Shown piece after piece: positions 1-64,000 of a DNA stretch of 64,000 nucleotides; the stretch's first letter is position 1; each line of letters starts with the position of its first letter. A program made the translations under genes and the position numbers. Below the pieces are notes generated by a model that was not told the origin of the DNA, did not search any database, and saw only the letters and a list, made by a program, of their open reading frames with translations. Source of the stretch: an uncultured Candidatus Rokubacteria bacterium (GTDB taxonomy: Bacteria; Methylomirabilota; Methylomirabilia; Rokubacteriales; DASRDR01); the NCBI GenBank assembly GCA_963826115.1, contig CAWGVS010000007.1, forward strand, positions 96,001 through 160,000. Reading direction: 5' to 3'.

Positions 1-160
1 ACGGGCGCTGCGAGGCGTGCGAGGAGGAGATTGCGGCCGCCAGGTTGCGGGCCCATCCCTTCGCGGTGCGTTGCACGCGGTGCCAGGAAATATTTGAGCG
101 CGATCAGTCGCGCTCGGAGGCGGGTGGGTCCCGGACTCGAGGCCTGCCCGAAGACAACGC

Positions 161-2617
161 ATGAACGAGACCGACATCCGCATCGAGACGAGCCCGGCCC
201 CCGGCGGCGCGGTCCGCCCCGAGACCGGTAAGCCGGACGAGCTGGCCATCTTGCCGCTCCGCGAGACCGTGCTGTTCCCGCAGGCCGTGATCCCGCTCGC
301 GGTCGCGCGGCCGTCCTCTGTCCGCGCAGTGGACGAGGCCGTCCTCGGGCACCGCCTGATCGGCGTGCTCACCCAGCACGACGCCACCCAGGAGACGCCG
401 GCGCCACAGGATCTCCATCGCATGGGGACCGTGGCGACCATCCACCGGATGCTCAAGCAGTCCGACGGGACGATCCGCCTGGTCGTCCAGGGCCTGGAGC
501 GGTTCCGGGTGGTGGAGTTCACCCAGACGACGCCACACCTCCGCGCCCGCATCGAGCGGGTGCCGGACCTCGCGCCGGCCGACGACGACGTGGAGGCGCA
601 GGCGCTCGCCCGCCAGGCGCAGACGCTCTTCCAGCGCATCGTCGAGCTGTCGCCGACCCTGTCGGACGACCTCCTGCCCCTGGTCACCGGCGCGGGCGAC
701 GCGGGCCGGGTGATCGACCTCATCGCGTCGACCCTGCCCTCCCTGACCACGGTGGAGCGGCAGACCCTCCTCGAGACGCCGGACGTCAAGGCGCGGCTCC
801 AGGCGCTGGTCGAGTCGCTCACGAAGGAAGCCGAGGTCCTCGAGCTCGGATCGAAGATCCACTCGCAGATCCAGAGCGAGATGACGAAGACCCAGCGGGA
901 GTACTACCTGCGCGAGCAGATGAAGGCGATCCAGAAGGAGCTGGGCGAGGGCGACGAGCGGGGCCAGGAGCTCACCGAGCTCCGCGAGAAGATCGAGGCG
1001 GCCGGCATGTCCGAGGAGGCGCACCGGGAGGCGCTCCGCGAGCTGGACCGGCTCACGAAGATGCCGCCAGCGGCCGCCGAGTACTCGGTCGCCCGAACGT
1101 ACCTCGAGTGGCTCGTGGCCCTGCCGTGGCGCAAGGAAACCCCGGACGACATCGACCTCGCCCGGGCCCGCGCGGTCCTCGACGAGGACCACTGGGGCCT
1201 CGGCAAGATCAAGGAGCGCCTGCTGGAGCACCTGGCGGTCCGCAAGATCCGGCCGGAGGGAAAGGCGCCGATCCTCTGCTTCGTGGGCCCGCCGGGCGTG
1301 GGCAAGACCTCGCTCGGCCGCTCGATCGCGCGGGCCCTCGGGCGGAAGTTCCACCGCATCGCCCTCGGTGGCATGCGGGACGAGGCCGAGATCCGCGGGC
1401 ACCGGCGGACGTACATCGGCGCCCTGCCCGGGCAGATCGTCCAGGGCCTCCGGCGCGCCGAGTCGAAGAATCCGGTGTTCATGCTGGACGAGATCGACAA
1501 GCTCGGCTTCGACTTCCGGGGCGACCCGGCGTCGGCGCTCCTCGAGGTGCTGGATCCGGAGCAGAACTCGACGTTCCGGGACCACTACCTGGACGTGCCG
1601 TTCGATCTCTCGCGGGTGCTGTTCGTCACGACCGCGAACCTGCTCGACCCGGTCCCGGCGCCGCTCCGCGACCGGATGGAGATCATCGAGCTGCCCGGCT
1701 ACACGGAGGACGAGAAGGTCGAGATCGCCCGGCGTCACCTGGCGCCGAAGCAGGCCGGCGAGCACGGTCTCGTCCTCGACCGCGACGTCGTGCTGACCGA
1801 GCCTGCGCTCCGGCTCATCGCGCGGAGCTACACGCGCGAGGCGGGCGTGCGGAGCCTCGAGCGTGAGATCGCGGCCATCTGCCGGAAGATCGCGCGTCGC
1901 CGGGCCGAGGGCGACCTCGAACCCGTCACCGTGGACCCCGCGCGGGTGACCGCGCTCCTCGGATCGCCGCGCTTCCTCATCGAGGAGGAGGTCGCCGAGC
2001 GGACGCGCACCGCCGGCGTGGCGGTGGGGCTTGCGTGGACGCCAACCGGCGGCGACGTGTTGTTCGTCGAGGCCTCGCGGATGACGGGGGGCAAGTCGCT
2101 CACCCTCACCGGGCAGCTCGGCGACGTCATGAAGGAGTCCGCCCAGGCGGCGGTCTCGTGGGTCCGTGCCCACGCGGCGGAGCTCGGCATCGCGCCCGAC
2201 TTCTGGATGCGCTCCGACCTCCACCTGCACGTCCCGGCCGGCGCCATCCCGAAGGACGGCCCCTCGGCGGGCGTGACCATGGCAACCGCCCTGGTCTCGC
2301 TCCTCCGGCGTCAGCCGATCCGGCCCGGGCTCGCGATGACGGGCGAGATCACGCTCTCCGGCCGGGTGCTGCCGGTCGGCGGCATCAAGGAGAAGGTCCT
2401 GGCCGCCCACCGAATGGGCCTGACCGCGGTGATCCTGCCCCATCAGAACGAGCGGCAGCTCCTCGAGGACGTCCCGGCGGACGTCCGGGCCCAGCTGGAG
2501 ATCCACCTGGTGCGCAGCGTGGCCGAGGTCTTGCATTTTGCTCTGCCCGATGCGTCGCACTGGAACCCGCTGGACGGGGAGCTGGAGCTCGAGCTGGCCG
2601 GGAAAGGTTCGCTCTGA
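161..2617 (+). CDS. lon: ATP-dependent Lon protease (endopeptidase La)
   Basis: Lon N-domain ([10 protein letters not shown]), Walker [23 protein letters not shown], catalytic PKDGPSAG and GGIKEK. Confidence 0.97.
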
Positions 2618-2636
2618 CGGCAAGATAGCAGTCAGA

Positions 2637-2665
2637 TTGACAGGCCTAGAGGGGCTCCGTAGACT
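2637..2665 (+). promoter_or_regulatory. sigma70-type promoter for the lytic transglycosylase gene
   Basis: TTGACA(2637-2642)-17 nt-TAGACT(2660-2665). Confidence 0.6.
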
Positions 2666-2684
2666 GGCCTCCGGTTACCCAAGC

Positions 2685-3413
2685 ATGGGGCGAATCCTGC
2701 CAGTTTGCGCCAGCCTCCTCGGCCTGGTCGTCACGGCCACCCCCGCCCTCGCCGGCTCCATGTACCGGTTCGAGGACGAGCAGGGGGTGGTCCACTACAC
2801 CAACGTCCCGGGTGACCCCCGCTACGCGTTCGTTCGCAAGGAGGCCGAGCCGCCCACCCCCAAGCCCGCCGCCGAGGTGAGCGGGGGGCTCTCGCAGGGT
2901 CTCCGCACCTACGCCCACGTGATCCGCGCCGCCGCCGAGCGCTACGGCGTGGAGACGCGACTCGTCGAGGCGATCGTACAGGCGGAGTCGGCCGGCAACC
3001 CGACCGCGGTCTCCCCGAAGGGCGCACGCGGGCTGATGCAGCTCATGCCCGAGCGCGCCGCGCTCCTGGGCGTGCGGAACTCCTTCGACCCGCACCAGAA
3101 CGTGGACGGCGGGGTCCGGCACATCCGCGACCTGCTTCAGAACTTCGGCGGGGACGTGACGCTGGCCGTCGCGGCCTACAACGCCGGCGAGGGCGCGGTG
3201 CGGAGCTACGGCGGCGTGCCGCCGTTCGCCGAGACGCGCGAGTACGTCCGGCGCGTGCGCGCCCTCTACGACGGCGGCAGCGCGCTCGCGTCGAAGGCCG
3301 TGGCCCTCGTCACCGCGCCCCAGCGCGTCTACCGCGAGGTGGCCGAGGACGGCACGCTCACCTTCACGAACGTGCCGCCCCGGAGCCCGGCGCCCGGCGC
3401 CGGCCGCTTCTAG
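2685..3413 (+). CDS. Secreted lytic transglycosylase (SLT domain) with DUF4124-like N- and C-terminal segments
   Basis: Signal peptide, YRFEDEQGVVHYTNVP, SLT motifs ESAGNP-AVSPKGARGLMQLMP and AAYNAGEG; start moved to ATG 2685. Confidence 0.9.
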   Translation: MGRILPVCASLLGLVVTATPALAGSMYRFEDEQGVVHYTNVPGDPRYAFVRKEAEPPTPKPAAEVSGGLSQGLRTYAHVIRAAAERYGVETRLVEAIVQAESAGNPTAVSPKGARGLMQLMPERAALLGVRNSFDPHQNVDGGVRHIRDLLQNFGGDVTLAVAAYNAGEGAVRSYGGVPPFAETREYVRRVRALYDGGSALASKAVALVTAPQRVYREVAEDGTLTFTNVPPRSPAPGAGRF

Positions 3414-3439
3414 CCCGCCGGCGTCTCGATCCGCCTTCG

Positions 3440-3460
3440 CGTCCGCGGCGCCCGCGGACG
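3440..3460. terminator. GC-rich hairpin between convergent genes (possible bidirectional terminator)
   Basis: CGTCCGCGG-cgc-CCGCGGACG perfect 9-bp stem, no U-tract. Confidence 0.35.
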
Positions 3461-3467
3461 GCCTCCG

Positions 3468-3974
3468 CTACCCGAACGCCTGACCGTAACGCTCCCGGTG
3501 GGCGACCGCCTGGAGGGGCTTCCGGTCCTTCCTCCCCTTCCCGACCGCACCGGCGGGATAGCCGAGTGGCAGGATGGCCAGGACGTCGAGCTTGGTTGGG
3601 ATAGCGAGGAGCGCCCTGACCTCGTCCAGCCCGCCGAACCCGACCCAGTTGGAGCCCACCCCGTCCGCCCAGGCGGCAAGCAGCATCGACTGGATCGCCC
3701 GGCTCGCGTCCGAAACGGCGAACGGGGTCTTGTCCACGGCGACGACGACCGCGGCCGCCGCCTGCGCGACGTGCCCGCCGGTCCGGGCGAGGGCGCCGAG
3801 CTTCTGGAGCGTCGCGCGGTCCTGGACCACGACGAAGTGCCACGGCTGGAGGTTCTTGGCGCTCCCGGTCAGGCGCCCGGCCTCGACCACGCGCCGGAGG
3901 GTCGCCTCCGGGACGGGCTTGTCCTGGTAGCGCCGGATCGCCAGCACCGTGCGGATCGCCTCGAACGTGTCCAT
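3468..3974 (-). CDS. Nitroreductase family protein
   Basis: MDTFEAIRTVLAIRRY...SAKNLQPWHFVVV...GVGSNWVG...LPLGYP; start ATG 3974. Confidence 0.9.
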   Translation of the reverse strand: MDTFEAIRTVLAIRRYQDKPVPEATLRRVVEAGRLTGSAKNLQPWHFVVVQDRATLQKLGALARTGGHVAQAAAAVVVAVDKTPFAVSDASRAIQSMLLAAWADGVGSNWVGFGGLDEVRALLAIPTKLDVLAILPLGYPAGAVGKGRKDRKPLQAVAHRERYGQAFG

Positions 3975-4501
3975 CAGGCTCCTTTTGGCGCCTCGCGCCC
4001 TGGTACGTCCCGGACCATCTCGAGCACCGTCTCGGTGGGAGTGTGTTCGAGCGGCTCCCGCCCGCCGGTCGGTCTGAACCCACAGCGATGGTACAGGCGA
4101 ATGGCCTCGTGGTTCGTGGAGGTCACTCCGAGATACAGGTGCGCGGCACCCCGCCCGCGGGCCCAATCGGTCACCGCGCCCACGAGCGCTGCCCCGATGC
4201 CCTGCCCCCGGGCCGCGGGCTCGACGAACATGCCCACGAGCGCGAAGCGGGACCCCATCGTCTCGTCCACCATGCCGGTGACGAGACCGACCCAGCAATC
4301 CCTGTCCTCGGCGACGAACGTGACGCGATCCACGCCCGCAGCGCCGTGTCGCGCGCGCTCGTGCCAGACCGCGTCATCGAACGCCTGCTCTCGCGCGAGC
4401 GTCGAGCCGTATGCCAGCGGCGTGTCGGCCAGGGCCTGGAGGCGCAGCGCGCGCACGCGCAGGCCCTCGTCTGGCCGGACCCGGCGGATCCGGACGCTCA
4501 T
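3974..4501 (-). CDS. GNAT family N-acetyltransferase
   Basis: MFVEPAARGQGIGAAL acetyl-CoA motif A, NHEAIRLYHRCGF motif B; coupled to both neighbours. Confidence 0.9.
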   Translation of the reverse strand: MSVRIRRVRPDEGLRVRALRLQALADTPLAYGSTLAREQAFDDAVWHERARHGAAGVDRVTFVAEDRDCWVGLVTGMVDETMGSRFALVGMFVEPAARGQGIGAALVGAVTDWARGRGAAHLYLGVTSTNHEAIRLYHRCGFRPTGGREPLEHTPTETVLEMVRDVPGREAPKGA

Positions 4502-4911
4502 CCCCGCCGCGGCCGCCGGCGCTCCCGGAGGTACTTGCGCCAGGGCTGCCAGTAGTACGTCTTCCACCCGTCGGTCACGCCGCGGGCGTCGCGGTCCGCC
4601 ACGTTGACGTGGACCAGCCGGATGCGCCCCGACCGGCCGCGGGGCTCGAAGCTGAGGACCAGGATCGAGTCGGGGTCCCGCAGGCCGAACCCGGTCGAAC
4701 GCCAGGTCTGGACGATCATGCGTCCGGGCTCCGTGTGGAGCATCCGTCCCGAGAGGGCCCCGTTGAATGCGCGGAAGGGCGCGCCGGGCCTCGCGCCGAT
4801 CCTCACCGGTGCGCCCGTGATCGCCGCGTGGCGCTTCGGATCGAGGTACATCCGGTAGAGCTCCCCGGCCGGCGCCGGGAGCGTCACGCGCTGCTGGATC
4901 GTCTTCGGCAT
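4498..4911 (-). CDS. SRPBCC/AHSA1-like domain protein
   Basis: ELYRMYLD...GRMIVQTWRS...GWKTYYW pattern typical of AHSA1-like proteins. Confidence 0.8.
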   Translation of the reverse strand: MPKTIQQRVTLPAPAGELYRMYLDPKRHAAITGAPVRIGARPGAPFRAFNGALSGRMLHTEPGRMIVQTWRSTGFGLRDPDSILVLSFEPRGRSGRIRLVHVNVADRDARGVTDGWKTYYWQPWRKYLRERRRPRRG

Positions 4912-4929
4912 GGTCGCCGCCCTCCGGGG

Positions 4930-5547
4930 TCAGTTCGGCTCGAGCGTGACGACGCTCGCGCGCGGGTCGATCGTCACAGAGAAGAGCGCGAGGAAGTCCC
5001 GTCCGAGCAGCCCGTCCGCCTGCGGGATGCCCGCATCGTGGGCGACGATGGCCAGGGGGCCCGCGCGCGCGTTGCCCACCTCGACCGAGTCCACCCAGAA
5101 CACCTCCGCGCGCGTCACGCCGGTCACGCCCCTGATCTCCGCTTCCTGCGTCTGGGTTGGGTAGACGCCGAGGCGGGCCAACGCCGCCGGTGCCACCATG
5201 GTCCGGTCAGCCCCCGTGTCCAGGACCAGCGTGACGGGGCCCGCGCCGTTGATCCGAGCGGCGACGACGATCGGCGAGCCCGCGACGAACGGGATGGTGG
5301 TCGAGCCGGACCGCGCCGGCGGCGGCGCAGGTGGTGCCGCGTCGACGGGAGACGTCGCCAGGGCGCGCGCCGCGGCCCGGTAGCGCTCCGGCACGCTCTC
5401 AATACCGGTCGTGTAGTGGACGACACCCTGCTCGTCCACCCAGTGGTAGACCTGCGCCCTCGCGTCCGTGGCGAGGGCGCAGGCCAGGAACACGACGAGG
5501 GTGATCGAGGATCGGGACGAGCGACGACGGCGCCAGCGCCGACTCAC
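4930..5547 (-). CDS. Secreted retropepsin-like aspartyl protease with DUF4124 N-terminal domain
   Basis: Signal peptide, VYHWVDEQGVVHYTT, LVLDTGA catalytic motif, GLLGRDFL. Confidence 0.85.
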   Translation of the reverse strand: MSRRWRRRRSSRSSITLVVFLACALATDARAQVYHWVDEQGVVHYTTGIESVPERYRAAARALATSPVDAAPPAPPPARSGSTTIPFVAGSPIVVAARINGAGPVTLVLDTGADRTMVAPAALARLGVYPTQTQEAEIRGVTGVTRAEVFWVDSVEVGNARAGPLAIVAHDAGIPQADGLLGRDFLALFSVTIDPRASVVTLEPN

Positions 5548-5611
5548 CGCCGTGTGCTCCTCACCACTCGCACCCCGGGTCGCCCGATGTGCCCAGACGG
5601 GGCAGCCGGCC

Positions 5612-6037
5612 CTAGGGGGAGCTCTCCTCGGGATACTCGACGGAGTGGAGACGCACGTCGAACCGCTGTTCGGTGCCGCGCGGCCGCAGCGGGATGCTGA
5701 ACGACTCGAGATCCGAGGCGGACCTCCAGTGGACCCGGACCGGCGCCGTGAAGCTCACGACGGCGCCGGTCACGTCGAATCCGAGAAGCTGCACCCAGGC
5801 GCTCCCGAGGAGGTGCTGGCGGCGCTCGACGAGCCCGGTGGCGACGACGAGCCGAGGGTCCAGGCTGAGCTGCCAGTGGAACTCCACCGGGGGGGCCGAC
5901 GTGTGGAACGGGAAGTCCGCCGGCCGCGGGCCCGGCGTGGCCGCGCAGCTCGCCGCGAGGAGACCGATGACGAGGAGCGCCGCCGCCCGGCCCCGGACCC
6001 CACGCCATCGCGCGCCAACGTTCGCCTCCGTCACCAC
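5612..6037 (-). CDS. Putative lipoprotein, unknown function
   Basis: Basic N-terminus, hydrophobic stretch, lipobox LAAS-C; beta-rich mature part. Confidence 0.65.
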   Translation of the reverse strand: MVTEANVGARWRGVRGRAAALLVIGLLAASCAATPGPRPADFPFHTSAPPVEFHWQLSLDPRLVVATGLVERRQHLLGSAWVQLLGFDVTGAVVSFTAPVRVHWRSASDLESFSIPLRPRGTEQRFDVRLHSVEYPEESSP

Positions 6038-6128
6038 CTGCCGCCCGCGACTCTCACGGTCTCACCGCGGTGCGCGCCGCACAAGAGCGCGCTCCTCGAC
6101 GGCTCGCGCCGCGGCGGCGGCCGGGGTC

Positions 6129-7172
6129 TCAGGCGAAGCGCGGCAGGTGGCGGCGGACGAACTGGCCGATGACGCGACGATCGAGCGAGAGGAGGAAGTT
6201 CTGCTCGACCAGACAGGGCGAGTAGCACGCCACGCACCCGTGGCCATGGAGGCGACGCCAGGCGGTCTCGACCCCGTCGGCGACGACGCTCCCCCCCGTG
6301 ATCCGGCCGGCGGTGGCCACGCAGGGATAGGCGGTGCCGTCCGGGTCGATCGACAGGTAGAAGCGCCCGGCCTGGCACTGCGGGCCGTCGCGCCGGCGCG
6401 GGTCGTCAGCGGGTAGCTCGTGCGCCTCGAACCGGTCGCGCGCGTAGTCGCCCCAGCGCATCGCGTAGCGGTACGTGACCTCGGAGAACAGGACGCGCGG
6501 GTTCCGGCGGGCGAGGATCGCGAGGCGGTCGAGGAGCTCGCGGATGGCCTCGTCCTCGGCCTTGAGCGTGGCCGCCTGGTGCCAGAGGTCCGACGCGCCG
6601 CTCCGCATCACGTTCACCGTGACGTGGAGGTCGCGAGCCTCGCAGAACGCCAGCAGCGCGTCGAGGTGCGGCGCCGTCCGGGCCGACATGACCGCGTTCA
6701 GCTTGACGGGGATCCCCGTCGCCCGGGCGGCGGCGAGGGCCCGCTGCACGGCGGCGAACACGCCGGCGCCCCGCTGCGCGTCGTTGGCAGGCCCGGGCGC
6801 GTCGAGGCTCAGGACCAGCGTGTCGAGGCCCCGGATGTCGTCGATCCGCCGGGGGACCATCAGGCCGTTCGAGGTGAGGACGCACGCCATGCCACGCGCG
6901 CGCACGTGGTCGATGATCTCCCCGACGTCGGGCCGGAGGAGGGGCTCGCCGCCGAGGATCCCGACCCGGCGGCAGCCCAGGTCGGCCAGCTGGTCGACCA
7001 CCCCCAGCCACTCGGCGGTGGTCAGCTCCGGCGTGTTCCGGTACGGCGAGCTGCAGTAGAGGCACCGGAGATTGCACCGGTGGGTCAGGTAGAGGCCCGC
7101 CGACAGGAGGGTCGGCGTCCCCCGCCAGTGGGCGGCGAGCACGCGGGCCGCGGTGGTCAGGGTGGTGGTCAC
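6129..7172 (-). CDS. Radical SAM protein with C-terminal twitch/SPASM-like cysteines
   Basis: CNLRCLYC, GGEPLL, CQAGRFYLSIDPDGTAYPC...CVACYSPC; GTG start overlaps upstream TGA. Confidence 0.9.
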   Translation of the reverse strand: MTTTLTTAARVLAAHWRGTPTLLSAGLYLTHRCNLRCLYCSSPYRNTPELTTAEWLGVVDQLADLGCRRVGILGGEPLLRPDVGEIIDHVRARGMACVLTSNGLMVPRRIDDIRGLDTLVLSLDAPGPANDAQRGAGVFAAVQRALAAARATGIPVKLNAVMSARTAPHLDALLAFCEARDLHVTVNVMRSGASDLWHQAATLKAEDEAIRELLDRLAILARRNPRVLFSEVTYRYAMRWGDYARDRFEAHELPADDPRRRDGPQCQAGRFYLSIDPDGTAYPCVATAGRITGGSVVADGVETAWRRLHGHGCVACYSPCLVEQNFLLSLDRRVIGQFVRRHLPRFA

Positions 7173-8257
7173 CGCCCCGCCTGCTCCGGGCGCCGCGCGG
7201 CCTCGCCGCCCGACGGCAGCTCGGCCGACGCCGCCACCGGGCGGCGGGCGAGGTAGCCGCGCCAGAAGTTCGCGAGGACGGCCGGCCGGAGGTCGAAGAT
7301 CGCCCGGTTCTCGTTGAGCCACGTGTTGTAGCAATCGAAACAGGAGTGGTGCTGGGCGTGGCGCCACGCGGTCTCCACGCCGTCGCGGAGCGCGTTCTTC
7401 GGCTTGAAGGTGCCGACGTGGAGGACGCACGGGTAGATGTCGCCGTTCGGCTCCATCTGGAGGAAGTAGCGGCCCGCCGTGCACGGGGAGACCTCGCCCG
7501 GCCGCTCGACCCGCTCGAGCCGGAAGTCGTCCCAGGCAAGCGTGTGGCGGTAGGAGCGCGTGGTGAAGAGCACGGGCTCCCCCGCCTCCTTGGCCGCGAT
7601 GATCTTGGCGAGGATCGCGCGGATCTCGGGGTCCGACGGCAGGTGCGTCGCGGCGCCGGCCCCGTACATCTCCTCGTTGGACTGGAGGATCTGGAAGTTC
7701 ACGGACACGCCGAAGCGCCGAGCGGTGGCGAGGAGCCAGTCGATCTCCCCCGCGCTCTCGCGCGTGATGACGGCGCTCAAGAAGAAATCGAGGCCCTCGC
7801 GGGCGCTGACCTCGATGGCTCGCATCACCCGGCGCCACGACCCCGCGCCACGCTGCCCGTCGTGCGCTGCCTCGCGCCCGTCGATGGAGATCACGAGCTC
7901 GTCGAGCCGGCGCACGGTGTCGATCTTCTGGGGGATGAGGAAGCCGTTGGTCACCATCGCCGCCCGCATCCCCAGACGCCGGACCTCCTCGACCAGCTCG
8001 CCGATGTCCGGGCGCAGGAGCGGCTCGCCGCCGAGGAACTTGACGCGCACCGTCCCCAGCCCGGCGAACTCGGCGAGGAGCGTCCGGTGCTCGGCGGTGG
8101 TGAGCTGCGGGTCCTCGCGGTTGGGCGAGTTGCAGTAGACGCAGCGCGCGTTGCACCCGTTCAGGAGCGAGTACTGGACGAAGAAGGGCCGCGCCCCGCC
8201 GGTGAGTCGCGCGGCGAGGATCTGCGCGCCGATCCCGAGCTTCTGGCCGGGTGTCAC
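7169..8257 (-). CDS. Radical SAM protein with C-terminal twitch/SPASM-like cysteines (paralogue of neighbour)
   Basis: CNARCVYC, GGEPLL, CTAGRYFLQMEPNGDIYPC...CFDC; GTG start overlaps GT2 stop. Confidence 0.9.
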   Translation of the reverse strand: MTPGQKLGIGAQILAARLTGGARPFFVQYSLLNGCNARCVYCNSPNREDPQLTTAEHRTLLAEFAGLGTVRVKFLGGEPLLRPDIGELVEEVRRLGMRAAMVTNGFLIPQKIDTVRRLDELVISIDGREAAHDGQRGAGSWRRVMRAIEVSAREGLDFFLSAVITRESAGEIDWLLATARRFGVSVNFQILQSNEEMYGAGAATHLPSDPEIRAILAKIIAAKEAGEPVLFTTRSYRHTLAWDDFRLERVERPGEVSPCTAGRYFLQMEPNGDIYPCVLHVGTFKPKNALRDGVETAWRHAQHHSCFDCYNTWLNENRAIFDLRPAVLANFWRGYLARRPVAASAELPSGGEAARRPEQAGR

Positions 8258-9432
8258 CGGACGGCCTCGCCGGCGGCGGATCGGCCGGCCACCGCCACCT
8301 TCTCGAACGAGGCCCGCTGCCGCCAGAGCGGCAGGGCAAGCAGGGCCACCACGAGGGTGGGCGCGATCACCCCGGCCAGCGCGAGGAGCGCGGCGGCCTG
8401 TCGGGCCCGACGCGAGATCCAGCAGGCGATGGCGGCCAGGCTCACCGCCCCGCCAAGGGCGAGCCGCCCCGCCGGCGAGGTCATTGCCTCGCCCAGCCCG
8501 GCGAGAGCGAGGCCGGCGGTGACCAGGAGCAGGAGCGGCAGGATCGTCAGGTGGGCGGCGCGCCACAGGAAGACCGTCCGGGCCGCCGGCGTCATGGCGG
8601 CCACCCGGGGCAGGAACCGGAAGACCTCACGCAGGTAGGCGTGCGCGCGGCGAAACTTGTGGCGGACGAGCTCGCCGAGCCGGCGGGGCGAGCGCAGCTC
8701 GGTGACGGCGACCTCGATCAGCTCCACCCGTCGGCCGGCCGCCATCGCCGTGAAGGCCACGTGGAGGTCGTCGGCCACCACGTCGTCGGGCCAGGCGGTC
8801 AGGAGCTCGCGCCGGACCGCGAAGCACGGACCCGCCACCAGGGACGCGCAGCCGAGCCGCCCTTCCCGCCCGCGCAGGTAGTTGCCGAGCCGCCAGTGGA
8901 GGGCCTCGAGCGGATGCGGTCCGGCAGGGGTCACGGGCGCGCCGACCACGCCCACCGCGCGGTCGGCTTCCCCGGCGGCGACCAAGCGTTCGAGGGTCTC
9001 CGCCGGCAGGCGGGCGTCGGCGTCGGTCACGACGACCCAGGGCGCGTCACCGCGGCGCAGGCCGGCGTTCAGCTGGGCCGTCTTGTCGGCCTGCGGGAAC
9101 CGGACGAGCGAGAAGCGTGCATCCCCCACGATCTGCGCCGCGACGAGGGCCGCGGTGCCGTCCGACGAGGCGCCGTCCACGACAAACACGCGCAGCCGGT
9201 CGGGGGGATACCGGAGCTCGAGCAGGTCCCGGAGCTTCCCCTCGATCCAGCCAGCCTCGTTCCGCACCGCCACGATCACGTCGACCCGCGGCCACGTCGC
9301 GGGCCGTGGCGCGGGATCGGCAGCGGACGCGTCGTGCCGGGCGAGCCACGCGAGATACCCGAGGACGAGGCCGCCCTCGAGCAGGACGGTCAGGAGCGCG
9401 AGCCATGCCCAGTCAGGGAGGCTCAGCGCCAC
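8254..9432 (-). CDS. Membrane-bound glycosyltransferase family 2
   Basis: N-terminal TM helix, VIVAVRNE, VVDGASSDGT, TDAD (DxD), ADDL, C-terminal TM helices; GTG start at 9432 inferred. Confidence 0.88.
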   Translation of the reverse strand: MALSLPDWAWLALLTVLLEGGLVLGYLAWLARHDASAADPAPRPATWPRVDVIVAVRNEAGWIEGKLRDLLELRYPPDRLRVFVVDGASSDGTAALVAAQIVGDARFSLVRFPQADKTAQLNAGLRRGDAPWVVVTDADARLPAETLERLVAAGEADRAVGVVGAPVTPAGPHPLEALHWRLGNYLRGREGRLGCASLVAGPCFAVRRELLTAWPDDVVADDLHVAFTAMAAGRRVELIEVAVTELRSPRRLGELVRHKFRRAHAYLREVFRFLPRVAAMTPAARTVFLWRAAHLTILPLLLLVTAGLALAGLGEAMTSPAGRLALGGAVSLAAIACWISRRARQAAALLALAGVIAPTLVVALLALPLWRQRASFEKVAVAGRSAAGEAVR

Positions 9433-9556
9433 GCGCGCCTCACCGAGCGTCCGCCGTCCGTCGTCACGGACCGAACTGGCATCGCCGCTCCTCGTGTCGA
9501 GATCGCCGCGAACCGCCCACGGGCACCGCGCCGCCGCGTTCCGGGAAGCCTGGCGG

Positions 9557-9586
9557 AGTGTAGCGTGGGCCGACGCGTCCCGGCAA
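9557..9586 (-). promoter_or_regulatory. sigma70-type promoter for the GT2-radical SAM operon
   Basis: Minus strand TTGCCG-18 nt-TACACT. Confidence 0.55.
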
Positions 9587-9609
9587 GCGGCGAGCGAACT
9601 CCGCCACGA

Positions 9610-9725
9610 CGGCGGGCCGAGGCTGCGGCAGGCGAGCACCTCGGTCAGGTGCTCCAGGCCGATCGCGACGGCGCCCGCCAGGTCCGCGATCGCCCGCGCG
9701 AACCTTCAGCACGCGATCGCGCGCG
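9610..9725 (-). pseudogene. Decayed duplicate of the comM 3' end
   Basis: Minus strand reads DRVLKV/(frameshift)ARAIADLAGAVAIGLEHLTEVLACRSL versus ComM C-terminus DRVLKVARTIADLADADAIGVEHLAEALAYRTL; the DNA aligns with ~12177-12295. Confidence 0.85.
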
Positions 9726-9914
9726 GATCCGCGACCCGACACCGACCCACCGGGCGGATATGACGGCCTACGGCCGCCCTGAGCGGGCGATCGGGAGCCT
9801 TAGGACGTGCGGCCGTGACTGACGGTGCGCGACGGCGCCGGGCGTACCCTTCCCAGGGCGGCGCAGTCTGACCGCGCGCAACTCCCCGCGCGGAAGGTCC
9901 CCTCCAGCCTGAGA

Positions 9915-11960
9915 CTAGGACGCTGGAGTCCAGGAGTTGCCGGGCCGGCACGCTGCCGGATCCGCACTCTCGGGCGCGTCCGAGAAGGTAGCCGTCATTG
10001 CCGAGATTCTCCGCGAATCGGCCGCGCTGATGGTGCGGTTCCCCTGGATTGACTCGAGCCGACCACCGGCGAGCCGCAGACCACAGAGATCCTCGTACCC
10101 GACCAAACGCCGGGTCGAGCCTTGAAACTCGACGTACTCGATCCGGGCGTTCACGCGAGCCGCATCGCTCGGCTTGTACACCGTGACTCGCCACGACCAC
10201 TTCCAGTCCGGCTGACGCCGATCGACGACTCCGAAGCGGATTGCGACGACTTCAATGGGGGAGGTGCTCGATTCCTGCCTCGCCGAGACCTTCCCGACGA
10301 TCGGAGGCGTTCGGTCGGACGACACCACGGGCCAGCCGAGGAGGCCGGCCCCGATCAATACCATGGCAAGCCCAGTCGCGAATCCTCCCACGGCGGTCAT
10401 CGGGGTCCGCCACGCGCCCCATCGCTCGTGGCCAAACTGGCGCTGGGTCGACGCGGCGACGGCCATGCCGAGAACGACCGCGGCGCGGCCCGGGCTGCCA
10501 AGATATCCCGCCCATGTCTGGCGCGCGGGAGTCAGACCGCTCGCCGCGCGGACCAAGCGCCGTCGGCGCGTCCCGACCACGCCGGCGCCCAGCGTGGCCA
10601 TGGCCTGGCCCGTGTCGCGCAGACGAACCGCCGCTCGCGACGCGCTGGTCAGCGCGCTGAGCGCGCCTCGCCCCGCCGCCTGCAGCCCGTGCCGACTCCT
10701 CGCCACCACCGCACCGCCCAGCGTGCTCGCCCCGCGGCCCGCGCGCTCGAGTCCTGCCACCCCCGCCCGCGCCGCCCCGCTCACCCCGCTCAGCACGCCT
10801 CGCCCCGCCGCCTGCAGCCCGTGCCGACTCCTCGCCGCCGCCGCGCCGCCCAGCGTGCTCGCCCCGCGGCCCGCGCGCTCGAGTCCTGCCACCCCCGCCC
10901 GCGCCGCCCCGCTCACCCCGCTCAGCACGCCTCGCCCCGCCGCCTGCAGCCCGCGCCCACTCGCCACCACCGCACCGCCCAGCGTGCTCGCCCCGCGGCC
11001 CGCGCGCTCGAGTCCTGCCACCCCCGCCCGCGCCGCCCCGCTCACCCCGCTCAGCACGCCTCGCCCCGCCGCCTGCAGCCCGTGCCGACTCCTCGCCACC
11101 GCCGCGGCGCCCAGCGTGCTCGCCCCGCGGCCCGCGCGCTCGAGTCCTGCCACCCCCGCCCGCGCCGCCCCGCTCACCCCGCTCAGCACGCCTCGCCCCG
11201 CCGCCTGCAGCCCGTGCCGACTCCTCGCCGCCGCGGCGACGCCCAGGGTAGCTAGGCCGTGGACCGGGCCGCTCAGGCCTACCGCGGCGTGGGGCACGCG
11301 GGCCAGCCCCTCGAACGCTCGACGGCCCGCCTGGCGCACCTGACGCTGGTTGACCACGGCCCCGAGAATGTGCCCATGCACCGCCTCGAGCTGCTCCGTG
11401 GCGCGACGGACCACGAACTGCGGCACCTTGCCGCCTATCACGAGAAGAATGCCGTCGACCACCGGCGCCAGCGTCGTGGCATCGCTCGCCGCCAGAACCG
11501 GAGGGGAGTCCAGAAGGACCACATCGTATTGCTCGGTCACGGCCTGGAGCAGCTCGCGCATGCGCCGAGAGAACAGGAGATCCGAGGGATTGCCCGCGAA
11601 GGGTCCGCTGGGGATGACGGAGAGGTTGGGGACCGACGTCCGCGCCACGACCGTCTCGAGCTCGGCTGTGCCCGCGAGGTAGGACGATAGTCCGACAGCA
11701 CTAGGCACCTGCAATAGCGTGTGAAGGACCGGGCGTCGGAGGTCGGCGTCCACGAGCAGCACGCGGCACTCGGCTTGGGCCAGCGAGATCCCGAGGTTGG
11801 CCGTGACGCTGGACTTGCCGGCGCCCACTTCCGCGCTGGTGACCAGCACGCTGCGCGGCGTCGGCATCGCGTGGTGGAGGTAGTTCCGCAGCATTCGATA
11901 GGCCTCCGCGGCCGATGACCGCGGATCGTCCAGCAACACGGGTCGAGGAGTATGTGGCAT
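9915..11960 (-). CDS. CpsD/CapB-type bacterial tyrosine kinase domain fused to tandem repeats, a TM helix and a C-terminal domain
   Basis: AEAYRMLR, Walker A TSAEVGAGKS, A' VDADLRRP, Walker B LLDSPP; then 44-aa repeats and the hydrophobic FATGLAMVLIGAGLLGW. Confidence 0.85.
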   Translation of the reverse strand: MPHTPRPVLLDDPRSSAAEAYRMLRNYLHHAMPTPRSVLVTSAEVGAGKSSVTANLGISLAQAECRVLLVDADLRRPVLHTLLQVPSAVGLSSYLAGTAELETVVARTSVPNLSVIPSGPFAGNPSDLLFSRRMRELLQAVTEQYDVVLLDSPPVLAASDATTLAPVVDGILLVIGGKVPQFVVRRATEQLEAVHGHILGAVVNQRQVRQAGRRAFEGLARVPHAAVGLSGPVHGLATLGVAAAARSRHGLQAAGRGVLSGVSGAARAGVAGLERAGRGASTLGAAAVARSRHGLQAAGRGVLSGVSGAARAGVAGLERAGRGASTLGGAVVASGRGLQAAGRGVLSGVSGAARAGVAGLERAGRGASTLGGAAAARSRHGLQAAGRGVLSGVSGAARAGVAGLERAGRGASTLGGAVVARSRHGLQAAGRGALSALTSASRAAVRLRDTGQAMATLGAGVVGTRRRRLVRAASGLTPARQTWAGYLGSPGRAAVVLGMAVAASTQRQFGHERWGAWRTPMTAVGGFATGLAMVLIGAGLLGWPVVSSDRTPPIVGKVSARQESSTSPIEVVAIRFGVVDRRQPDWKWSWRVTVYKPSDAARVNARIEYVEFQGSTRRLVGYEDLCGLRLAGGRLESIQGNRTISAADSRRISAMTATFSDAPESADPAACRPGNSWTPAS
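10656..11246 (-). repeat. In-frame coding tandem repeat, ~4.5 copies of a 132-bp unit (one copy 129 bp)
   Basis: TGCAGCCC anchor at 10681, 10813, 10945, 11074, 11206; the unit encodes GLQAAGRGVLSGVSGAARAGVAGLERAGRGASTLGxAxxARSRH. Confidence 0.95.
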
Positions 11961-12168
11961 CGTCACATCGATTCCCACTTCGACTTCCGGTCGGCAGGAA
12001 TGAATTGCAAACGCGACGAAGACAACCGAGGCGCGGACCCCGCGCCCTACGAACCTCGGCGCCTTTCTGCGGCACCTCCCCGGGCCAGCCCGTCCTGGCC
12101 CACCGCCTGACTATAGGCCGATCGGATCGGAGCGGCAATAGCTCGCCGGCGGGCCGGCGCCCCTGCAT

Positions 12169-13692
12169 CTAGATCAGGCGGCGATCGAGCGTGCGGTAGG
12201 CGAGCGCTTCCGCCAGGTGCTCCACGCCGATCGCGTCCGCGTCCGCCAGGTCCGCGATCGTCCGCGCCACCTTGAGCACGCGGTCGTGCGCGCGCGCCGA
12301 GAGCCCGAGCCGCGCCGACGCGCGGAGTAGAAGGTCTCGCCCCGCCGGTCCGAGGGGACAGTGCCGCGCGAGCTGCCGCGGCGTCAGGCGCGCGTTCACG
12401 CGCCCGCGTCCCCGCTCGCCGCGCGCCCGCTGGCGCACCCGCGCCCGGGCCACCCGCCCCTGCACCGCCAGCGACTCCGGCGAGGCCCCGTCGCGGACGC
12501 CGGGCACCTCCGGCGGCACGGGGCCCACCTCCACGTGGAGATCGATCCGGTCGAGGAGCGGCGCGGACAGGCGGCCCAGGTAGCGCGCGCGCTCCGCCGG
12601 CGTACAGACGCACCCGTCCACGCTCCGGCAGCCACGCCGGCAGGGGTTCATCGCGCCCACGAGCTGCACCTCCGCCGGCAGCCGCACCGTCCCGCCCGCG
12701 CGCGCCACCGTGAGCACCCCGTCCTCCAGCGGCTGCCGGAGCGTGTCGAGCGCGTGGGGCGCGAACTCCGGCAGCTCGTCCAGGAAGAGCACGCCGAGGT
12801 GCGCGAGGCTCACCTCGCCCGGATGCGGGAGCCGGCCGCCGCCCACGAGTCCCGCGGCGGAGACCGTGTGGTGCGGCGCCCGGAACGGCCGCCGGGTGAC
12901 GAGCCCCTCCGCCGGGAGCAGTCCCGCCACGCTCCACACGCGGCTCACCTCGATCACCTCGGCCACCGTGAGCGGCGGCAGGATCGTCGGGAGCCGCCGC
13001 GCGAGCAGCGTCTTCCCGGTCCCCGGCGGGCCGATCAGCAGGAGGTTGTGGCCGCCGGCGGCGGCGATCTCCAGGGCTCGCTTCGCGTGGGCCTGACCCC
13101 GCACGTCGCCGAGGTCCACGTCGTCGGGCAGCGCGGCGACGAGAAGCTCCGCCGGCTCGGCGGGCGTCCGCGCGATCGGCTGCTCGTCGTTCAGGAACGC
13201 CGCCGCCTCGGCGAGGGAGCCCACGGCGTATACCGCGAGGGCCTCGAGCACCGACGCCTCCGCGGTGTTGCCAGCGGCCAGGAGGCAGCCGTCGAGCCCC
13301 GCGTGGCTCGCCCGGAGCGCCATCGGGAGCACCCCGCGCACGGGATGGATCGTCCCGTCGAGGGCGAGCTCGCCCACCACCAGGAGGCGCGCGAGCCGCT
13401 CGGGCTTCACCGCGCCCGTCGCGGCGAGGAGGCCGAGCGCGATGGGAAGGTCGAAGCTCACTCCCTCCTTCCGGAGGTCCGCCGGCGCCAGGTTGACGGT
13501 GACTCGCTCGAGCGGGAACGCGAAGCCGGAGTTGCGGATGGCCGTGCGGACGCGCTCCCGGCTCTCGCGCACGACCGGGTCCGGCAGGCCGACCGTCGAG
13601 AACGTGGGCAGACCCTGGCTCACGTCCACCTCGACGCGGACGAGCGCGGCGTCGACGCCGGCGAGGCAGGCGGAGAAGACCCGGGCCAGCAT
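12169..13692 (-). CDS. comM: YifB/ComM family Mg-chelatase-like AAA+ ATPase
   Basis: VGLPDPVVRESRERVR, NLAPADLRKEG..FDLPIA, GPPGTGKT, GEVSLAHLGVLFLDELPEF, DRIDLH; start ATG 13692. Confidence 0.95.
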   Translation of the reverse strand: MLARVFSACLAGVDAALVRVEVDVSQGLPTFSTVGLPDPVVRESRERVRTAIRNSGFAFPLERVTVNLAPADLRKEGVSFDLPIALGLLAATGAVKPERLARLLVVGELALDGTIHPVRGVLPMALRASHAGLDGCLLAAGNTAEASVLEALAVYAVGSLAEAAAFLNDEQPIARTPAEPAELLVAALPDDVDLGDVRGQAHAKRALEIAAAGGHNLLLIGPPGTGKTLLARRLPTILPPLTVAEVIEVSRVWSVAGLLPAEGLVTRRPFRAPHHTVSAAGLVGGGRLPHPGEVSLAHLGVLFLDELPEFAPHALDTLRQPLEDGVLTVARAGGTVRLPAEVQLVGAMNPCRRGCRSVDGCVCTPAERARYLGRLSAPLLDRIDLHVEVGPVPPEVPGVRDGASPESLAVQGRVARARVRQRARGERGRGRVNARLTPRQLARHCPLGPAGRDLLLRASARLGLSARAHDRVLKVARTIADLADADAIGVEHLAEALAYRTLDRRLI

Positions 13693-14185
13693 CACGGTCT
13701 TCGCCAGCGGCGCGATGCTCGCCCGGCGCGCGCGGCGTGCCCAGCGGTCGAGTCCACGCTTGGAGCTGTTGCAAGCAGTGATCCGGACCGGGCGACTCAG
13801 CGAATTGTGGATCCATGCGGCTGTCCCGCCGGGAGCCGCCTCGAGCGGCGGCGAGACGATACGGCGTGTATCTGAAGTCACGCCTCCCCATTTACTCCGC
13901 CTCGGCGATGCTACGGATCGGATATGGCTGGGATACGATGGGCGGACACAATGGAGATGCGAGTTCGAACATCCACGTCCATCCCCTTCTCCGCTCCCGT
14001 ATTGGTCGCGCGGCGCGGCGGCAGGCGGCACGCCACGGCCTAGACGTGATGACGACGAGCTACGAAGAGCTTCTCCGGCGACTCGCGCGCCACCCGTGCC
14101 GGGCGCCACTTGACGCGCTGCGAGCGTCCGCCCCGGGACAGGACCATAGATTGTGGTGCGAGTGCCTCGGGAACGTGACTTGACA

Positions 14186-15033
14186 ATGCCGGCGCTCGTG
14201 AAACGGGCGGCGCGCCGCGCCGGGTCACGCCCGTAACCGGCCTGCCCTCGCCGGCTCTCGGGCGCGCCACCTTCCGGATCGAGCTGGTCGATGGCCGTGT
14301 CTTGAAAGGACGGCGCTTCGACCACCCCTTGCACGCGGAGAGCCTCGTCCGGCTGACCGGACTCCTAGGACTCGAGTGTCTCTCGCGGGTGGTGGCGCGA
14401 CGGGGCGCGGCGACACTGGAGGAGTGGGTGCCCGGCCCCACCATCGAGGGCCTGGCGCGCACGCCCGCCGTCCTGGAGGCCTGCGGAGCCATCCTTGGAC
14501 GGATCCACGCCCGGCCCCCCCTGCCGAGTGACCTGGTCAGCGCCCCGAGCGTCGAAGGTCGCCGTGCGGTCGCGGAACAGCAGGTCGGACAGCTCGAGCG
14601 ACTGGGCCTCGTAACCTCCGGTCTAGGCCCGCAGCTCCGGGCGCTCATCGCCGCCGAGGCCCCAGTCACGGCGACCGCCGGCTTCGTCCACCGCGATTTC
14701 GCGCCCGGGAACCTCGTGCTCAGCCCGGAAGGTCGGCCAGTGGCCGTGGACAACACCACGCTGGGGATCGACCTCCATGACTTCGACCTCGGCCGCACCT
14801 GGTATCGCTGGCCGATGACGGCGGACGAGTGGACGGCGTTCGCCAGGGGGTACCGCCGCGAGCGCAGCCCGGACGCCTTCGACGCGCACTTTCGGTTCTG
14901 GGCCGTGGCGGCGCTCGTTGATGCCGCCCTCTTTCGCTACAACGCCTGCGTCGACGGCGTCGAGATCCCGCTCACGCGGCTGGCGCTGCTCGCACAGGCG
15001 CGAGGGGCCGGCTTCGGCCCGGAGGCCGCGTGA
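14186..15033 (+). CDS. Aminoglycoside phosphotransferase (APH/choline kinase-like) family protein; 5' end frameshifted or using a non-canonical start
   Basis: HRDFAPGN Brenner motif, AVDN, DFDLG; coding-like sequence runs in frame upstream of TTG 14302 to a stop at 14176, and the only nearby ATG (14186) is out of frame. Confidence 0.7.
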
Positions 15034-15434
15034 CGGCTCCGGGCGGCGCGGTGCGCCTCACCTGCAGCGATGTCACCATCGGGGTGAGCAGCGCCACCGC
15101 GGCCCCCGTGCGATGGCTGGAGGAGTTCCTCGAGCCCTGGTTCCGGGTCGACCGCGCTGGGACGGTGGGTGTGACGGTGACCCTCACTCTCGACGGCGAA
15201 CGCCTCCGCGCCCTGCGCCGCGACGTGGGAGCCGGCGCCGCGCTGGTCGACACGTTCGTGCTCGACAGCCGGGTGACGCGATGTCCCGCCCTGGAGCACC
15301 CGCGTGGCCGCTGGACGGTGCTCGACGAGGCCATGGGCGCCGCCGCCTGTCAGATGCGGTCCAGGGCGTTCCGGCACGTGGAGACGATCCCGTCGGCAGG
15401 CGTCAAGGACGCTCCGGTCAAGGGGAGCCAGTGA
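15030..15434 (+). CDS. Hypothetical protein, possibly truncated
   Basis: GTGA-coupled to both neighbours; protein-like N-terminal part (WLEEFLEPWF), no recognisable catalytic motif. Confidence 0.5.
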   Translation: MTAPGGAVRLTCSDVTIGVSSATAAPVRWLEEFLEPWFRVDRAGTVGVTVTLTLDGERLRALRRDVGAGAALVDTFVLDSRVTRCPALEHPRGRWTVLDEAMGAAACQMRSRAFRHVETIPSAGVKDAPVKGSQ

Positions 15435-17071
15435 GAAGAGCGGCGTGGCTGGCTCATCCCGGCCGGGGAGCGGCCCTGCTGCTCGCGGCGTTCGTGGTCC
15501 TCGAGGTCGGAAGCCTCTGGCATATGACGCTCACGACAGACGAGGTCAGCCACTATGCCTACGGCTGGCAGATCGCCAACTTCGACTCGACACGGTTCGG
15601 CTACAGCAAGATGCCGTTCTCGGCGCTCAACGCGCTGCCGCGTCGGCTGGCCTCGGGGCTCGAGCCGGGGGCCCTACGGAGCCACCTGGAGACGATCGAG
15701 TTCGGCCGGTACGCGACGGTGGTCTGTGCGGTGTGGCTCGGGTGGCTGGTCTTCCGCTGGGCCGGAGCGCTCTACGGGCCCGCGGCGGGGCTCCTGGCAC
15801 TCACGCTGTTCGTGTTCGATCCGAACATCCTGGCGAACGCGGGGCTCGTGACCACCGACCTGTACGCGGCGTCGATGATCGCGCTCGCCGTGTGGTCCTT
15901 CTGGCGATTCCTCAACCACCGGGGGCCGGGCGTGTGGCGGGCGGCGACGGTGAGCGCGGGGCTGTTCGGCCTGGCCCAGCTTGCCAAGTACACGTCGGCG
16001 TATCTCATGCCGATTCTACTGCTGATCGCGCTCGGGCACGCGACCCCGGCTGTCTGGGCCCTCGGGCGGGCCGGGGAGTGGCGCGCCCTGGCCGCGCGGG
16101 TCGTCACGGCCGGGAAGTACGCGGGGCTCTATGTGGTCGCGTTTCTGGTCATCGTCAACCTGGGGTACTGGGGCCAGGGCACGTTCCGGCCGCTGGCGAC
16201 CTACGGGTTCCGCTCGAATCACTTCCAGAGGGTGCAGGCGGCGTTCCGGCCGGTGCCCGGTCTCCGGGTGCCGGTGCCCTCGGCGTACGTCGAGGGCATC
16301 GACTTAACGCTCTACAACGAGCGCTTGGGGAGGAACGTCTACCTGCTGGGGCAGATGGGCAAGGACGGTGTGCCGGGACGACGCTTTCCGGAGTACTACG
16401 CCGTCGCGTGGCTCTACAAGGAGCCCATTGCGACCCAACTCCTCCTGCTCCTCGCAGTCGTGGCCTACGTGGTCCGCTGGCGGCGGTTCGACTTCCGCCG
16501 CAACGAGTGGTTCCTCATGTGCCCCGTCCTGTTCTTCGCCTGGTATTTCACGTTCGTGTTCAACATGCAGATCGGGTACCGGTTCGCGTTGGTCGTGCTG
16601 CCGTTTCTCTTCGTGTTCACGAGCAGCCTCCTGCGCGATGCGGCGACGATGAGGCGCGGGCCGAAGCTCCTGATCGGGGGCCTCGTGCTCTATCTCGTGG
16701 TCTCCGTGCTGTCGTACTACCCCCACGTCATTCCGTACTTCAACGAGCTCGTCTGGGACCGGACGAAGGCGTATCGGATCCTGGCCGACTCGAACTTGGG
16801 GTGGAGCCAGAACAAGTGGTACGTCGAGCGGTACCTCCGCCGCCACCCGGACGCCCTTTTCGAGCCGGACGTGCCGCAGGCCGGCACGATCGTCGTCTCG
16901 GTCAACAAGTACGTCGGGCTCTGGTCCGCGGAGCGGTACCGGTGGCTGCGGGAGAACTTCGAGCCCGTCGGGCACGTTGCCCACGGGCACCTGATCTTCA
17001 GGGTTACTCCCGAGAAGCTCAGGCAAATAACGGATCCGCTGCCCGCCGATGCGGGGGACAAGCAAGACTGA
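15431..17071 (+). CDS. GT-C fold glycosyltransferase (ArnT/PMT-like, GT39/GT83)
   Basis: TM1 followed by TTDEVSHY acidic motif, FDPNILANAGLVTTD, LAKYT, many TM helices, LADSNLGWSQ; GTG start 15431. Confidence 0.85.
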   Translation: MRRAAWLAHPGRGAALLLAAFVVLEVGSLWHMTLTTDEVSHYAYGWQIANFDSTRFGYSKMPFSALNALPRRLASGLEPGALRSHLETIEFGRYATVVCAVWLGWLVFRWAGALYGPAAGLLALTLFVFDPNILANAGLVTTDLYAASMIALAVWSFWRFLNHRGPGVWRAATVSAGLFGLAQLAKYTSAYLMPILLLIALGHATPAVWALGRAGEWRALAARVVTAGKYAGLYVVAFLVIVNLGYWGQGTFRPLATYGFRSNHFQRVQAAFRPVPGLRVPVPSAYVEGIDLTLYNERLGRNVYLLGQMGKDGVPGRRFPEYYAVAWLYKEPIATQLLLLLAVVAYVVRWRRFDFRRNEWFLMCPVLFFAWYFTFVFNMQIGYRFALVVLPFLFVFTSSLLRDAATMRRGPKLLIGGLVLYLVVSVLSYYPHVIPYFNELVWDRTKAYRILADSNLGWSQNKWYVERYLRRHPDALFEPDVPQAGTIVVSVNKYVGLWSAERYRWLRENFEPVGHVAHGHLIFRVTPEKLRQITDPLPADAGDKQD

Positions 17072-17298
17072 CCTCGCTCGCGCGCGCGGCCGCCCGGGCT
17101 GCCTGAGCCCGACGCCCGACGCGGGGGGCCCGCCCAGGGGTCCAGCGGGGCGCCCCACGAAGTACGACAGGAAGGGTGTCCGGATGCTAGTCTCTCGTCC
17201 GGCGGCGGATCCCCAACGGGCATCCCACCGCACTAGCCGGAGCTTGGGGCCATTCAGATTGACCCCCTGGCCGACGGGAGGCGCGAGGAAGCGCAGTG

Positions 17299-18093
17299 AT
17301 GCTGGTTGCCTTCTCGATCATTGCGGTGCTCGCCTTCGCGGCGGAGCGGCTATGGCCCGCGCGGCCCCAGGTTGTGTTCCGTCCCGGCCTCGTGACCGAC
17401 GGCATCTACCTCGCCATCAACATCGTCCTTCGCATCGCGTTCACCAACACCCTGGCGATCGCCGTCTCGCGCGCCGGTCAGCAGCTGTTTCCTCGCCACA
17501 CCGTGTCGGTCCTCAGCGACGCGCCGTTCTGGGTACAGACCGTGGCGGTGATCGTGGCCATCGACTTCTGCTTCTACTGGATGCACCGGGCCAAGCACCA
17601 GTGGGCGTGGTGGTGGCGCCTCCATGAGACGCACCACAGCTCCCGCGAGCTCGACTGGTTCTCGAGCGTGCGCTTCCACCCCCTCGAGAAGATCCTCGAC
17701 CGTCTCCTCTACTTGCTGCCACTCCTGTTTCTCGGGGTCTCGGACGCGGCTCTGCTGGTCCTGTCCATCCTGGATGCGACGGTGGCCACCTTCGCCCATG
17801 CGAACACCACGTTCCGGATCGGGCCGCTGATCTACCTCTTCGTGGGGCCCGAGATGCACCGCTGGCATCACGCGCGGGACCCCAGATTCCAGAACGTGAA
17901 CTTCAGCAACAACCTCTCGATCTTCGACTGGATGTTCGGCACCGCGTATGTCCCGGGGCAGGCACCAGCGGAGTTCGGCGTCGACGACGAGGCCTATCCG
18001 GAGGGGAACATCGCCCGACAGTTCACGTACGCATTTCGGCCGATGGAGTCCGTCGCCGCCGCGCCGCATGCCCGCTTGGCGGAAGACGCCTGA
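17299..18093 (+). CDS. Sterol desaturase / fatty acid hydroxylase family protein
   Basis: His boxes YWMHRAKH, HETHHS, RFHPLE, HAN, MHRWHH; NFSNNLSIFDWMFGT. Confidence 0.92.
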   Translation: MLVAFSIIAVLAFAAERLWPARPQVVFRPGLVTDGIYLAINIVLRIAFTNTLAIAVSRAGQQLFPRHTVSVLSDAPFWVQTVAVIVAIDFCFYWMHRAKHQWAWWWRLHETHHSSRELDWFSSVRFHPLEKILDRLLYLLPLLFLGVSDAALLVLSILDATVATFAHANTTFRIGPLIYLFVGPEMHRWHHARDPRFQNVNFSNNLSIFDWMFGTAYVPGQAPAEFGVDDEAYPEGNIARQFTYAFRPMESVAAAPHARLAEDA

Positions 18094-18132
18094 GGTGCCG
18101 AGCCGCCTCACGCCGGGCGGCGAGACGGGCTG

Positions 18133-18855
18133 ATGTACGGCGGGTTCCGCGTGATTGCGATGGCGCCGATGCTCGACGAGGCGCGGAAGATCGGCAGCGT
18201 CGTGGCCCGGACCCCGCGCCCGCTCGTGGATGAAGTACTCGCCATCGACGATGGCTCCCGGGACGCCTCCGCCGAGGTGGCTCGGGCCGGCGGTGCCCGG
18301 GTGCTGCCACTCGGACGGACGGTCGGCGTCGGGGCCGCGCTCCGGGCGGGCTTCCGCTACGCCGTCGACGCCGGCTTCGACATCGTCGTCGTGATGGCCG
18401 GCAACAACAAGGACTCGCCGGAGGAGATCTCGCTCTTGCTGGATCCGATCGTCGAGGGTCGGGCGGACTTCGTCCAAGGCTCCCGGTTCCGCAAGGTCAA
18501 TCCTGACTTCGGGGAGATGCCCTTCTACCGACGGGTTGCGACGCGCGTCCATCCCCGGCTGTTCTCGCTCGTGGCGCGCCGCCGGGTGACCGACTCGACC
18601 AACGGCTTTCGGGCCATCCACCGTCGGCTTCTCACGGATCCACGTCTCGACCTGGCGCAACCGTGGCTCGACCAGTACGAGCTGGAGCCCTATCTCTACC
18701 TCCGCGCCATCCAGCTCGGCTACCGGACCGTGGAGGTTCCCGTCACCAAGCGATACGGAAGCCGGGCCCTCGGCCAGACCAAGATGCCGCCGGTGGTCGG
18801 CTGGTGGTCGATCCTCTCCCCCATCGTGTACCTGGGACTTGGTCTCAAGCGATGA
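18133..18855 (+). CDS. Glycosyltransferase family 2 (polyprenol-phosphate glycosyltransferase/DPM1-like)
   Basis: IDDGSRD, GVGAALRAG, ADFVQGSRF, TDSTNGFRA; the DxD position reads MAGNNKD. Confidence 0.85.
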   Translation: MYGGFRVIAMAPMLDEARKIGSVVARTPRPLVDEVLAIDDGSRDASAEVARAGGARVLPLGRTVGVGAALRAGFRYAVDAGFDIVVVMAGNNKDSPEEISLLLDPIVEGRADFVQGSRFRKVNPDFGEMPFYRRVATRVHPRLFSLVARRRVTDSTNGFRAIHRRLLTDPRLDLAQPWLDQYELEPYLYLRAIQLGYRTVEVPVTKRYGSRALGQTKMPPVVGWWSILSPIVYLGLGLKR

Positions 18856-19871
18856 TCCGCGTGGCCGTGGCCGGCGCCGGCCACTGGGGTCCCAATTTCG
18901 TCCGAAACTTCCAGAGCCCGCCGCGTGCCGAGGTGCGCTGGGTCGTGGACCACGATCCGGCCCGGCTCGCGGAGGTCCAGGCGCGCTTCCCGGGCATCCG
19001 CCTGGATCGTGACCTCGGGCGGGCACTGGCGGACCCGGAGGTGGACGCGGTCGTCGTGGCAACCCCGACCGCCACGCACTTCCCCCTCGCGTGCGCGGCG
19101 CTGGAGGCCGGGAAGCACGTGCTCGTCGAGAAGCCGATCGCGACGACCATGCGCCAGGCAGAGGCGCTCGTCGAGCTGGCCGACCGGAACCGGCGGGTGC
19201 TGCTGGTGGGCCACGTCTTCCTCTACAACGAGGGAGTGCGACGGGTGAAGCAGTACATCGACGAGAACGCCCTCGGGCGCGTCTACTACATCTCCATGGT
19301 GCGGACGAACCTGGGACCCATCCGCCCCGATGTCAACGCCGCCTGGGACCTGGGATCTCACGACGTCTCCATCGCGTACTACTGGCTGGGCCAGCTCCCC
19401 GTCAGCGTGACGGCGGTTGGGGGCACGTGGATCAACCTCGGCCTCGAGGATGCGGTGTTCGCGACGCTCCGGTATCCCGACGGTGTGCTGGTGAACCTCC
19501 ATCTCTCCTGGCTGAATCCCCGCAAGGTGCGGGACGTGACCGTGGTCGGCGAGAAACAGATGCTCACGCTGGACGACATGAACCTCACTGAACCCATCCG
19601 GCTCTACGACAAGCGCGTCGCCGGTGAGCAGGCTCACCCAGGCTACGTCGACACCTTCGCGCAGTTCCGTGCTAGCGTGCGCGACGGCGACATCACGATC
19701 CCCAAGGTGTCGCTCGGCGAGCCGTTGCGTAACGAGTGCGACGACTTCCTAGGCTGCATCGAGAGCGGCCGGCGCCCGGTCGCAGGGGGAGCCGTGGGGA
19801 CCGCGGTCGTGCGAACCCTGGAGGCGATCGCCCGCTCGATGCGGCAGGGTGGCGCGGAGGAGGCCGTGTGA
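18852..19871 (+). CDS. Gfo/Idh/MocA oxidoreductase (WbpB/WlbA-like sugar 3-dehydrogenase)
   Basis: GAGHWG Rossmann motif, GKHVLVEKP, WDLGSHD; ATG 18852 overlaps GT2 stop. Confidence 0.9.
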   Translation: MIRVAVAGAGHWGPNFVRNFQSPPRAEVRWVVDHDPARLAEVQARFPGIRLDRDLGRALADPEVDAVVVATPTATHFPLACAALEAGKHVLVEKPIATTMRQAEALVELADRNRRVLLVGHVFLYNEGVRRVKQYIDENALGRVYYISMVRTNLGPIRPDVNAAWDLGSHDVSIAYYWLGQLPVSVTAVGGTWINLGLEDAVFATLRYPDGVLVNLHLSWLNPRKVRDVTVVGEKQMLTLDDMNLTEPIRLYDKRVAGEQAHPGYVDTFAQFRASVRDGDITIPKVSLGEPLRNECDDFLGCIESGRRPVAGGAVGTAVVRTLEAIARSMRQGGAEEAV

Positions 19872-19873
19872 GC

Positions 19874-20989
19874 ATGTCGAGGGTTCCCCTCTGCGACCTC
19901 GCCGCGCAGCATGAAGAGGTGGCATCGGAGATCCGGGAAGGGTTCGATCGCGTGTTCGGGCGAAGCGCTTTCATCGGTGGACTCGAGGTGGCGGAGTTCG
20001 AGGCCGCGTTCGCCCGGTTCGCAGGTGTCCCGCACTGCGTCGGAGTCGGCAACGGAACCGATGCGCTGGAGCTCGCCCTGCGCGCCGTCGACGTGCGCCC
20101 CGGCGACGACGTGCTTCTGCCCGCGAACACGTTCGTGGCGACCGCGATGGCGGTCGTGCGCTGCGGGGCCCGCCCGGTTCTGGCCGATGTCGATCCGGAC
20201 CATCTCTTGCTGGACGTGGCCAAGGCAGCGGCGCGGATCACTCCGGCAACCCGCGCCATCGTTCCCGTTCACCTCTTCGGCCAGCTCGCTCCCATGGAGC
20301 ACGTGCTCGCCCTGGCCCGGACGCGAGACCTCGTCGTGGTCGAGGATGCCGCCCAGGTGCACGGTGCCCGCCGCAACGGGCTGCACGCCGGCCAGTTCGG
20401 CGCCGCGGCCTCGACGAGCTTCTATCCGGGGAAGAACCTCGGCGCCGCCGGCGATGCCGGCGCCGTCCTCACGACGTCCGACCAGGTGGCCGCCCGGATT
20501 CGGGCGATCCGCAATCACGGGGGGGAGCGGTCGTACGAGCACGACGTGCTCGGGTTCAACTCGCGACTGGACACGTTGCAGGCGATCGTGCTGTCGGCCA
20601 AGCTCGCGCACCTCGCCCGGTGGAATAACTGCCGACGCGAAGCGGCCCAGCGCTACGACGCCCTCCTCGAGGAGCTGCCGGAGGTGGTGCGCCCCCGGAT
20701 ACTCGCGGGCAACGAGCACGTCTTCCACCTCTACGTCATCCGGCTGCCCCGCCGGGACCGAGTTCTCGCGCGTCTCGAGGCGGCCGGAGTGGGCGCGAAG
20801 GTGCACTACCCGACGCCTCTTCACCTGGTCCCCGCGCTCCGCGGGCTCGGGTACGCGCGGGGCGATTTTCCGGTCAGCGAGCGCGCGGCTCAGGAGATGA
20901 TCTCGTTGCCGATCTACCCTCACATCACGCCGCGGCAACAGGAGCACGTGGTCAGCGTCCTGCGGCGCGCTCTGGGCGAGCCAGTCTGA
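19874..20989 (+). CDS. DegT/DnrJ/EryC1/StrS PLP-dependent sugar aminotransferase
   Basis: GNGTDAL, PVHLFGQ, EDAAQ, SFYPGKNLGAAGDAG, NSRLDTLQA. Confidence 0.93.
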   Translation: MSRVPLCDLAAQHEEVASEIREGFDRVFGRSAFIGGLEVAEFEAAFARFAGVPHCVGVGNGTDALELALRAVDVRPGDDVLLPANTFVATAMAVVRCGARPVLADVDPDHLLLDVAKAAARITPATRAIVPVHLFGQLAPMEHVLALARTRDLVVVEDAAQVHGARRNGLHAGQFGAAASTSFYPGKNLGAAGDAGAVLTTSDQVAARIRAIRNHGGERSYEHDVLGFNSRLDTLQAIVLSAKLAHLARWNNCRREAAQRYDALLEELPEVVRPRILAGNEHVFHLYVIRLPRRDRVLARLEAAGVGAKVHYPTPLHLVPALRGLGYARGDFPVSERAAQEMISLPIYPHITPRQQEHVVSVLRRALGEPV

Positions 20990-21066
20990 CACCGATGCGC
21001 CCGCGGGCGAACGGGGCTCGTGCTTCGAGTCGGCGCTCCAGTCTCGCGCGGGCGCGCCGCTCGTCA

Positions 21067-21729
21067 GTGGCCGCCCCGTCGACCGCACGGTCGCTGTTCG
21101 TGCATCCCCAGGCGCTCTGCGAGAGCAAGGACGTCGGTCCGGGTACGCGGGTGTGGGCGTTCGCCCACGTCATGGCGGGTGCCCGCGTGGGAGCGGGCTG
21201 CAACCTCGGCGACCACGTGTTCGTGGAAACGGGAGCGTGGATCGGCGACCGGGTGACGGTCAAGAACCAAGTCCTCGTGTGGGACCGGGTCACGCTGGAG
21301 GATGAGGTGTTCGTCGGCCCGGGCGTCGTCTTCACGAACGATCTGCGGCCGCGCGTGCGCTTTCGGACGCCTCCGGAGGATTTCCTGCCCACCCGGGTCG
21401 AGCGGGGTGCGTCGATTGGCGCGAATGCCACGATTCGGTGCGGGGTGACGGTGGGGGCGAACGCGTTCGTGGCGGCCGGCGGGGTGGTGATCCGCGACGT
21501 TCCGCCCCACGCCCTCGTGGCGGGCAACCCCGCCCGCCAGATCGGTTGGGTGTGCGAGTGCGCCGAGCGGCTCGGGTCGGGTCTCGCGTGCCGCTGCGGC
21601 CGGCGGTACCGGCCCGCGGCGGCCGGCGTGGCCGGCCTCGTCCTCGACGGCCGAGGTGCCGGGCGGTCCGTGCGGCGGCGCGCCGGCGGCAGGCGTGGGA
21701 ACCGGAGAGAGGCCGGCCCGCCACCTTGA
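21067..21729 (+). CDS. Hexapeptide-repeat sugar N-acyltransferase (WbpD/WxcM-like)
   Basis: FVHPQALCE..VG.GTRVWAFAHV, VFTND, GASIGANATI, GNPARQIGWVCEC; start uncertain (20995 or 21067). Confidence 0.88.
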   Translation: MAAPSTARSLFVHPQALCESKDVGPGTRVWAFAHVMAGARVGAGCNLGDHVFVETGAWIGDRVTVKNQVLVWDRVTLEDEVFVGPGVVFTNDLRPRVRFRTPPEDFLPTRVERGASIGANATIRCGVTVGANAFVAAGGVVIRDVPPHALVAGNPARQIGWVCECAERLGSGLACRCGRRYRPAAAGVAGLVLDGRGAGRSVRRRAGGRRGNRREAGPPP

Positions 21730-21752
21730 CACGATCGCGCCGACCTTCAATT

Positions 21753-21916
21753 CTGCGGAGCGCCACGCAGATCTGGGACGCGGGCCGGGCGGGCTTCTTC
21801 GGCTACTGCGTTGGCTGCCGTCTGCCCGGCGGCCCCGTGCCGTAGCGCGAACCGAACCACACGGGGGCCACGGGGCGGACGGACGGGCCCACCACCCGTG
21901 GCCCCTTTTGCTTGTT
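21753..21916 (+). promoter_or_regulatory. Putative leader-peptide transcription attenuator (aromatic-codon leader, antiterminator and terminator)
   Basis: Leader frame LRSATQIWDAGRAGFFGYCVGCRLPGGPVP* (stop at 21845); GGCCCCGTG (21831-39) can pair with CACGGGGGCC (21860-69), which overlaps the terminator arm. Confidence 0.6.
21864..21916 (+). terminator. Intrinsic (Rho-independent) terminator
   Basis: GGGGCCACGGG (21864-74) / CCCGTGGCCCC (21895-905) perfect 11-bp stem followed by TTTTGCTTGTT. Confidence 0.8.
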
Positions 21917-22011
21917 CGGCACGCGCCGGGTTCGGACCGCCGGGAGGGACGCGAGAGCTCGGCGCCCCGGCGACCCAGCCGTACGGCACGTATCCGATCG
22001 GACGGGGCCCT

Positions 22012-22040
22012 TTGACACCGCCGCGCCCCTCCCGCACGAT
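22012..22040 (+). promoter_or_regulatory. Possible sigma70 promoter for the PhyH gene
   Basis: TTGACA-17 nt-CACGAT. Confidence 0.45.
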
Positions 22041-22088
22041 CGAGGTCGTGAGCGGCCCGGCGGACTCTCGCCGGCCGAGGGAGCGGAC

Positions 22089-23252
22089 ATGGCCGAGCGG
22101 GCGACGATCGCGGAGCTCTCCGCCGAGGCCCACGCCTCGGCGATGGTCGACTACATGCGCGAGGGCGAGGCGCGTGCCCTCGCGCTCGGCAACCGGGGCC
22201 CGCTGCGCTTCGAGGCGGACGGCACGGTGCATCGCGACATCCTCGAGGCCTACTGGCGCGCGGGCTTCTACGTCCTCGAAGGCGTCATCGACGCGGAGGA
22301 GCTCGGGGAGCTCCGGGCCGACGTCGAGCGTGTCGTGGCCGGCGCGCCGGTCGAGCCGGGCGCGGCGATCGACGCGCGCGGGCGGCCGGCCATCGGAGCG
22401 GGGCTCGCGCGCCCCTCGTTCAGCTTCGCCCGGCCGCTCAGCGATCCGCTCGGCGGCACCGGCCGCTACCAGGGCCGGCACCCGGTCAAGATGCAGGAGC
22501 CGACGCCGACGGCGGGCGCGCCGGAACGCACCGTCGAGCTCCTTCTCGGCCACCTCCAGATCATGGACTCGTGCCTCCGCCTCTACGGCCATCCCGGGCT
22601 CCTCACCCTCGCGGAGGCCGTGAACGGCCCCGACTTCGTGCCGTTCAACGAGGTGGTCTTCATGAAGGAGGCCGGCCTCGGCGTCTCGGTCGCCTGGCAC
22701 CGGGACGGGACCACGCACTGGGCGAGCCCCGCGTTCCATCCCGGCTCCCACGGCTTCAACTTCATGGCGCAGCTCTACGGCAGCACGCCCGGCAACGGCG
22801 TGTGGGCGCTGCCCGGCAGTCACGTCCACCGCGAGGTCGACGTCCCGGCGCTGGTCGAGGAGAGCGGGTCCGAGCGCATCCGGCACGCGGTGCCGATGGT
22901 GTCCGGTCCCGGCGACGTGATCATCTCGAACCGCCAGCTGGTCCACGGCTCGTTCGCCAACACGTCTCCCGACCGGCGGGTCACCGTCAACTTCGGGTTC
23001 CTGCCCCGGGCCTCCGTGCTGAACGTCACCGCGACCCAGCTCGACGGCCGCGTGGAGACCTACGACGCCGCCCGCGTCCACCGGCGCTCGCGGATGATCG
23101 CCGTCGCCATCGACGCCCGGCACCGGCGCTTCCCGCGGGAGCGGCGCTACGTCTACCAGCCGCTTCGGGGCGAGGAGGACGCGAACCGCTTCACCGAGGC
23201 CGTCCGCGAGAGCGTCGTCCGGAACTACAACCTGCTGGACGTCCACATCTAG
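22089..23252 (+). CDS. Phytanoyl-CoA dioxygenase (PhyH) family Fe(II)/2-oxoglutarate dioxygenase
   Basis: RBS GAGGGAG, GFYVLEGVI, WHRDG (HxD), LPGSH, VHGSFAN.SPDRR. Confidence 0.9.
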   Translation: MAERATIAELSAEAHASAMVDYMREGEARALALGNRGPLRFEADGTVHRDILEAYWRAGFYVLEGVIDAEELGELRADVERVVAGAPVEPGAAIDARGRPAIGAGLARPSFSFARPLSDPLGGTGRYQGRHPVKMQEPTPTAGAPERTVELLLGHLQIMDSCLRLYGHPGLLTLAEAVNGPDFVPFNEVVFMKEAGLGVSVAWHRDGTTHWASPAFHPGSHGFNFMAQLYGSTPGNGVWALPGSHVHREVDVPALVEESGSERIRHAVPMVSGPGDVIISNRQLVHGSFANTSPDRRVTVNFGFLPRASVLNVTATQLDGRVETYDAARVHRRSRMIAVAIDARHRRFPRERRYVYQPLRGEEDANRFTEAVRESVVRNYNLLDVHI

Positions 23253-23330
23253 CAGCGCCAGGGCGGCGGTGATGGCGGCGCTCCCGGGCGCATCCGGGCC
23301 GCGGGCGGCGGTGGCCCGACCGACCGAGCG

Positions 23331-24419
23331 TCAGGAGCGGGACCGCCGCCCCAGCACGCGGCGGAGGCCGGCGCCCGGGACGGCGGCGAGCGAGCCGAGG
23401 TGCCAGACCGCCTGGAGATGCCGCGGGAACGTGAGCGCCGCCCGGGCGAGGCCGCCGGGCGCGGAGCGCCGGTGGTTGCACCAGTACACGAGCGCCCACG
23501 GCCGCCGCCGGTCGCGCACGCTCCACCGCTGCTCGAAGCGCTCGATCCGCGACACGGGGGCCGACGCGAGGGCGGCGAGCGCGTCCGCGGGGATCGGGGC
23601 GTCGAAGGCCGTCCGGAGGTACTCGAGCTGGAGCCGCATGCGGAGGACGAAGCGGCGGCGCGCGGATTCGGCGACGAGCCGGTCCCAGCGGACCCGACCG
23701 CGCCGGATGAGCGTGACGGCGTCGGCAATCCAGCGGATCCCCGGCACCCGCACCCACTTCTCGGCGTGCACGCACGCGTGGAGCAGCTGGTCCTCCGCGG
23801 CCGGGACGCGCGTCGACGCGCCCCCGAGCGCGACGGGCACCGAGGCGGCCCAGAGCGGCTCGTCGTCGTCGGGCCGGCAGCACTCCTCGAACACGTGCCA
23901 GTGGAGATCGACGGCCACGTTGTGGGCGTGCCGGAACGAGACCGAGTGCGTGAAGCGCGTCACGGTCGGCGTGAGCGGCGCGTCGGCCGTGAAGCCCTGC
24001 GTCTCCAGCACCCGGGCGGCGGCCGCCGCCCGATCGAGCGGCACCAGGACGTCGAGGTCGGTCATCGGACGCTCCCCGGGATCGGCGTAGCCGTCGACCA
24101 GGAGGGCCGGCCCCTTGAGGAGCAGGGTCGGGATCCCCGCGGCGCGGAATGGCTCGAGCACCTGCGGAAGCTGGGCGACGAGACGGGCGTTGGCGTCTCG
24201 CGCGGCGAGGTACCGGGACGCGAGCGCCTCCACCTCGACCCCGTGGCGCCGGAGATGGCTCCAGACGAGCGGCAGGAGGCGGGCAGCGCCGCGATCGAGC
24301 GCGGCGAGGTCGAGGGCCGGGGCGATCTCGCGCCAGGCCGCGATCGCCGCCGGTCCCGGACAGAGCCCGGCGCGGAGGAGGAGCGTCTGGCGCGTGTCGG
24401 GCCAGAGCCGACCCGTCAC
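23331..24419 (-). CDS. Nucleotidyltransferase family protein (NTP_transf_5-like)
   Basis: LLLKGPAL, RPMTDLDVLVP, VDLHW, RWIADA; GTG start 24419. Confidence 0.85.
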   Translation of the reverse strand: MTGRLWPDTRQTLLLRAGLCPGPAAIAAWREIAPALDLAALDRGAARLLPLVWSHLRRHGVEVEALASRYLAARDANARLVAQLPQVLEPFRAAGIPTLLLKGPALLVDGYADPGERPMTDLDVLVPLDRAAAAARVLETQGFTADAPLTPTVTRFTHSVSFRHAHNVAVDLHWHVFEECCRPDDDEPLWAASVPVALGGASTRVPAAEDQLLHACVHAEKWVRVPGIRWIADAVTLIRRGRVRWDRLVAESARRRFVLRMRLQLEYLRTAFDAPIPADALAALASAPVSRIERFEQRWSVRDRRRPWALVYWCNHRRSAPGGLARAALTFPRHLQAVWHLGSLAAVPGAGLRRVLGRRSRS

Positions 24420-24523
24420 AGCGCCTCGAGCAAGGTCCGCGGCCGCGCGCCGCCGTCGAGAAGCCGGCGGAGGTGGACGAGCGCCGTGGCGCGGTCGCAC
24501 TGCGCGTGACTGAAGGTCTTCAC
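24416..24523 (-). CDS. Small hypothetical peptide (35 aa) coupled to the nucleotidyltransferase
   Basis: GAGG RBS-like site, GTG start, MKTFSHAQCDRATALVHLRRLLDGGARPRTLLEAL; TGA overlaps the downstream GTG. Confidence 0.35.
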   Translation of the reverse strand: MKTFSHAQCDRATALVHLRRLLDGGARPRTLLEAL

Positions 24524-24727
24524 CGTGCGTGCCTCGTCATGCCGGGGTGCGCTCGCGCGCTTCATTCTGTCACACAGTAGACCGGAGGCGCGCGCACGCG
24601 GCGCACGCTGCCAGGGCGCGCAACTCCGCCTCACGCGCCGGACAGCCCCGGCCAACCTCGCGGGACGGGCGTTGATCGCGCTGGCCGCGACGGAGCGCCG
24701 TCGCCGGCCGTAGACGGGGCGTATCCC

Positions 24728-25132
24728 TCAGGGCGCCCATCCGTCGAGGCCGAAGGCATGCGGAATGTGCCGCACCGCCGTGACAGCGCCCGCCTCGTCC
24801 AGCGCGACGCCGACCACGTCGAAGCGGCAGGCCGGCTCGCCGAGCCGGTGCGTCGCGAGGTACCCGAGCGCGAGCCGGCCGAGGCGGAGGCGCTTCCGGG
24901 TGTCCACCGCCGCCTCGGGCGGCTCGGCGGCCGGGCCGCGGCGCGTCTTCACCTCGACGAACACGAGCGTCGACCCGTCGCGGGCGACGAGGTCGATCTC
25001 GCCGAGCCGCGACCGGAGGTTCCGCGCGACGATCACGAGGCCGCGGCGCTTCAGGTACCGCACCGCCGCGGCCTCGCCGGCCTGGCCGAGGGCCCGCGTC
25101 GAAGGCGAGACCCGCGCCTTCCACCACCGCAT
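24728..25132 (-). CDS. yraN: YraN family endonuclease (UPF0102)
   Basis: LGQAGE, RNLRSRLGEIDLVA, LVFVEVKTR, CRFDVV, HIPHAF. Confidence 0.93.
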   Translation of the reverse strand: MRWWKARVSPSTRALGQAGEAAAVRYLKRRGLVIVARNLRSRLGEIDLVARDGSTLVFVEVKTRRGPAAEPPEAAVDTRKRLRLGRLALGYLATHRLGEPACRFDVVGVALDEAGAVTAVRHIPHAFGLDGWAP

Positions 25133-25168
25133 GCCGGCTCCTGTGCAAGGAACCGACCAGGGCGGCGG

Positions 25169-25846
25169 TCAGGACCGGGGCGCGCCCTCCAGGATCCGCA
25201 CCACCTCGACGTAGCCGCGCGCGCGGGCGTGAGCGAGCGGCGTCAGGCCCTGCCGGTCGGCGAGGTCGACGCGCGCCCGCGCGTCGACGAGGATCCGAAC
25301 GACGGCCACGTGGCGCGGCCCGCCGTCGCCCAGGATCACGGCCTCCAGGAGCGCCGTCCAGCCGAGATTGTTGACGTGGTCGAGCGGCGCGCCCGCGTCC
25401 ACGAGGACCCGCACGACGTCCACGTGGCCGAGGTGCGCCGCGGCGATGAGGGCCGTGCCGTCGTAGGGGCTCGTCACGTTGCGCGGGCTCGCGCCGAGCT
25501 GGAGGACGAGCCGGAGCGTCGGGACGTCGCCCCGCACGGCCGCGATCGTGACCACGTCGTAGCGCTGCGCCTCGAGGGCATTCGGGTCCGCCCCGCCCGC
25601 CACCAGCGCCGTGAGCGCGTCCGTCTGAGCCCCGAACGCGGCGACGTGGAGCGGGGTCCGCCCGCGACCGTCCCGCGCGGCTGGATCCGTGCCGGCCGCG
25701 AGGAGCCGTCGGATCTCCGGCGCATCGCCACGAGCGGCCGCGGCGTGGAGCCCCGTGTAGGCGCGCAGCTCGTCCGGACCCGGCGGCGTTTGCGCGGACC
25801 CGGCGCGCGCGACGAGGAGCGCCGCGACCCCGGCCAGGGCCCACAT
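25169..25846 (-). CDS. Secreted ankyrin repeat protein
   Basis: Signal peptide; GRTPLHVAA, GTALIAAAHLGH, GWTALLEA, GLTPLAHA repeats. Confidence 0.9.
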   Translation of the reverse strand: MWALAGVAALLVARAGSAQTPPGPDELRAYTGLHAAAARGDAPEIRRLLAAGTDPAARDGRGRTPLHVAAFGAQTDALTALVAGGADPNALEAQRYDVVTIAAVRGDVPTLRLVLQLGASPRNVTSPYDGTALIAAAHLGHVDVVRVLVDAGAPLDHVNNLGWTALLEAVILGDGGPRHVAVVRILVDARARVDLADRQGLTPLAHARARGYVEVVRILEGAPRS

Positions 25847-25887
25847 CGTTGCGCGGCGACGCACCGCTCGACCTGCGGGCGCCGGGG

Positions 25888-26799
25888 TCAGTCCGCGGCG
25901 ACCGAGGGCAGCTCCACCCCCGCCAGCGGGTCGGACTCCGGGTGGTAGTACATCCACTCCACGGCGCCCTCGGCGACGGTGCGATTCAGCGCGCGGGCCT
26001 GGCGCTCGCCCAGGTCGCGCACGATCTCGCCCGCGGGCGCGTGGCGCGCCACGATCAGGGCGTGGCGGGCATCGAGGGGGACCCGAACCTCCCGCGCGGA
26101 GCCGAGGCCGACCTGGTAGACCTTCGCGGCGTCCGACGGCGCCCAGCGCACGACCGGCGTGTCGCTCGTGAGAAGCACGGGCGCGGGGAAGCGGACGAGC
26201 TGCCACGTGCGGGCCGCCAGCTGGCGCGCGAGGGCAGGCATCGCGGCAAGCGAGCGGCCCACGCGCGGCTGGCCCGGGAGGGTCACGTCGGGCGGCCGCG
26301 GGGGGATCGCCGCCGGCGCGGCCTCGAGCTCGGGGTCGGCCGCGGCCGCGCCTTCGCTCCCGGACCCGGACTGCTCGTCGTCGGCGTCGTCCTCGTCGGC
26401 CTCGGCCTCCTCGATGGTCGTCATGATGAGCTGGCCGACCAGCGCGGCCGCCCGGCCGGCCTCGGCCCGGTGGTTGCGCCCGAGGAGGAGCTGGACCGCG
26501 AGGACCAGAGCGAGGCTCGCGCGGTCGCCGGCCGATGGCGGGAACTCTCCGCCAATGATCCGCCGCGCCACGTCGGCAGCCCGCGCCTCCGCCTCGGCGA
26601 GAAGCTGCGCGAGGGCCGCTGCGTCGGCGCGCTCCGCCGGCACCTCGTAGCCGCCGAGCTCCGCCACCGCGGCGTCCACCGTCACGAGCCGGCGGCGCGT
26701 GCGGTCCCGTCGCTCGGCCATGAGCTGGCCCGCACCGTCGGCGAAGCCGCGGAGCAGGAAGCGCGGCACGAGGGGACGCTCCAGCGCGAGCGGGCTCAT
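25888..26799 (-). CDS. DUF4238-like protein (degenerate N-terminal motif)
   Basis: VPRFLLRGFA near the N-terminus and LLTSDTPVV...PLDARHAL...ALNRTVA in the C-terminal half, as in DUF4238; acidic linker. Confidence 0.65.
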   Translation of the reverse strand: MSPLALERPLVPRFLLRGFADGAGQLMAERRDRTRRRLVTVDAAVAELGGYEVPAERADAAALAQLLAEAEARAADVARRIIGGEFPPSAGDRASLALVLAVQLLLGRNHRAEAGRAAALVGQLIMTTIEEAEADEDDADDEQSGSGSEGAAAADPELEAAPAAIPPRPPDVTLPGQPRVGRSLAAMPALARQLAARTWQLVRFPAPVLLTSDTPVVRWAPSDAAKVYQVGLGSAREVRVPLDARHALIVARHAPAGEIVRDLGERQARALNRTVAEGAVEWMYYHPESDPLAGVELPSVAAD

Positions 26800-26800
26800 C

Positions 26801-27502
26801 TCAGAATGGCAGCAGGAGCGACGGATCCCCCGGCGTCGCCGGCGCCTCGCCCGTCGGATGCCCCACGCCGTGAAAGGACCGTCGGTGGAGCGGGCACGGC
26901 CCGAGCCGCGCGAGCGCGTCGAGATGGGCGGTGGTCGCGTAACCCTTGTGCTGCCGGAAGCCGTACTCGGGGTAGCGCCGATCGGCGCTCGCCATGAACG
27001 CGTCCCGGACGACCTTGGCCAGGATGGACGCCGCCGCCACCGAGGCGGAGCGGCGATCCCCCCCGATGATCGCCCGCTGGGTGCACGTGACGCCGGGAAT
27101 GCGGAGGTTCCCGTCGACGAGCACGAGACCGGGCGCCAGGTGCAGTCGCGCGAGGGCGGCGCGCATCGCGGTCCACGTCGCCTGCAGCACGTTGATCACG
27201 TCGATCTGACGCGGGCCGACGCGCCCCACCGCGAAGGCGAGCGCGTGGGCCCGGATCTCGCGCGCAAGACGCCGTCGCTGCCGGGATGTGAGGAGCTTCG
27301 AGTCGCGGAGCCCGTCGATCGGGGCCGTCGGGTCGAGGATCACCGCGGCGGCGACGACCGGCCCCGCCAGGGGGCCGCGCCCCACCTCGTCCACCCCCGC
27401 GACCCAGAGGCCCCGGGCCCAGGCGCCGCGCTCCTGGGCGTAGAGATCCTCCTCCAGCTCGAACAGCGTCGCTTGCGGGGGACCGGACAGGCGCCGGGGC
27501 AC
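26801..27502 (-). CDS. rnhB: Ribonuclease HII
   Basis: AGVDEVGRGPLAGPVVAAAV, DSK, VDGN, AAASILAKV.RD, HKGY. Confidence 0.97.
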   Translation of the reverse strand: MPRRLSGPPQATLFELEEDLYAQERGAWARGLWVAGVDEVGRGPLAGPVVAAAVILDPTAPIDGLRDSKLLTSRQRRRLAREIRAHALAFAVGRVGPRQIDVINVLQATWTAMRAALARLHLAPGLVLVDGNLRIPGVTCTQRAIIGGDRRSASVAAASILAKVVRDAFMASADRRYPEYGFRQHKGYATTAHLDALARLGPCPLHRRSFHGVGHPTGEAPATPGDPSLLLPF

Positions 27503-27519
27503 TCGAGGACAGGCCCGCG

Positions 27520-27548
27520 CGGCGCGCCGGTGTCTGGCCGGCGCGCCG
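27520..27548. terminator. Hairpin between rplS and rnhB (partial terminator or processing site)
   Basis: CGGCGCGCCGG-7 nt-CCGGCGCGCCG 11-bp stem. Confidence 0.4.
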
Positions 27549-27565
27549 GGGAGCGCGTCGCGCGG

Positions 27566-27961
27566 CTACTCGTCGCTCGCGGCGGGCGCCGCGCCGGTCC
27601 CGGCCGGGTGTGGCTGGCGCTTCTCCCGGAGGCGCGCCGCCTTGCCGGTGCGCTCCCGGAGGTAATAGAGCTTCGAGCGGCGGACGTACGCGGACTTCAC
27701 GACCTGGACGCGCTCGACCCGCGGGGAATGCAGCGGGAACGTCCGCTCGACGCCGACGCCATAGGACACGCGCCGAACCGTGAAGGTCGCGCGGGCGCCC
27801 CCGCCGCGCTTCCGGATGATGATCCCCTCGAAGATCTGCACCCGCTCCTTCTCGCCCTCGATGACCTTCACGTGCACCCTCACGCTGTCCCCGGGCGCGA
27901 ACGCCCCCCGGTCCCGCTTGAGAGCGCTGGCCTCCACCACCGCGATCGCATCCGTCGCCAT
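27566..27961 (-). CDS. rplS: 50S ribosomal protein L19
   Basis: [45 protein letters not shown]. Confidence 0.98.
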
Positions 27962-27995
27962 GTTCGTCTCCTCGGTGCTCGCTCGTCCTGCCGCG

Positions 27996-28742
27996 TCAAT
28001 CGCCCGCGCGCGTCAGCTCGCCGCCGCGCGCCATCTCGTCCATCCACTCGCGCTCCTCGCCCGTCGGGGGCACGGCCTCCAGGAGGTCCGGCCGCCGCAC
28101 GAGGGTGCGCCGGAGCGCCTCGCGGCGTCGCCACCGCGCGATCCGACCGTGGTCCCCCGACAGGAGGACCTCCGGCACCCGCCAGCCCCGGAACTCCGCG
28201 GGGCGCGTGTACTGCGGGTAGTCGAGCCGGCCCGCCGCGAACGACTCGCGGGCCGCCCCCGCCGGGTCGCCGAGCACGCCCGGCAGGAGCCGGACCACCG
28301 CGTCCAGCACGACCAGCGCCGGCAGCTCGCCGCCCGTCAGCACGTAGTCGCCGATCGACAGCTCCTCGTCGACCAGCTCGGCGCGGACGCGCTCGTCCAC
28401 ACCCTCGTAGTGCCCGCAGAGGAGCACGAGGTGCCGGGCGCCCGCCAGCCGCTCCGCCGCCGCCTGCGTGAAGGTCGGGCCCTGGGGGCAGAGCAGCGCC
28501 ACGCGGCTGTCCGGCCCGCGGAGCCCCTCGACCGCGGCGAACAGGGGCTCGGGCTTCAGCACCATGCCACCGCCGCCGCCGAACGGGTAGTCGTCCGCCA
28601 CGCGGTGCCGGCCCTCGGTGTACTCCCGGAGGTCGACGACCCGGATGTCGACCGCGCCGCGCTCGCGAGCGACGCGGAGCATCGACTCGCCGAGCACCGC
28701 CGGGAACATCCCGGGGAAGAGCGTGACGACGTCGATGCGCAT
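27996..28742 (-). CDS. trmD: tRNA (guanine37-N1)-methyltransferase
   Basis: [48 protein letters not shown]. Confidence 0.97.
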
Positions 28743-29296
28743 CACGCGTCGAGCTCCACCAGGCCCTCGGGCGGCTCCACGACCACGCGCCGCCCGGCGA
28801 GGTCCACCCGCTCGACGATCGCGGCCACCGCCGGGAGGGGCCAAGTCCGCCCGTCCCGCTCGACGGTCCAGTAGTCGTGCCCCGGACCCGCGACGACTTC
28901 CACGATCCGGCCGAGCGCCGTGCCCGCCGGAGTCTCGACGGCGCAGCCGACGAGGTCGAACGCGTAGTACCGGTCCGGCGGCAGGGGCCGCACCGCCGCA
29001 CGCGGGATCGTGATCAGCCGGCCCACGAGCCCCTGCGCGTCCGTCATGGTGTCGCACCCGGCGAGCTTCACCACCGGAATCCGCCCCTGGAACCACACGG
29101 CCTCGACCGCGTGACGCTCGCCCGCGGTCGGCGGGACGAGCCAGCACTCCCGCAGGTCCGCGAACCGCTCGGGCGCGTCGGTCAGGGGCTCGACGCGGAC
29201 CTCGCCCCGGCGGCCCTGGGTCCGCACGATGCGCCCGACCGCGACCAGCGCCCCCGCCGCGGCCGGCGGGGTCGCGGCGACCGTCGCCTCGCCCAT
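28742..29296 (-). CDS. rimM: Ribosome maturation factor RimM
   Basis: [27 protein letters not shown]; lies between rpsP and trmD. Confidence 0.92.
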
Positions 29297-29321
29297 CCCT
29301 GTCGCTCCGTTTCGCCCGCCT

Positions 29322-29570
29322 CTAGCTCGCGCGCACCCCGGCCCGGGCCAGAAGGTTCCGCACGGTGTTCGAGGGAAGCGCGCCCTTCTTGATCCAGGCC
29401 GTCGCCTTGTCCGCGTCGATCCGGATGGTCGGGGGCTCCGTGAGCGGGTCGTAGAAGCCGATCTGCTCGATGAAGCGCCCGTCCCGCGCGGTCCGCCCGT
29501 CGGCGACCACCACGCGGTAGGACGGCTTCTTGGTCGTGCCGGTCCGTCGTAGCCGAATCCGTGCTGCCAT
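29322..29570 (-). CDS. rpsP: 30S ribosomal protein S16
   Basis: RIRLRR.G..KKPSYRVVVAD.R..RDGRFIEQIGFYDP. Confidence 0.98.
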   Translation of the reverse strand: MAARIRLRRTGTTKKPSYRVVVADGRTARDGRFIEQIGFYDPLTEPPTIRIDADKATAWIKKGALPSNTVRNLLARAGVRAS

Positions 29571-29596
29571 TGCCCTCTCCTGTCTCTGTCGTCCGT

Positions 29597-30946
29597 CTAG
29601 CCTCGGAGGAACGGCATCGCCCGGCGCAGGTCCCTGCGTCCGGGCCGGCCGCTCATGCCCTTCATGTCCTTCATCATCTTCCGGAGCTGCGCGTACTGCT
29701 TGAGCAGCCGGTTCACGTCCTGCACCGACGTGCCGCTCCCCCGCGCGATCCGGGACCGCCGCTCGCCGTTGATGATGGCCGGCGTCCGCCGCTCGCCCGG
29801 CGTCATCGAGCCGATGATCGCCTCGAACCGTCGGAGGTCACGCGACTCGGCGTCGAGCTCCGACTGGCCCGGCTTGGCGCCCTTGAAGAACGGCACCATG
29901 TCGAGGATCTGCTCGAGCGGGCCCATCTTCCGGAGCTGCCGGAGCTGCTCGGCGAAATCCTCGAGCGTGAAGCTGTCCTCGCGGATCTTCTGCGCGAGTT
30001 CCTCGGCCTTCGAGGCATCGACCGTGGCCTGCGCCTTCTCGACGAGCGACAGGACGTCGCCCATCCCCAGGATCCGCGACGCCATCCGGTCCGGGTGGAA
30101 CGGCTCCAGCGCGTCGACCCGCTCGCCGACCCCGCAGAACACGATGGGCTTCCCGGTGACCGTGCGGATCGACAGCGCGGCGCCGCCACGCGCGTCGCCG
30201 TCGAGCTTCGTGAGGACGATGCCGTCGTACCCGACCTCCTGGTTGAAGCGCTGGGCCATGGTCACCGCGTCCTGGCCGGTCATCGCGTCGACGACCAGGA
30301 GGATGTGGTGCGGCTTGACCTCGCGCCGGAGGACCTTCAGCTCCTCGACCATCGCCTCGTCGATGTGGAGCCGGCCCGCCGTGTCGAGGAGAACCGGGTT
30401 CCATCCGTTGGCGGCCGCCTGGTCGACGGCCTCCCGCGCGATGTCCACGGGCTTCTGCCCCTCGGCCCCGTGGACCGGCAGCCCGAGCTCCCCGCCCAGC
30501 ACGCGGAGCTGCTGGATCGCGGCGGGCCGGTAGACGTCGGCGGCGACCAGGAGCGGGCGGAAGCCCTCGCGCTGGAAGTGGCGCCCCAGCTTCGCGACGC
30601 TCGTCGTCTTGCCCGAGCCCTGGAGGCCGAGGACCATGATCACCGTCGGCGGCCGGGCGGCCATGGTGAGTCGGTGCGCGGCGCCGCCCAGGAGGTCGAC
30701 CAGCTCGCCGTGCACGATCTTCACGACCTGCTGGCCGGGCGTGAGGCTCTGGAGGACCTCGTGTCCCACGGCCCTCTCGCGGATCCGCTCGACGAAGGAC
30801 CGGACCACCTTGAAGTTGACGTCGGCCTCCAGGAGGGCGACGCGCACCTCGCGGAGCGCCTCCTGGATGTTGTCCTCGGTCAGGCGGCCGGCGCCCCGCA
30901 GGCGGTCAAAGATCGCCTCGAGACGCTGCGTCAGGGCTTCGAACAT
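29597..30946 (-). CDS. ffh: Signal recognition particle protein Ffh
   Basis: ALLEADV, GLQGSGKTT, DTAGRL, TKLDGDARGGAALS, RILGMGD, RIARGSG. Confidence 0.98.
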   Translation of the reverse strand: MFEALTQRLEAIFDRLRGAGRLTEDNIQEALREVRVALLEADVNFKVVRSFVERIRERAVGHEVLQSLTPGQQVVKIVHGELVDLLGGAAHRLTMAARPPTVIMVLGLQGSGKTTSVAKLGRHFQREGFRPLLVAADVYRPAAIQQLRVLGGELGLPVHGAEGQKPVDIAREAVDQAAANGWNPVLLDTAGRLHIDEAMVEELKVLRREVKPHHILLVVDAMTGQDAVTMAQRFNQEVGYDGIVLTKLDGDARGGAALSIRTVTGKPIVFCGVGERVDALEPFHPDRMASRILGMGDVLSLVEKAQATVDASKAEELAQKIREDSFTLEDFAEQLRQLRKMGPLEQILDMVPFFKGAKPGQSELDAESRDLRRFEAIIGSMTPGERRTPAIINGERRSRIARGSGTSVQDVNRLLKQYAQLRKMMKDMKGMSGRPGRRDLRRAMPFLRG

Positions 30947-30990
30947 TGGGTCCTCTCGGGAGCTCGCGGGGAAATCGCGAAAAGCACTTA

Positions 30991-31019
30991 AGGCTACAGG
31001 ACATCCACGGGGGCGTCAA
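30991..31019 (-). promoter_or_regulatory. sigma70 promoter of the ffh operon
   Basis: Minus strand TTGACG-17 nt-TAGCCT. Confidence 0.6.
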
Positions 31020-31047
31020 GGAAGGCGGCCCCACCGGGCCGCCCCGC

Positions 31048-32766
31048 CTACGACGCCAGCGGGAAGGGCGTGACGAAGACCCGGGGCGGGCAGCCGCCGG
31101 GCGGGCCCCCCGGCCGCGCCGCGCCGAGGGCGGCCGCGTCCTGGAGGAGCCGGCGCGCGAGGTCGCTCCGCTCGTCCAGCGTCGCCGCCCGGCGGGCAAA
31201 GGTCTCCGCCTCCGCCCCGCAGCCCGCAGCGAGCGCCGTCCGCGCGAGGAGCAGCGCCGTGTCGAGGAACTCGGGCTCGAGCCCCCGGATTCGCGACAGG
31301 GCCGCCGCGGCCTTCTCCGGCTGGCGGAGCACGGTCGCCAGCTGGGTGACGCCGTACCACGCGTCGAACGAGGCTGGGACCTCGCCCGCCAGCCGCTCGT
31401 AGAGCTGGAGCGCCTCGGGGCGCCGGCCCTCGCGCTCGAGCCAGTGGGCGAGGCCCTGCTCGGCGTCGGGATTCATGCGAGCCGCCATGGGCCCCTGCCC
31501 GACATTCGCCAGGAGGTAGACCGCCACCGCGACGACGGCCGCCAGCGCGCGTCCTCTCGCGCGGGCCTCCACGAGCGCCCACTGCACCCCCGCCGCCGCG
31601 AACAGCGCGAGCAGCGGCACCAGGGGGGCCCGGTAACGCGCGGTGACGAAGAACGCGACGACGGTGAGACCCAGCAGGACGACCGACGCCCCCAGGACCG
31701 GCGCCCGCCTGGCGGCCACGCCCAGCCCGACCACGGCGAGCGGCAGGAGGAGGCCGAACGGGAACGCGAGCCCCGGGACCTTCCACAGGAGCGCCCGGAG
31801 GACCGGCGACCACGCGCGGACCGGATAGATCTCCTGGTTCCGCGGGATCTCGTCGCCGCCCAGCAGCAGGCGAAGCTTCCGGAGCTGGAGCGCCACGAAC
31901 CCGAGCGGGTCCTGCCGCGCATACGCCGTCACGCGCGCGGTGAAGAAGCGCGAGGCCGGCCCCGCGCCGGTCACGCCGTGAAGCACCGGCGCGCGGACGA
32001 GCGCCTGCCAGTCGCGTCCGGGACGCATCCCCACCGTCCGATCGTAGCGCGGGTTGTTGCCGAGGTAGAGGTTGATCCCGCCGTTCGAGGAGATCAGGAT
32101 CAGCTCCCCGCCCTGGGCCCAGTTCCTCACCGTGACCGGCGCGATGGCGAGGGCCGCGCCGAGGAGCACCCATCCCGCGCGCCGCCGTGCGGCGACGGCC
32201 AGGACCGGCAGCAGCACGAGCGCCGGCGCGTTCACGACCGCCGTCAGCCCGCCGAGCAAGCCCGTCGCGAGCCAGCCGCGGCCCCCGCGCTCCTCGGGCG
32301 CGCGGGCCGCCAACCAGAGCGTCGCCATCTGGAGACAGATGGCCAGGGACGGCGCCAGGAGCTCCGCGTCGTAGTAGACGAGAGTGCCGTAGAGCGCGAC
32401 GACGAGGCCCGCGCCGAGCCCAACCGCGCGGCCGAAGACGCGGGTGCCGAGGGCGCAGGTCAGCGCCGCGGTCAGCGCGCCCAGCCCGGCCTGGACCAGG
32501 CGGGGCGCGAGAAAGCCCGGCCCCGCGACGCGGAGAATCGCGGCGAGAAAGTACGGATAGCCGGGCGGCTGCCAGTAGACCCGTTCCGCCCAGCCCTCGC
32601 CCGCCGCGAGGGCCCGGGCGGCCCAGTAGTAGGTCTCGGCGTCGAGGACCGGGCGCGCGAAGTACGGGCTCTCCGGGAGGGCGAGGACGTGCGCGAACCG
32701 GACGGCGAAGGCGACGGCGAAGACGGCGACGGACGGCCCGATGCGGGGCGCGCCCGCCAAGCTCAC
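31048..32766 (-). CDS. GT-C (PMT/ArnT-like) membrane glycosyltransferase with C-terminal TPR repeats
   Basis: LDAETY, YWQPPGYPYFLA, multiple TM helices, GINLYLGNNP, RYRAP, helical TPR-like tail. Confidence 0.8.
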   Translation of the reverse strand: MSLAGAPRIGPSVAVFAVAFAVRFAHVLALPESPYFARPVLDAETYYWAARALAAGEGWAERVYWQPPGYPYFLAAILRVAGPGFLAPRLVQAGLGALTAALTCALGTRVFGRAVGLGAGLVVALYGTLVYYDAELLAPSLAICLQMATLWLAARAPEERGGRGWLATGLLGGLTAVVNAPALVLLPVLAVAARRRAGWVLLGAALAIAPVTVRNWAQGGELILISSNGGINLYLGNNPRYDRTVGMRPGRDWQALVRAPVLHGVTGAGPASRFFTARVTAYARQDPLGFVALQLRKLRLLLGGDEIPRNQEIYPVRAWSPVLRALLWKVPGLAFPFGLLLPLAVVGLGVAARRAPVLGASVVLLGLTVVAFFVTARYRAPLVPLLALFAAAGVQWALVEARARGRALAAVVAVAVYLLANVGQGPMAARMNPDAEQGLAHWLEREGRRPEALQLYERLAGEVPASFDAWYGVTQLATVLRQPEKAAAALSRIRGLEPEFLDTALLLARTALAAGCGAEAETFARRAATLDERSDLARRLLQDAAALGAARPGGPPGGCPPRVFVTPFPLAS

Positions 32767-32785
32767 CCCGCCTCGGGGACCGGGG

Positions 32786-33655
32786 TCACTTCCGCCCGCC
32801 CTGGGCCTTCTTCTCGACGCGCTCGGGCCTGGCGGTGGCGGCGGGGCGCTCGACCTTGGCGGGCGGCTTCTTGCCGGGCGCCGGCTTCCGGGCCAGGCTC
32901 TCCTTGAGCGCGTCCATCAGATCGATCACCTGGGCGCGTTGCGTCTCGGGCCCGGTCGCCGTGACTTCCCGGCCTTCGACCTTCTGCTCCACGGTGGCCA
33001 GGACGCGCTGCCGGTACTCGTCCTCGTACTGCGCGGGGGCGAACTCGTCGTGCGAGAGCTCGTCGACCAGGCGGACCGCCAGGTCGAGCTCCCCCTCCCG
33101 GATCTTTGCGGACTGGCCCTTGTCGATCTCGGCGAAGCTCCGGACCTCGTCGGCGAAGTACATCGTGTGGAGCATGAGCCCGCCCTGGGCGGGGCGGATC
33201 AGGACAAGGCTCTCCTTGCCGCGCATCACGAACTTGGCGAGCGCGACGCGGTCGGTCTTGGCCATCGCGTCGGTCAGGAGCCGGTAGGCTTTCTCGCCGC
33301 CCTTGTCCGGCCCGAGGTAGTAGGTCTTCTCGAAGTAGATCGGGTCGACCTTGGCGAGCGGGACGAACTCCGCGATGTCGATGACCTTGGAGGCCTCCCC
33401 TTCCAGCGCCTTCAGCTCCTCGTCGGTGAAGCGGACGTACTCGTCCTTCTGGACCTCGTAGCCCTTGACGAGAGCCGTCCGGTCCACGACCTCGTGGTCG
33501 ACGGGGCAGTAGGTCTGCTGGCGGATCCGGCTCCCGCATTTGGCGTGGAGGAGGTTGAAGCTCACGCTCGCCGACGAGGCGGCGGTGTAGAGGCGGATCG
33601 GAATGGAGACCAGCCCGAAGGAGATCGTCCCCGACCCGATCGAATGCGGTGGCAT
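32786..33655 (-). CDS. ku: Non-homologous end joining protein Ku
   Basis: GTISFGLVSIPIRLY, VKGYE, IYFEKTYYL, VIDLMDALKESL, basic tail; ATG 33655. Confidence 0.96.
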   Translation of the reverse strand: MPPHSIGSGTISFGLVSIPIRLYTAASSASVSFNLLHAKCGSRIRQQTYCPVDHEVVDRTALVKGYEVQKDEYVRFTDEELKALEGEASKVIDIAEFVPLAKVDPIYFEKTYYLGPDKGGEKAYRLLTDAMAKTDRVALAKFVMRGKESLVLIRPAQGGLMLHTMYFADEVRSFAEIDKGQSAKIREGELDLAVRLVDELSHDEFAPAQYEDEYRQRVLATVEQKVEGREVTATGPETQRAQVIDLMDALKESLARKPAPGKKPPAKVERPAATARPERVEKKAQGGRK

Positions 33656-33789
33656 TGCGCGCCCTCCCGGCCCGGAACTGTCGACGTGATGAAGCATTTT
33701 GCACCGTATCACGGGGCCCGCTATGCTTCAAAGCGCCCCCGGGACGCCCCACCACTTGGGGTCGCCGCGCGGGCGAGGGCCAGCCCCTA

Positions 33790-36447
33790 GTGATCGATGA
33801 GCGGCCGCCGCAGCTCGACGCCTACCGGCGAAAGCGCGACCCCGATCGCACGCCCGAGCCCTTCGGGGGTGGGCGGACGGGGGCGGGCGGCCTCTTCGTC
33901 GTCCAGCAGCACGCCGCCCGGCGCCTCCACTACGACCTGCGCCTCGAGATGGACGGGGTCCTCAAGAGCTGGGCCGTGCCCAAGGGGCCGTCGATCCGGC
34001 CCGAGGTCAAGCGTCTGGCCGTCCACGTGGAGGACCATCCCCTCGAGTACGCCGACTTCGAGGGCGTGATCCCCCGGGACAACTACGGCGCCGGCGCGGT
34101 CATCGTCTGGGACCACGGGCGCTACCGCTCCGCCAAGCCCGAGAACCTGCGGCGTCAGCTCGAGCGGGGCCTGGTGGAGGTGGAGTTCCACGGGCACAAG
34201 CTCCGGGGCCGCTGGGCGCTCGCCCGGATGGCCGGCACCGGGAAGGACTGGCTCCTGATCCGGAAATCGGGCGAGCCGGTCCCGGCCGAGGAGCTGACCG
34301 AGCGCCATCCCCGCTCCGTCCGCTCGGGCCTCACGCTCGAGGAGATGCGGGACCCCGGCACTGTCCGGGACGCCCTCCGGGCCCGACTCCGGAAGGTCGG
34401 GGCCCCCGTCCGCTCGGTGTCGGCCCGCGAGCAGGGCTTCATGCTCGCGACGCCCGCCGAGCGCGCGCCCGCGGGGGCGGACTGGCTCTTCGAGATCAAG
34501 CACGACGGGGTGCGGGTCCTGGCGGAGCGCGCCGGCGACCGGATAACGCTCGTCGGCCGGAACGGACGGGTCACGACCGACCGCTACCCCGAGATCGTCT
34601 CGGCCCTCCGGGCCCTCGCGTTCGACCACGTCCTGATGGACGGCGAGATCGTCGCCCTCGACGCGCGGGGTCGGTCGAGCTTCCAGCGCCTCCAGGCGCG
34701 CATGGGCCTCACACGTCCGGCCGACGTGGCCCGCGTGCTCGGCCAGGTGCCCGTCGAGGCCGTGTTCTTCGACTGCCTCGCCCTCGAGGGCCACGACCTC
34801 CGGCGCCTGCCGCTCGAGGCGCGGAAGGCCTGTCTCGAGCGCGTGCTCCCGCCGCGCGGCGTCGCGCGCTACGGCGACCACGTCGAGGCGGACGGACCGG
34901 CGTTCCTCGAGGCGGCGGCGGAGGCGCGGCTCGAGGGCATCGTGGCGAAGCGCCGGGAGAGCGCCTACGTCCCGCGGCGCGCGGGCGCGTGGCTCAAGAT
35001 CAAGTGCCAGCGCCGTCAGGAATTCGTCGTCGGCGGATACACCGCCCCCCAGGGCGGGCGCACCCGCTTCGGCGCCCTTCACCTCGGCCTCTACGACGGC
35101 CCGCGGCTCGTCTACGTGTCGAAGGTCGGCACGGGCTTCGACGGGGCCGAGCTCGAGCGCCTCTGGCGGAAGCTCGAGCCGCTCCGGCGCGAGGCGTCGC
35201 CCTTCGACGCGGGCACGCCGGCGGGGCGCGGCCACCACTGGGTGGAGCCCCGCCTCGTCGCGGAGGTGCGGTTCACCGAGTGGACCCGGGGCGGCGGGAT
35301 CCGCCATCCGGCGTACCTCGGGCTCCGGGACGACGTGCGTCCCGAGAACTGTCGCCGCGAGCCGTCGGACACCGAGGGCGGGCTCGGCGACACCGAGCCC
35401 GTGGGCGCCGAGCCGCGGGCGGCCGAGCGCACGACCGACCCGATGCCGCCGGCCGGGCCCTCGGATCGCGCGCCGGCGTCGCCGCCCGACGCGTCGCGCG
35501 TCCGCCTGACCAACCTCGACAAGGTCTTCTGGCCCGCCGAGGGGTACACGAAGGGCGACCTGATCGGCTACTACGACGCGATCGCGTCGACGATGCTCCC
35601 CTACCTCCGCGACCGGCCCATCGTCCTCACGCGCTACCCGGACGGGATCGCCGGCAAGTCGTTCTTCCAGAAGGACGCGCCGGAGTTCGCGCCGGACTGG
35701 GTGCGGACCGAGCGCGTCTACTCGAAGGACACCGACCGGGAGATCGACTACTTCGTCGTGGACGACGCCGAGATGCTGCGCTACGTGGCGAACATGGGGA
35801 CGATCCCCATCCACGCGTGGAGCGCGCGCGTCCCGGCGCTCGAGCGCCCGGACTGGCTCGTCCTCGACCTCGACCCGAAGGGCGCGCCCTTCACCGACGT
35901 CGTCCGGGTCGCCCAGGCGGTCCACCGCGTGCTCGACGACCTCGAGCTCCCGAGCCACGTGAAGACGTCGGGCGCCACCGGGCTCCACGTCCTGGTCCCC
36001 CTCGGCGCCCGGTACACGCACGAGCAGTCGCGGACGCTCGCCCGCCTCCTGGCCGTCATGGTGGTGGAGCTCGTCCCGGCGATCGCCACGGTGGCGCGCC
36101 CCCTCGGCGCGCGGGGCGGGAAGGTATACGTCGACTTCGGCCAGAACGGCCACGGCCGGACGATCGCCGCGCCCTTCTCGGTCCGGCCTCTCCCCGGCGC
36201 GCCCGTCTCGTGCCCGCTCGACTGGACGGAGGTGACCGCGCGGCTCGAGCCGGCCCGCTTCACGATCCGCACCGTGCCGCGGCGCTTCGCGCGGCGCGCC
36301 GACCCGCTCCGGCCGGTGCTCGGCTCCGGGATCGACATGGCCGCCGCGCTCGCGCGGCTCGAGGCTCGCGTCGGGACGAAGGCGCCCGCCCCTCCGGCCG
36401 CGCGGTCGATCCGGGCCACGAGTCCCTCGCGGCGACGCCCGGGGTAA
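33790..36447 (+). CDS. ligD: DNA ligase D (phosphoesterase-ligase-polymerase)
   Basis: PE: HAARRLHYDLRLE..SWAVPKGP; LIG: EIKHDG, EGIVAKR, WLKIK; POL: DLDP, KTSGATGLH. Confidence 0.96.
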   Translation: MIDERPPQLDAYRRKRDPDRTPEPFGGGRTGAGGLFVVQQHAARRLHYDLRLEMDGVLKSWAVPKGPSIRPEVKRLAVHVEDHPLEYADFEGVIPRDNYGAGAVIVWDHGRYRSAKPENLRRQLERGLVEVEFHGHKLRGRWALARMAGTGKDWLLIRKSGEPVPAEELTERHPRSVRSGLTLEEMRDPGTVRDALRARLRKVGAPVRSVSAREQGFMLATPAERAPAGADWLFEIKHDGVRVLAERAGDRITLVGRNGRVTTDRYPEIVSALRALAFDHVLMDGEIVALDARGRSSFQRLQARMGLTRPADVARVLGQVPVEAVFFDCLALEGHDLRRLPLEARKACLERVLPPRGVARYGDHVEADGPAFLEAAAEARLEGIVAKRRESAYVPRRAGAWLKIKCQRRQEFVVGGYTAPQGGRTRFGALHLGLYDGPRLVYVSKVGTGFDGAELERLWRKLEPLRREASPFDAGTPAGRGHHWVEPRLVAEVRFTEWTRGGGIRHPAYLGLRDDVRPENCRREPSDTEGGLGDTEPVGAEPRAAERTTDPMPPAGPSDRAPASPPDASRVRLTNLDKVFWPAEGYTKGDLIGYYDAIASTMLPYLRDRPIVLTRYPDGIAGKSFFQKDAPEFAPDWVRTERVYSKDTDREIDYFVVDDAEMLRYVANMGTIPIHAWSARVPALERPDWLVLDLDPKGAPFTDVVRVAQAVHRVLDDLELPSHVKTSGATGLHVLVPLGARYTHEQSRTLARLLAVMVVELVPAIATVARPLGARGGKVYVDFGQNGHGRTIAAPFSVRPLPGAPVSCPLDWTEVTARLEPARFTIRTVPRRFARRADPLRPVLGSGIDMAAALARLEARVGTKAPAPPAARSIRATSPSRRRPG

Positions 36448-36483
36448 CGTAGCGCCGTCGGGTCCGCGAGAGCCGCCGGCCCA

Positions 36484-36513
36484 TTGACGGGGTCCGCGCC
36501 GGCGTCCTATAGT
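36484..36513 (+). promoter_or_regulatory. sigma70 promoter of the alcohol dehydrogenase gene
   Basis: TTGACG-18 nt-TATAGT. Confidence 0.65.
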
Positions 36514-36571
36514 CCCGCGGGCTAGCGCCTTCCGCACCAGCGTCCGTCGCGCCAGAGAGAAGGGGGCATCC

Positions 36572-37666
36572 GTGAAAGCAGCGATCCTCTACGAGGCCAA
36601 CAAGCCGCTCCAGGTCGTCGACGTCGAGCAGGAGGGCCCGAAGACCGGCGAGGCCCGGGTCCGCGTGATGGCGACGGGCGTCTGCCACAGCGACTGGCAC
36701 ATCATGAACGGCGACTGGGCGTCGCCCATGCCGGTCGTCCTGGGACACGAGGCGGCCGGGCTCGTGGAGGACGTCGGGGCCGGCGTGAAGACGGTCCGTC
36801 CCGGGGACCACGTGATCTTCTCCTTCCGTCCCCACTGCGGCCGGTGCCTCTACTGCTCGACGGGCCGGACGATCCTCTGCGACGGCCACACCGCCGCCCG
36901 CGGCATGCAGCTCGACGACACGTTCCGGCTGCGCCGGAACGGCCAGGGGATCTACCAGATGGGGCGGATCGGCACCTTCGGCGAGCACGTGGTCTGCCCG
37001 GCGGAGATGCTGGTGCCGATGCGCAAGGAGATGCCCTGGGCCCAGGCCGCCCTCCTCGGCTGCTGCGTCCCGACCGGCGTGGGCGCGGTGACCCGGTGCG
37101 CCCAGGTCGAGTCGGGCGCCTCCGTCGTCGTGATCGGCTGCGGCGGCGTCGGCCTGAACGTCGTCCAGGGCGCGCGCCTCGCGGGGGCCCGGATGATCGT
37201 CGCGTGCGATCTCCTCGACAACAAGCTCGTCTTCGCCAAGGAGTTCGGCGCCACCCACACGGTCAACGCGGCCCACGCGGACGTCGTGGAGACGGTGCGC
37301 GGCCTCACCGGCGGCCGCGGCGCCGACTACGCCTTCGACGCCATCGGGAGCGAGAAGACCACGCTCCAGATCATCGACGCGGTTCGCCCCGGCGGCACCG
37401 CGGTGATCGTGGGCATGGCGCCGCAGGCCGTGCGGGCGCCGATCAATCCGTACCTCATGGCCGTCCAGGAGAAGGTCATCAAGGGCACGATGTACGGCAG
37501 CGTCCGCCCGAACGTCGACTTCCCCTGGCTCGTCGACCTCTATCTCGACGGCCGGCTCAAGGTCGACCAGCTCGTCAGCCGGACCTACCGGCTCGCGGAG
37601 ATCAACGAGGGCTTCGCCGCGATGCGCGGCGGCCAGGTCGCGCGGGGCGTCATCGTCTTCAGCTGA
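36572..37666 (+). CDS. Zn-dependent alcohol dehydrogenase (MDR, class III-like)
   Basis: GVCHSD, GHE, CGRCLYC...C structural Zn site, GCGGVG. Confidence 0.93.
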   Translation: MKAAILYEANKPLQVVDVEQEGPKTGEARVRVMATGVCHSDWHIMNGDWASPMPVVLGHEAAGLVEDVGAGVKTVRPGDHVIFSFRPHCGRCLYCSTGRTILCDGHTAARGMQLDDTFRLRRNGQGIYQMGRIGTFGEHVVCPAEMLVPMRKEMPWAQAALLGCCVPTGVGAVTRCAQVESGASVVVIGCGGVGLNVVQGARLAGARMIVACDLLDNKLVFAKEFGATHTVNAAHADVVETVRGLTGGRGADYAFDAIGSEKTTLQIIDAVRPGGTAVIVGMAPQAVRAPINPYLMAVQEKVIKGTMYGSVRPNVDFPWLVDLYLDGRLKVDQLVSRTYRLAEINEGFAAMRGGQVARGVIVFS

Positions 37667-37702
37667 GCCGACGGGCGCGGCGCCGGGAAGACCGCGGCGT
37701 CG

Positions 37703-39265
37703 TCAGGCGAGCGGCAGGCGGACCGTGACGACCGCGCCGCCCTCGGGTCGGGTCGCCGCGCTCACCGAGCCGCCGTAGCCCTCGACGATCGCCTTGACGA
37801 GAGCCAGGCCGAGCCCGGTGTGGCCGTCCTCGCTTTTCCCCGGGCCCGGTCGGTAGCTGTAGAAGCGCGAGAAGATCAGCGTCTCGCTGCCCGCCGGGAA
37901 CCCCGGTCCCTCGTCGGTGACCGTCACGACCGCCCATCCCCCCTGGCGCGCGAGCTCGATCCGCACGGTACCGTCCCGCGGCGAGAACGAGAGCGCGTTG
38001 TCGAGCACGTTTTCGAAGACCGCGGTCAGGCGCTCCGGGACGCCGCGCACCACGACAGGCCCCGGCGCCGGCGCGAGCTCGAGGCGCGGCCTCGCGCCCG
38101 CGCGGAGGCGGTAGCCCTCCGCGATCGCCGCGAGGAGGGCGCCCAGGTCCACCGGCGCCCGCTCCTCCGTCTCGATACCGGCGTCGATCCGGGCGAGCTC
38201 GCGCGACCCGGTCACGAGGTGCTCCATCCGCGCGACCTCGCGCTGGACCAGCTCGAGGAAGCGGCGGCGCTCCGCCGGCGTGTCGACCTCGGCCAGGATC
38301 TCGGTCGCGCTCCGGATCGAGGCGAGCGGGTTCTTCAGCTCGTGCCCGAGGTCGGCGGCGAACGACTCGGTGAAGCGCGCATGGTCCTCGAGCCGCCGGG
38401 TCAGCTCCTCGAGGGCCCGCGCCAGCTCGCCGATCTCGTCCCGCCGCCGCGAGCCGCCGAACCGGCCCCGGAGGCGGCCGCGCCGATCGAGGATCGCGCG
38501 GGCCTCGTCGCGCAGGCGGCGGAGCGGCCGGACGAACGTGGTCGAGACGAGGAGGCTCAGGACCACGGCCACCCCGACGGAGGCGAGGAGGACCTTGAAG
38601 ACGCCGAGCCGCGTCTGGTCGAGAGCGCGGAAGAGCCGCGTCGTGGACTGCGAGATCTCCACGGCGCCCGCCACCCGTCCGCCGTCCCAGACCGGCAGCG
38701 CGCCGAAGAGCGTCATCGAGCGGCGCCCGCCCGGCGACGCGCGCGTGCGCGCGCCGTAGCGGCCGGCGAGCGCGGCCCGCACCTCGGGAGTGGCGAGCAC
38801 GTCCGTCGAGCCGGCGGGCTCGACCGCCTCGGGCTCGGCGGACGGCCCGCCGAGCAGCCGCTCGCCTTGCCGGTAGAGCCACGCGCCCACCTGGTAGAGC
38901 GGCTCGTCTCGCACCCGGGTCGCCCGCGACCGCGCCTCCGCGTCGTCCTCGAGCCGGGGGCCGAGACGGGCCGAGTCCGCGAGGATCCGGCCGTCGGGAT
39001 CCACCACGCGGAGCCGCGCCTCCGACTGCTGGCGGAGCCGCTGGAGGAGCCCCTCGGCGTCCCGGGCGAGGAGCGGGCCCCGCTCGGAGAGCGCGGCCGC
39101 GAGAACGCGCCCCTCCTGGACCATCGCGCGCTCCTGCGCGTCTAGGAGCTGCCGCTCGTAGACGTCGAGGTAGTACACGCCGGCGACCGGCAGGAAGACC
39201 AGGAGCAGGTTGAACGCCAGGAGCCGCACGGAGATCCCCGACACCAGCCGCGCGAGCCAGCTCAC
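37703..39265 (-). CDS. Sensor histidine kinase, ChvG/PdsS-like (TM-sensor-TM-HAMP-HisKA-HATPase)
   Basis: LLAFNLLL..G.YYLD.YE, RDEIGELAR, HELKNPLASIRSA, NVLDNALSFSP, DEGPG, GLGLAL; GTG start overlaps the regulator stop. Confidence 0.92.
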   Translation of the reverse strand: MSWLARLVSGISVRLLAFNLLLVFLPVAGVYYLDVYERQLLDAQERAMVQEGRVLAAALSERGPLLARDAEGLLQRLRQQSEARLRVVDPDGRILADSARLGPRLEDDAEARSRATRVRDEPLYQVGAWLYRQGERLLGGPSAEPEAVEPAGSTDVLATPEVRAALAGRYGARTRASPGGRRSMTLFGALPVWDGGRVAGAVEISQSTTRLFRALDQTRLGVFKVLLASVGVAVVLSLLVSTTFVRPLRRLRDEARAILDRRGRLRGRFGGSRRRDEIGELARALEELTRRLEDHARFTESFAADLGHELKNPLASIRSATEILAEVDTPAERRRFLELVQREVARMEHLVTGSRELARIDAGIETEERAPVDLGALLAAIAEGYRLRAGARPRLELAPAPGPVVVRGVPERLTAVFENVLDNALSFSPRDGTVRIELARQGGWAVVTVTDEGPGFPAGSETLIFSRFYSYRPGPGKSEDGHTGLGLALVKAIVEGYGGSVSAATRPEGGAVVTVRLPLA

Positions 39266-39981
39266 GGCGCGTCCTCGCGGTAGCGGTAGCCGAGCCCGTG
39301 CACGGTGTCGATCGCTTCGAATGTGGGGTCGACCTCGGCGAACTTGGCGCGGATCCGCTTGACGTGCGAGTCGACGGTCCGCTCGCTGACGTAGGCGTCG
39401 TGGGGATACCCCTGCTCGAGGAGCTGCTTCCGCGAGCGCACGTGGCCCGGCCGGCGCGCGAGGGCGGCCACGATCAGGAACTCGGTGACGGTCAGCGCGA
39501 CGACCACGTCCTTCCAGCGCGCCAGGTGCCGGTCGAAGTCGAGCGTGAGGGAGCCGAGGGTGACCGCGTTGGCCGCCGGCCGCTCGTCCGGGTGCCGGCC
39601 GAGCGCCGCGCGGCGGAACAGGACGCGGACCCGGGCCACCAGCTCCCGTACCGAGAACGGCTTGCAGAGGTAGTCGTCCGCGCCGAGCTCGAGCCCGAGG
39701 ATCCGGTCGAGCTCCTCGTCGCGCGACGTGAGGAAGATGATCGGGAGCGCGGCGCTCCGGACGCGGAGCCGGCGGCAGAGCTCGAGCCCGTCGACGCGCG
39801 GCATCAGGATGTCGAGCACCACGAGGTCCGGCAGGCGGTGCTCGAAGGCCTCCCAGGCGAGCGCGCCGTCGGCGTAGGCCTCCACCTGGTAGCCCTCGCG
39901 CTGGAGCGCGAACCCCACCGTCTCGCGGATCGACTGCTCGTCGTCCACCACGGCGACCCGCCCCTTCTCCCCCGTCGGCAT
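39262..39981 (-). CDS. OmpR-family response regulator, ChvI/PdsR-like
   Basis: VVDDE, LDILMP, FLTSRDEE, GADDYLCKPF, LTVTEF, RTVDSHVKRIR, GLGYRY. Confidence 0.93.
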   Translation of the reverse strand: MPTGEKGRVAVVDDEQSIRETVGFALQREGYQVEAYADGALAWEAFEHRLPDLVVLDILMPRVDGLELCRRLRVRSAALPIIFLTSRDEELDRILGLELGADDYLCKPFSVRELVARVRVLFRRAALGRHPDERPAANAVTLGSLTLDFDRHLARWKDVVVALTVTEFLIVAALARRPGHVRSRKQLLEQGYPHDAYVSERTVDSHVKRIRAKFAEVDPTFEAIDTVHGLGYRYREDAP

Positions 39982-39988
39982 GGGAGCC

Positions 39989-40018
39989 AGCATGGGACGG
40001 CGCTCGTTCGGGCGTCAA
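39989..40018 (-). promoter_or_regulatory. sigma70 promoter giving a probably leaderless response-regulator mRNA
   Basis: Minus strand TTGACG-18 nt-CATGCT-7 nt-ATG(39981). Confidence 0.55.
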
Positions 40019-40029
40019 GGAAACTCCCT

Positions 40030-40056
40030 GCCACAGCGCCGCCACAATTCGCCACG
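40030..40056 (+). promoter_or_regulatory. Tandem GCCAC(A/G) direct repeats, candidate OmpR/ChvI-type binding site
   Basis: GCCACA at 40030, GCCACA at 40041, GCCACG at 40051 (10-11 bp phasing) in the divergent intergenic region. Confidence 0.55.
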
Positions 40057-40156
40057 AACGTTCCCCGACCGCGCCCCGGTGGCGCCACGGGCGTCCGCTA
40101 CAACCAGCCGAGAGCACGGGCGTCTCCCGAACCCCTCGCACTCATGGAGGTGCGTC

Positions 40157-42199
40157 ATGCGACTCGGACTGGTCCGCTGGCTGGTGGCGATCCTGGCGGT
40201 GATCGGGGCCTCGAGCGCCCCCGCCCAGGAATCACCCTCGCGCGTCACCCACGGAAGCCTCCTCGTCCATACCCACGTTGCGGGACCGCCCGACGAGGTC
40301 CCCGCGGTCCGGACCGAGGTCCGGATGCGGGTCACCGGCCCCATCGCGCGCGTGGCGGTCACGCAGGAGTTCCGGAACCCCACCGCCAACTGGCTCGAGG
40401 GCGTCTACGTCTTCCCGCTCCCCGAGGGCGCGGCCGTCGACGTGATGCGCCTCCAGGTCGGGGAGCGGGTCCTCGAAGGGCAGATCCAGGAGCGGGAGGC
40501 GGCGCGCCAGGTCTACCAGGAGGCCAAGCAGAGCGGCAAGAAGGCCTCCCTCCTCGAGCAGGAGCGCCCGAACATCTTCACGGCGTCGGTTGCCAACATC
40601 GGACCCGGAGAGACGGTGCTGATCGACATCGAGTACCAGGAGGTCGTCCGCTACGACCAGGGCGAGTTCCGGCTCCGCTTCCCGATGGTGGTGGGCCCTC
40701 GCTACATCCCCGGCGTCGACGCGGTCGCCGGCGCGCCCGGCACCGGCTGGGGCGTGAACACCCGCGAGGTCCCCGACGCCGAGCGGATCACGCCGCCGGT
40801 GCGCCACCCGCGGGAGGGCGCGGCGAACCCGGTGCGCCTGACGATCGAGCTCGACGCGGGGTTCCCGCTCAAGCGGCTCGCCAGCCCGTACCACGCCATC
40901 GTGACGACTCCGGCGTCGAAGACCGCGCACTCGATCGCGCTCGCCGACGCCGCGGTGCCGGCGGACCGCGACTTCGAGCTCGTGTGGGCGCCCGACCCGG
41001 GCCGGCAACCGGCGGCGGCCGTGTTCACCGAGCAGCACGGCGGCGACACCTACGCGCTGGTGATGCTCCTGCCGCCCGCCCCGACGGATGCGGCGGGGAG
41101 CCGCCTCCCGCGCGAGGTGATCTTCGTCATCGACACCTCCGGGTCAATGGCCGGCGCCTCGATCCAGCAGGCGCGTCTCGCCCTCGAGGAGGCGCTCGCC
41201 GCACTGGCGCCGGGCGATCGGTTCAACGTGATCCAGTTCAACTCCCGGACGGAGCAGCTCTTCCCGGCGAGCGTCCCCGCGGGGCCGGCGGAGCTCGCGC
41301 GCGCGCGGCGCTGGGTCCAGGGCCTCCAGGCCAACGGCGGCACCGAGATGCTCCCCGCCCTCCAGGCCGCGCTGGCGGACTCGAGCGAGACGGGTGGCGT
41401 CCGCCAGGTCGTGTTCGTCACCGACGGGCTCGTCGGGAACGAGGAGCAGCTCTTCACCTTCCTCTCGAAGAGCCTCGGCCGGAGCCGCCTCTTCACCGTG
41501 GGGATCGGCGCCGCGCCGAACGGTCACTTCATGACGAAGGCCGCGCAGTTCGGCCGCGGGACCTACACGTACATCGGAAGCCCGGGCGAGGTAGGCGAGA
41601 AGATGGGCGCGCTCTTCCGGAAGCTCGAGCACCCGGTCCTGGGCGACGTCGCCGTCAGCTGGGGCGGCGAGCCCGTCGAGGCCTGGCCCGCGAGCGTGCC
41701 TGATCTCTACCTCGGCGAGCCCGTCGTTCTGCTGGGGCGCCTCGGCGCGACCGCGACCGCGGAGCTCACGGTGATCGGCCGCCGCGACACGGAGCCCTGG
41801 ACGGCCGCGCTCCGGATCGAGTCCGGTCCCGACGAGACGGGCGTCCACAAGCTCTGGGCCCGGAAGAAGATCTCCGGGCTCATGGACCGCATGCGTGAGG
41901 GCGACGACCGCGCCGAGACGCGCAGCGCGGTCGTCGCGGTCGCCCTCCAGCACCACCTCGTCTCGGCCTACACGAGCCTGGTCGCGGTCGATGTCACGCC
42001 GACCCGGCCCGAGGGCACGCCCGGCCGGACGGCGAACGTGCCGGTGGCGCTTCCCGCCGGGATGGTCCATGAGACGGTCTTCGGCGGTCTGCCGCAGGGC
42101 GCGACGCCCGCGCCGCTGTACGCCGCCCTCGGTCTCGCGTCGCTCGCGCTCGCCCTCGGCATGGCGCGGCGGGCCTTCGCGCCGGGAGGCGTCCGGTGA
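40157..42199 (+). CDS. VIT + vWA domain sortase target protein (marine-proteobacterial sortase target type)
   Basis: RBS GGAGG, signal peptide, VIT (FRNP...EGVYVFPLP), vWA DTSGSM...GGTE...TDG, C-terminal LPQGAT + TM + RR. Confidence 0.92.
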   Translation: MRLGLVRWLVAILAVIGASSAPAQESPSRVTHGSLLVHTHVAGPPDEVPAVRTEVRMRVTGPIARVAVTQEFRNPTANWLEGVYVFPLPEGAAVDVMRLQVGERVLEGQIQEREAARQVYQEAKQSGKKASLLEQERPNIFTASVANIGPGETVLIDIEYQEVVRYDQGEFRLRFPMVVGPRYIPGVDAVAGAPGTGWGVNTREVPDAERITPPVRHPREGAANPVRLTIELDAGFPLKRLASPYHAIVTTPASKTAHSIALADAAVPADRDFELVWAPDPGRQPAAAVFTEQHGGDTYALVMLLPPAPTDAAGSRLPREVIFVIDTSGSMAGASIQQARLALEEALAALAPGDRFNVIQFNSRTEQLFPASVPAGPAELARARRWVQGLQANGGTEMLPALQAALADSSETGGVRQVVFVTDGLVGNEEQLFTFLSKSLGRSRLFTVGIGAAPNGHFMTKAAQFGRGTYTYIGSPGEVGEKMGALFRKLEHPVLGDVAVSWGGEPVEAWPASVPDLYLGEPVVLLGRLGATATAELTVIGRRDTEPWTAALRIESGPDETGVHKLWARKKISGLMDRMREGDDRAETRSAVVAVALQHHLVSAYTSLVAVDVTPTRPEGTPGRTANVPVALPAGMVHETVFGGLPQGATPAPLYAALGLASLALALGMARRAFAPGGVR

Positions 42200-42876
42200 G
42201 CCGGCGCAGCGCCCGGCTCCTCTTCCTCGGCCTGATCCTCCTGGCGGCGGGTTTCGGCGCCGCCTCCAGCCGGATCTACGTGAAGGCCTGGCTCGCCCAG
42301 CGGCTCCTCCACCGGGCGTGGGCGGCGACCCAGGCCGGGGGCGGCCCGGTCAAGCCGTGGCCGTGGGCCGACACGTGGCCCGTCGCTCGGCTGTCCCTGC
42401 CGGATCGCGGGGTCGATCTCATCGTGCTGGCGGACGCAAGCGGCCGCTCGATGGCGTTCGGCCCGGGCGTCGTCGCGGGCACGGCCCCGCCGGGCGCGCC
42501 GGGCCACACCGTCCTGGGCGGTCACCGCGACACGCAGTTCCGCTTCCTGAAGGACCTGGCGCCCGGCGAGCGGGTGCGCCTTGAGGCCGCGGACGGCTCG
42601 CGGCGCGACTACGCGGTCACCGAGACGCTGATCGTCGACGCGCACGCCGTAGAGATCCTGTGGGACACGGGCGACGCGCAGCTCTCCCTCGTCACCTGCT
42701 TCCCGTTCGACGCGCTCGTGCCGGGCGGCCCGCTTCGCTACGTCGTGCGGGCGGTCGCGATTCCGCCCGGGGGCCCGGCGGGCGTGACGCGGGCCGGGGG
42801 CGAGGTGCCGCGCGACCCAGGAGGCCGATCAGCTTGGCCGCCAGCGCCGGGCCGGTCCCCGTCTCCTCGTGCTTGA
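42196..42876 (+). CDS. Class GN (SrtD-like) sortase
   Basis: KAWLAQ.LL.RAW, KPWPWADTWPVARL, LAFGPG-like, GHRDT, LVTCFPF, LRY (His/Cys/Arg triad). Confidence 0.93.
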   Translation: MSRRSARLLFLGLILLAAGFGAASSRIYVKAWLAQRLLHRAWAATQAGGGPVKPWPWADTWPVARLSLPDRGVDLIVLADASGRSMAFGPGVVAGTAPPGAPGHTVLGGHRDTQFRFLKDLAPGERVRLEAADGSRRDYAVTETLIVDAHAVEILWDTGDAQLSLVTCFPFDALVPGGPLRYVVRAVAIPPGGPAGVTRAGGEVPRDPGGRSAWPPAPGRSPSPRA

Positions 42877-43504
42877 AGTAGACGAACGCGTCGCGCCACT
42901 CGGCCCGCGCCGCGATCGCGGCCCACCGGGCGAGCGCCTTCCGCCCGTAGGCGCGGTCCCGGAGGCGGAGGTAGCCGAAGTCCGCGGTGGGGACGACGGG
43001 CGTGGTGCCGTCCGCCGTGTCGGCGACGCAGAGGGCCGCGTTCCGGGCCCGCAGTGCCCGGTACACCTCGTCGTCGAGCCACGACGCGTGACGGAACTCG
43101 ACGGCCACGCGGACGGACGGCGGGAGGAGCGCCAGGCAGCCGTCGAGCCGCGTCACGTCCTTCCGGAAGTTCGGAGGCAGCTGGAGGAGGAGCGGACCGC
43201 GCTTGGGGCCGAGCCCGGCCAGGGTGTCGAGGAAGGCGGCGAGCGGCTCGGCGGGGTCCCGCAGGCGAGTGAAGTGGGTGATCCACCGCGGGACCTTCAG
43301 CGCGAAGACGAATCCCGGCGGTGTGCCCCGGGCCCAGCCGTCCACCGCCTGGACGGTCGGCGCCCGGTAGAACGTGGCGGTGAGCTCGACCGTGCGGAAG
43401 CGCTCGGCGTAGTACGGCAGCATCCGCGCCGGCGAGAAACGCGCGGGATAGAAGGCGCCCCGCCACGCGGGGTAGCTGTACCCGGACGTGCCGACGTGGA
43501 CCAC
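42692..43504 (-). CDS. DUF72 domain protein
   Basis: VGTSGYSY..W.G.FYP, TVE...TFY, LLQLPP, VEFRH.SW, YLRLR, FVYFKH. Confidence 0.92.
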   Translation of the reverse strand: MVHVGTSGYSYPAWRGAFYPARFSPARMLPYYAERFRTVELTATFYRAPTVQAVDGWARGTPPGFVFALKVPRWITHFTRLRDPAEPLAAFLDTLAGLGPKRGPLLLQLPPNFRKDVTRLDGCLALLPPSVRVAVEFRHASWLDDEVYRALRARNAALCVADTADGTTPVVPTADFGYLRLRDRAYGRKALARWAAIAARAEWRDAFVYFKHEETGTGPALAAKLIGLLGRAAPRPRPASRPPGPRAESRPPARRSEAGRPARARRTGSR

Positions 43505-43525
43505 CGGCGGCCGGGCGCCCGCGCC

Positions 43526-44188
43526 TCAGACGGTGGCCGCGCTGAGCGCCGCCTCGCGGAAGCGGCGCACCTCGGCTGCGGGGTCGCGCGTCGCGAAGAT
43601 CGCGGACCCCGCGACCAGCGTCGTCGCCCCCCGGAGCGCGAGCGGGCGGCAGTGCTCGAGCTTCACGCCCCCGTCCACCGACACCTCGAGGGGGCGCTCG
43701 CCGAGGCGGTTCTTCAGGTCCACCAGCTTCGCGTAGGTCGCGGGGATGAAGGTCTGGCCGCCGAACCCGGGATTCACCGACATGATCAGCACGAGATCCG
43801 CGGCGTCGAGCACGTAGTCGAGCATCGCGGTCGGCGTCCCCGGGTTCAGGGCCACGCCCACGCGCGCGCCCAGCTCCCGGATCCGGCCGAGCGTCCGGTG
43901 GAGGTGCGGGCACGCCTCCACGTGCACGGTCAGCGCGGTGCCGCCCGCCCGGACGTAGGTCTCGAGGTAGGGGTCGACGTTGTCCACCATCAGGTGGAGG
44001 TCGAGCGGCAGCTTCGTGTGCTTGCGGATCGCCTCGATGACCGGCGGCCCGATCGTGAGATTCGGCACGAAGTGCCCGTCCATCACGTCGACGTGGATCT
44101 GGTCGGCGCCCCCCGCCTCGACCCGCGCGATCTCGTCGGCGAGCGCGGCGTAGTCGGCCGAGAGGATCGACGGGGCGATCTTGATCAT
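43526..44188 (-). CDS. rpe: Ribulose-phosphate 3-epimerase
   Basis: IAPSILSAD, HVDVMDGHFVPNLT, MSVNPGFGGQ, VDGG. Confidence 0.97.
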   Translation of the reverse strand: MIKIAPSILSADYAALADEIARVEAGGADQIHVDVMDGHFVPNLTIGPPVIEAIRKHTKLPLDLHLMVDNVDPYLETYVRAGGTALTVHVEACPHLHRTLGRIRELGARVGVALNPGTPTAMLDYVLDAADLVLIMSVNPGFGGQTFIPATYAKLVDLKNRLGERPLEVSVDGGVKLEHCRPLALRGATTLVAGSAIFATRDPAAEVRRFREAALSAATV

Positions 44189-45594
44189 GCGCGCCTCCTC
44201 AAGCGGTGCGCCGTGAAGCCGTCGGAGCCGTGGCGGTGCGGCATCATGCGGAGGACGTCCGGCGACGCCCGGCAGGCCGCGGGGACGGCGTCCGGGAGCG
44301 GGTCGGGCACGAAGTCCGGCCGGCGGGCCCGGAGTCCCGCCACGACGGCCTCGTTCTCCTCCGGCTCGAGCGAGCACGTCGCGTAGACGAGAACGCCGCC
44401 CGGGCGGACCAGCGTCGCCGCGGCGTCCAGGATGCTCGCCTGGGTCGCGGCGAGCGCGGCGAGGTCACCGGGCGCGCGCCGCCACTTGCCGTCGGGGTTG
44501 CGCCGGAGGACCCCGAGGTTCGAGCACGGCGCGTCGACCAGGACGCGGTCGCACGCCGGGCCGAGGTCCCGGGCGAGCACGGCCGCGTCGGCCTGACGGG
44601 ACTCGACGATCGTCGCCCCGAGCCGCAGGCACGCCTCCCGGAGCAGGCCGAGCCGCCCCGCGTGCGGGTCGGCGGCGACGATCCGCCCCTGGTTCGCCAT
44701 GAGGGCCGCCAGGTGCGTGGTCTTCGTCCCCGGCGCCGCGCACACGTCGGCGACGGTTTCTCCGGGCCGGGGCGCGAGGGCATGCCCCACGAGAATGGCC
44801 GCCTCGTCCTGGACCGTGGCGGCGCCGTCGCGGAGGGGCGCGAGCTGCCGGAGGTCGCCGGCCCGCTCGAGCGAGAGGCCCTCGGGCGCGAAGCGCGTCC
44901 GCGCCGCGCCGACCCCGGCGCGCTGGAGCGCCGCGATCACCGCGTCGACCGCCCCGCGGAGCGCGTTCGCCCGGACGACGACCGGCGGCGCCTGGTTCAT
45001 GGCGAGAGCGAGCGCCTCCGCGTCGGCGGGCCCGTAACGCGCCCACCAGCGGTCGACGAGCCAGGTCGGGCAGGACGTGCGGAGCGCGAGCGCCTCCACG
45101 GGATCCTCGGCGGTCGGAGCGGGCCAGGGCCGCGGCGTCGCCGCGATCGCCCGGAGCACGCCGTTCACGAAGGCGGTCGCCCCCGAGGACCGCCGACGCT
45201 TCGCGAGCTCCACGGCCTCGTGGACCGCGGCCCACGGCGGGATCCGGTCGAGGTACTCGAGCTGGTAAGCCGTGAGTCGGAGCAGCGCGCGAACCCACGG
45301 CGCGAGATCTTCGAGGGGCCGCCGCGACGCGCGCGCGAGCGTCCAGTCGAGGCGCCGCTGCCAGCGCAGAGTCCCGAGCACGAGCTCCGTGGCGAGGCCG
45401 CGGTCCCGCGGCGCGAGCCCGGCGCGGTCCGTGAGCGTCTCGAGGAGCCGGTCCGCGTACGCCTCCGTCGTTTCGGTCCGGACGAGAACCTCCAGCGCGA
45501 CCCCGCGGGCCGACGGGCGCCGCCGAGCCGCGAGCGCCGTCGCGCCGGCCGAGGCCGGCGGGACGGCCTCAGCGCCGCGAGATCGGCGCGCCAA
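44185..45594 (-). CDS. rsmB: 16S rRNA m5C967 methyltransferase
   Basis: NusB-like N-domain (FVNGVLR), QDEA, DVCAAPGTKT, LVDAPCS, YATCS..PEEN. Confidence 0.95.
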   Translation of the reverse strand: MARRSRGAEAVPPASAGATALAARRRPSARGVALEVLVRTETTEAYADRLLETLTDRAGLAPRDRGLATELVLGTLRWQRRLDWTLARASRRPLEDLAPWVRALLRLTAYQLEYLDRIPPWAAVHEAVELAKRRRSSGATAFVNGVLRAIAATPRPWPAPTAEDPVEALALRTSCPTWLVDRWWARYGPADAEALALAMNQAPPVVVRANALRGAVDAVIAALQRAGVGAARTRFAPEGLSLERAGDLRQLAPLRDGAATVQDEAAILVGHALAPRPGETVADVCAAPGTKTTHLAALMANQGRIVAADPHAGRLGLLREACLRLGATIVESRQADAAVLARDLGPACDRVLVDAPCSNLGVLRRNPDGKWRRAPGDLAALAATQASILDAAATLVRPGGVLVYATCSLEPEENEAVVAGLRARRPDFVPDPLPDAVPAACRASPDVLRMMPHRHGSDGFTAHRLRRRA

Positions 45595-46498
45595 GCGACG
45601 CCCCCGGACCTAGCCGCGCGCCCCGGAGGTACGCGTCCCAGTCCATCGCGCGGCGGTTCTCGGGCTGCACCTCCAGGGGCTCGAGGAGCCCCGCCCCGGT
45701 CCCGATCGCCAGCCGGTCCGCCCCTCGTGTCAGCACGCCCGGTTCGCCCTCCCCGGAGATCGCGCGCGCGCGCCAGATGAGAAGACGGCCGCCGGCCCCG
45801 AAGGTCGTGGCGCCCGGCCAGGGATTGAGCCCCCGGACCCACGCCGCCAGCGCGACCGCCGGCTCGGTCCAGTCGAGAAGGCCGTCCTCCTTGCGGAGCC
45901 GTGGCGCCAGCGTGGCCGCTGCGGGGTCCTGCGGGCGCGGCGTGAGCGTGTCCAGGCGGTCGAGGGTCTCGACGAGCACCTCGGCGCCGAGGACGGCCAG
46001 ACGCGCGGTGAGCGCGCCGGCGGTCTCGGCGGGGCCGATCGGCGTCGCCCGCTGGAGGAGGAGCGGGCCGGTATCCATGCCGGGATCCATCTGGAACGTG
46101 GTGATCCCGGTCTCGTGCTCGCCGCGAACGATCGCCCACGCGATCGGCGCGGCGCCACGGTAGCGCGGCAGCAGGGACGCGTGGACGTTGATCGAACCGC
46201 GCGCCGGCACGTCCAGGACCGCGCGCGGCAGGATCTGCCCGAAGGCAATCACGACGGCGACGTCGGCCGCGTGCTCGGCGAGGCGCTCGGGCCAGCCCGG
46301 GTCGCGAAGGCGCGCGGGCTGGAGCACCGGCACACCGTGCTCGGCGGCCGCGATCTTGACGAGCGAGGCCTGCGCTCGCTGCCCGCGATCGCGGGGCCGG
46401 TCGGGCTGGGTCACGACGGCGACGACGTGGTGGCGGGCCAGTAACGCCTGGAGAGTGGGCAGCGCGAACGCCGGGGTGCCGTAGAACAGCACGCGCAT
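45569..46498 (-). CDS. fmt: Methionyl-tRNA formyltransferase
   Basis: FYGTPAFA, TQPDRP, NVHASLLPRYRGAAPI, MDTG. Confidence 0.97.
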   Translation of the reverse strand: MRVLFYGTPAFALPTLQALLARHHVVAVVTQPDRPRDRGQRAQASLVKIAAAEHGVPVLQPARLRDPGWPERLAEHAADVAVVIAFGQILPRAVLDVPARGSINVHASLLPRYRGAAPIAWAIVRGEHETGITTFQMDPGMDTGPLLLQRATPIGPAETAGALTARLAVLGAEVLVETLDRLDTLTPRPQDPAAATLAPRLRKEDGLLDWTEPAVALAAWVRGLNPWPGATTFGAGGRLLIWRARAISGEGEPGVLTRGADRLAIGTGAGLLEPLEVQPENRRAMDWDAYLRGARLGPGASLGAPISRR

Positions 46499-46558
46499 CG
46501 GGGTCAGACGTCGACTGCTAAACGAGTCCCCCGCTGGCGCCGGCAAGCGGCCGCTGGG

Positions 46559-47083
46559 TCACAGTCGCATCCCTGCCGCGGCCGGCTCGGCCGGGAAGCC
46601 CTCGCGCTTGATCTGCCGCTTCAGCCGATCCCGCGTGACCTTGTCCAGGCGGTCGATGAAGAGGATGCCGTCCAGGTGGTCGATCTCGTGCTGGAGGACG
46701 CGGGCCAGGAGGCCCGTGGCCCGACGCCGGAACGACGTCCCGGACCGGTCGGCCGCCTCCACCACGACCCACTCCGCGCGCCGCACGTCCGCAAAGACGC
46801 CGGGCAGCGAGAGGCACCCCTCCTCGCCGACCTGTGCGCCCCCCTGCTCCACGATCACCGGATTGATGTACGCCCGCCCGCCGACACCGCGTCCCTCGTC
46901 GACGACGAGCATGCGGAGCTCGATGCCGACCTGGATCGCGGCCAGCCCGATGCCCACCTCGGTGTGCATCGTGTCGATCATGTCGTCGAGCAAGCGCTCG
47001 ACCTCGGGCGTGACCTCCCGCACCGGCGCCGCCCGGCGCCGCAGCACCGGGTCCCCGTAGAGCCGAACCTCCAGGACCGCCAT
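46559..47083 (-). CDS. def: Peptide deformylase
   Basis: GIGLAAIQVG, EGCLSLP, QHEIDHLDG. Confidence 0.97.
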   Translation of the reverse strand: MAVLEVRLYGDPVLRRRAAPVREVTPEVERLLDDMIDTMHTEVGIGLAAIQVGIELRMLVVDEGRGVGGRAYINPVIVEQGGAQVGEEGCLSLPGVFADVRRAEWVVVEAADRSGTSFRRRATGLLARVLQHEIDHLDGILFIDRLDKVTRDRLKRQIKREGFPAEPAAAGMRL

Positions 47084-47129
47084 GTCGGTCCCCTCCCTTC
47101 CCTTCCGGACTCCCATTCTACCGCGCCCC

Positions 47130-48977
47130 TCACGGCAGTTCGACCGGATCGATGTCGACCGTCAGCCGGATGCCCCCGAGCCGCCGGCGCCCGCGGAGGA
47201 ACTCCAGGACGCTCGCCACGACCCCGGGGAGCTCCGCCCCGCCGAGCAGGACGAGCTGCATCCGGGCCCCGGCGAGGGCGGCCGGGCCGAGCACCGTCGC
47301 GCCGGCCGCGGTCCCGCGCGCGCCGAGGTCGGTCGCCAGGCGCGCCGCCTCCCGGCCCTCGACGACGAGCCGCGCCATCCGCCGCGCCGGCGGGTACCCG
47401 AGCTCCTGGCGCTCGGTCCACTCGGGCTCGTAGAAGCGGGCCGGGTCCCCGTGGGCCACCGCAACGAGGGCCGGATGCTCCGGCAGGAAGGACTGGAGCC
47501 ACGCGCTACCCCCGGCCTCTACGGTTTCGGCAACCCGCCACGCGAGCTGGAAGGTCCGCTCGGCCGCGCGGAAGTCGGGGAGGTTGAGCGTGGCGTCGGC
47601 GAGGACGAGGGCCGCGACGCCGACCGGCGCCTCCTCAGCCAAGCGGAGCGCCATCGTCGTGCCCACCAGAACGCAAGGCTCGCCCGACCGATACTCGGCC
47701 CGCGCCGCCTCCGCAGCGTCGGGCGCGACGGTGGAGTCGTAGCGCACGACACGCGCGCCGGGGAAGGCGTGTCGCGCCTCCGCCTCGAGCCGCTCGGTGC
47801 CCCACCCGAGGAGCTGGAGCCGCCGGCCGCGACAGCGCCCGCAGAGGCTCGCCGCCGGCGTCTGGAAGCCGCACAGCCGGCAGGCGAGCTGGCGCGTCTC
47901 GCGGTGGTAGAGGAGCGCGACGCGGCAGCGCGAGCAGCGGCGCACCGCGCCGCAGTCCGCGCAGGCGAGCGTACGCGCGTAGCCGAGCCGGTTCAAAACC
48001 AGAAGGACCGAGCGGCCGCGGGCGAGCGCCGCGCGCGCCGCGTCCTCGAGCCCCGGCGAGAGGCTCGCCTCCGTCACGGCGGCGGCGTCGAGCGCGACGC
48101 GCTCGACCATCGGCCACGCGTCGGGCCCGCCCGCGTCCCAGGCGAGGGCACCCTGGCGCGCGGCCACCCAGCTCTCGAGGCTGGGCGCGGGGCTCGCGAG
48201 GCAGGCGGCGCCGCCCTCGCGCCGCACGCGCTCGAGGGCGAGGTCGCGCGCGTGCCAGCGGGGCGCGTCGGGTGACTTGTGCGCGGGATCCTCCTCGTCG
48301 ACGACGACCGTGAGCCCGAGCGGTCCAACCGGGAGCCAGGCGGCCGCCCGCGTGCCGACCGCAAGGCGCGCCTCGCCCCGACGGCACGCCCACCACGCGG
48401 CCCAGCGCGCGCGGGGGGTCGCCGCACTCGTGACGAGGGTGGCCGGCTCGCCGAGCCTCGACGCCAGGCGCGCGGCCCAGGCGCGCGCCTGGTCGATCTC
48501 CGGCGCCAGGACCAGGACGCTCTCCCCCGCGGCGCGCGTCGCCGCGATCACCTGCTCGACGCGCGCGGCGCGGTCCCGGCCGGTGACGAGGCGGGCCGGT
48601 CCCGCTGCACCGGGCGCCGACGGAGGCGGCAGCGCGGGCGGCGCCCCGGAGCGCGCCCCGGGCGGCAGCGCCCGGAAGACCGCTTCCCCCCACGCGCTCA
48701 CCGTCTCCGTCGCGGCCCAGCGCGCGAGCTCGAGGAGCGACGGGGTGAGGGCCGGCACCGGGTCCAGCAGAGCGGCGAGCGGCTCGAGCCGCTCGCCGGC
48801 GCCGGTCTCCGCGTCGAGCGCGACCACGACGGCCGCCCGGAGGCGACCGCGGAACGGAACGCGCACGCGCTGCCCGGGCGCGACGCTCGGCTCGAGCTCC
48901 GGCGGGACGCGGTAGGTGAAGGTCCGGGGAACCGGGAGGTCGGTGACGACGTGCGCGAGCAGGAGGTCCGGCCTCAG
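47130..48977 (-). CDS. priA: Primosomal protein N' (PriA) with degenerate helicase motifs; probable CTG start
   Basis: FTYRVP..G.RVRVPF 3'-binding domain, VLAPEI, VGTR, LNRLGY, four CxxC pairs, GTE..E, PDFRAAERTFQL, YPP; the frame extends to a CTG overlapping the udg stop. Confidence 0.88.
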   Translation of the reverse strand: MRPDLLLAHVVTDLPVPRTFTYRVPPELEPSVAPGQRVRVPFRGRLRAAVVVALDAETGAGERLEPLAALLDPVPALTPSLLELARWAATETVSAWGEAVFRALPPGARSGAPPALPPPSAPGAAGPARLVTGRDRAARVEQVIAATRAAGESVLVLAPEIDQARAWAARLASRLGEPATLVTSAATPRARWAAWWACRRGEARLAVGTRAAAWLPVGPLGLTVVVDEEDPAHKSPDAPRWHARDLALERVRREGGAACLASPAPSLESWVAARQGALAWDAGGPDAWPMVERVALDAAAVTEASLSPGLEDAARAALARGRSVLLVLNRLGYARTLACADCGAVRRCSRCRVALLYHRETRQLACRLCGFQTPAASLCGRCRGRRLQLLGWGTERLEAEARHAFPGARVVRYDSTVAPDAAEAARAEYRSGEPCVLVGTTMALRLAEEAPVGVAALVLADATLNLPDFRAAERTFQLAWRVAETVEAGGSAWLQSFLPEHPALVAVAHGDPARFYEPEWTERQELGYPPARRMARLVVEGREAARLATDLGARGTAAGATVLGPAALAGARMQLVLLGGAELPGVVASVLEFLRGRRRLGGIRLTVDIDPVELP

Positions 48978-49675
48978 GCGCCGGCGGGCGCCCGACCCCG
49001 GACCCGGTCGTACTCGCGCCGGATGAGCTTCAGATCCTGGTACGCCTGGCGCCGGTATTCCGGGCCGGGATTGCGAAGGAGGTACGCCGGATGGAAGGTC
49101 GGGATCACGACCGCCCCGCCCAGCTGGTGGAGCTGCCCCCGCAGGCGGCTGATCGGCTCACGCGTCCGCAGGATGTGCTGGGACGAGAACGTGCCGAGCG
49201 TGCAGATCACGCCGGGCTGGATGGCCGCCAGCTGGCCGGACAGATACGGCGCGCACGCCGCGATCTCCTCGGGTTCGGGATTCCGGTTCCCGGGCGGCCG
49301 GCACTTCACGATGTTGCAGATGTAGACCTCGTCCCGCGTGATGCCGACCGACTCGAGCATCTTCGTGAGGAGCTGCCCGGCGCGCCCCACGAAGGGCTTT
49401 CCCTGGCGGTCCTCCTCCTCGCCCGGCCCCTCACCGATGATCAGGAGCCGCGTCGCCGGGTCGCCGGAGCCGAAGACGATCGTCGTCCGCCCCCGGGAGA
49501 GCTTGCACCGCGTGCAGCCCGCGCTGGCCTGCTCCACGCGGCGGAGGGCGGAGGACGCGTCCGCCGGCGGCTCGCCGGCGAGCGCCAGGTCACGGACGCC
49601 GAGCGCCTGGTGGACGCGCAGGTGGTCGGCGAGGGCGCGGGCGGCGTCGGCGAGGCCGGCGGGGTCCGGCGTCAC
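48974..49675 (-). CDS. Uracil-DNA glycosylase family 4
   Basis: CTRC.L, GEGPG..ED..G.PFVG.AG, NIVKCRPP.NR.P, TFHPAYLLR. Confidence 0.95.
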   Translation of the reverse strand: MTPDPAGLADAARALADHLRVHQALGVRDLALAGEPPADASSALRRVEQASAGCTRCKLSRGRTTIVFGSGDPATRLLIIGEGPGEEEDRQGKPFVGRAGQLLTKMLESVGITRDEVYICNIVKCRPPGNRNPEPEEIAACAPYLSGQLAAIQPGVICTLGTFSSQHILRTREPISRLRGQLHQLGGAVVIPTFHPAYLLRNPGPEYRRQAYQDLKLIRREYDRVRGRAPAGA

Positions 49676-50898
49676 GTGAGCCGCGCCTGGGGCTCCCGTG
49701 CGGCGTGCCGGAGCTCCTGGACCCGGTCGAGGATCCGGTCGGCGACCTCGGCCTTGCTCTGGCGCGGGACGACGACCGTCCCGCCCCAGCGGTCGAGGAG
49801 GACGACCTCGTTGTCAGGAGCGTCGAAGCCGATGTCGCTCCGGCTCACGTCGTTGGCGACGAGGAGGTCCACGCCCTTGGCGACGAGCTTGGCCTGGGCG
49901 TGCGCGCGGAGCTCGTGGGTCTCCGCGGCGAACCCCACGAGGAATCGAGCGCCCTTCCGGCTCCCGAGCTCGCGGAGGATGTCGGGCGTCGGGACGAGAG
50001 CGAGCGTGAGCCCTTGCTGCTTCGAGGGGATCTTCCCGGCCTCGGGGTGCGCCGCCTGGTAGTCCGCCACCGCCGCGGCCTTGATCACGATCGTGGCGGC
50101 CTCGGCCGCGTGGAGGACGGCGTCCCGCATCTCGAGGGCGGTCTGTACCGGGATGATCCGGACGCCGGCCGGCGGGGTGAGGTGGGTCGGCCCGGTGACG
50201 AGCGTCACCGACGCCCCGCGCCGCGCCGCCTGCGTCGCCAGCGCGTACCCCATGCGGCCGGACGAGCGATTGGTCAGGTAGCGCACGGGGTCCAGCGGCT
50301 CGCGCGTGGGGCCCGCCGTGACCAGGACATGCTCCCCCGCGAGGTCCCGCCGGGGCCAGAGAAGGCGCGCGGCCGCCTCGACGATCTCCTCGATCTCCGG
50401 GAACCGACCCTGGCCGGTGAGGCCGGAGGCGAGCGCCCCCGTCCCCGGCTCGAGCACGGTGGCGCCGCGGCTCCGCAGCGTCCCGACGTGCGCCTGCACG
50501 GCGGGGTGCTCCCACATCCCGCCGTCCATCGCCGGCGCGAAGAGCACGGGCCCGCGCATCGCGAGGAGGAGCGTGCCCAGGAAGTCGTCGGCGAGCCCGA
50601 GCGCGGCGCGCGCCAGCGCGTGCGCGGTGGCGGGCGCGACGAGCAGGAGGTCGGCCCGCTCGGCCAGCGCCACGTGCTCCACGGCCGCGGGCTCCTGCGG
50701 GTCGAAGAGATCGGTCAGCACGGGCCGGCCCGAGAGCGTGCGGAACGTGAGCGGCGCCACGAACTCGCGGGCGTGGGCCGTCATCACGACGGTCACCTGC
50801 GCCTCCTGGCGCCGGAGCTCACGCAGGAGCAGCGCCGCCTTGTAGGCGGCGATGCTCCCGGTGACGGCGAGGATCAGCTCGCGGCCCGCCAGCGTCAT
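49672..50898 (-). CDS. coaBC: Bifunctional phosphopantothenoylcysteine decarboxylase/synthetase
   Basis: VTGSIAAYK, EHVAL, APATA, TAGPTRE.LDPVRYLTNRSSG.MG, AAVADY, VGFAAET. Confidence 0.95.
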   Translation of the reverse strand: MTLAGRELILAVTGSIAAYKAALLLRELRRQEAQVTVVMTAHAREFVAPLTFRTLSGRPVLTDLFDPQEPAAVEHVALAERADLLLVAPATAHALARAALGLADDFLGTLLLAMRGPVLFAPAMDGGMWEHPAVQAHVGTLRSRGATVLEPGTGALASGLTGQGRFPEIEEIVEAAARLLWPRRDLAGEHVLVTAGPTREPLDPVRYLTNRSSGRMGYALATQAARRGASVTLVTGPTHLTPPAGVRIIPVQTALEMRDAVLHAAEAATIVIKAAAVADYQAAHPEAGKIPSKQQGLTLALVPTPDILRELGSRKGARFLVGFAAETHELRAHAQAKLVAKGVDLLVANDVSRSDIGFDAPDNEVVLLDRWGGTVVVPRQSKAEVADRILDRVQELRHAAREPQARLT

Positions 50899-50927
50899 TC
50901 CGCGCCCCCCGGAGTGCCCGCCGGAGC

Positions 50928-51149
50928 TCAGGCCTGGGGCGCGGGCGCCTTCTCCGCCTCCTCGGGCTTCTTCGGCTGGATCTTCCCGCCGATGACCTCC
51001 TCGAGCGCGACGGAGGTCCACTTGCGGCGCTTCGTCTCGACCTGGGGCTGCGCCCCACGGTTGAGCTGTCGGCTCCGCTTCGCGGCGAGCACGACGAGCA
51101 CGTAGCGGTTGGAGATCTGCTCGAGGGCCTTTTCCAGCGAGGGGAACAT
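50928..51149 (-). CDS. rpoZ: RNA polymerase omega subunit
   Basis: PSLE..LE.I.NRY.LV..AAKRSRQL...ALEE; lies between gmk and coaBC. Confidence 0.93.
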   Translation of the reverse strand: MFPSLEKALEQISNRYVLVVLAAKRSRQLNRGAQPQVETKRRKWTSVALEEVIGGKIQPKKPEEAEKAPAPQA

Positions 51150-51808
51150 CACGCGGTGCCTCCTGGGAGGGTCGCCTGGACCCCCCCGCCTGCCGGTAGG
51201 TCCGGCAGGCTCAGGGTGAGACGGGACGTCCGGCAGCGTTCGGCCTCGATGATGCAGCCCAGCTGCCGCAGCGCCTCGTCGAGATGACGGTTGACGATCA
51301 CGTAGTCGTACTCGCGCCACGCGGCGATCTCGTCCACGGCGCGCGCGAGGCGCCGGGCGATCTCCCGGGGCGCGTCGGACTTCCGCTCCTTGAGCCGGGC
51401 CTCGAGCTCGCGCATCGTGGGCGCGACCACGAAGATGTAGAGGCCCTGCGGGTAGCGCGCGCGGAGCTGTCGGGCCCCCTGCGTATCGATGTCGAGCAGG
51501 ATGTCCTCGCCGCGGTCGAGCACCGCCTCCAGCGTGCGGGCGGCGGTGCCGTAGAGGTGCCCGTGCACGCGCGCCCACTCCGCGAACTCGCCCCGGTCGA
51601 CCATCTGCTGGAAGATCGGCTCGGAGACGAAATGGTACGCCTGCCCCTCGATCTCGCCCGGCCGCGGGCTCCGCGTCGTGTAGGAGACCGAGTAGGCCAG
51701 GTTGGCAACCGTCTTGCGGATCTGCTGACAGAGCGTGGTCTTCCCGGCCCCGGAGGGGGCCGAGACGACGATCAGCATGCCCCGGCGCGACGACGCGGCG
51801 GCAGTCAC
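51149..51808 (-). CDS. gmk: Guanylate kinase
   Basis: SAPSGAGKTT, SVSYTTR.PRPGE, EWA.VHG..YGT, DIDTQGA, YDYVIVN. Confidence 0.97.
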   Translation of the reverse strand: MTAAASSRRGMLIVVSAPSGAGKTTLCQQIRKTVANLAYSVSYTTRSPRPGEIEGQAYHFVSEPIFQQMVDRGEFAEWARVHGHLYGTAARTLEAVLDRGEDILLDIDTQGARQLRARYPQGLYIFVVAPTMRELEARLKERKSDAPREIARRLARAVDEIAAWREYDYVIVNRHLDEALRQLGCIIEAERCRTSRLTLSLPDLPAGGGVQATLPGGTA

Positions 51809-52689
51809 TCGACGTTCTGCACCTGTTCCCGGATGCGCTCCACCAGCGTCCGCGCCTCCAGGACGCGTGCGACCAGCTCGGCGTCGTCCGCCTTCGACGC
51901 GATGGTGTTCACCTCGCGGTGGAGCTCCTGCGTCAGGAAGTCGAGCTGGCGGCCCACGGCGCCGCCCTCGGCGAGGAGCGTCCGGAACTGCGCCAGATGG
52001 GAGCCGAGGCGCGCCAGCTCCTCCGCGATGTCGCTCCGCGCGGCCCACGTCGCCACCTCCTGGGCGAGTCGCCCGGGGTCGACCGGCGTCTCGCCGAGGA
52101 TCGCCTGGACACGCTCCCGGTGGCGGAGCTGGATGCGCGCGAGCGCGGCTGGAAGCAGCGTCTCGACGCCCCGAGCCCAGGCGCCGAGGGCGTCGACGTG
52201 CCCGCTCAGGTCGCGCGCCAGCGCCGCGCCCTCCGTCTGGCGCATCCGGCAGAGCTCGTCGAGCGCCTCGGCCGTCGCGGTCTTGAGAAGGATCGCCCCC
52301 TCGCCGTCGTCCTCATCGCTCTCCTCGACGGTCACGACACCGGGAAGTCGCAGGAGGTCCGAGACGGCAACGTCGGGCGCGAGGCCGGCCGCCTCGGCGA
52401 GCGCGCGCGCCCCACGCGCGTACGCGAGCCCGAGCCCGACGTCGGTCCGCACGTTGGGGAGCGCCGTCCCGGTGCGCCGGAGGGTCACCGTCACGTCGAC
52501 GCGGCCGCGCGCCACCCGGCCCTGGACCAGACGGCGGAGATCCGGCTCGTTGGCGGTGAGCCCGCGGGGGAGCTTGACGCTGGGCTCGAAGAATCGGTGG
52601 TTGACCGAGCGAGCTTCCGCGACGATGGTGATGCGCGCACCCCGAGCCTCGGCCCGCCCGTACCCCGTCATGCTGACGACCAGGCCCAT
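51805..52689 (-). CDS. yicC: YicC/YloC family endoribonuclease
   Basis: SMTGYGR, RSVNHRF, RGRVD, EEL.RL.SH, GRQLDFL.QE..RE.NT..SK, REQVQNVE. Confidence 0.95.
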   Translation of the reverse strand: MGLVVSMTGYGRAEARGARITIVAEARSVNHRFFEPSVKLPRGLTANEPDLRRLVQGRVARGRVDVTVTLRRTGTALPNVRTDVGLGLAYARGARALAEAAGLAPDVAVSDLLRLPGVVTVEESDEDDGEGAILLKTATAEALDELCRMRQTEGAALARDLSGHVDALGAWARGVETLLPAALARIQLRHRERVQAILGETPVDPGRLAQEVATWAARSDIAEELARLGSHLAQFRTLLAEGGAVGRQLDFLTQELHREVNTIASKADDAELVARVLEARTLVERIREQVQNVE

Positions 52690-52702
52690 GAGAGTGCCTA
52701 CG

Positions 52703-52732
52703 ATGCTAGCCGATGGCGTCCGGGAGTGTCAA
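52703..52732 (-). promoter_or_regulatory. sigma70 promoter of the yicC-gmk operon
   Basis: Minus strand TTGACA-18 nt-TAGCAT. Confidence 0.65.
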
Positions 52733-52945
52733 ACACGCTCGGTTGGCGGATCGCGTGCCTCCATGGCAATAAACATCAATAATGGTGCATCTTTACGGTC
52801 ATGATCTCGGTGGCGTGGCGGCGGGCGGCACCCGCCCGGCGGACCCCGGGCTCGCGCGCTTCTTGCCAGATCGCCGCATTCTACGTTATTAGGAGGTGTT
52901 GCTTGGCACTACACAGACGGAGCGCGGGCCGCTCCGGGAGCGAGG

Positions 52946-53236
52946 ATGGGGAGCGAGTCCAGCGGTCGCCCGGTCCCTGAGAACCACCGGCAGTACGTCT
53001 GCCCGTCGTGCCATCTCCACCTCCTGTCGTGGACGCCGCACACGAACCAGGTGGAGATGTTCCACAAGGTCGCCCTGTGGTCGGACTTCTGGACGGGCGA
53101 CGTGCGGCTCATCTGCCAGTACTGCCTGGGAGCGACCGAGATCCTGCCACCCCGGCTGGTCGACCTCCTGCGCCAGCGGTACGGCTTCCACATCCCCCAG
53201 CAGACGCCCGCGCCTCCCGGCACGCGCCGCGACTGA
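52946..53236 (+). CDS. Small hypothetical zinc-ribbon-like protein
   Basis: CPSC...CQYC pair, GC3-biased codon usage, protein-like composition. Confidence 0.7.
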   Translation: MGSESSGRPVPENHRQYVCPSCHLHLLSWTPHTNQVEMFHKVALWSDFWTGDVRLICQYCLGATEILPPRLVDLLRQRYGFHIPQQTPAPPGTRRD

Positions 53237-53268
53237 CAGAGCCGCGGCGGGCCGCCAGGCCCGCGGCG

Positions 53269-53298
53269 TTGACAGGCTCGAAATCGCCCCGGTATAGT
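53269..53298 (+). promoter_or_regulatory. sigma70 promoter of the ABC transporter operon
   Basis: TTGACA-18 nt-TATAGT, preceded by a GC hairpin. Confidence 0.7.
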
Positions 53299-53334
53299 CC
53301 CGGCTGCCGACGGCGAGACCCCGAGGAGGCGTCC

Positions 53335-54411
53335 ATGCACACCCACCGGCTCACACGCCGCGAGTTCCTCTCCGCGATGGGCACGCTGTCCGCTGCCGCC
53401 GCCCTGCCGAGGGTCGGTCGCGCGGAGCCGCGCCCGATCACCGTCTCCCACAGCATCTCGACCTTCGTCTACGCGCAGCACCTGATCGCGCGAGAGAAGG
53501 GCTTCTTCGAGGCGGAGGGGGTCAGCGCCGACAAGGGCTTCATCGTCCCCGGCGGGGGCGCCAAGGTCGTGCAGGCGCTCGCGGCGGGCCAGGCGATGTT
53601 CGCCCTCGGCGACTCGAACCACCCGCTGAAGATCAGCGAGAAGGGCAAGGAGGCGGTGATCCTCTTCGCCACCGACACGCGATGCTCCTACGCGAACATC
53701 GTGGCGCGGAAGGAGCTCTACGACGCCGGGCTCACCAGCATCGACAAGCTCGCCTCGATGAAGCGGCCCGGCGGCGGCAAGTGGGTGATCGCCGCGACCG
53801 CGATCGGCTCGGGCACGTGGGTCTACGGCACGCACATCCTCGGGAACCAGAAGGGCCCCGACGGGCGTCCGCTGAACGACCTGGTGGAGTGGGTGGGCGG
53901 CGGCGCGTCCACGACGATGCTGGGCGGGCTCAAGGCCGGGAAGTTCGACGCGATCATGGCCGTGCCCGAGTGGCTGTGGGCGGCGGAGGACCAGGGGTTC
54001 GGCGCGACGATCTACAACATCCTGGACGAGGCGGCGTGGAACCGCGTGTTCGGCGGCCCCCTGCCGGTCACCGTCGGGTTCTGCCTCCGCGAGACGATCG
54101 AGAAGAGCCCGGCCGTCGTCCAGGGGTACGTGAGCGCCTGCTATCGGGCGCAGCGGTGGATCCAGAAGGCGGCCGACGGCGAGATCCTCGAGGCCATCCA
54201 CAAGCCTTACATGGACACCTTCTCGAAGGAGGAGGTCCTCAAGTCCATCCGCTACTACAAGGGCATCTTCGACTGGGACTTCCTGGTCGACGAGAAGCAG
54301 TACGACGAGGCGGTGAAGATCTTCCTCGCGACGAAGGTCCTGGACGCGCCCATCCCGTTCCAGAAGGCCGTCGACATGTCCTTCGTCCGGAAGGCGTCCC
54401 AGCGATCGTAG
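53335..54411 (+). CDS. ABC transporter substrate-binding protein (NMT1/TauA/SsuA-like), Tat signal
   Basis: RBS GAGGAG, LTRREFL twin-arginine signal, KGFFEAEG, GGGAK..QAL. Confidence 0.9.
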   Translation: MHTHRLTRREFLSAMGTLSAAAALPRVGRAEPRPITVSHSISTFVYAQHLIAREKGFFEAEGVSADKGFIVPGGGAKVVQALAAGQAMFALGDSNHPLKISEKGKEAVILFATDTRCSYANIVARKELYDAGLTSIDKLASMKRPGGGKWVIAATAIGSGTWVYGTHILGNQKGPDGRPLNDLVEWVGGGASTTMLGGLKAGKFDAIMAVPEWLWAAEDQGFGATIYNILDEAAWNRVFGGPLPVTVGFCLRETIEKSPAVVQGYVSACYRAQRWIQKAADGEILEAIHKPYMDTFSKEEVLKSIRYYKGIFDWDFLVDEKQYDEAVKIFLATKVLDAPIPFQKAVDMSFVRKASQRS

Positions 54412-55223
54412 ACGCGCCGCCGCGCGTCCGCGTCGAGGTCCGCGACCTCGAGAAGACCTTCGCGGCGCGCGGGCGGGCCGTCCGCGCCGTCGAGCGCGTC
54501 TCGTTCGACGTCCTCGACCGGGAGTTCGTCGCCCTGGTCGGACCCTCCGGCTGCGGCAAGTCCACCGTCCTCAACATGATCGCGGGCCTCGTCGCGCCGA
54601 CGGGCGGCGCGATCCGGCTGGACGGGCGTGCGCACGAGGGCGTGCCGCCGGAAGTCGGGTACGTGTTCCAGAAGGACACCGTCTTCCCCTGGCGCACCGT
54701 CGCCCAGAACGTCGAGCTGGGGCTGGCGTACCGTGGCGTCCCGCGCGCCGAGCGCGAGCGGCGGGTCCGGGAGGCGATCCGCCTGGCGGGGCTCGAGGGG
54801 TTCGAGGACGCGTTCCCGGCGACCCTGTCGGGGGGCATGCGCCAGCGCGTGGCGCTGATCCGCACGCTCGTGGTGGAGCCCGCGATCCTCCTGATGGACG
54901 AGCCGTTCGGGGCCCTCGACACCCACACCAAGCTGCGGCTCCAGGCGCAGCTCCTGGCGCTCTGGGCCGGGCGGCGGCAGACGGTCGTCTTCGTGACGCA
55001 CGACCTGGCGGAGGCGATCACGCTGGCCGACCGGATCATCGTCCTGACGAGCCGCCCCGGGCGCGTCAAGCACGTGCACCAGGTGAAGCTGCCGCGCCCC
55101 CGCGACGTCTTCCGCATCCGCGAGACGGACGAGTACGCCCGCGAGTTCGGAGCGCTCTGGCACGTGCTCGGCGAGGAGCTCGCGAAACCGGAGGCGCGCG
55201 ACGAGCCCCGGGGGGCGGCGTGA
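54405..55223 (+). CDS. ABC transporter ATP-binding protein (TauB/SsuB-like); start codon non-canonical or uncertain
   Basis: GPSGCGKST, LSGGMRQR, LLMDEPFGALD, FVTHD. Confidence 0.9.
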   Translation: MVDAPPRVRVEVRDLEKTFAARGRAVRAVERVSFDVLDREFVALVGPSGCGKSTVLNMIAGLVAPTGGAIRLDGRAHEGVPPEVGYVFQKDTVFPWRTVAQNVELGLAYRGVPRAERERRVREAIRLAGLEGFEDAFPATLSGGMRQRVALIRTLVVEPAILLMDEPFGALDTHTKLRLQAQLLALWAGRRQTVVFVTHDLAEAITLADRIIVLTSRPGRVKHVHQVKLPRPRDVFRIRETDEYAREFGALWHVLGEELAKPEARDEPRGAA

Positions 55224-56038
55224 GCGACCGCGCGCGCGTGAATCTGTGGCGGCTCGCGATCCTGGTCGTGTTCCTGGGCCTGTGGGAAGGACTGACCCAC
55301 CCGGCGGTCACGAAGTCGGTTTCCCGGATGGTCTACTTCGTGGACCCTTTCTTCATCAGCCGCCCGTCGGCGATCTGGGCCCGGTTCTGGCACCTGAACT
55401 CCGGCGCCGTCCGGGTACCGCTCTGGCGCCTCCTGGGCTCCACCCTCGAGTCCACGGTGCTCGGGTTCGTCGTGGGCGTCGCGAGCGGATTCGTGGCGGG
55501 CCTGGTGCTCGGACGGAACGGCCGGCTGGCCGCGGTCCTCCACCCCTACATCGTGGCGTTCAACTCGCTGCCCCGGATCGCGCTGGTGCCGCTCGTCACG
55601 ATGGTCTTCGGCTTCGGGCTCCTCGCCAAGGTGGTGCTCGCCTGGCTGATCGTCTTCTTCATCGTGTTCTTCAACACGTTCCAGGGCGCCCGCGGGGTGG
55701 ACCCGGACCTCATCCACGCCGCGCGTTTCCTGGGCGCCTCCGAGCGCCAGGTGATGCGGTCCGTGATCGTGCCGTCGGCGCTCGCCTGGACGTTCGCCTC
55801 CCTCACGCCGTCGGTGTCGTTCGCGCTGATCGGCGTCGTGATCGGCGAGTTCATCGGTGGGGAGTCGGGAGGCGGCATCGGCTACCTCATCATCGCCTCC
55901 CTCGGCAGCCTGAACGCCGCCGACATGATGGTGGCGCTCTTCGTGCTCGGCCTGACCGGCATCGTCCTCGCGCTCGGCATCCACCAGGTCGAGGCGCGCC
56001 TCCTCCGCTGGCGCCCCGAGCACCAGGCGCGTGGCTGA
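55220..56038 (+). CDS. ABC transporter permease (TauC/SsuC-like)
   Basis: NSLPRIALVP, EAA-like loop LIHAARFLGAS, IGEFIG..GIGY. Confidence 0.92.
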   Translation: MSDRARVNLWRLAILVVFLGLWEGLTHPAVTKSVSRMVYFVDPFFISRPSAIWARFWHLNSGAVRVPLWRLLGSTLESTVLGFVVGVASGFVAGLVLGRNGRLAAVLHPYIVAFNSLPRIALVPLVTMVFGFGLLAKVVLAWLIVFFIVFFNTFQGARGVDPDLIHAARFLGASERQVMRSVIVPSALAWTFASLTPSVSFALIGVVIGEFIGGESGGGIGYLIIASLGSLNAADMMVALFVLGLTGIVLALGIHQVEARLLRWRPEHQARG

Positions 56039-58724
56039 GGCGCGGCGGCCCGCGCCGGACGCGGGCCCGCCGGCGCGCGGCGCGCCGCCCGGGCCAGGCC
56101 TCGCACGGGGTGTCCGGCAGAGCGTGCTGGTCGTCTTGCTCCTCGTCGGGCTGGCGATCGTCCTCACCTGGCCCGTCGCGGCGCGCCTCGGCGACGGCGT
56201 CGCCGACCTCGGGGATCCCCTGCTGACGACGTGGATCCTGGCGTGGGACGTCCACGCGCTGGCGAGCGCGCCCCTCCGCTTCTTCGACGCGAACATGCTC
56301 TACCCGCGGCGCCAGGCGCTCGCCTACACCGAGCACCTCGTGGGGCTCGTGCCGCTGGCCGCCCCCGCGCGCCTCCTCGGCGCGCCGCCCCTGCTCGCTC
56401 ACAACCTGGTCTGGCTGGCGACGTTCCCCCTGACCGGCCTCACGATGTTCTGGCTCGTCCGGCACCTGACGGGCGCGGCGGGGCCGGCCGCGGTGGCCGC
56501 GGTGCTCTACGCCTTCTCCCACTTCCGCTTCGGCCAGCTGGGCCACGTCCAGGTGCTGAGCCATCAGTGGCTCCCCCTCCTGCTCCTCGGCCTCCATCGC
56601 GCCGCGCGGAGCGGCGGCCGATGGCGGGACGTCGGGCTCGCGGCGGGCGCGTTCGCGCTCCAGGCGCTGTCGTCGGGCTACCAGGCCTTCTTCGCGGCGA
56701 TCGCGGGCGGCCTCTTCGTGGCGTGGCTCGCCGGGCCGTCCACGCGGCCGCCGCTCGGTCGCCTCGCCGCCCGCGGCGCGATCGCCGGCGCCGTGGTCGC
56801 GCTGGTGCTCCTGCCCTTCTTCCTGCCGTACCGCGCGTCACGCGAGGAGATCGCGCGCGCCCGGAACCCGCGGGAGATCGAGTACTACATGGCGTGGCCG
56901 GCCGCCTACCTGGCGGCGCCGGTGGACAACCGGTGGCTCGGCGACGCCACGGCCCCCTTCCGGCGGCGCGAGGCGGTCCTGTTCCCGGGCGTGGTGGCGC
57001 TCGCGCTCGCCCTCGCGGGCGCGACCCTGGCGGGACGGCCGCGGCGGGAGGCCGCGCCGCGCGCCCCGGCGCCCGGCGGGCGCTGGCCCGTGGCGCTCGA
57101 CGTGGCGCTGAGCGTCGTCACGCTCGTGACCCTCGCCAACTGGCTCCTCGTCGGCGGGATCGCCGTGCGCCTGGGTCCGCTCCGCGTCTCGCAGCGCAGC
57201 TTCGGCTGGGCCTTCGCGGCGCTCGCCCTCGCGTTCCTCGCGCGGCGGATCGTCCGGGGCGGGCCGGCGCCGGTCCGCGGGCTCGGCTGGCTCCGACGGC
57301 TCGCGTGGCCCGAGGCCCGCGGCTACTACGTCGCGCTCGTGCTCGTCGGCGTGCTCGCGTCCTTCGGGCCGTGGCTCGACCTCGGCGCGCACCGCGTCCA
57401 GCCGCTCTACCAGCAGCTCCGCGCGATCCTGCCGGGCTTCGACGCCCTCCGCGTCCCCGGACGCTTCGGGGTCCTGGTGACGACCGGGCTCGCGGTCCTG
57501 GCGGGGCTCGGCGCCGCCGCGCTCGTGCGACGGATTCCCCGGCCGGTGGCGCGGGCCGCCGCGCTCGCGGCGGTCGGCGTCCTGGCCGCGCTCGAAGCGT
57601 GGGCGACGCCGCTCCCCCTGGTGAGCGTGGCGACCGAGCCGGGACCGGTCGACCGCTGGCTCGCCGCCCGGCCGGGCCCGGACGCGGTGGCGGTGCTCCC
57701 GATGTACGAGCCGCACGCCGTCCACCTCGAGAGCGTGAGGCTCTTCGCCTCGACCGCGCACTGGCATCCGCTGGTGAACGGCTACGCCGGCGTCCTGCCG
57801 CCGGGGTACGCGGAGGACGCGGAGATCCTGAACACCTTCCCGTCGCCGGCCGCCGTCGCGCGGCTCCGCGAGCTCCGCGTGCGCTACGTGGTCGTGTACC
57901 TCGGCCAGTACCGGGAGGAGGTGCGCCCGGAGCTCGACGCCGCCCTCCAGGCGCTCCCCGCGGGAGTGACCCGCGTGGCAAGCTTCGAGCAGGCGCGGAT
58001 CTACGAGATCGGCCCCGCGGGGCCGCGCGCGTCAGGCGACGCGGGTGGTGCGGACGAAGGCCCGCGACCGCGCCAGCGCGTCGGAGTCGGCGAGCCCGGC
58101 CGCCTCCAGCGCGTCGAAGCAGTCGGAGATCGTGAGCACGGCGTGGAGCCGGTAACCCTTCTGGGCGAGCCGCTCACGCGCGCCCTGCTCCCGATCGATC
58201 AGGACCACCAGGTCCTCCACCACGAGGCCGGCGGCCTCGAGCGGCGCGATCGCCTCGAGCTTCGACGCGCCGTCGGTGACGATGTCGTCGATCACCACGA
58301 CGCGCTCGCCGGCCTGGAACGTCCCCTCGATCCGTCGTCGGGTGCCGTACGCCTTCTCCTCGCGCCGCGGGTAGACGAGCGGCACGCCGCCCGCCAGGCT
58401 CGCGGCCACCGCCAGCGGCAGCCCCGCGTACGGGATGCCCGCGATCCGGTCCACCCGACAGCGCGCGACCGCGGCAGCGAGGAGGCGGCCGACCTGGCCC
58501 AGCACGTCCGGATGCGAGATCACGACCCGCAGATCGATGTAGAAGGGCGAGGTCATCCCGGACTTCAGCACGAACTCGCCGAAGCGGACGCCGCCGATCT
58601 CGTGGAGCCGGCGCACGAGCGCGGCCGCGCCGGAGTCGCTCACGCGCCGAGCTCGGCGAGGATCGCGGCCGCCGCGGCGGCCGGGTCGGCGGCGCCGGTG
58701 ATCGGCCGGCCCACGACCAGGTAG
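56031..58724 (+). CDS. Polytopic membrane protein, YfhO-like/GT-C-like putative glycosyltransferase; ORF runs on antisense through pyrE
   Basis: [32 protein letters not shown]; recognisable homology ends near 58020 but the first stop is at 58724. Confidence 0.75.
58032..58643 (-). CDS. pyrE: Orotate phosphoribosyltransferase
   Basis: [21 protein letters not shown]...[17 protein letters not shown] motif. Confidence 0.95.
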
Positions 58725-59370
58725 TCGGCGCCGGCCCGCGCCGCCGCCGCGGGCGTGGCGATCCGGGCCTGGTCGTCCGCGCCGGCGGCCGGGAGTCGGA
58801 TCCCCGGCGTGACGATCAGCGCCGCCGGCCCGAGGGCGGCCCGCAGGCGCGCCGCCTCGCGGGGCGAGGCCACCACGCCGTCGCACCCGGCGGCGCGCGC
58901 CAGGCCCGCGAGGTGCACCGCGTGCCCCTCCACGCTCATGGGGACGCCCAGCTCCCGGTGGAGCGCCGCGCGGTCGAGGCTCGTCAGGACCGTCACCGCC
59001 ACGATCCGTGGCCGCTCCGCGCCGGCGGCCTGCGCGGCCTTCGCCGCCGCCGCCAGCATCGCGCTGCCGCCCGCCGCGTGGACGGTCAGGAGCCCGACGC
59101 CGAGCCGCGTCGCCGCCTCCACCGCGCCGGCCACCGTCGCCGGGATGTCGTGGTACTTGAGGTCCAGGAAGACGCGACTGCCGCGCTTCCGGACCATCTC
59201 CACCGCGGCAGGGCCGGCGGCGGTGAAGAGCACGCTCCCCACCTTGAAGTGCGTCGCCACGCCGGCGAGGCGCTCCACGAGCGCCTCCGCCGCGGCGAGG
59301 TCGACCGTGTCGAGGGCGACGATCAGCCGGTCGCGCGCCGCACGCGCTGCGGGGCCCGCTCCGCCGCCGC

Positions 59371-59374
<4 letters not shown>
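58640..59374 (-). CDS. pyrF: Orotidine-5'-phosphate decarboxylase
   Basis: [44 protein letters not shown]. Confidence 0.97.
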
Positions 59375-62583
<3,209 letters not shown>

Positions 62584-62847
62584 CTATTCCAGCAGGCCGT
62601 AGACGATGGAAACGCCGGCGGGCGCCTCCTCGCGACGGACCAGGAACTCGACCAGCGGCGCCGTGCCCAGGAACTGCACCTCTCCCGCGCCGGTCAGCCG
62701 CTCGCCGAACAGGCCGAGCCGCCGGTCCACCCGCTCGCGGATCGCGTGGGCCTCGAGCGCCGCGGGCGACTCGGTCGTGAAGGAGGCCCACTCGGGCTTC
62801 TGCCCGGTCTCCTCGGTCTTCCGATACGCGATGAAGTACTTGGGCAT
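62584..62847 (-). CDS. Hypothetical protein (87 aa) between carA and carB
   Basis: Fills the carA-carB gap exactly (4 nt after the carA stop, TAG-ATG abutting carB); GC3-biased codons. Confidence 0.75.
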   Translation of the reverse strand: MPKYFIAYRKTEETGQKPEWASFTTESPAALEAHAIRERVDRRLGLFGERLTGAGEVQFLGTAPLVEFLVRREEAPAGVSIVYGLLE

Positions 62848-62851
62848 TCCG

Positions 62852-63991
62852 TCACCTGCCTCTCGACTGCGTGAGGAGCTGGACGAACCGGCCGAACAGG
62901 TAGTGCGAGTCGTGCGGCCCCGGGGCCGCCTCGGGATGGTACTGGACGGAGAAGACGGGAAGCGTCCGGTGGCGCAGACCCTCGCACGTGCCGTCGTTCA
63001 GGTTCGTGTGGGTGACCTCGAAGCCGGCCGCCGCGGCCGACTCCGGGTCCACCGCGAACCCATGGTTCTGGGAGGTGATCTCCACCCGGCCCGTCGCGCC
63101 GTCCTTCACCGGGTGGTTCGCGCCATGGTGCCCGAAGGGCAGCTTGTAGGTCCGCGCCCCGAGCGCGAGCGCCACGATCTGCTGGCCAAGACAGATCCCG
63201 AACGTCGGCAGTCCCCGCGCGGTCAACCGCCGCACCGACTCGCTGAGGTAGGGCACGCCCTCGGGGTCGCCGGGGCCATTGGCGAGGAAGAGCCCGTCGG
63301 GCGCGAGCGCGAGCACCTCGTCCGCCGACGCGAAGGCCGGCACGACGGTCACGCGGCAGCCCGCGGCCGTCAGCTGCCGGAGGATGTTCCGCTTGATCCC
63401 CGAGTCGTACGCGACCACGTGGAAGCGCGCGGGCGGCGCCGGCGCGTAGCCCTGCCCGAGGCGCCACTCCGCCTCGCGCCACTCGTAGGGCGCCGGGCAC
63501 GTGACCTCCTTCACCAGGTCCCGCCCGACGAGCCCGGGCGAGGCCTTGGCCCGGGCGACGACGGCCCGCGCGTCGACGTCGCCCGTCGCGATCACGCCGT
63601 CCTGCGCCCCGCGGTCGCGGACGTGGCGGGTGAGCGCGCGGGTGTCGATCCCCTGGATCCCCACGATCCCGTGCGCCCGGAGGTACTCGTCGAGGGTCGC
63701 CGTCGCCCGCCAGGACGCCGCCACCGGCGACGCCTCGCGGACCACGAAGCCCTCCGCCCACGGGCGGCGCGACTCCGGATCCTCGTCGTTGACGCCCGTG
63801 TTGCCGATGTGGGGGTAGGTCATGCAGACGATCTGGCCCTTGTACGACGGGTCCGTCAGGATCTCCTGGTAGCCGCTCATGGCGGTGTTGAACACGACCT
63901 CGCCCACCGCCTCGCCGCGGGCGCCGAGGGGCTCCCCCTCGAAGACCCGGCCGTCGGCCAGCGCCAGGATCGCGCGCGCTCGCCCCGTCAC
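62852..63991 (-). CDS. carA: Carbamoyl-phosphate synthase small subunit
   Basis: [32 protein letters not shown] (catalytic Cys), HGANHP, SQNHGF, QYHPE. Confidence 0.97.
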
Positions 63992-64000
63992 CGTCCGCCC

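Follow-up and report, generated by a model that had tools for sequence, protein, structure and literature searches.

The window analysed here, a stretch of 64,000 nucleotides, encodes on its minus strand a 687-residue protein in which a BY-kinase catalytic domain occupies the N-terminus and is followed by a long Ala/Gly/Arg-rich repeat region, a single transmembrane (TM) helix and a small predicted β-sandwich domain. This architecture is new within the known BY-kinase family. The open reading frame is a genuine gene, and its product is a rare type of membrane protein whose small family is restricted to uncultured bacteria. The protein probably works differently from the textbook capsule kinases, because the usual tyrosine tail is missing, and its function is probably the control of envelope glycan synthesis.

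Reading frame and catalytic head

The gene, its catalytic domain and the motifs therein are located as follows:

9915..11978, minus strand: whole ORF of the window protein (P0001), 687 aa, with the stop codon at 9915-9917
11334..11933, minus strand: BY-kinase catalytic domain, residues 16-215, placed by TIGR01007, Pfam and structure matches
11886..11906, minus strand: EAYRMLR (E25, R28, R31), which aligns to the ring-interface residues E23, R26 and R29 in helix α2 of CapB
11811..11834, minus strand: Walker A, AEVGAGKS (K55), from alignment to Etk and CapB
11733..11762, minus strand: Walker A', VLLVDADLRR (D77, D79, R81), from alignment to Etk and CapB
11499..11522, minus strand: extended Walker B, VVLLDSPP (D157, P159, P160), from alignment to Etk and CapB
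11214..11333, minus strand: the 40 aa after the kinase domain, the usual site of the Tyr cluster, with no Tyr

The ORF begins with GTG at 11978, and an alternative ATG at 11960 (M7) is the start used in a preliminary description of this DNA. The database gene call begins at M29 and yields 659 aa, a start that would cut into the conserved EAYRxLR helix. All 687 codons are open, with GC3 > GC1 > GC2 along the entire ORF, and each block of 50 codons shows the GC pattern of coding DNA.

By alignment, the head is a Firmicutes-type (CapB-like) catalytic domain that retains all of the predicted residues for ATP binding, catalysis, Tyr sandwiching and the ring interface. The TIGR01007 profile (polysaccharide biosynthesis tyrosine autokinase) scores 152 bits over residues 25-215, above its cut-off of 108.05, while Pfam names only the P-loop families AAA_31, ParA and CbiA. 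Solved structures of Etk, CapB, BceF and Wzc match the head at E 5e-33 to 2e-26, including Etk 3cio (E 4.8e-33) and CapB 4jlv (E 5.3e-32), with CapB structures spanning E 5e-32 to 1e-30. The position equivalent to the internal regulatory Tyr of Etk (Y574) maps by alignment to Val84. Walker A, Walker A' (DxD) and the extended Walker B (hhhhDxPP), as defined in passages of PMC2422856 and PMC4007543, are intact, such that K55, D77, D79, R81, D157 and P159-P160 align to the same-numbered residues of CapB, and the equivalents of the Tyr-sandwiching R82, P159 and P160 are likewise retained. Of the CapB ring-interface residues named in an extract of PMC2422856 (E23, R26, R29, R81 and E133), the first four have counterparts in E25, R28, R31 and R81, and E133 is conservatively replaced by D133. 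The N-terminal placement of the kinase and the intact Walker motifs given in the preliminary description are thus borne out. Prediction of a complex of two copies of residues 1-230 gave a score of 0.00 and a mark of 0.42, which carry no weight either way.

The sequence GAVVN lies at residues 206-210, and the next 40 aa are devoid of Tyr; the window protein has Tyr only at positions 27, 33, 100, 151, 492, 601, 615 and 628. Since the matching stretch holds at least two Tyr in 128 of 136 relatives outside the family, and the family subgroup P0012-P0014 retains RDYDYSKRYY after GAVVN, the Tyr tail appears to have been lost secondarily. The absence of a Tyr cluster reported in the preliminary description therefore holds for the window protein, but not for the family as a whole. 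With K55, D77, D79 and D157 intact, the head also differs from an EcpK-like pseudokinase, in which both the catalytic residues and the Tyr tail are lost.

Repeat region, membrane anchor and outer domain

Judging from the sequence, 44-aa Arg-rich amphipathic repeats, which vary in number, take the place of the Tyr-rich tail, and beyond them the chain continues through the membrane anchor to the C-terminus:

10539..11333, minus strand: Ala/Gly/Arg-rich amphipathic repeat region, residues 216-480 (~265 aa), defined by composition, autocorrelation and hydrophobic moment
10627..11246, minus strand: DNA tandem array with a period of 132 nt (44 aa), 4.7 copies and 93% matches, from tandem-repeat detection
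10401..10538, minus strand: juxtamembrane segment, residues 481-526, which includes Y492, a Tyr found elsewhere in P0003 alone
10323..10400, minus strand: single TM helix, residues 527-552 (MTAVGGFATGLAMVLIGAGLLGWPVV), Kyte-Doolittle peak 1.96, AF2 helix 524-546
10254..10322, minus strand: short linker, residues 553-575, in place of which relatives have a much longer Pro/Ala-rich linker
9918..10253, minus strand: conserved C-terminal domain, residues 576-687 (~112 aa), modelled by AF2 as a six-strand β-sandwich

The repeat region consists of 25% Ala, 22% Gly and 14% Arg, with 2% Asp plus Glu and no Lys. BLOSUM autocorrelation reaches 1.54 at a lag of 44, the 22-aa half-period is weak (0.32 versus a null of -0.37 ± 0.13) and a signal at lag 11 is absent; over the family, lags of 43-44 dominate. 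The ~200 aa of 22-residue repeats initially described are thus superseded by a unit of 132 nt, or 44 aa, in 4.7 copies within a region of ~265 aa. Close alleles differ by whole repeat units, and the difference in length between P0012/13 and P0014 is exactly one 43-aa unit. An HMM built from the four repeat units of the window responds strongly to P0001 and P0003, with isolated weak matches (domain E ≥ 0.003) in five other members; it was too narrow and was replaced by autocorrelation and spectra. No Pfam match at E ≤ 1 and no usable Atlas match were obtained for the repeat region.

In the hydrophobicity spectra, the strongest peak lies at 99-100.5 degrees in seven of eight members, and none of 300 shuffles reaches the observed power, although such shuffle tests overstate the significance because the repeat units are not independent. 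For P0009, a peak at 98.5 degrees ranks second and the moment has a z of 2.2-2.5. Leu and Val are positioned opposite Arg on the repeat helix, whose hydrophobic face stays in phase, and in P0001 the hydrophobic quadrant contains 13 of 26 Leu and 1 of 37 Arg. The mean hydrophobic moment is moderate (0.25-0.30; z = 6-9 in four of five members). The spectral peak and the opposed faces support the amphipathic helix of the preliminary description. Gly accounts for 16-22% of the repeats and AF2 pLDDT is ~30 over residues 216-520; the full-length AF2 model, with a mean pLDDT of 42, was used solely for hints of secondary structure. A reading of AGRG/RAGRG as RGG motifs was dropped, since relatives show GAGRA/HAGDRA there, and an α-solenoid (HEAT/TPR-like) reading of the 44-aa unit was judged less likely, given that the hydrophobic phase is continuous across units.

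Amphipathic repeats based on 11-mers are found in apolipoprotein A-I, α-synuclein and perilipin, and MinD binds the membrane through a C-terminal amphipathic helix. The window protein shares with the former group long tandem repeats whose period is a multiple of 11 (44 = 4 × 11) and a face that remains in phase at ~99 degrees over hundreds of residues, and by analogy with MinD it combines a P-loop ATPase fold with a putative membrane-seeking helix that follows it. There is no sequence kinship with any of these proteins, and the polar face of the window repeats is almost exclusively Arg, with a hydrophobic face rich in Ala and Gly. In view of the moderate moment, the Gly content and the low pLDDT, binding of the repeats to the membrane is no more than plausible.

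The single TM helix of the preliminary description is located at residues 527-552, in keeping with the hydropathy peak and the AF2 helix at 524-546, and its residues G536 and V540 are nearly invariant in the family. The C-terminal domain that follows, which we infer to be extracytoplasmic, was modelled separately by AF2 with a pLDDT of 87.6 and a pTM of 0.76, and the model suggests an orphan Ig-like β-sandwich with a conserved Cys pair. Both C632 (10083-10085) and C677 (9948-9950) are invariant and, in total, 34 columns are invariant in an alignment of 10 sequences. The β-rich character and the two Cys noted initially are therefore retained, but the domain comprises ~112 aa (576-687) rather than ~130. 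Foldseek, the comparison suggested in the preliminary description, returned generic β-sandwiches only, with no match in the PDB at E ≤ 0.001 and best TMq values of 0.51-0.53 to Ig-like domains of GH2 enzymes. An Atlas search with the domain reached a best score of 0.85 and led to unnamed clusters only, and residues 553-687 have no Pfam or NCBIfam match. The predicted fold of the outer domain is thus generic and offers no clue as to a ligand.

Relatives and gene neighbourhood

The family comprises 39 clusters, in which identity to the C-terminal domain ranges from 54% to 82%. The C-terminal part was found in 14 proteins, of which 11 have an N-terminal P-loop domain and keep the order kinase, repeats, TM helix and outer domain; the homologues do not end after the kinase, the case that the preliminary description had named as fatal to its proposal. 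An intact version of 827 aa is present on at least four contigs, and the same gene occurs in a Candidatus Rokubacteria MAG, the sole named genome of the family. In P0015, P0168 and P0169, the same repeat-TM-outer-domain module carries a Cys/His-rich head in place of the kinase, for which Pfam returned nothing significant. One cluster member of this group is named a Zn-ribbon protein by JGI. A literature search, which was not exhaustive, found no description of a BY-kinase whose catalytic domain comes first and whose TM anchor lies towards the C-terminus.

Two features flank the gene:

8254..9639, minus strand: membrane GT2 glycosyltransferase directly downstream, with four hydrophobic segments and weak NodC/PgaC/HpnB-like matches
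12029..12047, minus strand: terminator-like hairpin that separates the upstream ComM/YifB-type gene from the start of the window gene, from a promoter/terminator scan

The GT2 is a possible functional partner by its position only; a gap of at least ~275 nt separates the two genes, which makes an operon link no more than putative. Upstream, a divergent sugar-modification cluster contains a GT-C-like gene, a GT2, a GFO/IDH/MocA oxidoreductase, a DegT aminotransferase and an acetyltransferase. The hairpin suggests that there is no read-through from upstream into the window gene, and the promoter/terminator scan at the gene detected nothing else. Wzz (PF02706) has no Pfam match in the window protein at E ≤ 1, and a profile made from 35 Wzc N-terminal regions detects no Wzz-like domain in the 491 window ORFs of at least 60 aa, so that within the window the two-TM transactivation domain of a PCP-2a protein or a PCP-2b pair was not found. 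Nor do Wzz, Poly_export, LMWPc or Tyr phosphatase families have Pfam matches among the 55 window ORFs scanned. The statement that no wza, wzz or wzb partner is adjacent is consistent with these searches, but glycan genes do lie nearby, both downstream and upstream. Apart from the gene itself, the window and L001 have no neighbours in common, such that the context is not conserved.

Proposed mechanism, alternatives and comparison with known systems

We lean towards a BY-kinase family protein that crosses the membrane once (N-in/C-out), has its anchor fused C-terminal to the catalytic domain and acts as a tail-less scaffold or kinase on a membrane leash in the control of glycans. The head would bind ATP and oligomerise like other BY-kinases. 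As it has no Tyr tail of its own, it would be unable to run an autophosphorylation/dissociation cycle and would instead either serve as a scaffold that depends on ATP or phosphorylate other proteins, resembling the Tyr-tail-less EcpK and GumC. The catalytic and Tyr-binding residues, unlike those of EcpK, appear intact, which is no less compatible with an active kinase than with a pure scaffold. The repeats may fold into a long 11/3-type amphipathic helix, with the Leu/Val/Ala face lying on the cytoplasmic leaflet and the Arg face meeting anionic lipid head groups, and thereby provide a membrane-surface leash whose length varies in steps of complete units. A disulfide bond is probable in the outer domain, which would contact a periplasmic partner or a glycan, and the process under control is likely to be the synthesis of envelope glycans by genes nearby, among them the membrane GT2. 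We note that the lack of a CapA/Wzz-type activator, both in cis and in the window, counts against this explanation.

The leash is weakened by the Gly content, the moderate moment and the low AF2 confidence of the repeats, which leave room for a disordered spacer or a helical bundle. In such an arrangement, the architecture would be the same with the repeats off the membrane, either as a disordered spacer of variable length or as an inter-subunit helical stalk or bundle that keeps a fixed distance between the kinase ring and the membrane. A hydrophobic face made mostly of Ala and Gly would suit tight helix-helix packing, and the differing copy number of close alleles is also compatible with a spacer. 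We nevertheless consider this unlikely, since the amphipathic phase is coherent over 100-400 residues at ~99 degrees, as opposed to the 102.9 degrees of heptad coiled coils, and since an almost purely Arg polar face with few acidic residues is better suited to an anionic surface than to a soluble bundle. A receptor-type tyrosine kinase, in which the outer Ig-like domain would detect a ligand or partner in the periplasm, the anchors would cluster and bring the heads together, and phosphorylation in trans would target proteins such as sugar dehydrogenases or glycosyltransferases rather than its own tail, would account for the full set of catalytic residues, including the Tyr-sandwiching equivalents, for the extreme conservation of the outer domain, and for the transfer of the same module to Cys/His-rich heads, as expected of a sensor/anchor module. 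It is a tentative alternative of low probability, against which stand the absence of a Tyr phosphatase match and of an activator fragment among the window ORFs searched and in the window protein itself, as well as a fold search that yields only generic β-sandwiches. More speculative still is an extension to a modular single-pass signalling family of this uncultured (Rokubacteria-type) phylum, which would combine an orphan periplasmic Ig-like sensor, a membrane-surface amphipathic leash of variable copy number and interchangeable heads (BY-kinase or Cys/His-rich, zinc-ribbon-like). In its kinase form, such a family would supply a bacterial equivalent of receptor tyrosine kinases, with their outer domain, one TM helix and cytoplasmic Tyr kinase, assembled from a P-loop kinase in the reverse chain order and driven by ligand-induced clustering instead of a Wzc-type autophosphorylation cycle.

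The remaining alternatives concern the identity of the head and the reality of the gene. A MinD/ParA-like positioning ATPase in place of a kinase, with the Arg-rich repeats binding a surface (membrane or nucleoid), would agree with the exclusively ParA/CbiA/AAA_31-type Pfam names, with the membrane-binding helix of MinD and with matches to solved MinD structures at E 1e-11 to 1e-12. However, only the BY-kinase model passes its own cut-off, compared with 62.6 against 201.75 for minD_arch, 43.8 against 212.9 for minD_bact and 26.4 against 180 for ParA_partition; together with the BY-kinase-specific DxD and DxPP motifs, and with stand-alone BY-kinases bearing Tyr clusters (P0018 and P0023) as the nearest relatives, this makes a positioning ATPase very improbable. 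An artefact, be it read-through, mis-assembly across the tandem repeat or a decaying pseudogene, might be suspected from the GC3 of the gene (0.84, slightly below that of many neighbouring genes) and from the frameshifts within or after the repeats in the database relatives P0017, P0020, P0036 and L001. This reading is largely refuted, and its probability is close to nil, in view of the long frame with its continuous coding pattern, the conserved order and sequence of all parts across independent contigs and the identity of the C-terminal domain across the clusters; indeed, homologues that keep the domain order indicate that the window protein is not a read-through product.

In the BY-kinase layouts described to date, the activator and anchor are either fused before the kinase (Wzc) or reside on a separate protein (CapA/CapB), and in both a Tyr-rich tail drives a cycle of assembly and disassembly. 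The family analysed here represents a third layout, in which the anchor follows the kinase, the catalytic site is intact and the tail has given way to a long, probably membrane-seeking repeat that changes in length between close alleles. Staphylococcus aureus CapB, a Firmicutes-type BY-kinase that stands alone and has its membrane modulator, CapA, on another protein (PCP-2b), resembles the window protein in its N-terminal catalytic domain, the positions of its catalytic residues and the E23/R26/R29 interface. In contrast, the window protein lacks the C-terminal Tyr cluster, no CapA-type activator, which CapB-type kinases require according to a passage of PMC12004946, was found in cis or in the window, and its anchor and outer domain belong to the same chain, C-terminal to the kinase, whereas CapA is a separate protein that docks before it. 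With the Proteobacteria-type Wzc and Etk (PCP-2a), it shares a membrane-anchored polypeptide that joins a cytoplasmic BY-kinase to an extracytoplasmic domain; however, in Wzc the kinase is preceded by two TM helices and a large, helical domain in the periplasm rather than followed by one TM helix and a small β-sandwich, and the window protein has neither a Wzz domain nor a Tyr cluster, with Val84 at the regulatory Tyr site of Etk.

BY-kinase-like proteins without a Tyr tail are already known. Passages of PMC12004946 and PMC9800525 describe EcpK of Myxococcus xanthus (PMC12004946) and the tail-less GumC of Xanthomonas (PMC9800525) as phosphorylation-independent scaffolds, and for both, as for HfsB of Caulobacter, scaffolding or oligomerisation is proposed in place of a phosphorylation cycle. 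The window protein has in common with them the fold without a phosphorylatable tail, but EcpK is a soluble protein that has lost its catalytic residues and docks to the PCP EpsV, whereas the window protein has intact residues, its own anchor and no PCP partner found. If characterised, the family would test whether a BY-kinase head can function when both a Tyr tail of its own and a Wzz-type activator are missing, what target is recognised by an orphan but strongly conserved periplasmic domain, and whether a bacterial 11/3-type amphipathic repeat serves as a membrane-surface tether, although its practical weight is limited by its small size and its restriction to uncultured bacteria. C-terminal anchoring itself has at least one independent precedent in the metagenomic protein P0070, in which a TM helix and then an outer domain of repeats likewise come after the BY-kinase domain. 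P0070 differs in carrying a Wzz-type TM segment before the kinase and a Tyr cluster (six Tyr in 40 aa), and it has no amphipathic repeats and an unrelated outer part.

Kinase head and tyrosine content

The gene for P0001, the 687-aa protein under study, lies on the minus strand, with its start at 11978 (GTG) or 11960 (ATG, residue 7) and its stop at 9915-9917, such that the ATG at 11960 chosen in the preliminary description corresponds to residue 7 of the frame opening at GTG 11978. The G+C content of the window is 70-77%, and the codon-position order GC3 > GC1 > GC2 is observed in 13/13 50-codon blocks across residues 1-650, a span running through the repeat and the TM segment into the C-terminal part, most of which it covers. 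The database gene call begins at M29 (659 aa) and is probably too short, since it would remove the conserved EAYRxLR helix.

Residues 16-215 score 152 bits against the BY-kinase model TIGR01007 (cut-off 108), and the models of Wzc, EpsG and the XrtA-associated kinase match the protein only within their kinase parts. The MinD and ParA models score far under their cut-offs against the head, for which Pfam reports generic P-loop families only. The best solved-structure matches are Etk (E 4.8e-33), CapB chimeras (5e-32 to 1e-30), BceF, Wzc and VpsO, with MinD-type structures ranking after the BY-kinases (1e-11 to 1e-12). In the structure-search alignments, K55, D77, D79, R81, D157 and P159-P160 align with identically numbered residues of CapB, where K55 is described as the P-loop lysine, D77/D79 as the catalytic DxD, R81 as an interface arginine and D157 with P159-P160 as the DxPP motif, in which the prolines hold the substrate Tyr between them (PMC2422856). 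In addition, E25, R28 and R31 are counterparts of E23, R26 and R29 in the ring interface of CapB helix α2, while ring-interface residue E133 of CapB is replaced by D133. From these matches and the aligned catalytic and interface residues, the head looks like a competent CapB-like catalytic domain. The position that we take to be the internal regulatory Tyr of Etk, by our own mapping and with an assumed Etk numbering, is occupied by Val84.

No Tyr is present in the 40 residues after GAVVN (206-210), all eight Tyr of the protein being located at positions 27, 33, 100, 151, 492, 601, 615 and 628. The comparison set comprises 136 relatives with a covered kinase end, drawn from a search of 1.84 billion proteins and lying outside the family, that is, the proteins sharing the C-terminal domain (C-domain, residues 576-687). 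Since 128 of these carry at least two Tyr in the equivalent 40 residues (at least three in 118/136), the missing tail is unusual. The chain ends within 60 aa of the kinase domain in 122/136, and six have no Tyr in this region. Three of the six (P0048, P0084 and P0107) contain a second P-loop motif within 45 residues; together with P0042, these BY-kinase relatives extend ~260-310 aa past the first kinase domain and lack Tyr between the domains. Outside the family, the nearest relatives are P0018 (58% identity) and P0023, stand-alone kinases of ~245 aa that carry Tyr clusters. Within the family, P0012, P0013 and P0014 bear RDYDYSKRYY immediately past GAVVN and, beyond it, have repeats, a TM helix and the C-domain shared by the family. 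Thus, the absence of a Tyr cluster noted in the preliminary description holds for the window protein, but not family-wide. Based on sequence comparison, we suggest that the anchor was joined to a stand-alone kinase first and that the branch to which the window protein belongs lost the Tyr cluster afterwards.

Repeat, membrane anchor and outer domain

The region following the kinase is encoded by a DNA repeat at 10627-11246 with a 132-nt unit (4.7 copies, 93% matches, Tandem Repeats Finder), and protein autocorrelation is highest at a lag of 43-44, or at twice that (83-88), for 8/9 members tested, the other being P0168 with lag 47. The 22-residue periodicity proposed initially is a real half-period (0.32 in the window protein compared with a null of -0.37 +/- 0.13), but a weak one, the main unit being 132 nt; P0003 behaves similarly, the other members are near null, and lag 11 gives no autocorrelation signal. 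Residues 216-480 contain 25% Ala, 22% Gly, 14% Arg, 2% Asp+Glu and no Lys. Copy number varies among near-identical alleles, with P0012/13 (551 aa) and P0014 (594 aa) differing by one 43-aa unit, and family proteins range from 551 to 827 aa.

In power spectra of the whole inter-domain region, the strongest hydrophobicity peak falls at 99-100.5 degrees in 7/8 members, whereas in P0009 a 98.5 degree peak ranks second. The peak power of 8-27 compares with a shuffled maximum of 3.5-4.5 and is reached by 0/300 shuffles. The peak angle is near the 98.2 degrees of 11 residues per three turns, at which 44 residues make exactly 12 turns, and is distinct from the heptad coiled-coil value of 102.9 degrees. 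The hydrophobic quadrant of the window protein comprises 13 Leu, 12 Val, 22 Ala, 15 Gly and 1 Arg, and the quadrant facing it 18 Arg and no Leu. The mean hydrophobic moment is moderate (0.25-0.30), exceeding shuffles by 6-9 SD in 4/5 members and by 2.2-2.5 SD in P0009. The shuffle statistics, those of the spectra included, are generous because the repeat units are not independent; the repeats are also high in Gly. AF2 predicts long helices here with a pLDDT of only ~30. We read the repeats as a long 11/3-type amphipathic helix, which probably takes shape at a surface and whose Arg face would suit anionic lipid.

Outside the kinase core, a single segment (residues 527-552) exceeds the Kyte-Doolittle threshold, and AF2 places a helix over it at 524-546. 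Given an ATP-requiring head that contains neither a signal peptide nor a further TM segment, we infer an N-in/C-out topology. The model of residues 576-667 is a beta-sandwich of six strands (pLDDT 87.6, pTM 0.76, 18-sequence alignment), and 34 columns are invariant among 10 family sequences, including C632 and C677, which would be compatible with a disulfide in an oxidising compartment. Foldseek of the C-domain model against the PDB yields no match at E <= 0.001, the best matches being generic Ig-like sandwiches, namely ApaG, Ig-like domains of GH2 enzymes (TMq 0.51-0.53) and CBM21. Pfam, NCBIfam and Atlas return no family for the C-domain.

Relatives and known BY-kinase layouts

Searches with the C-terminal part or its profile, covering three ranges of length, retrieve 14, 25 and 14 proteins, with 54-82% identity to the window C-domain and no distant relatives among them. 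A P-loop domain is present in 11/25 proteins of the 'longer' search, many of the others being fragments from ~1-3 kb contigs, and at least four contigs carry the 827-aa form intact. Among 185,579 species (one genome each), there is one matching locus, L001, in a MAG titled uncultured Candidatus Rokubacteria, where the gene (7884-10354, plus strand) shares the window-protein layout and is split in the linker past the TM helix by a frameshift, probably an assembly error. We note that P0017, P0020 and P0036 also contain frameshifts, inside GC-rich repeats.

In P0015, P0168 and P0169, a Cys/His-rich head precedes the TM helix, linker and C-domain, P0168 also having a 47-aa repeat. Judged from these sequences, the TM-outer-domain part behaves as a module able to bear different cytoplasmic heads. 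The Cys/His-rich head, with recurring H-x-C-P-x-C...W-x-H motifs, has no Pfam match, and one cluster member is annotated at its source as a Zn-ribbon protein.

Published accounts, both reviews and primary papers, place the BY-kinase either after a two-TM activator domain (Wzc) or on its own with a separate activator (CapA/CapB), both with a C-terminal Tyr tail (PMC12004946, PMC9800525, PMC4007543). They also describe EcpK, which has neither the Tyr tail nor catalytic residues and uses the PCP EpsV as its docking partner (PMC12004946), and GumC, which has no Y-cluster (PMC9800525). Compared with these proteins, the window protein has an intact catalytic site, unlike EcpK; in contrast to Wzc and CapA/CapB, no activator domain was found for it and its anchor lies past the kinase, on the same chain rather than separate as in CapA/CapB. 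It differs from all four in the long amphipathic repeat in the tail's place and in the orphan outer domain. Anchoring past the kinase is rare, but not unique, since in the unrelated metagenomic protein P0070 a TM helix and outer repeats come after a kinase that has its Tyr cluster. No description of the window-protein layout was found in the literature searched. The preliminary description was essentially right, with the period and the family-wide Tyr-cluster loss in need of correction. Its structural interpretation, a P-loop kinase tethered to the membrane and bearing an amphipathic repeat, is supported.

Genomic neighbourhood

The gene is surrounded by the following features:

6129-8566, minus strand: two adjacent radical-SAM genes directly past the membrane GT2, SPASM-type, with weak mycofactocin/PqqE/MoaA-like matches, all under cut-off
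Downstream, same strand, gap of at least ~275 nt: GT2 glycosyltransferase (four hydrophobic segments; weak matches of NodC/PgaC/HpnB type)
12047-12029: terminator-like hairpin after the ComM/YifB-type gene
Upstream, same strand: ComM/YifB-type Mg-chelatase-like gene
Upstream, divergent: PMT_2/EpsG-like membrane protein with 8 hydrophobic segments
Upstream, divergent: fatty-acid-hydroxylase-family gene
Upstream, divergent: polyprenyl-phosphate-sugar-type GT2
18663-21729, plus strand, upstream, divergent: GFO/IDH/MocA oxidoreductase, DegT aminotransferase and hexapeptide acetyltransferase in a row

The spacer between the target stop and the GT2 gene (~9430-9915) is unusually long, and no terminator-like site was found in it. 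The GT2 ORF, called from 9639, has a non-coding appearance over its first ~70 codons, so that translation may actually begin near 9430. An oxidoreductase, an aminotransferase and an acetyltransferase are the usual trio for acetamido sugar nucleotide synthesis; here, a PhyH-family dioxygenase and an NTP_transf_5 gene come after them. Wzz, Wza and Wzb families are absent from the 55 window ORFs scanned, and a profile of 35 Wzc N-terminal regions has no match in 491 window ORFs. At L001, a GT2-GtrA gene is present within 5 kb, as are polytopic membrane proteins. Since L001 and the window have no neighbour in common, a glycan role may be suggested by family habit and loose proximity rather than by conserved context.

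Elsewhere in the window, a VIT/VWA-domain protein (768 aa) followed by an overlapping sortase-domain gene (39893-42876, plus strand) looks like a sortase-substrate pair, and the lineage is probably diderm. An NHEJ pair at 32786-36447 consists of Ku and, placed divergently, a LigD that is full-length, having phosphoesterase, ligase and primase-polymerase domains. Two proteins, at 2538-3413 (plus strand) and 4930-5547 (minus strand), carry DUF4124 with different enzymes as fusion partners, one an SLT lytic transglycosylase, the other a retropepsin-like aspartyl protease.
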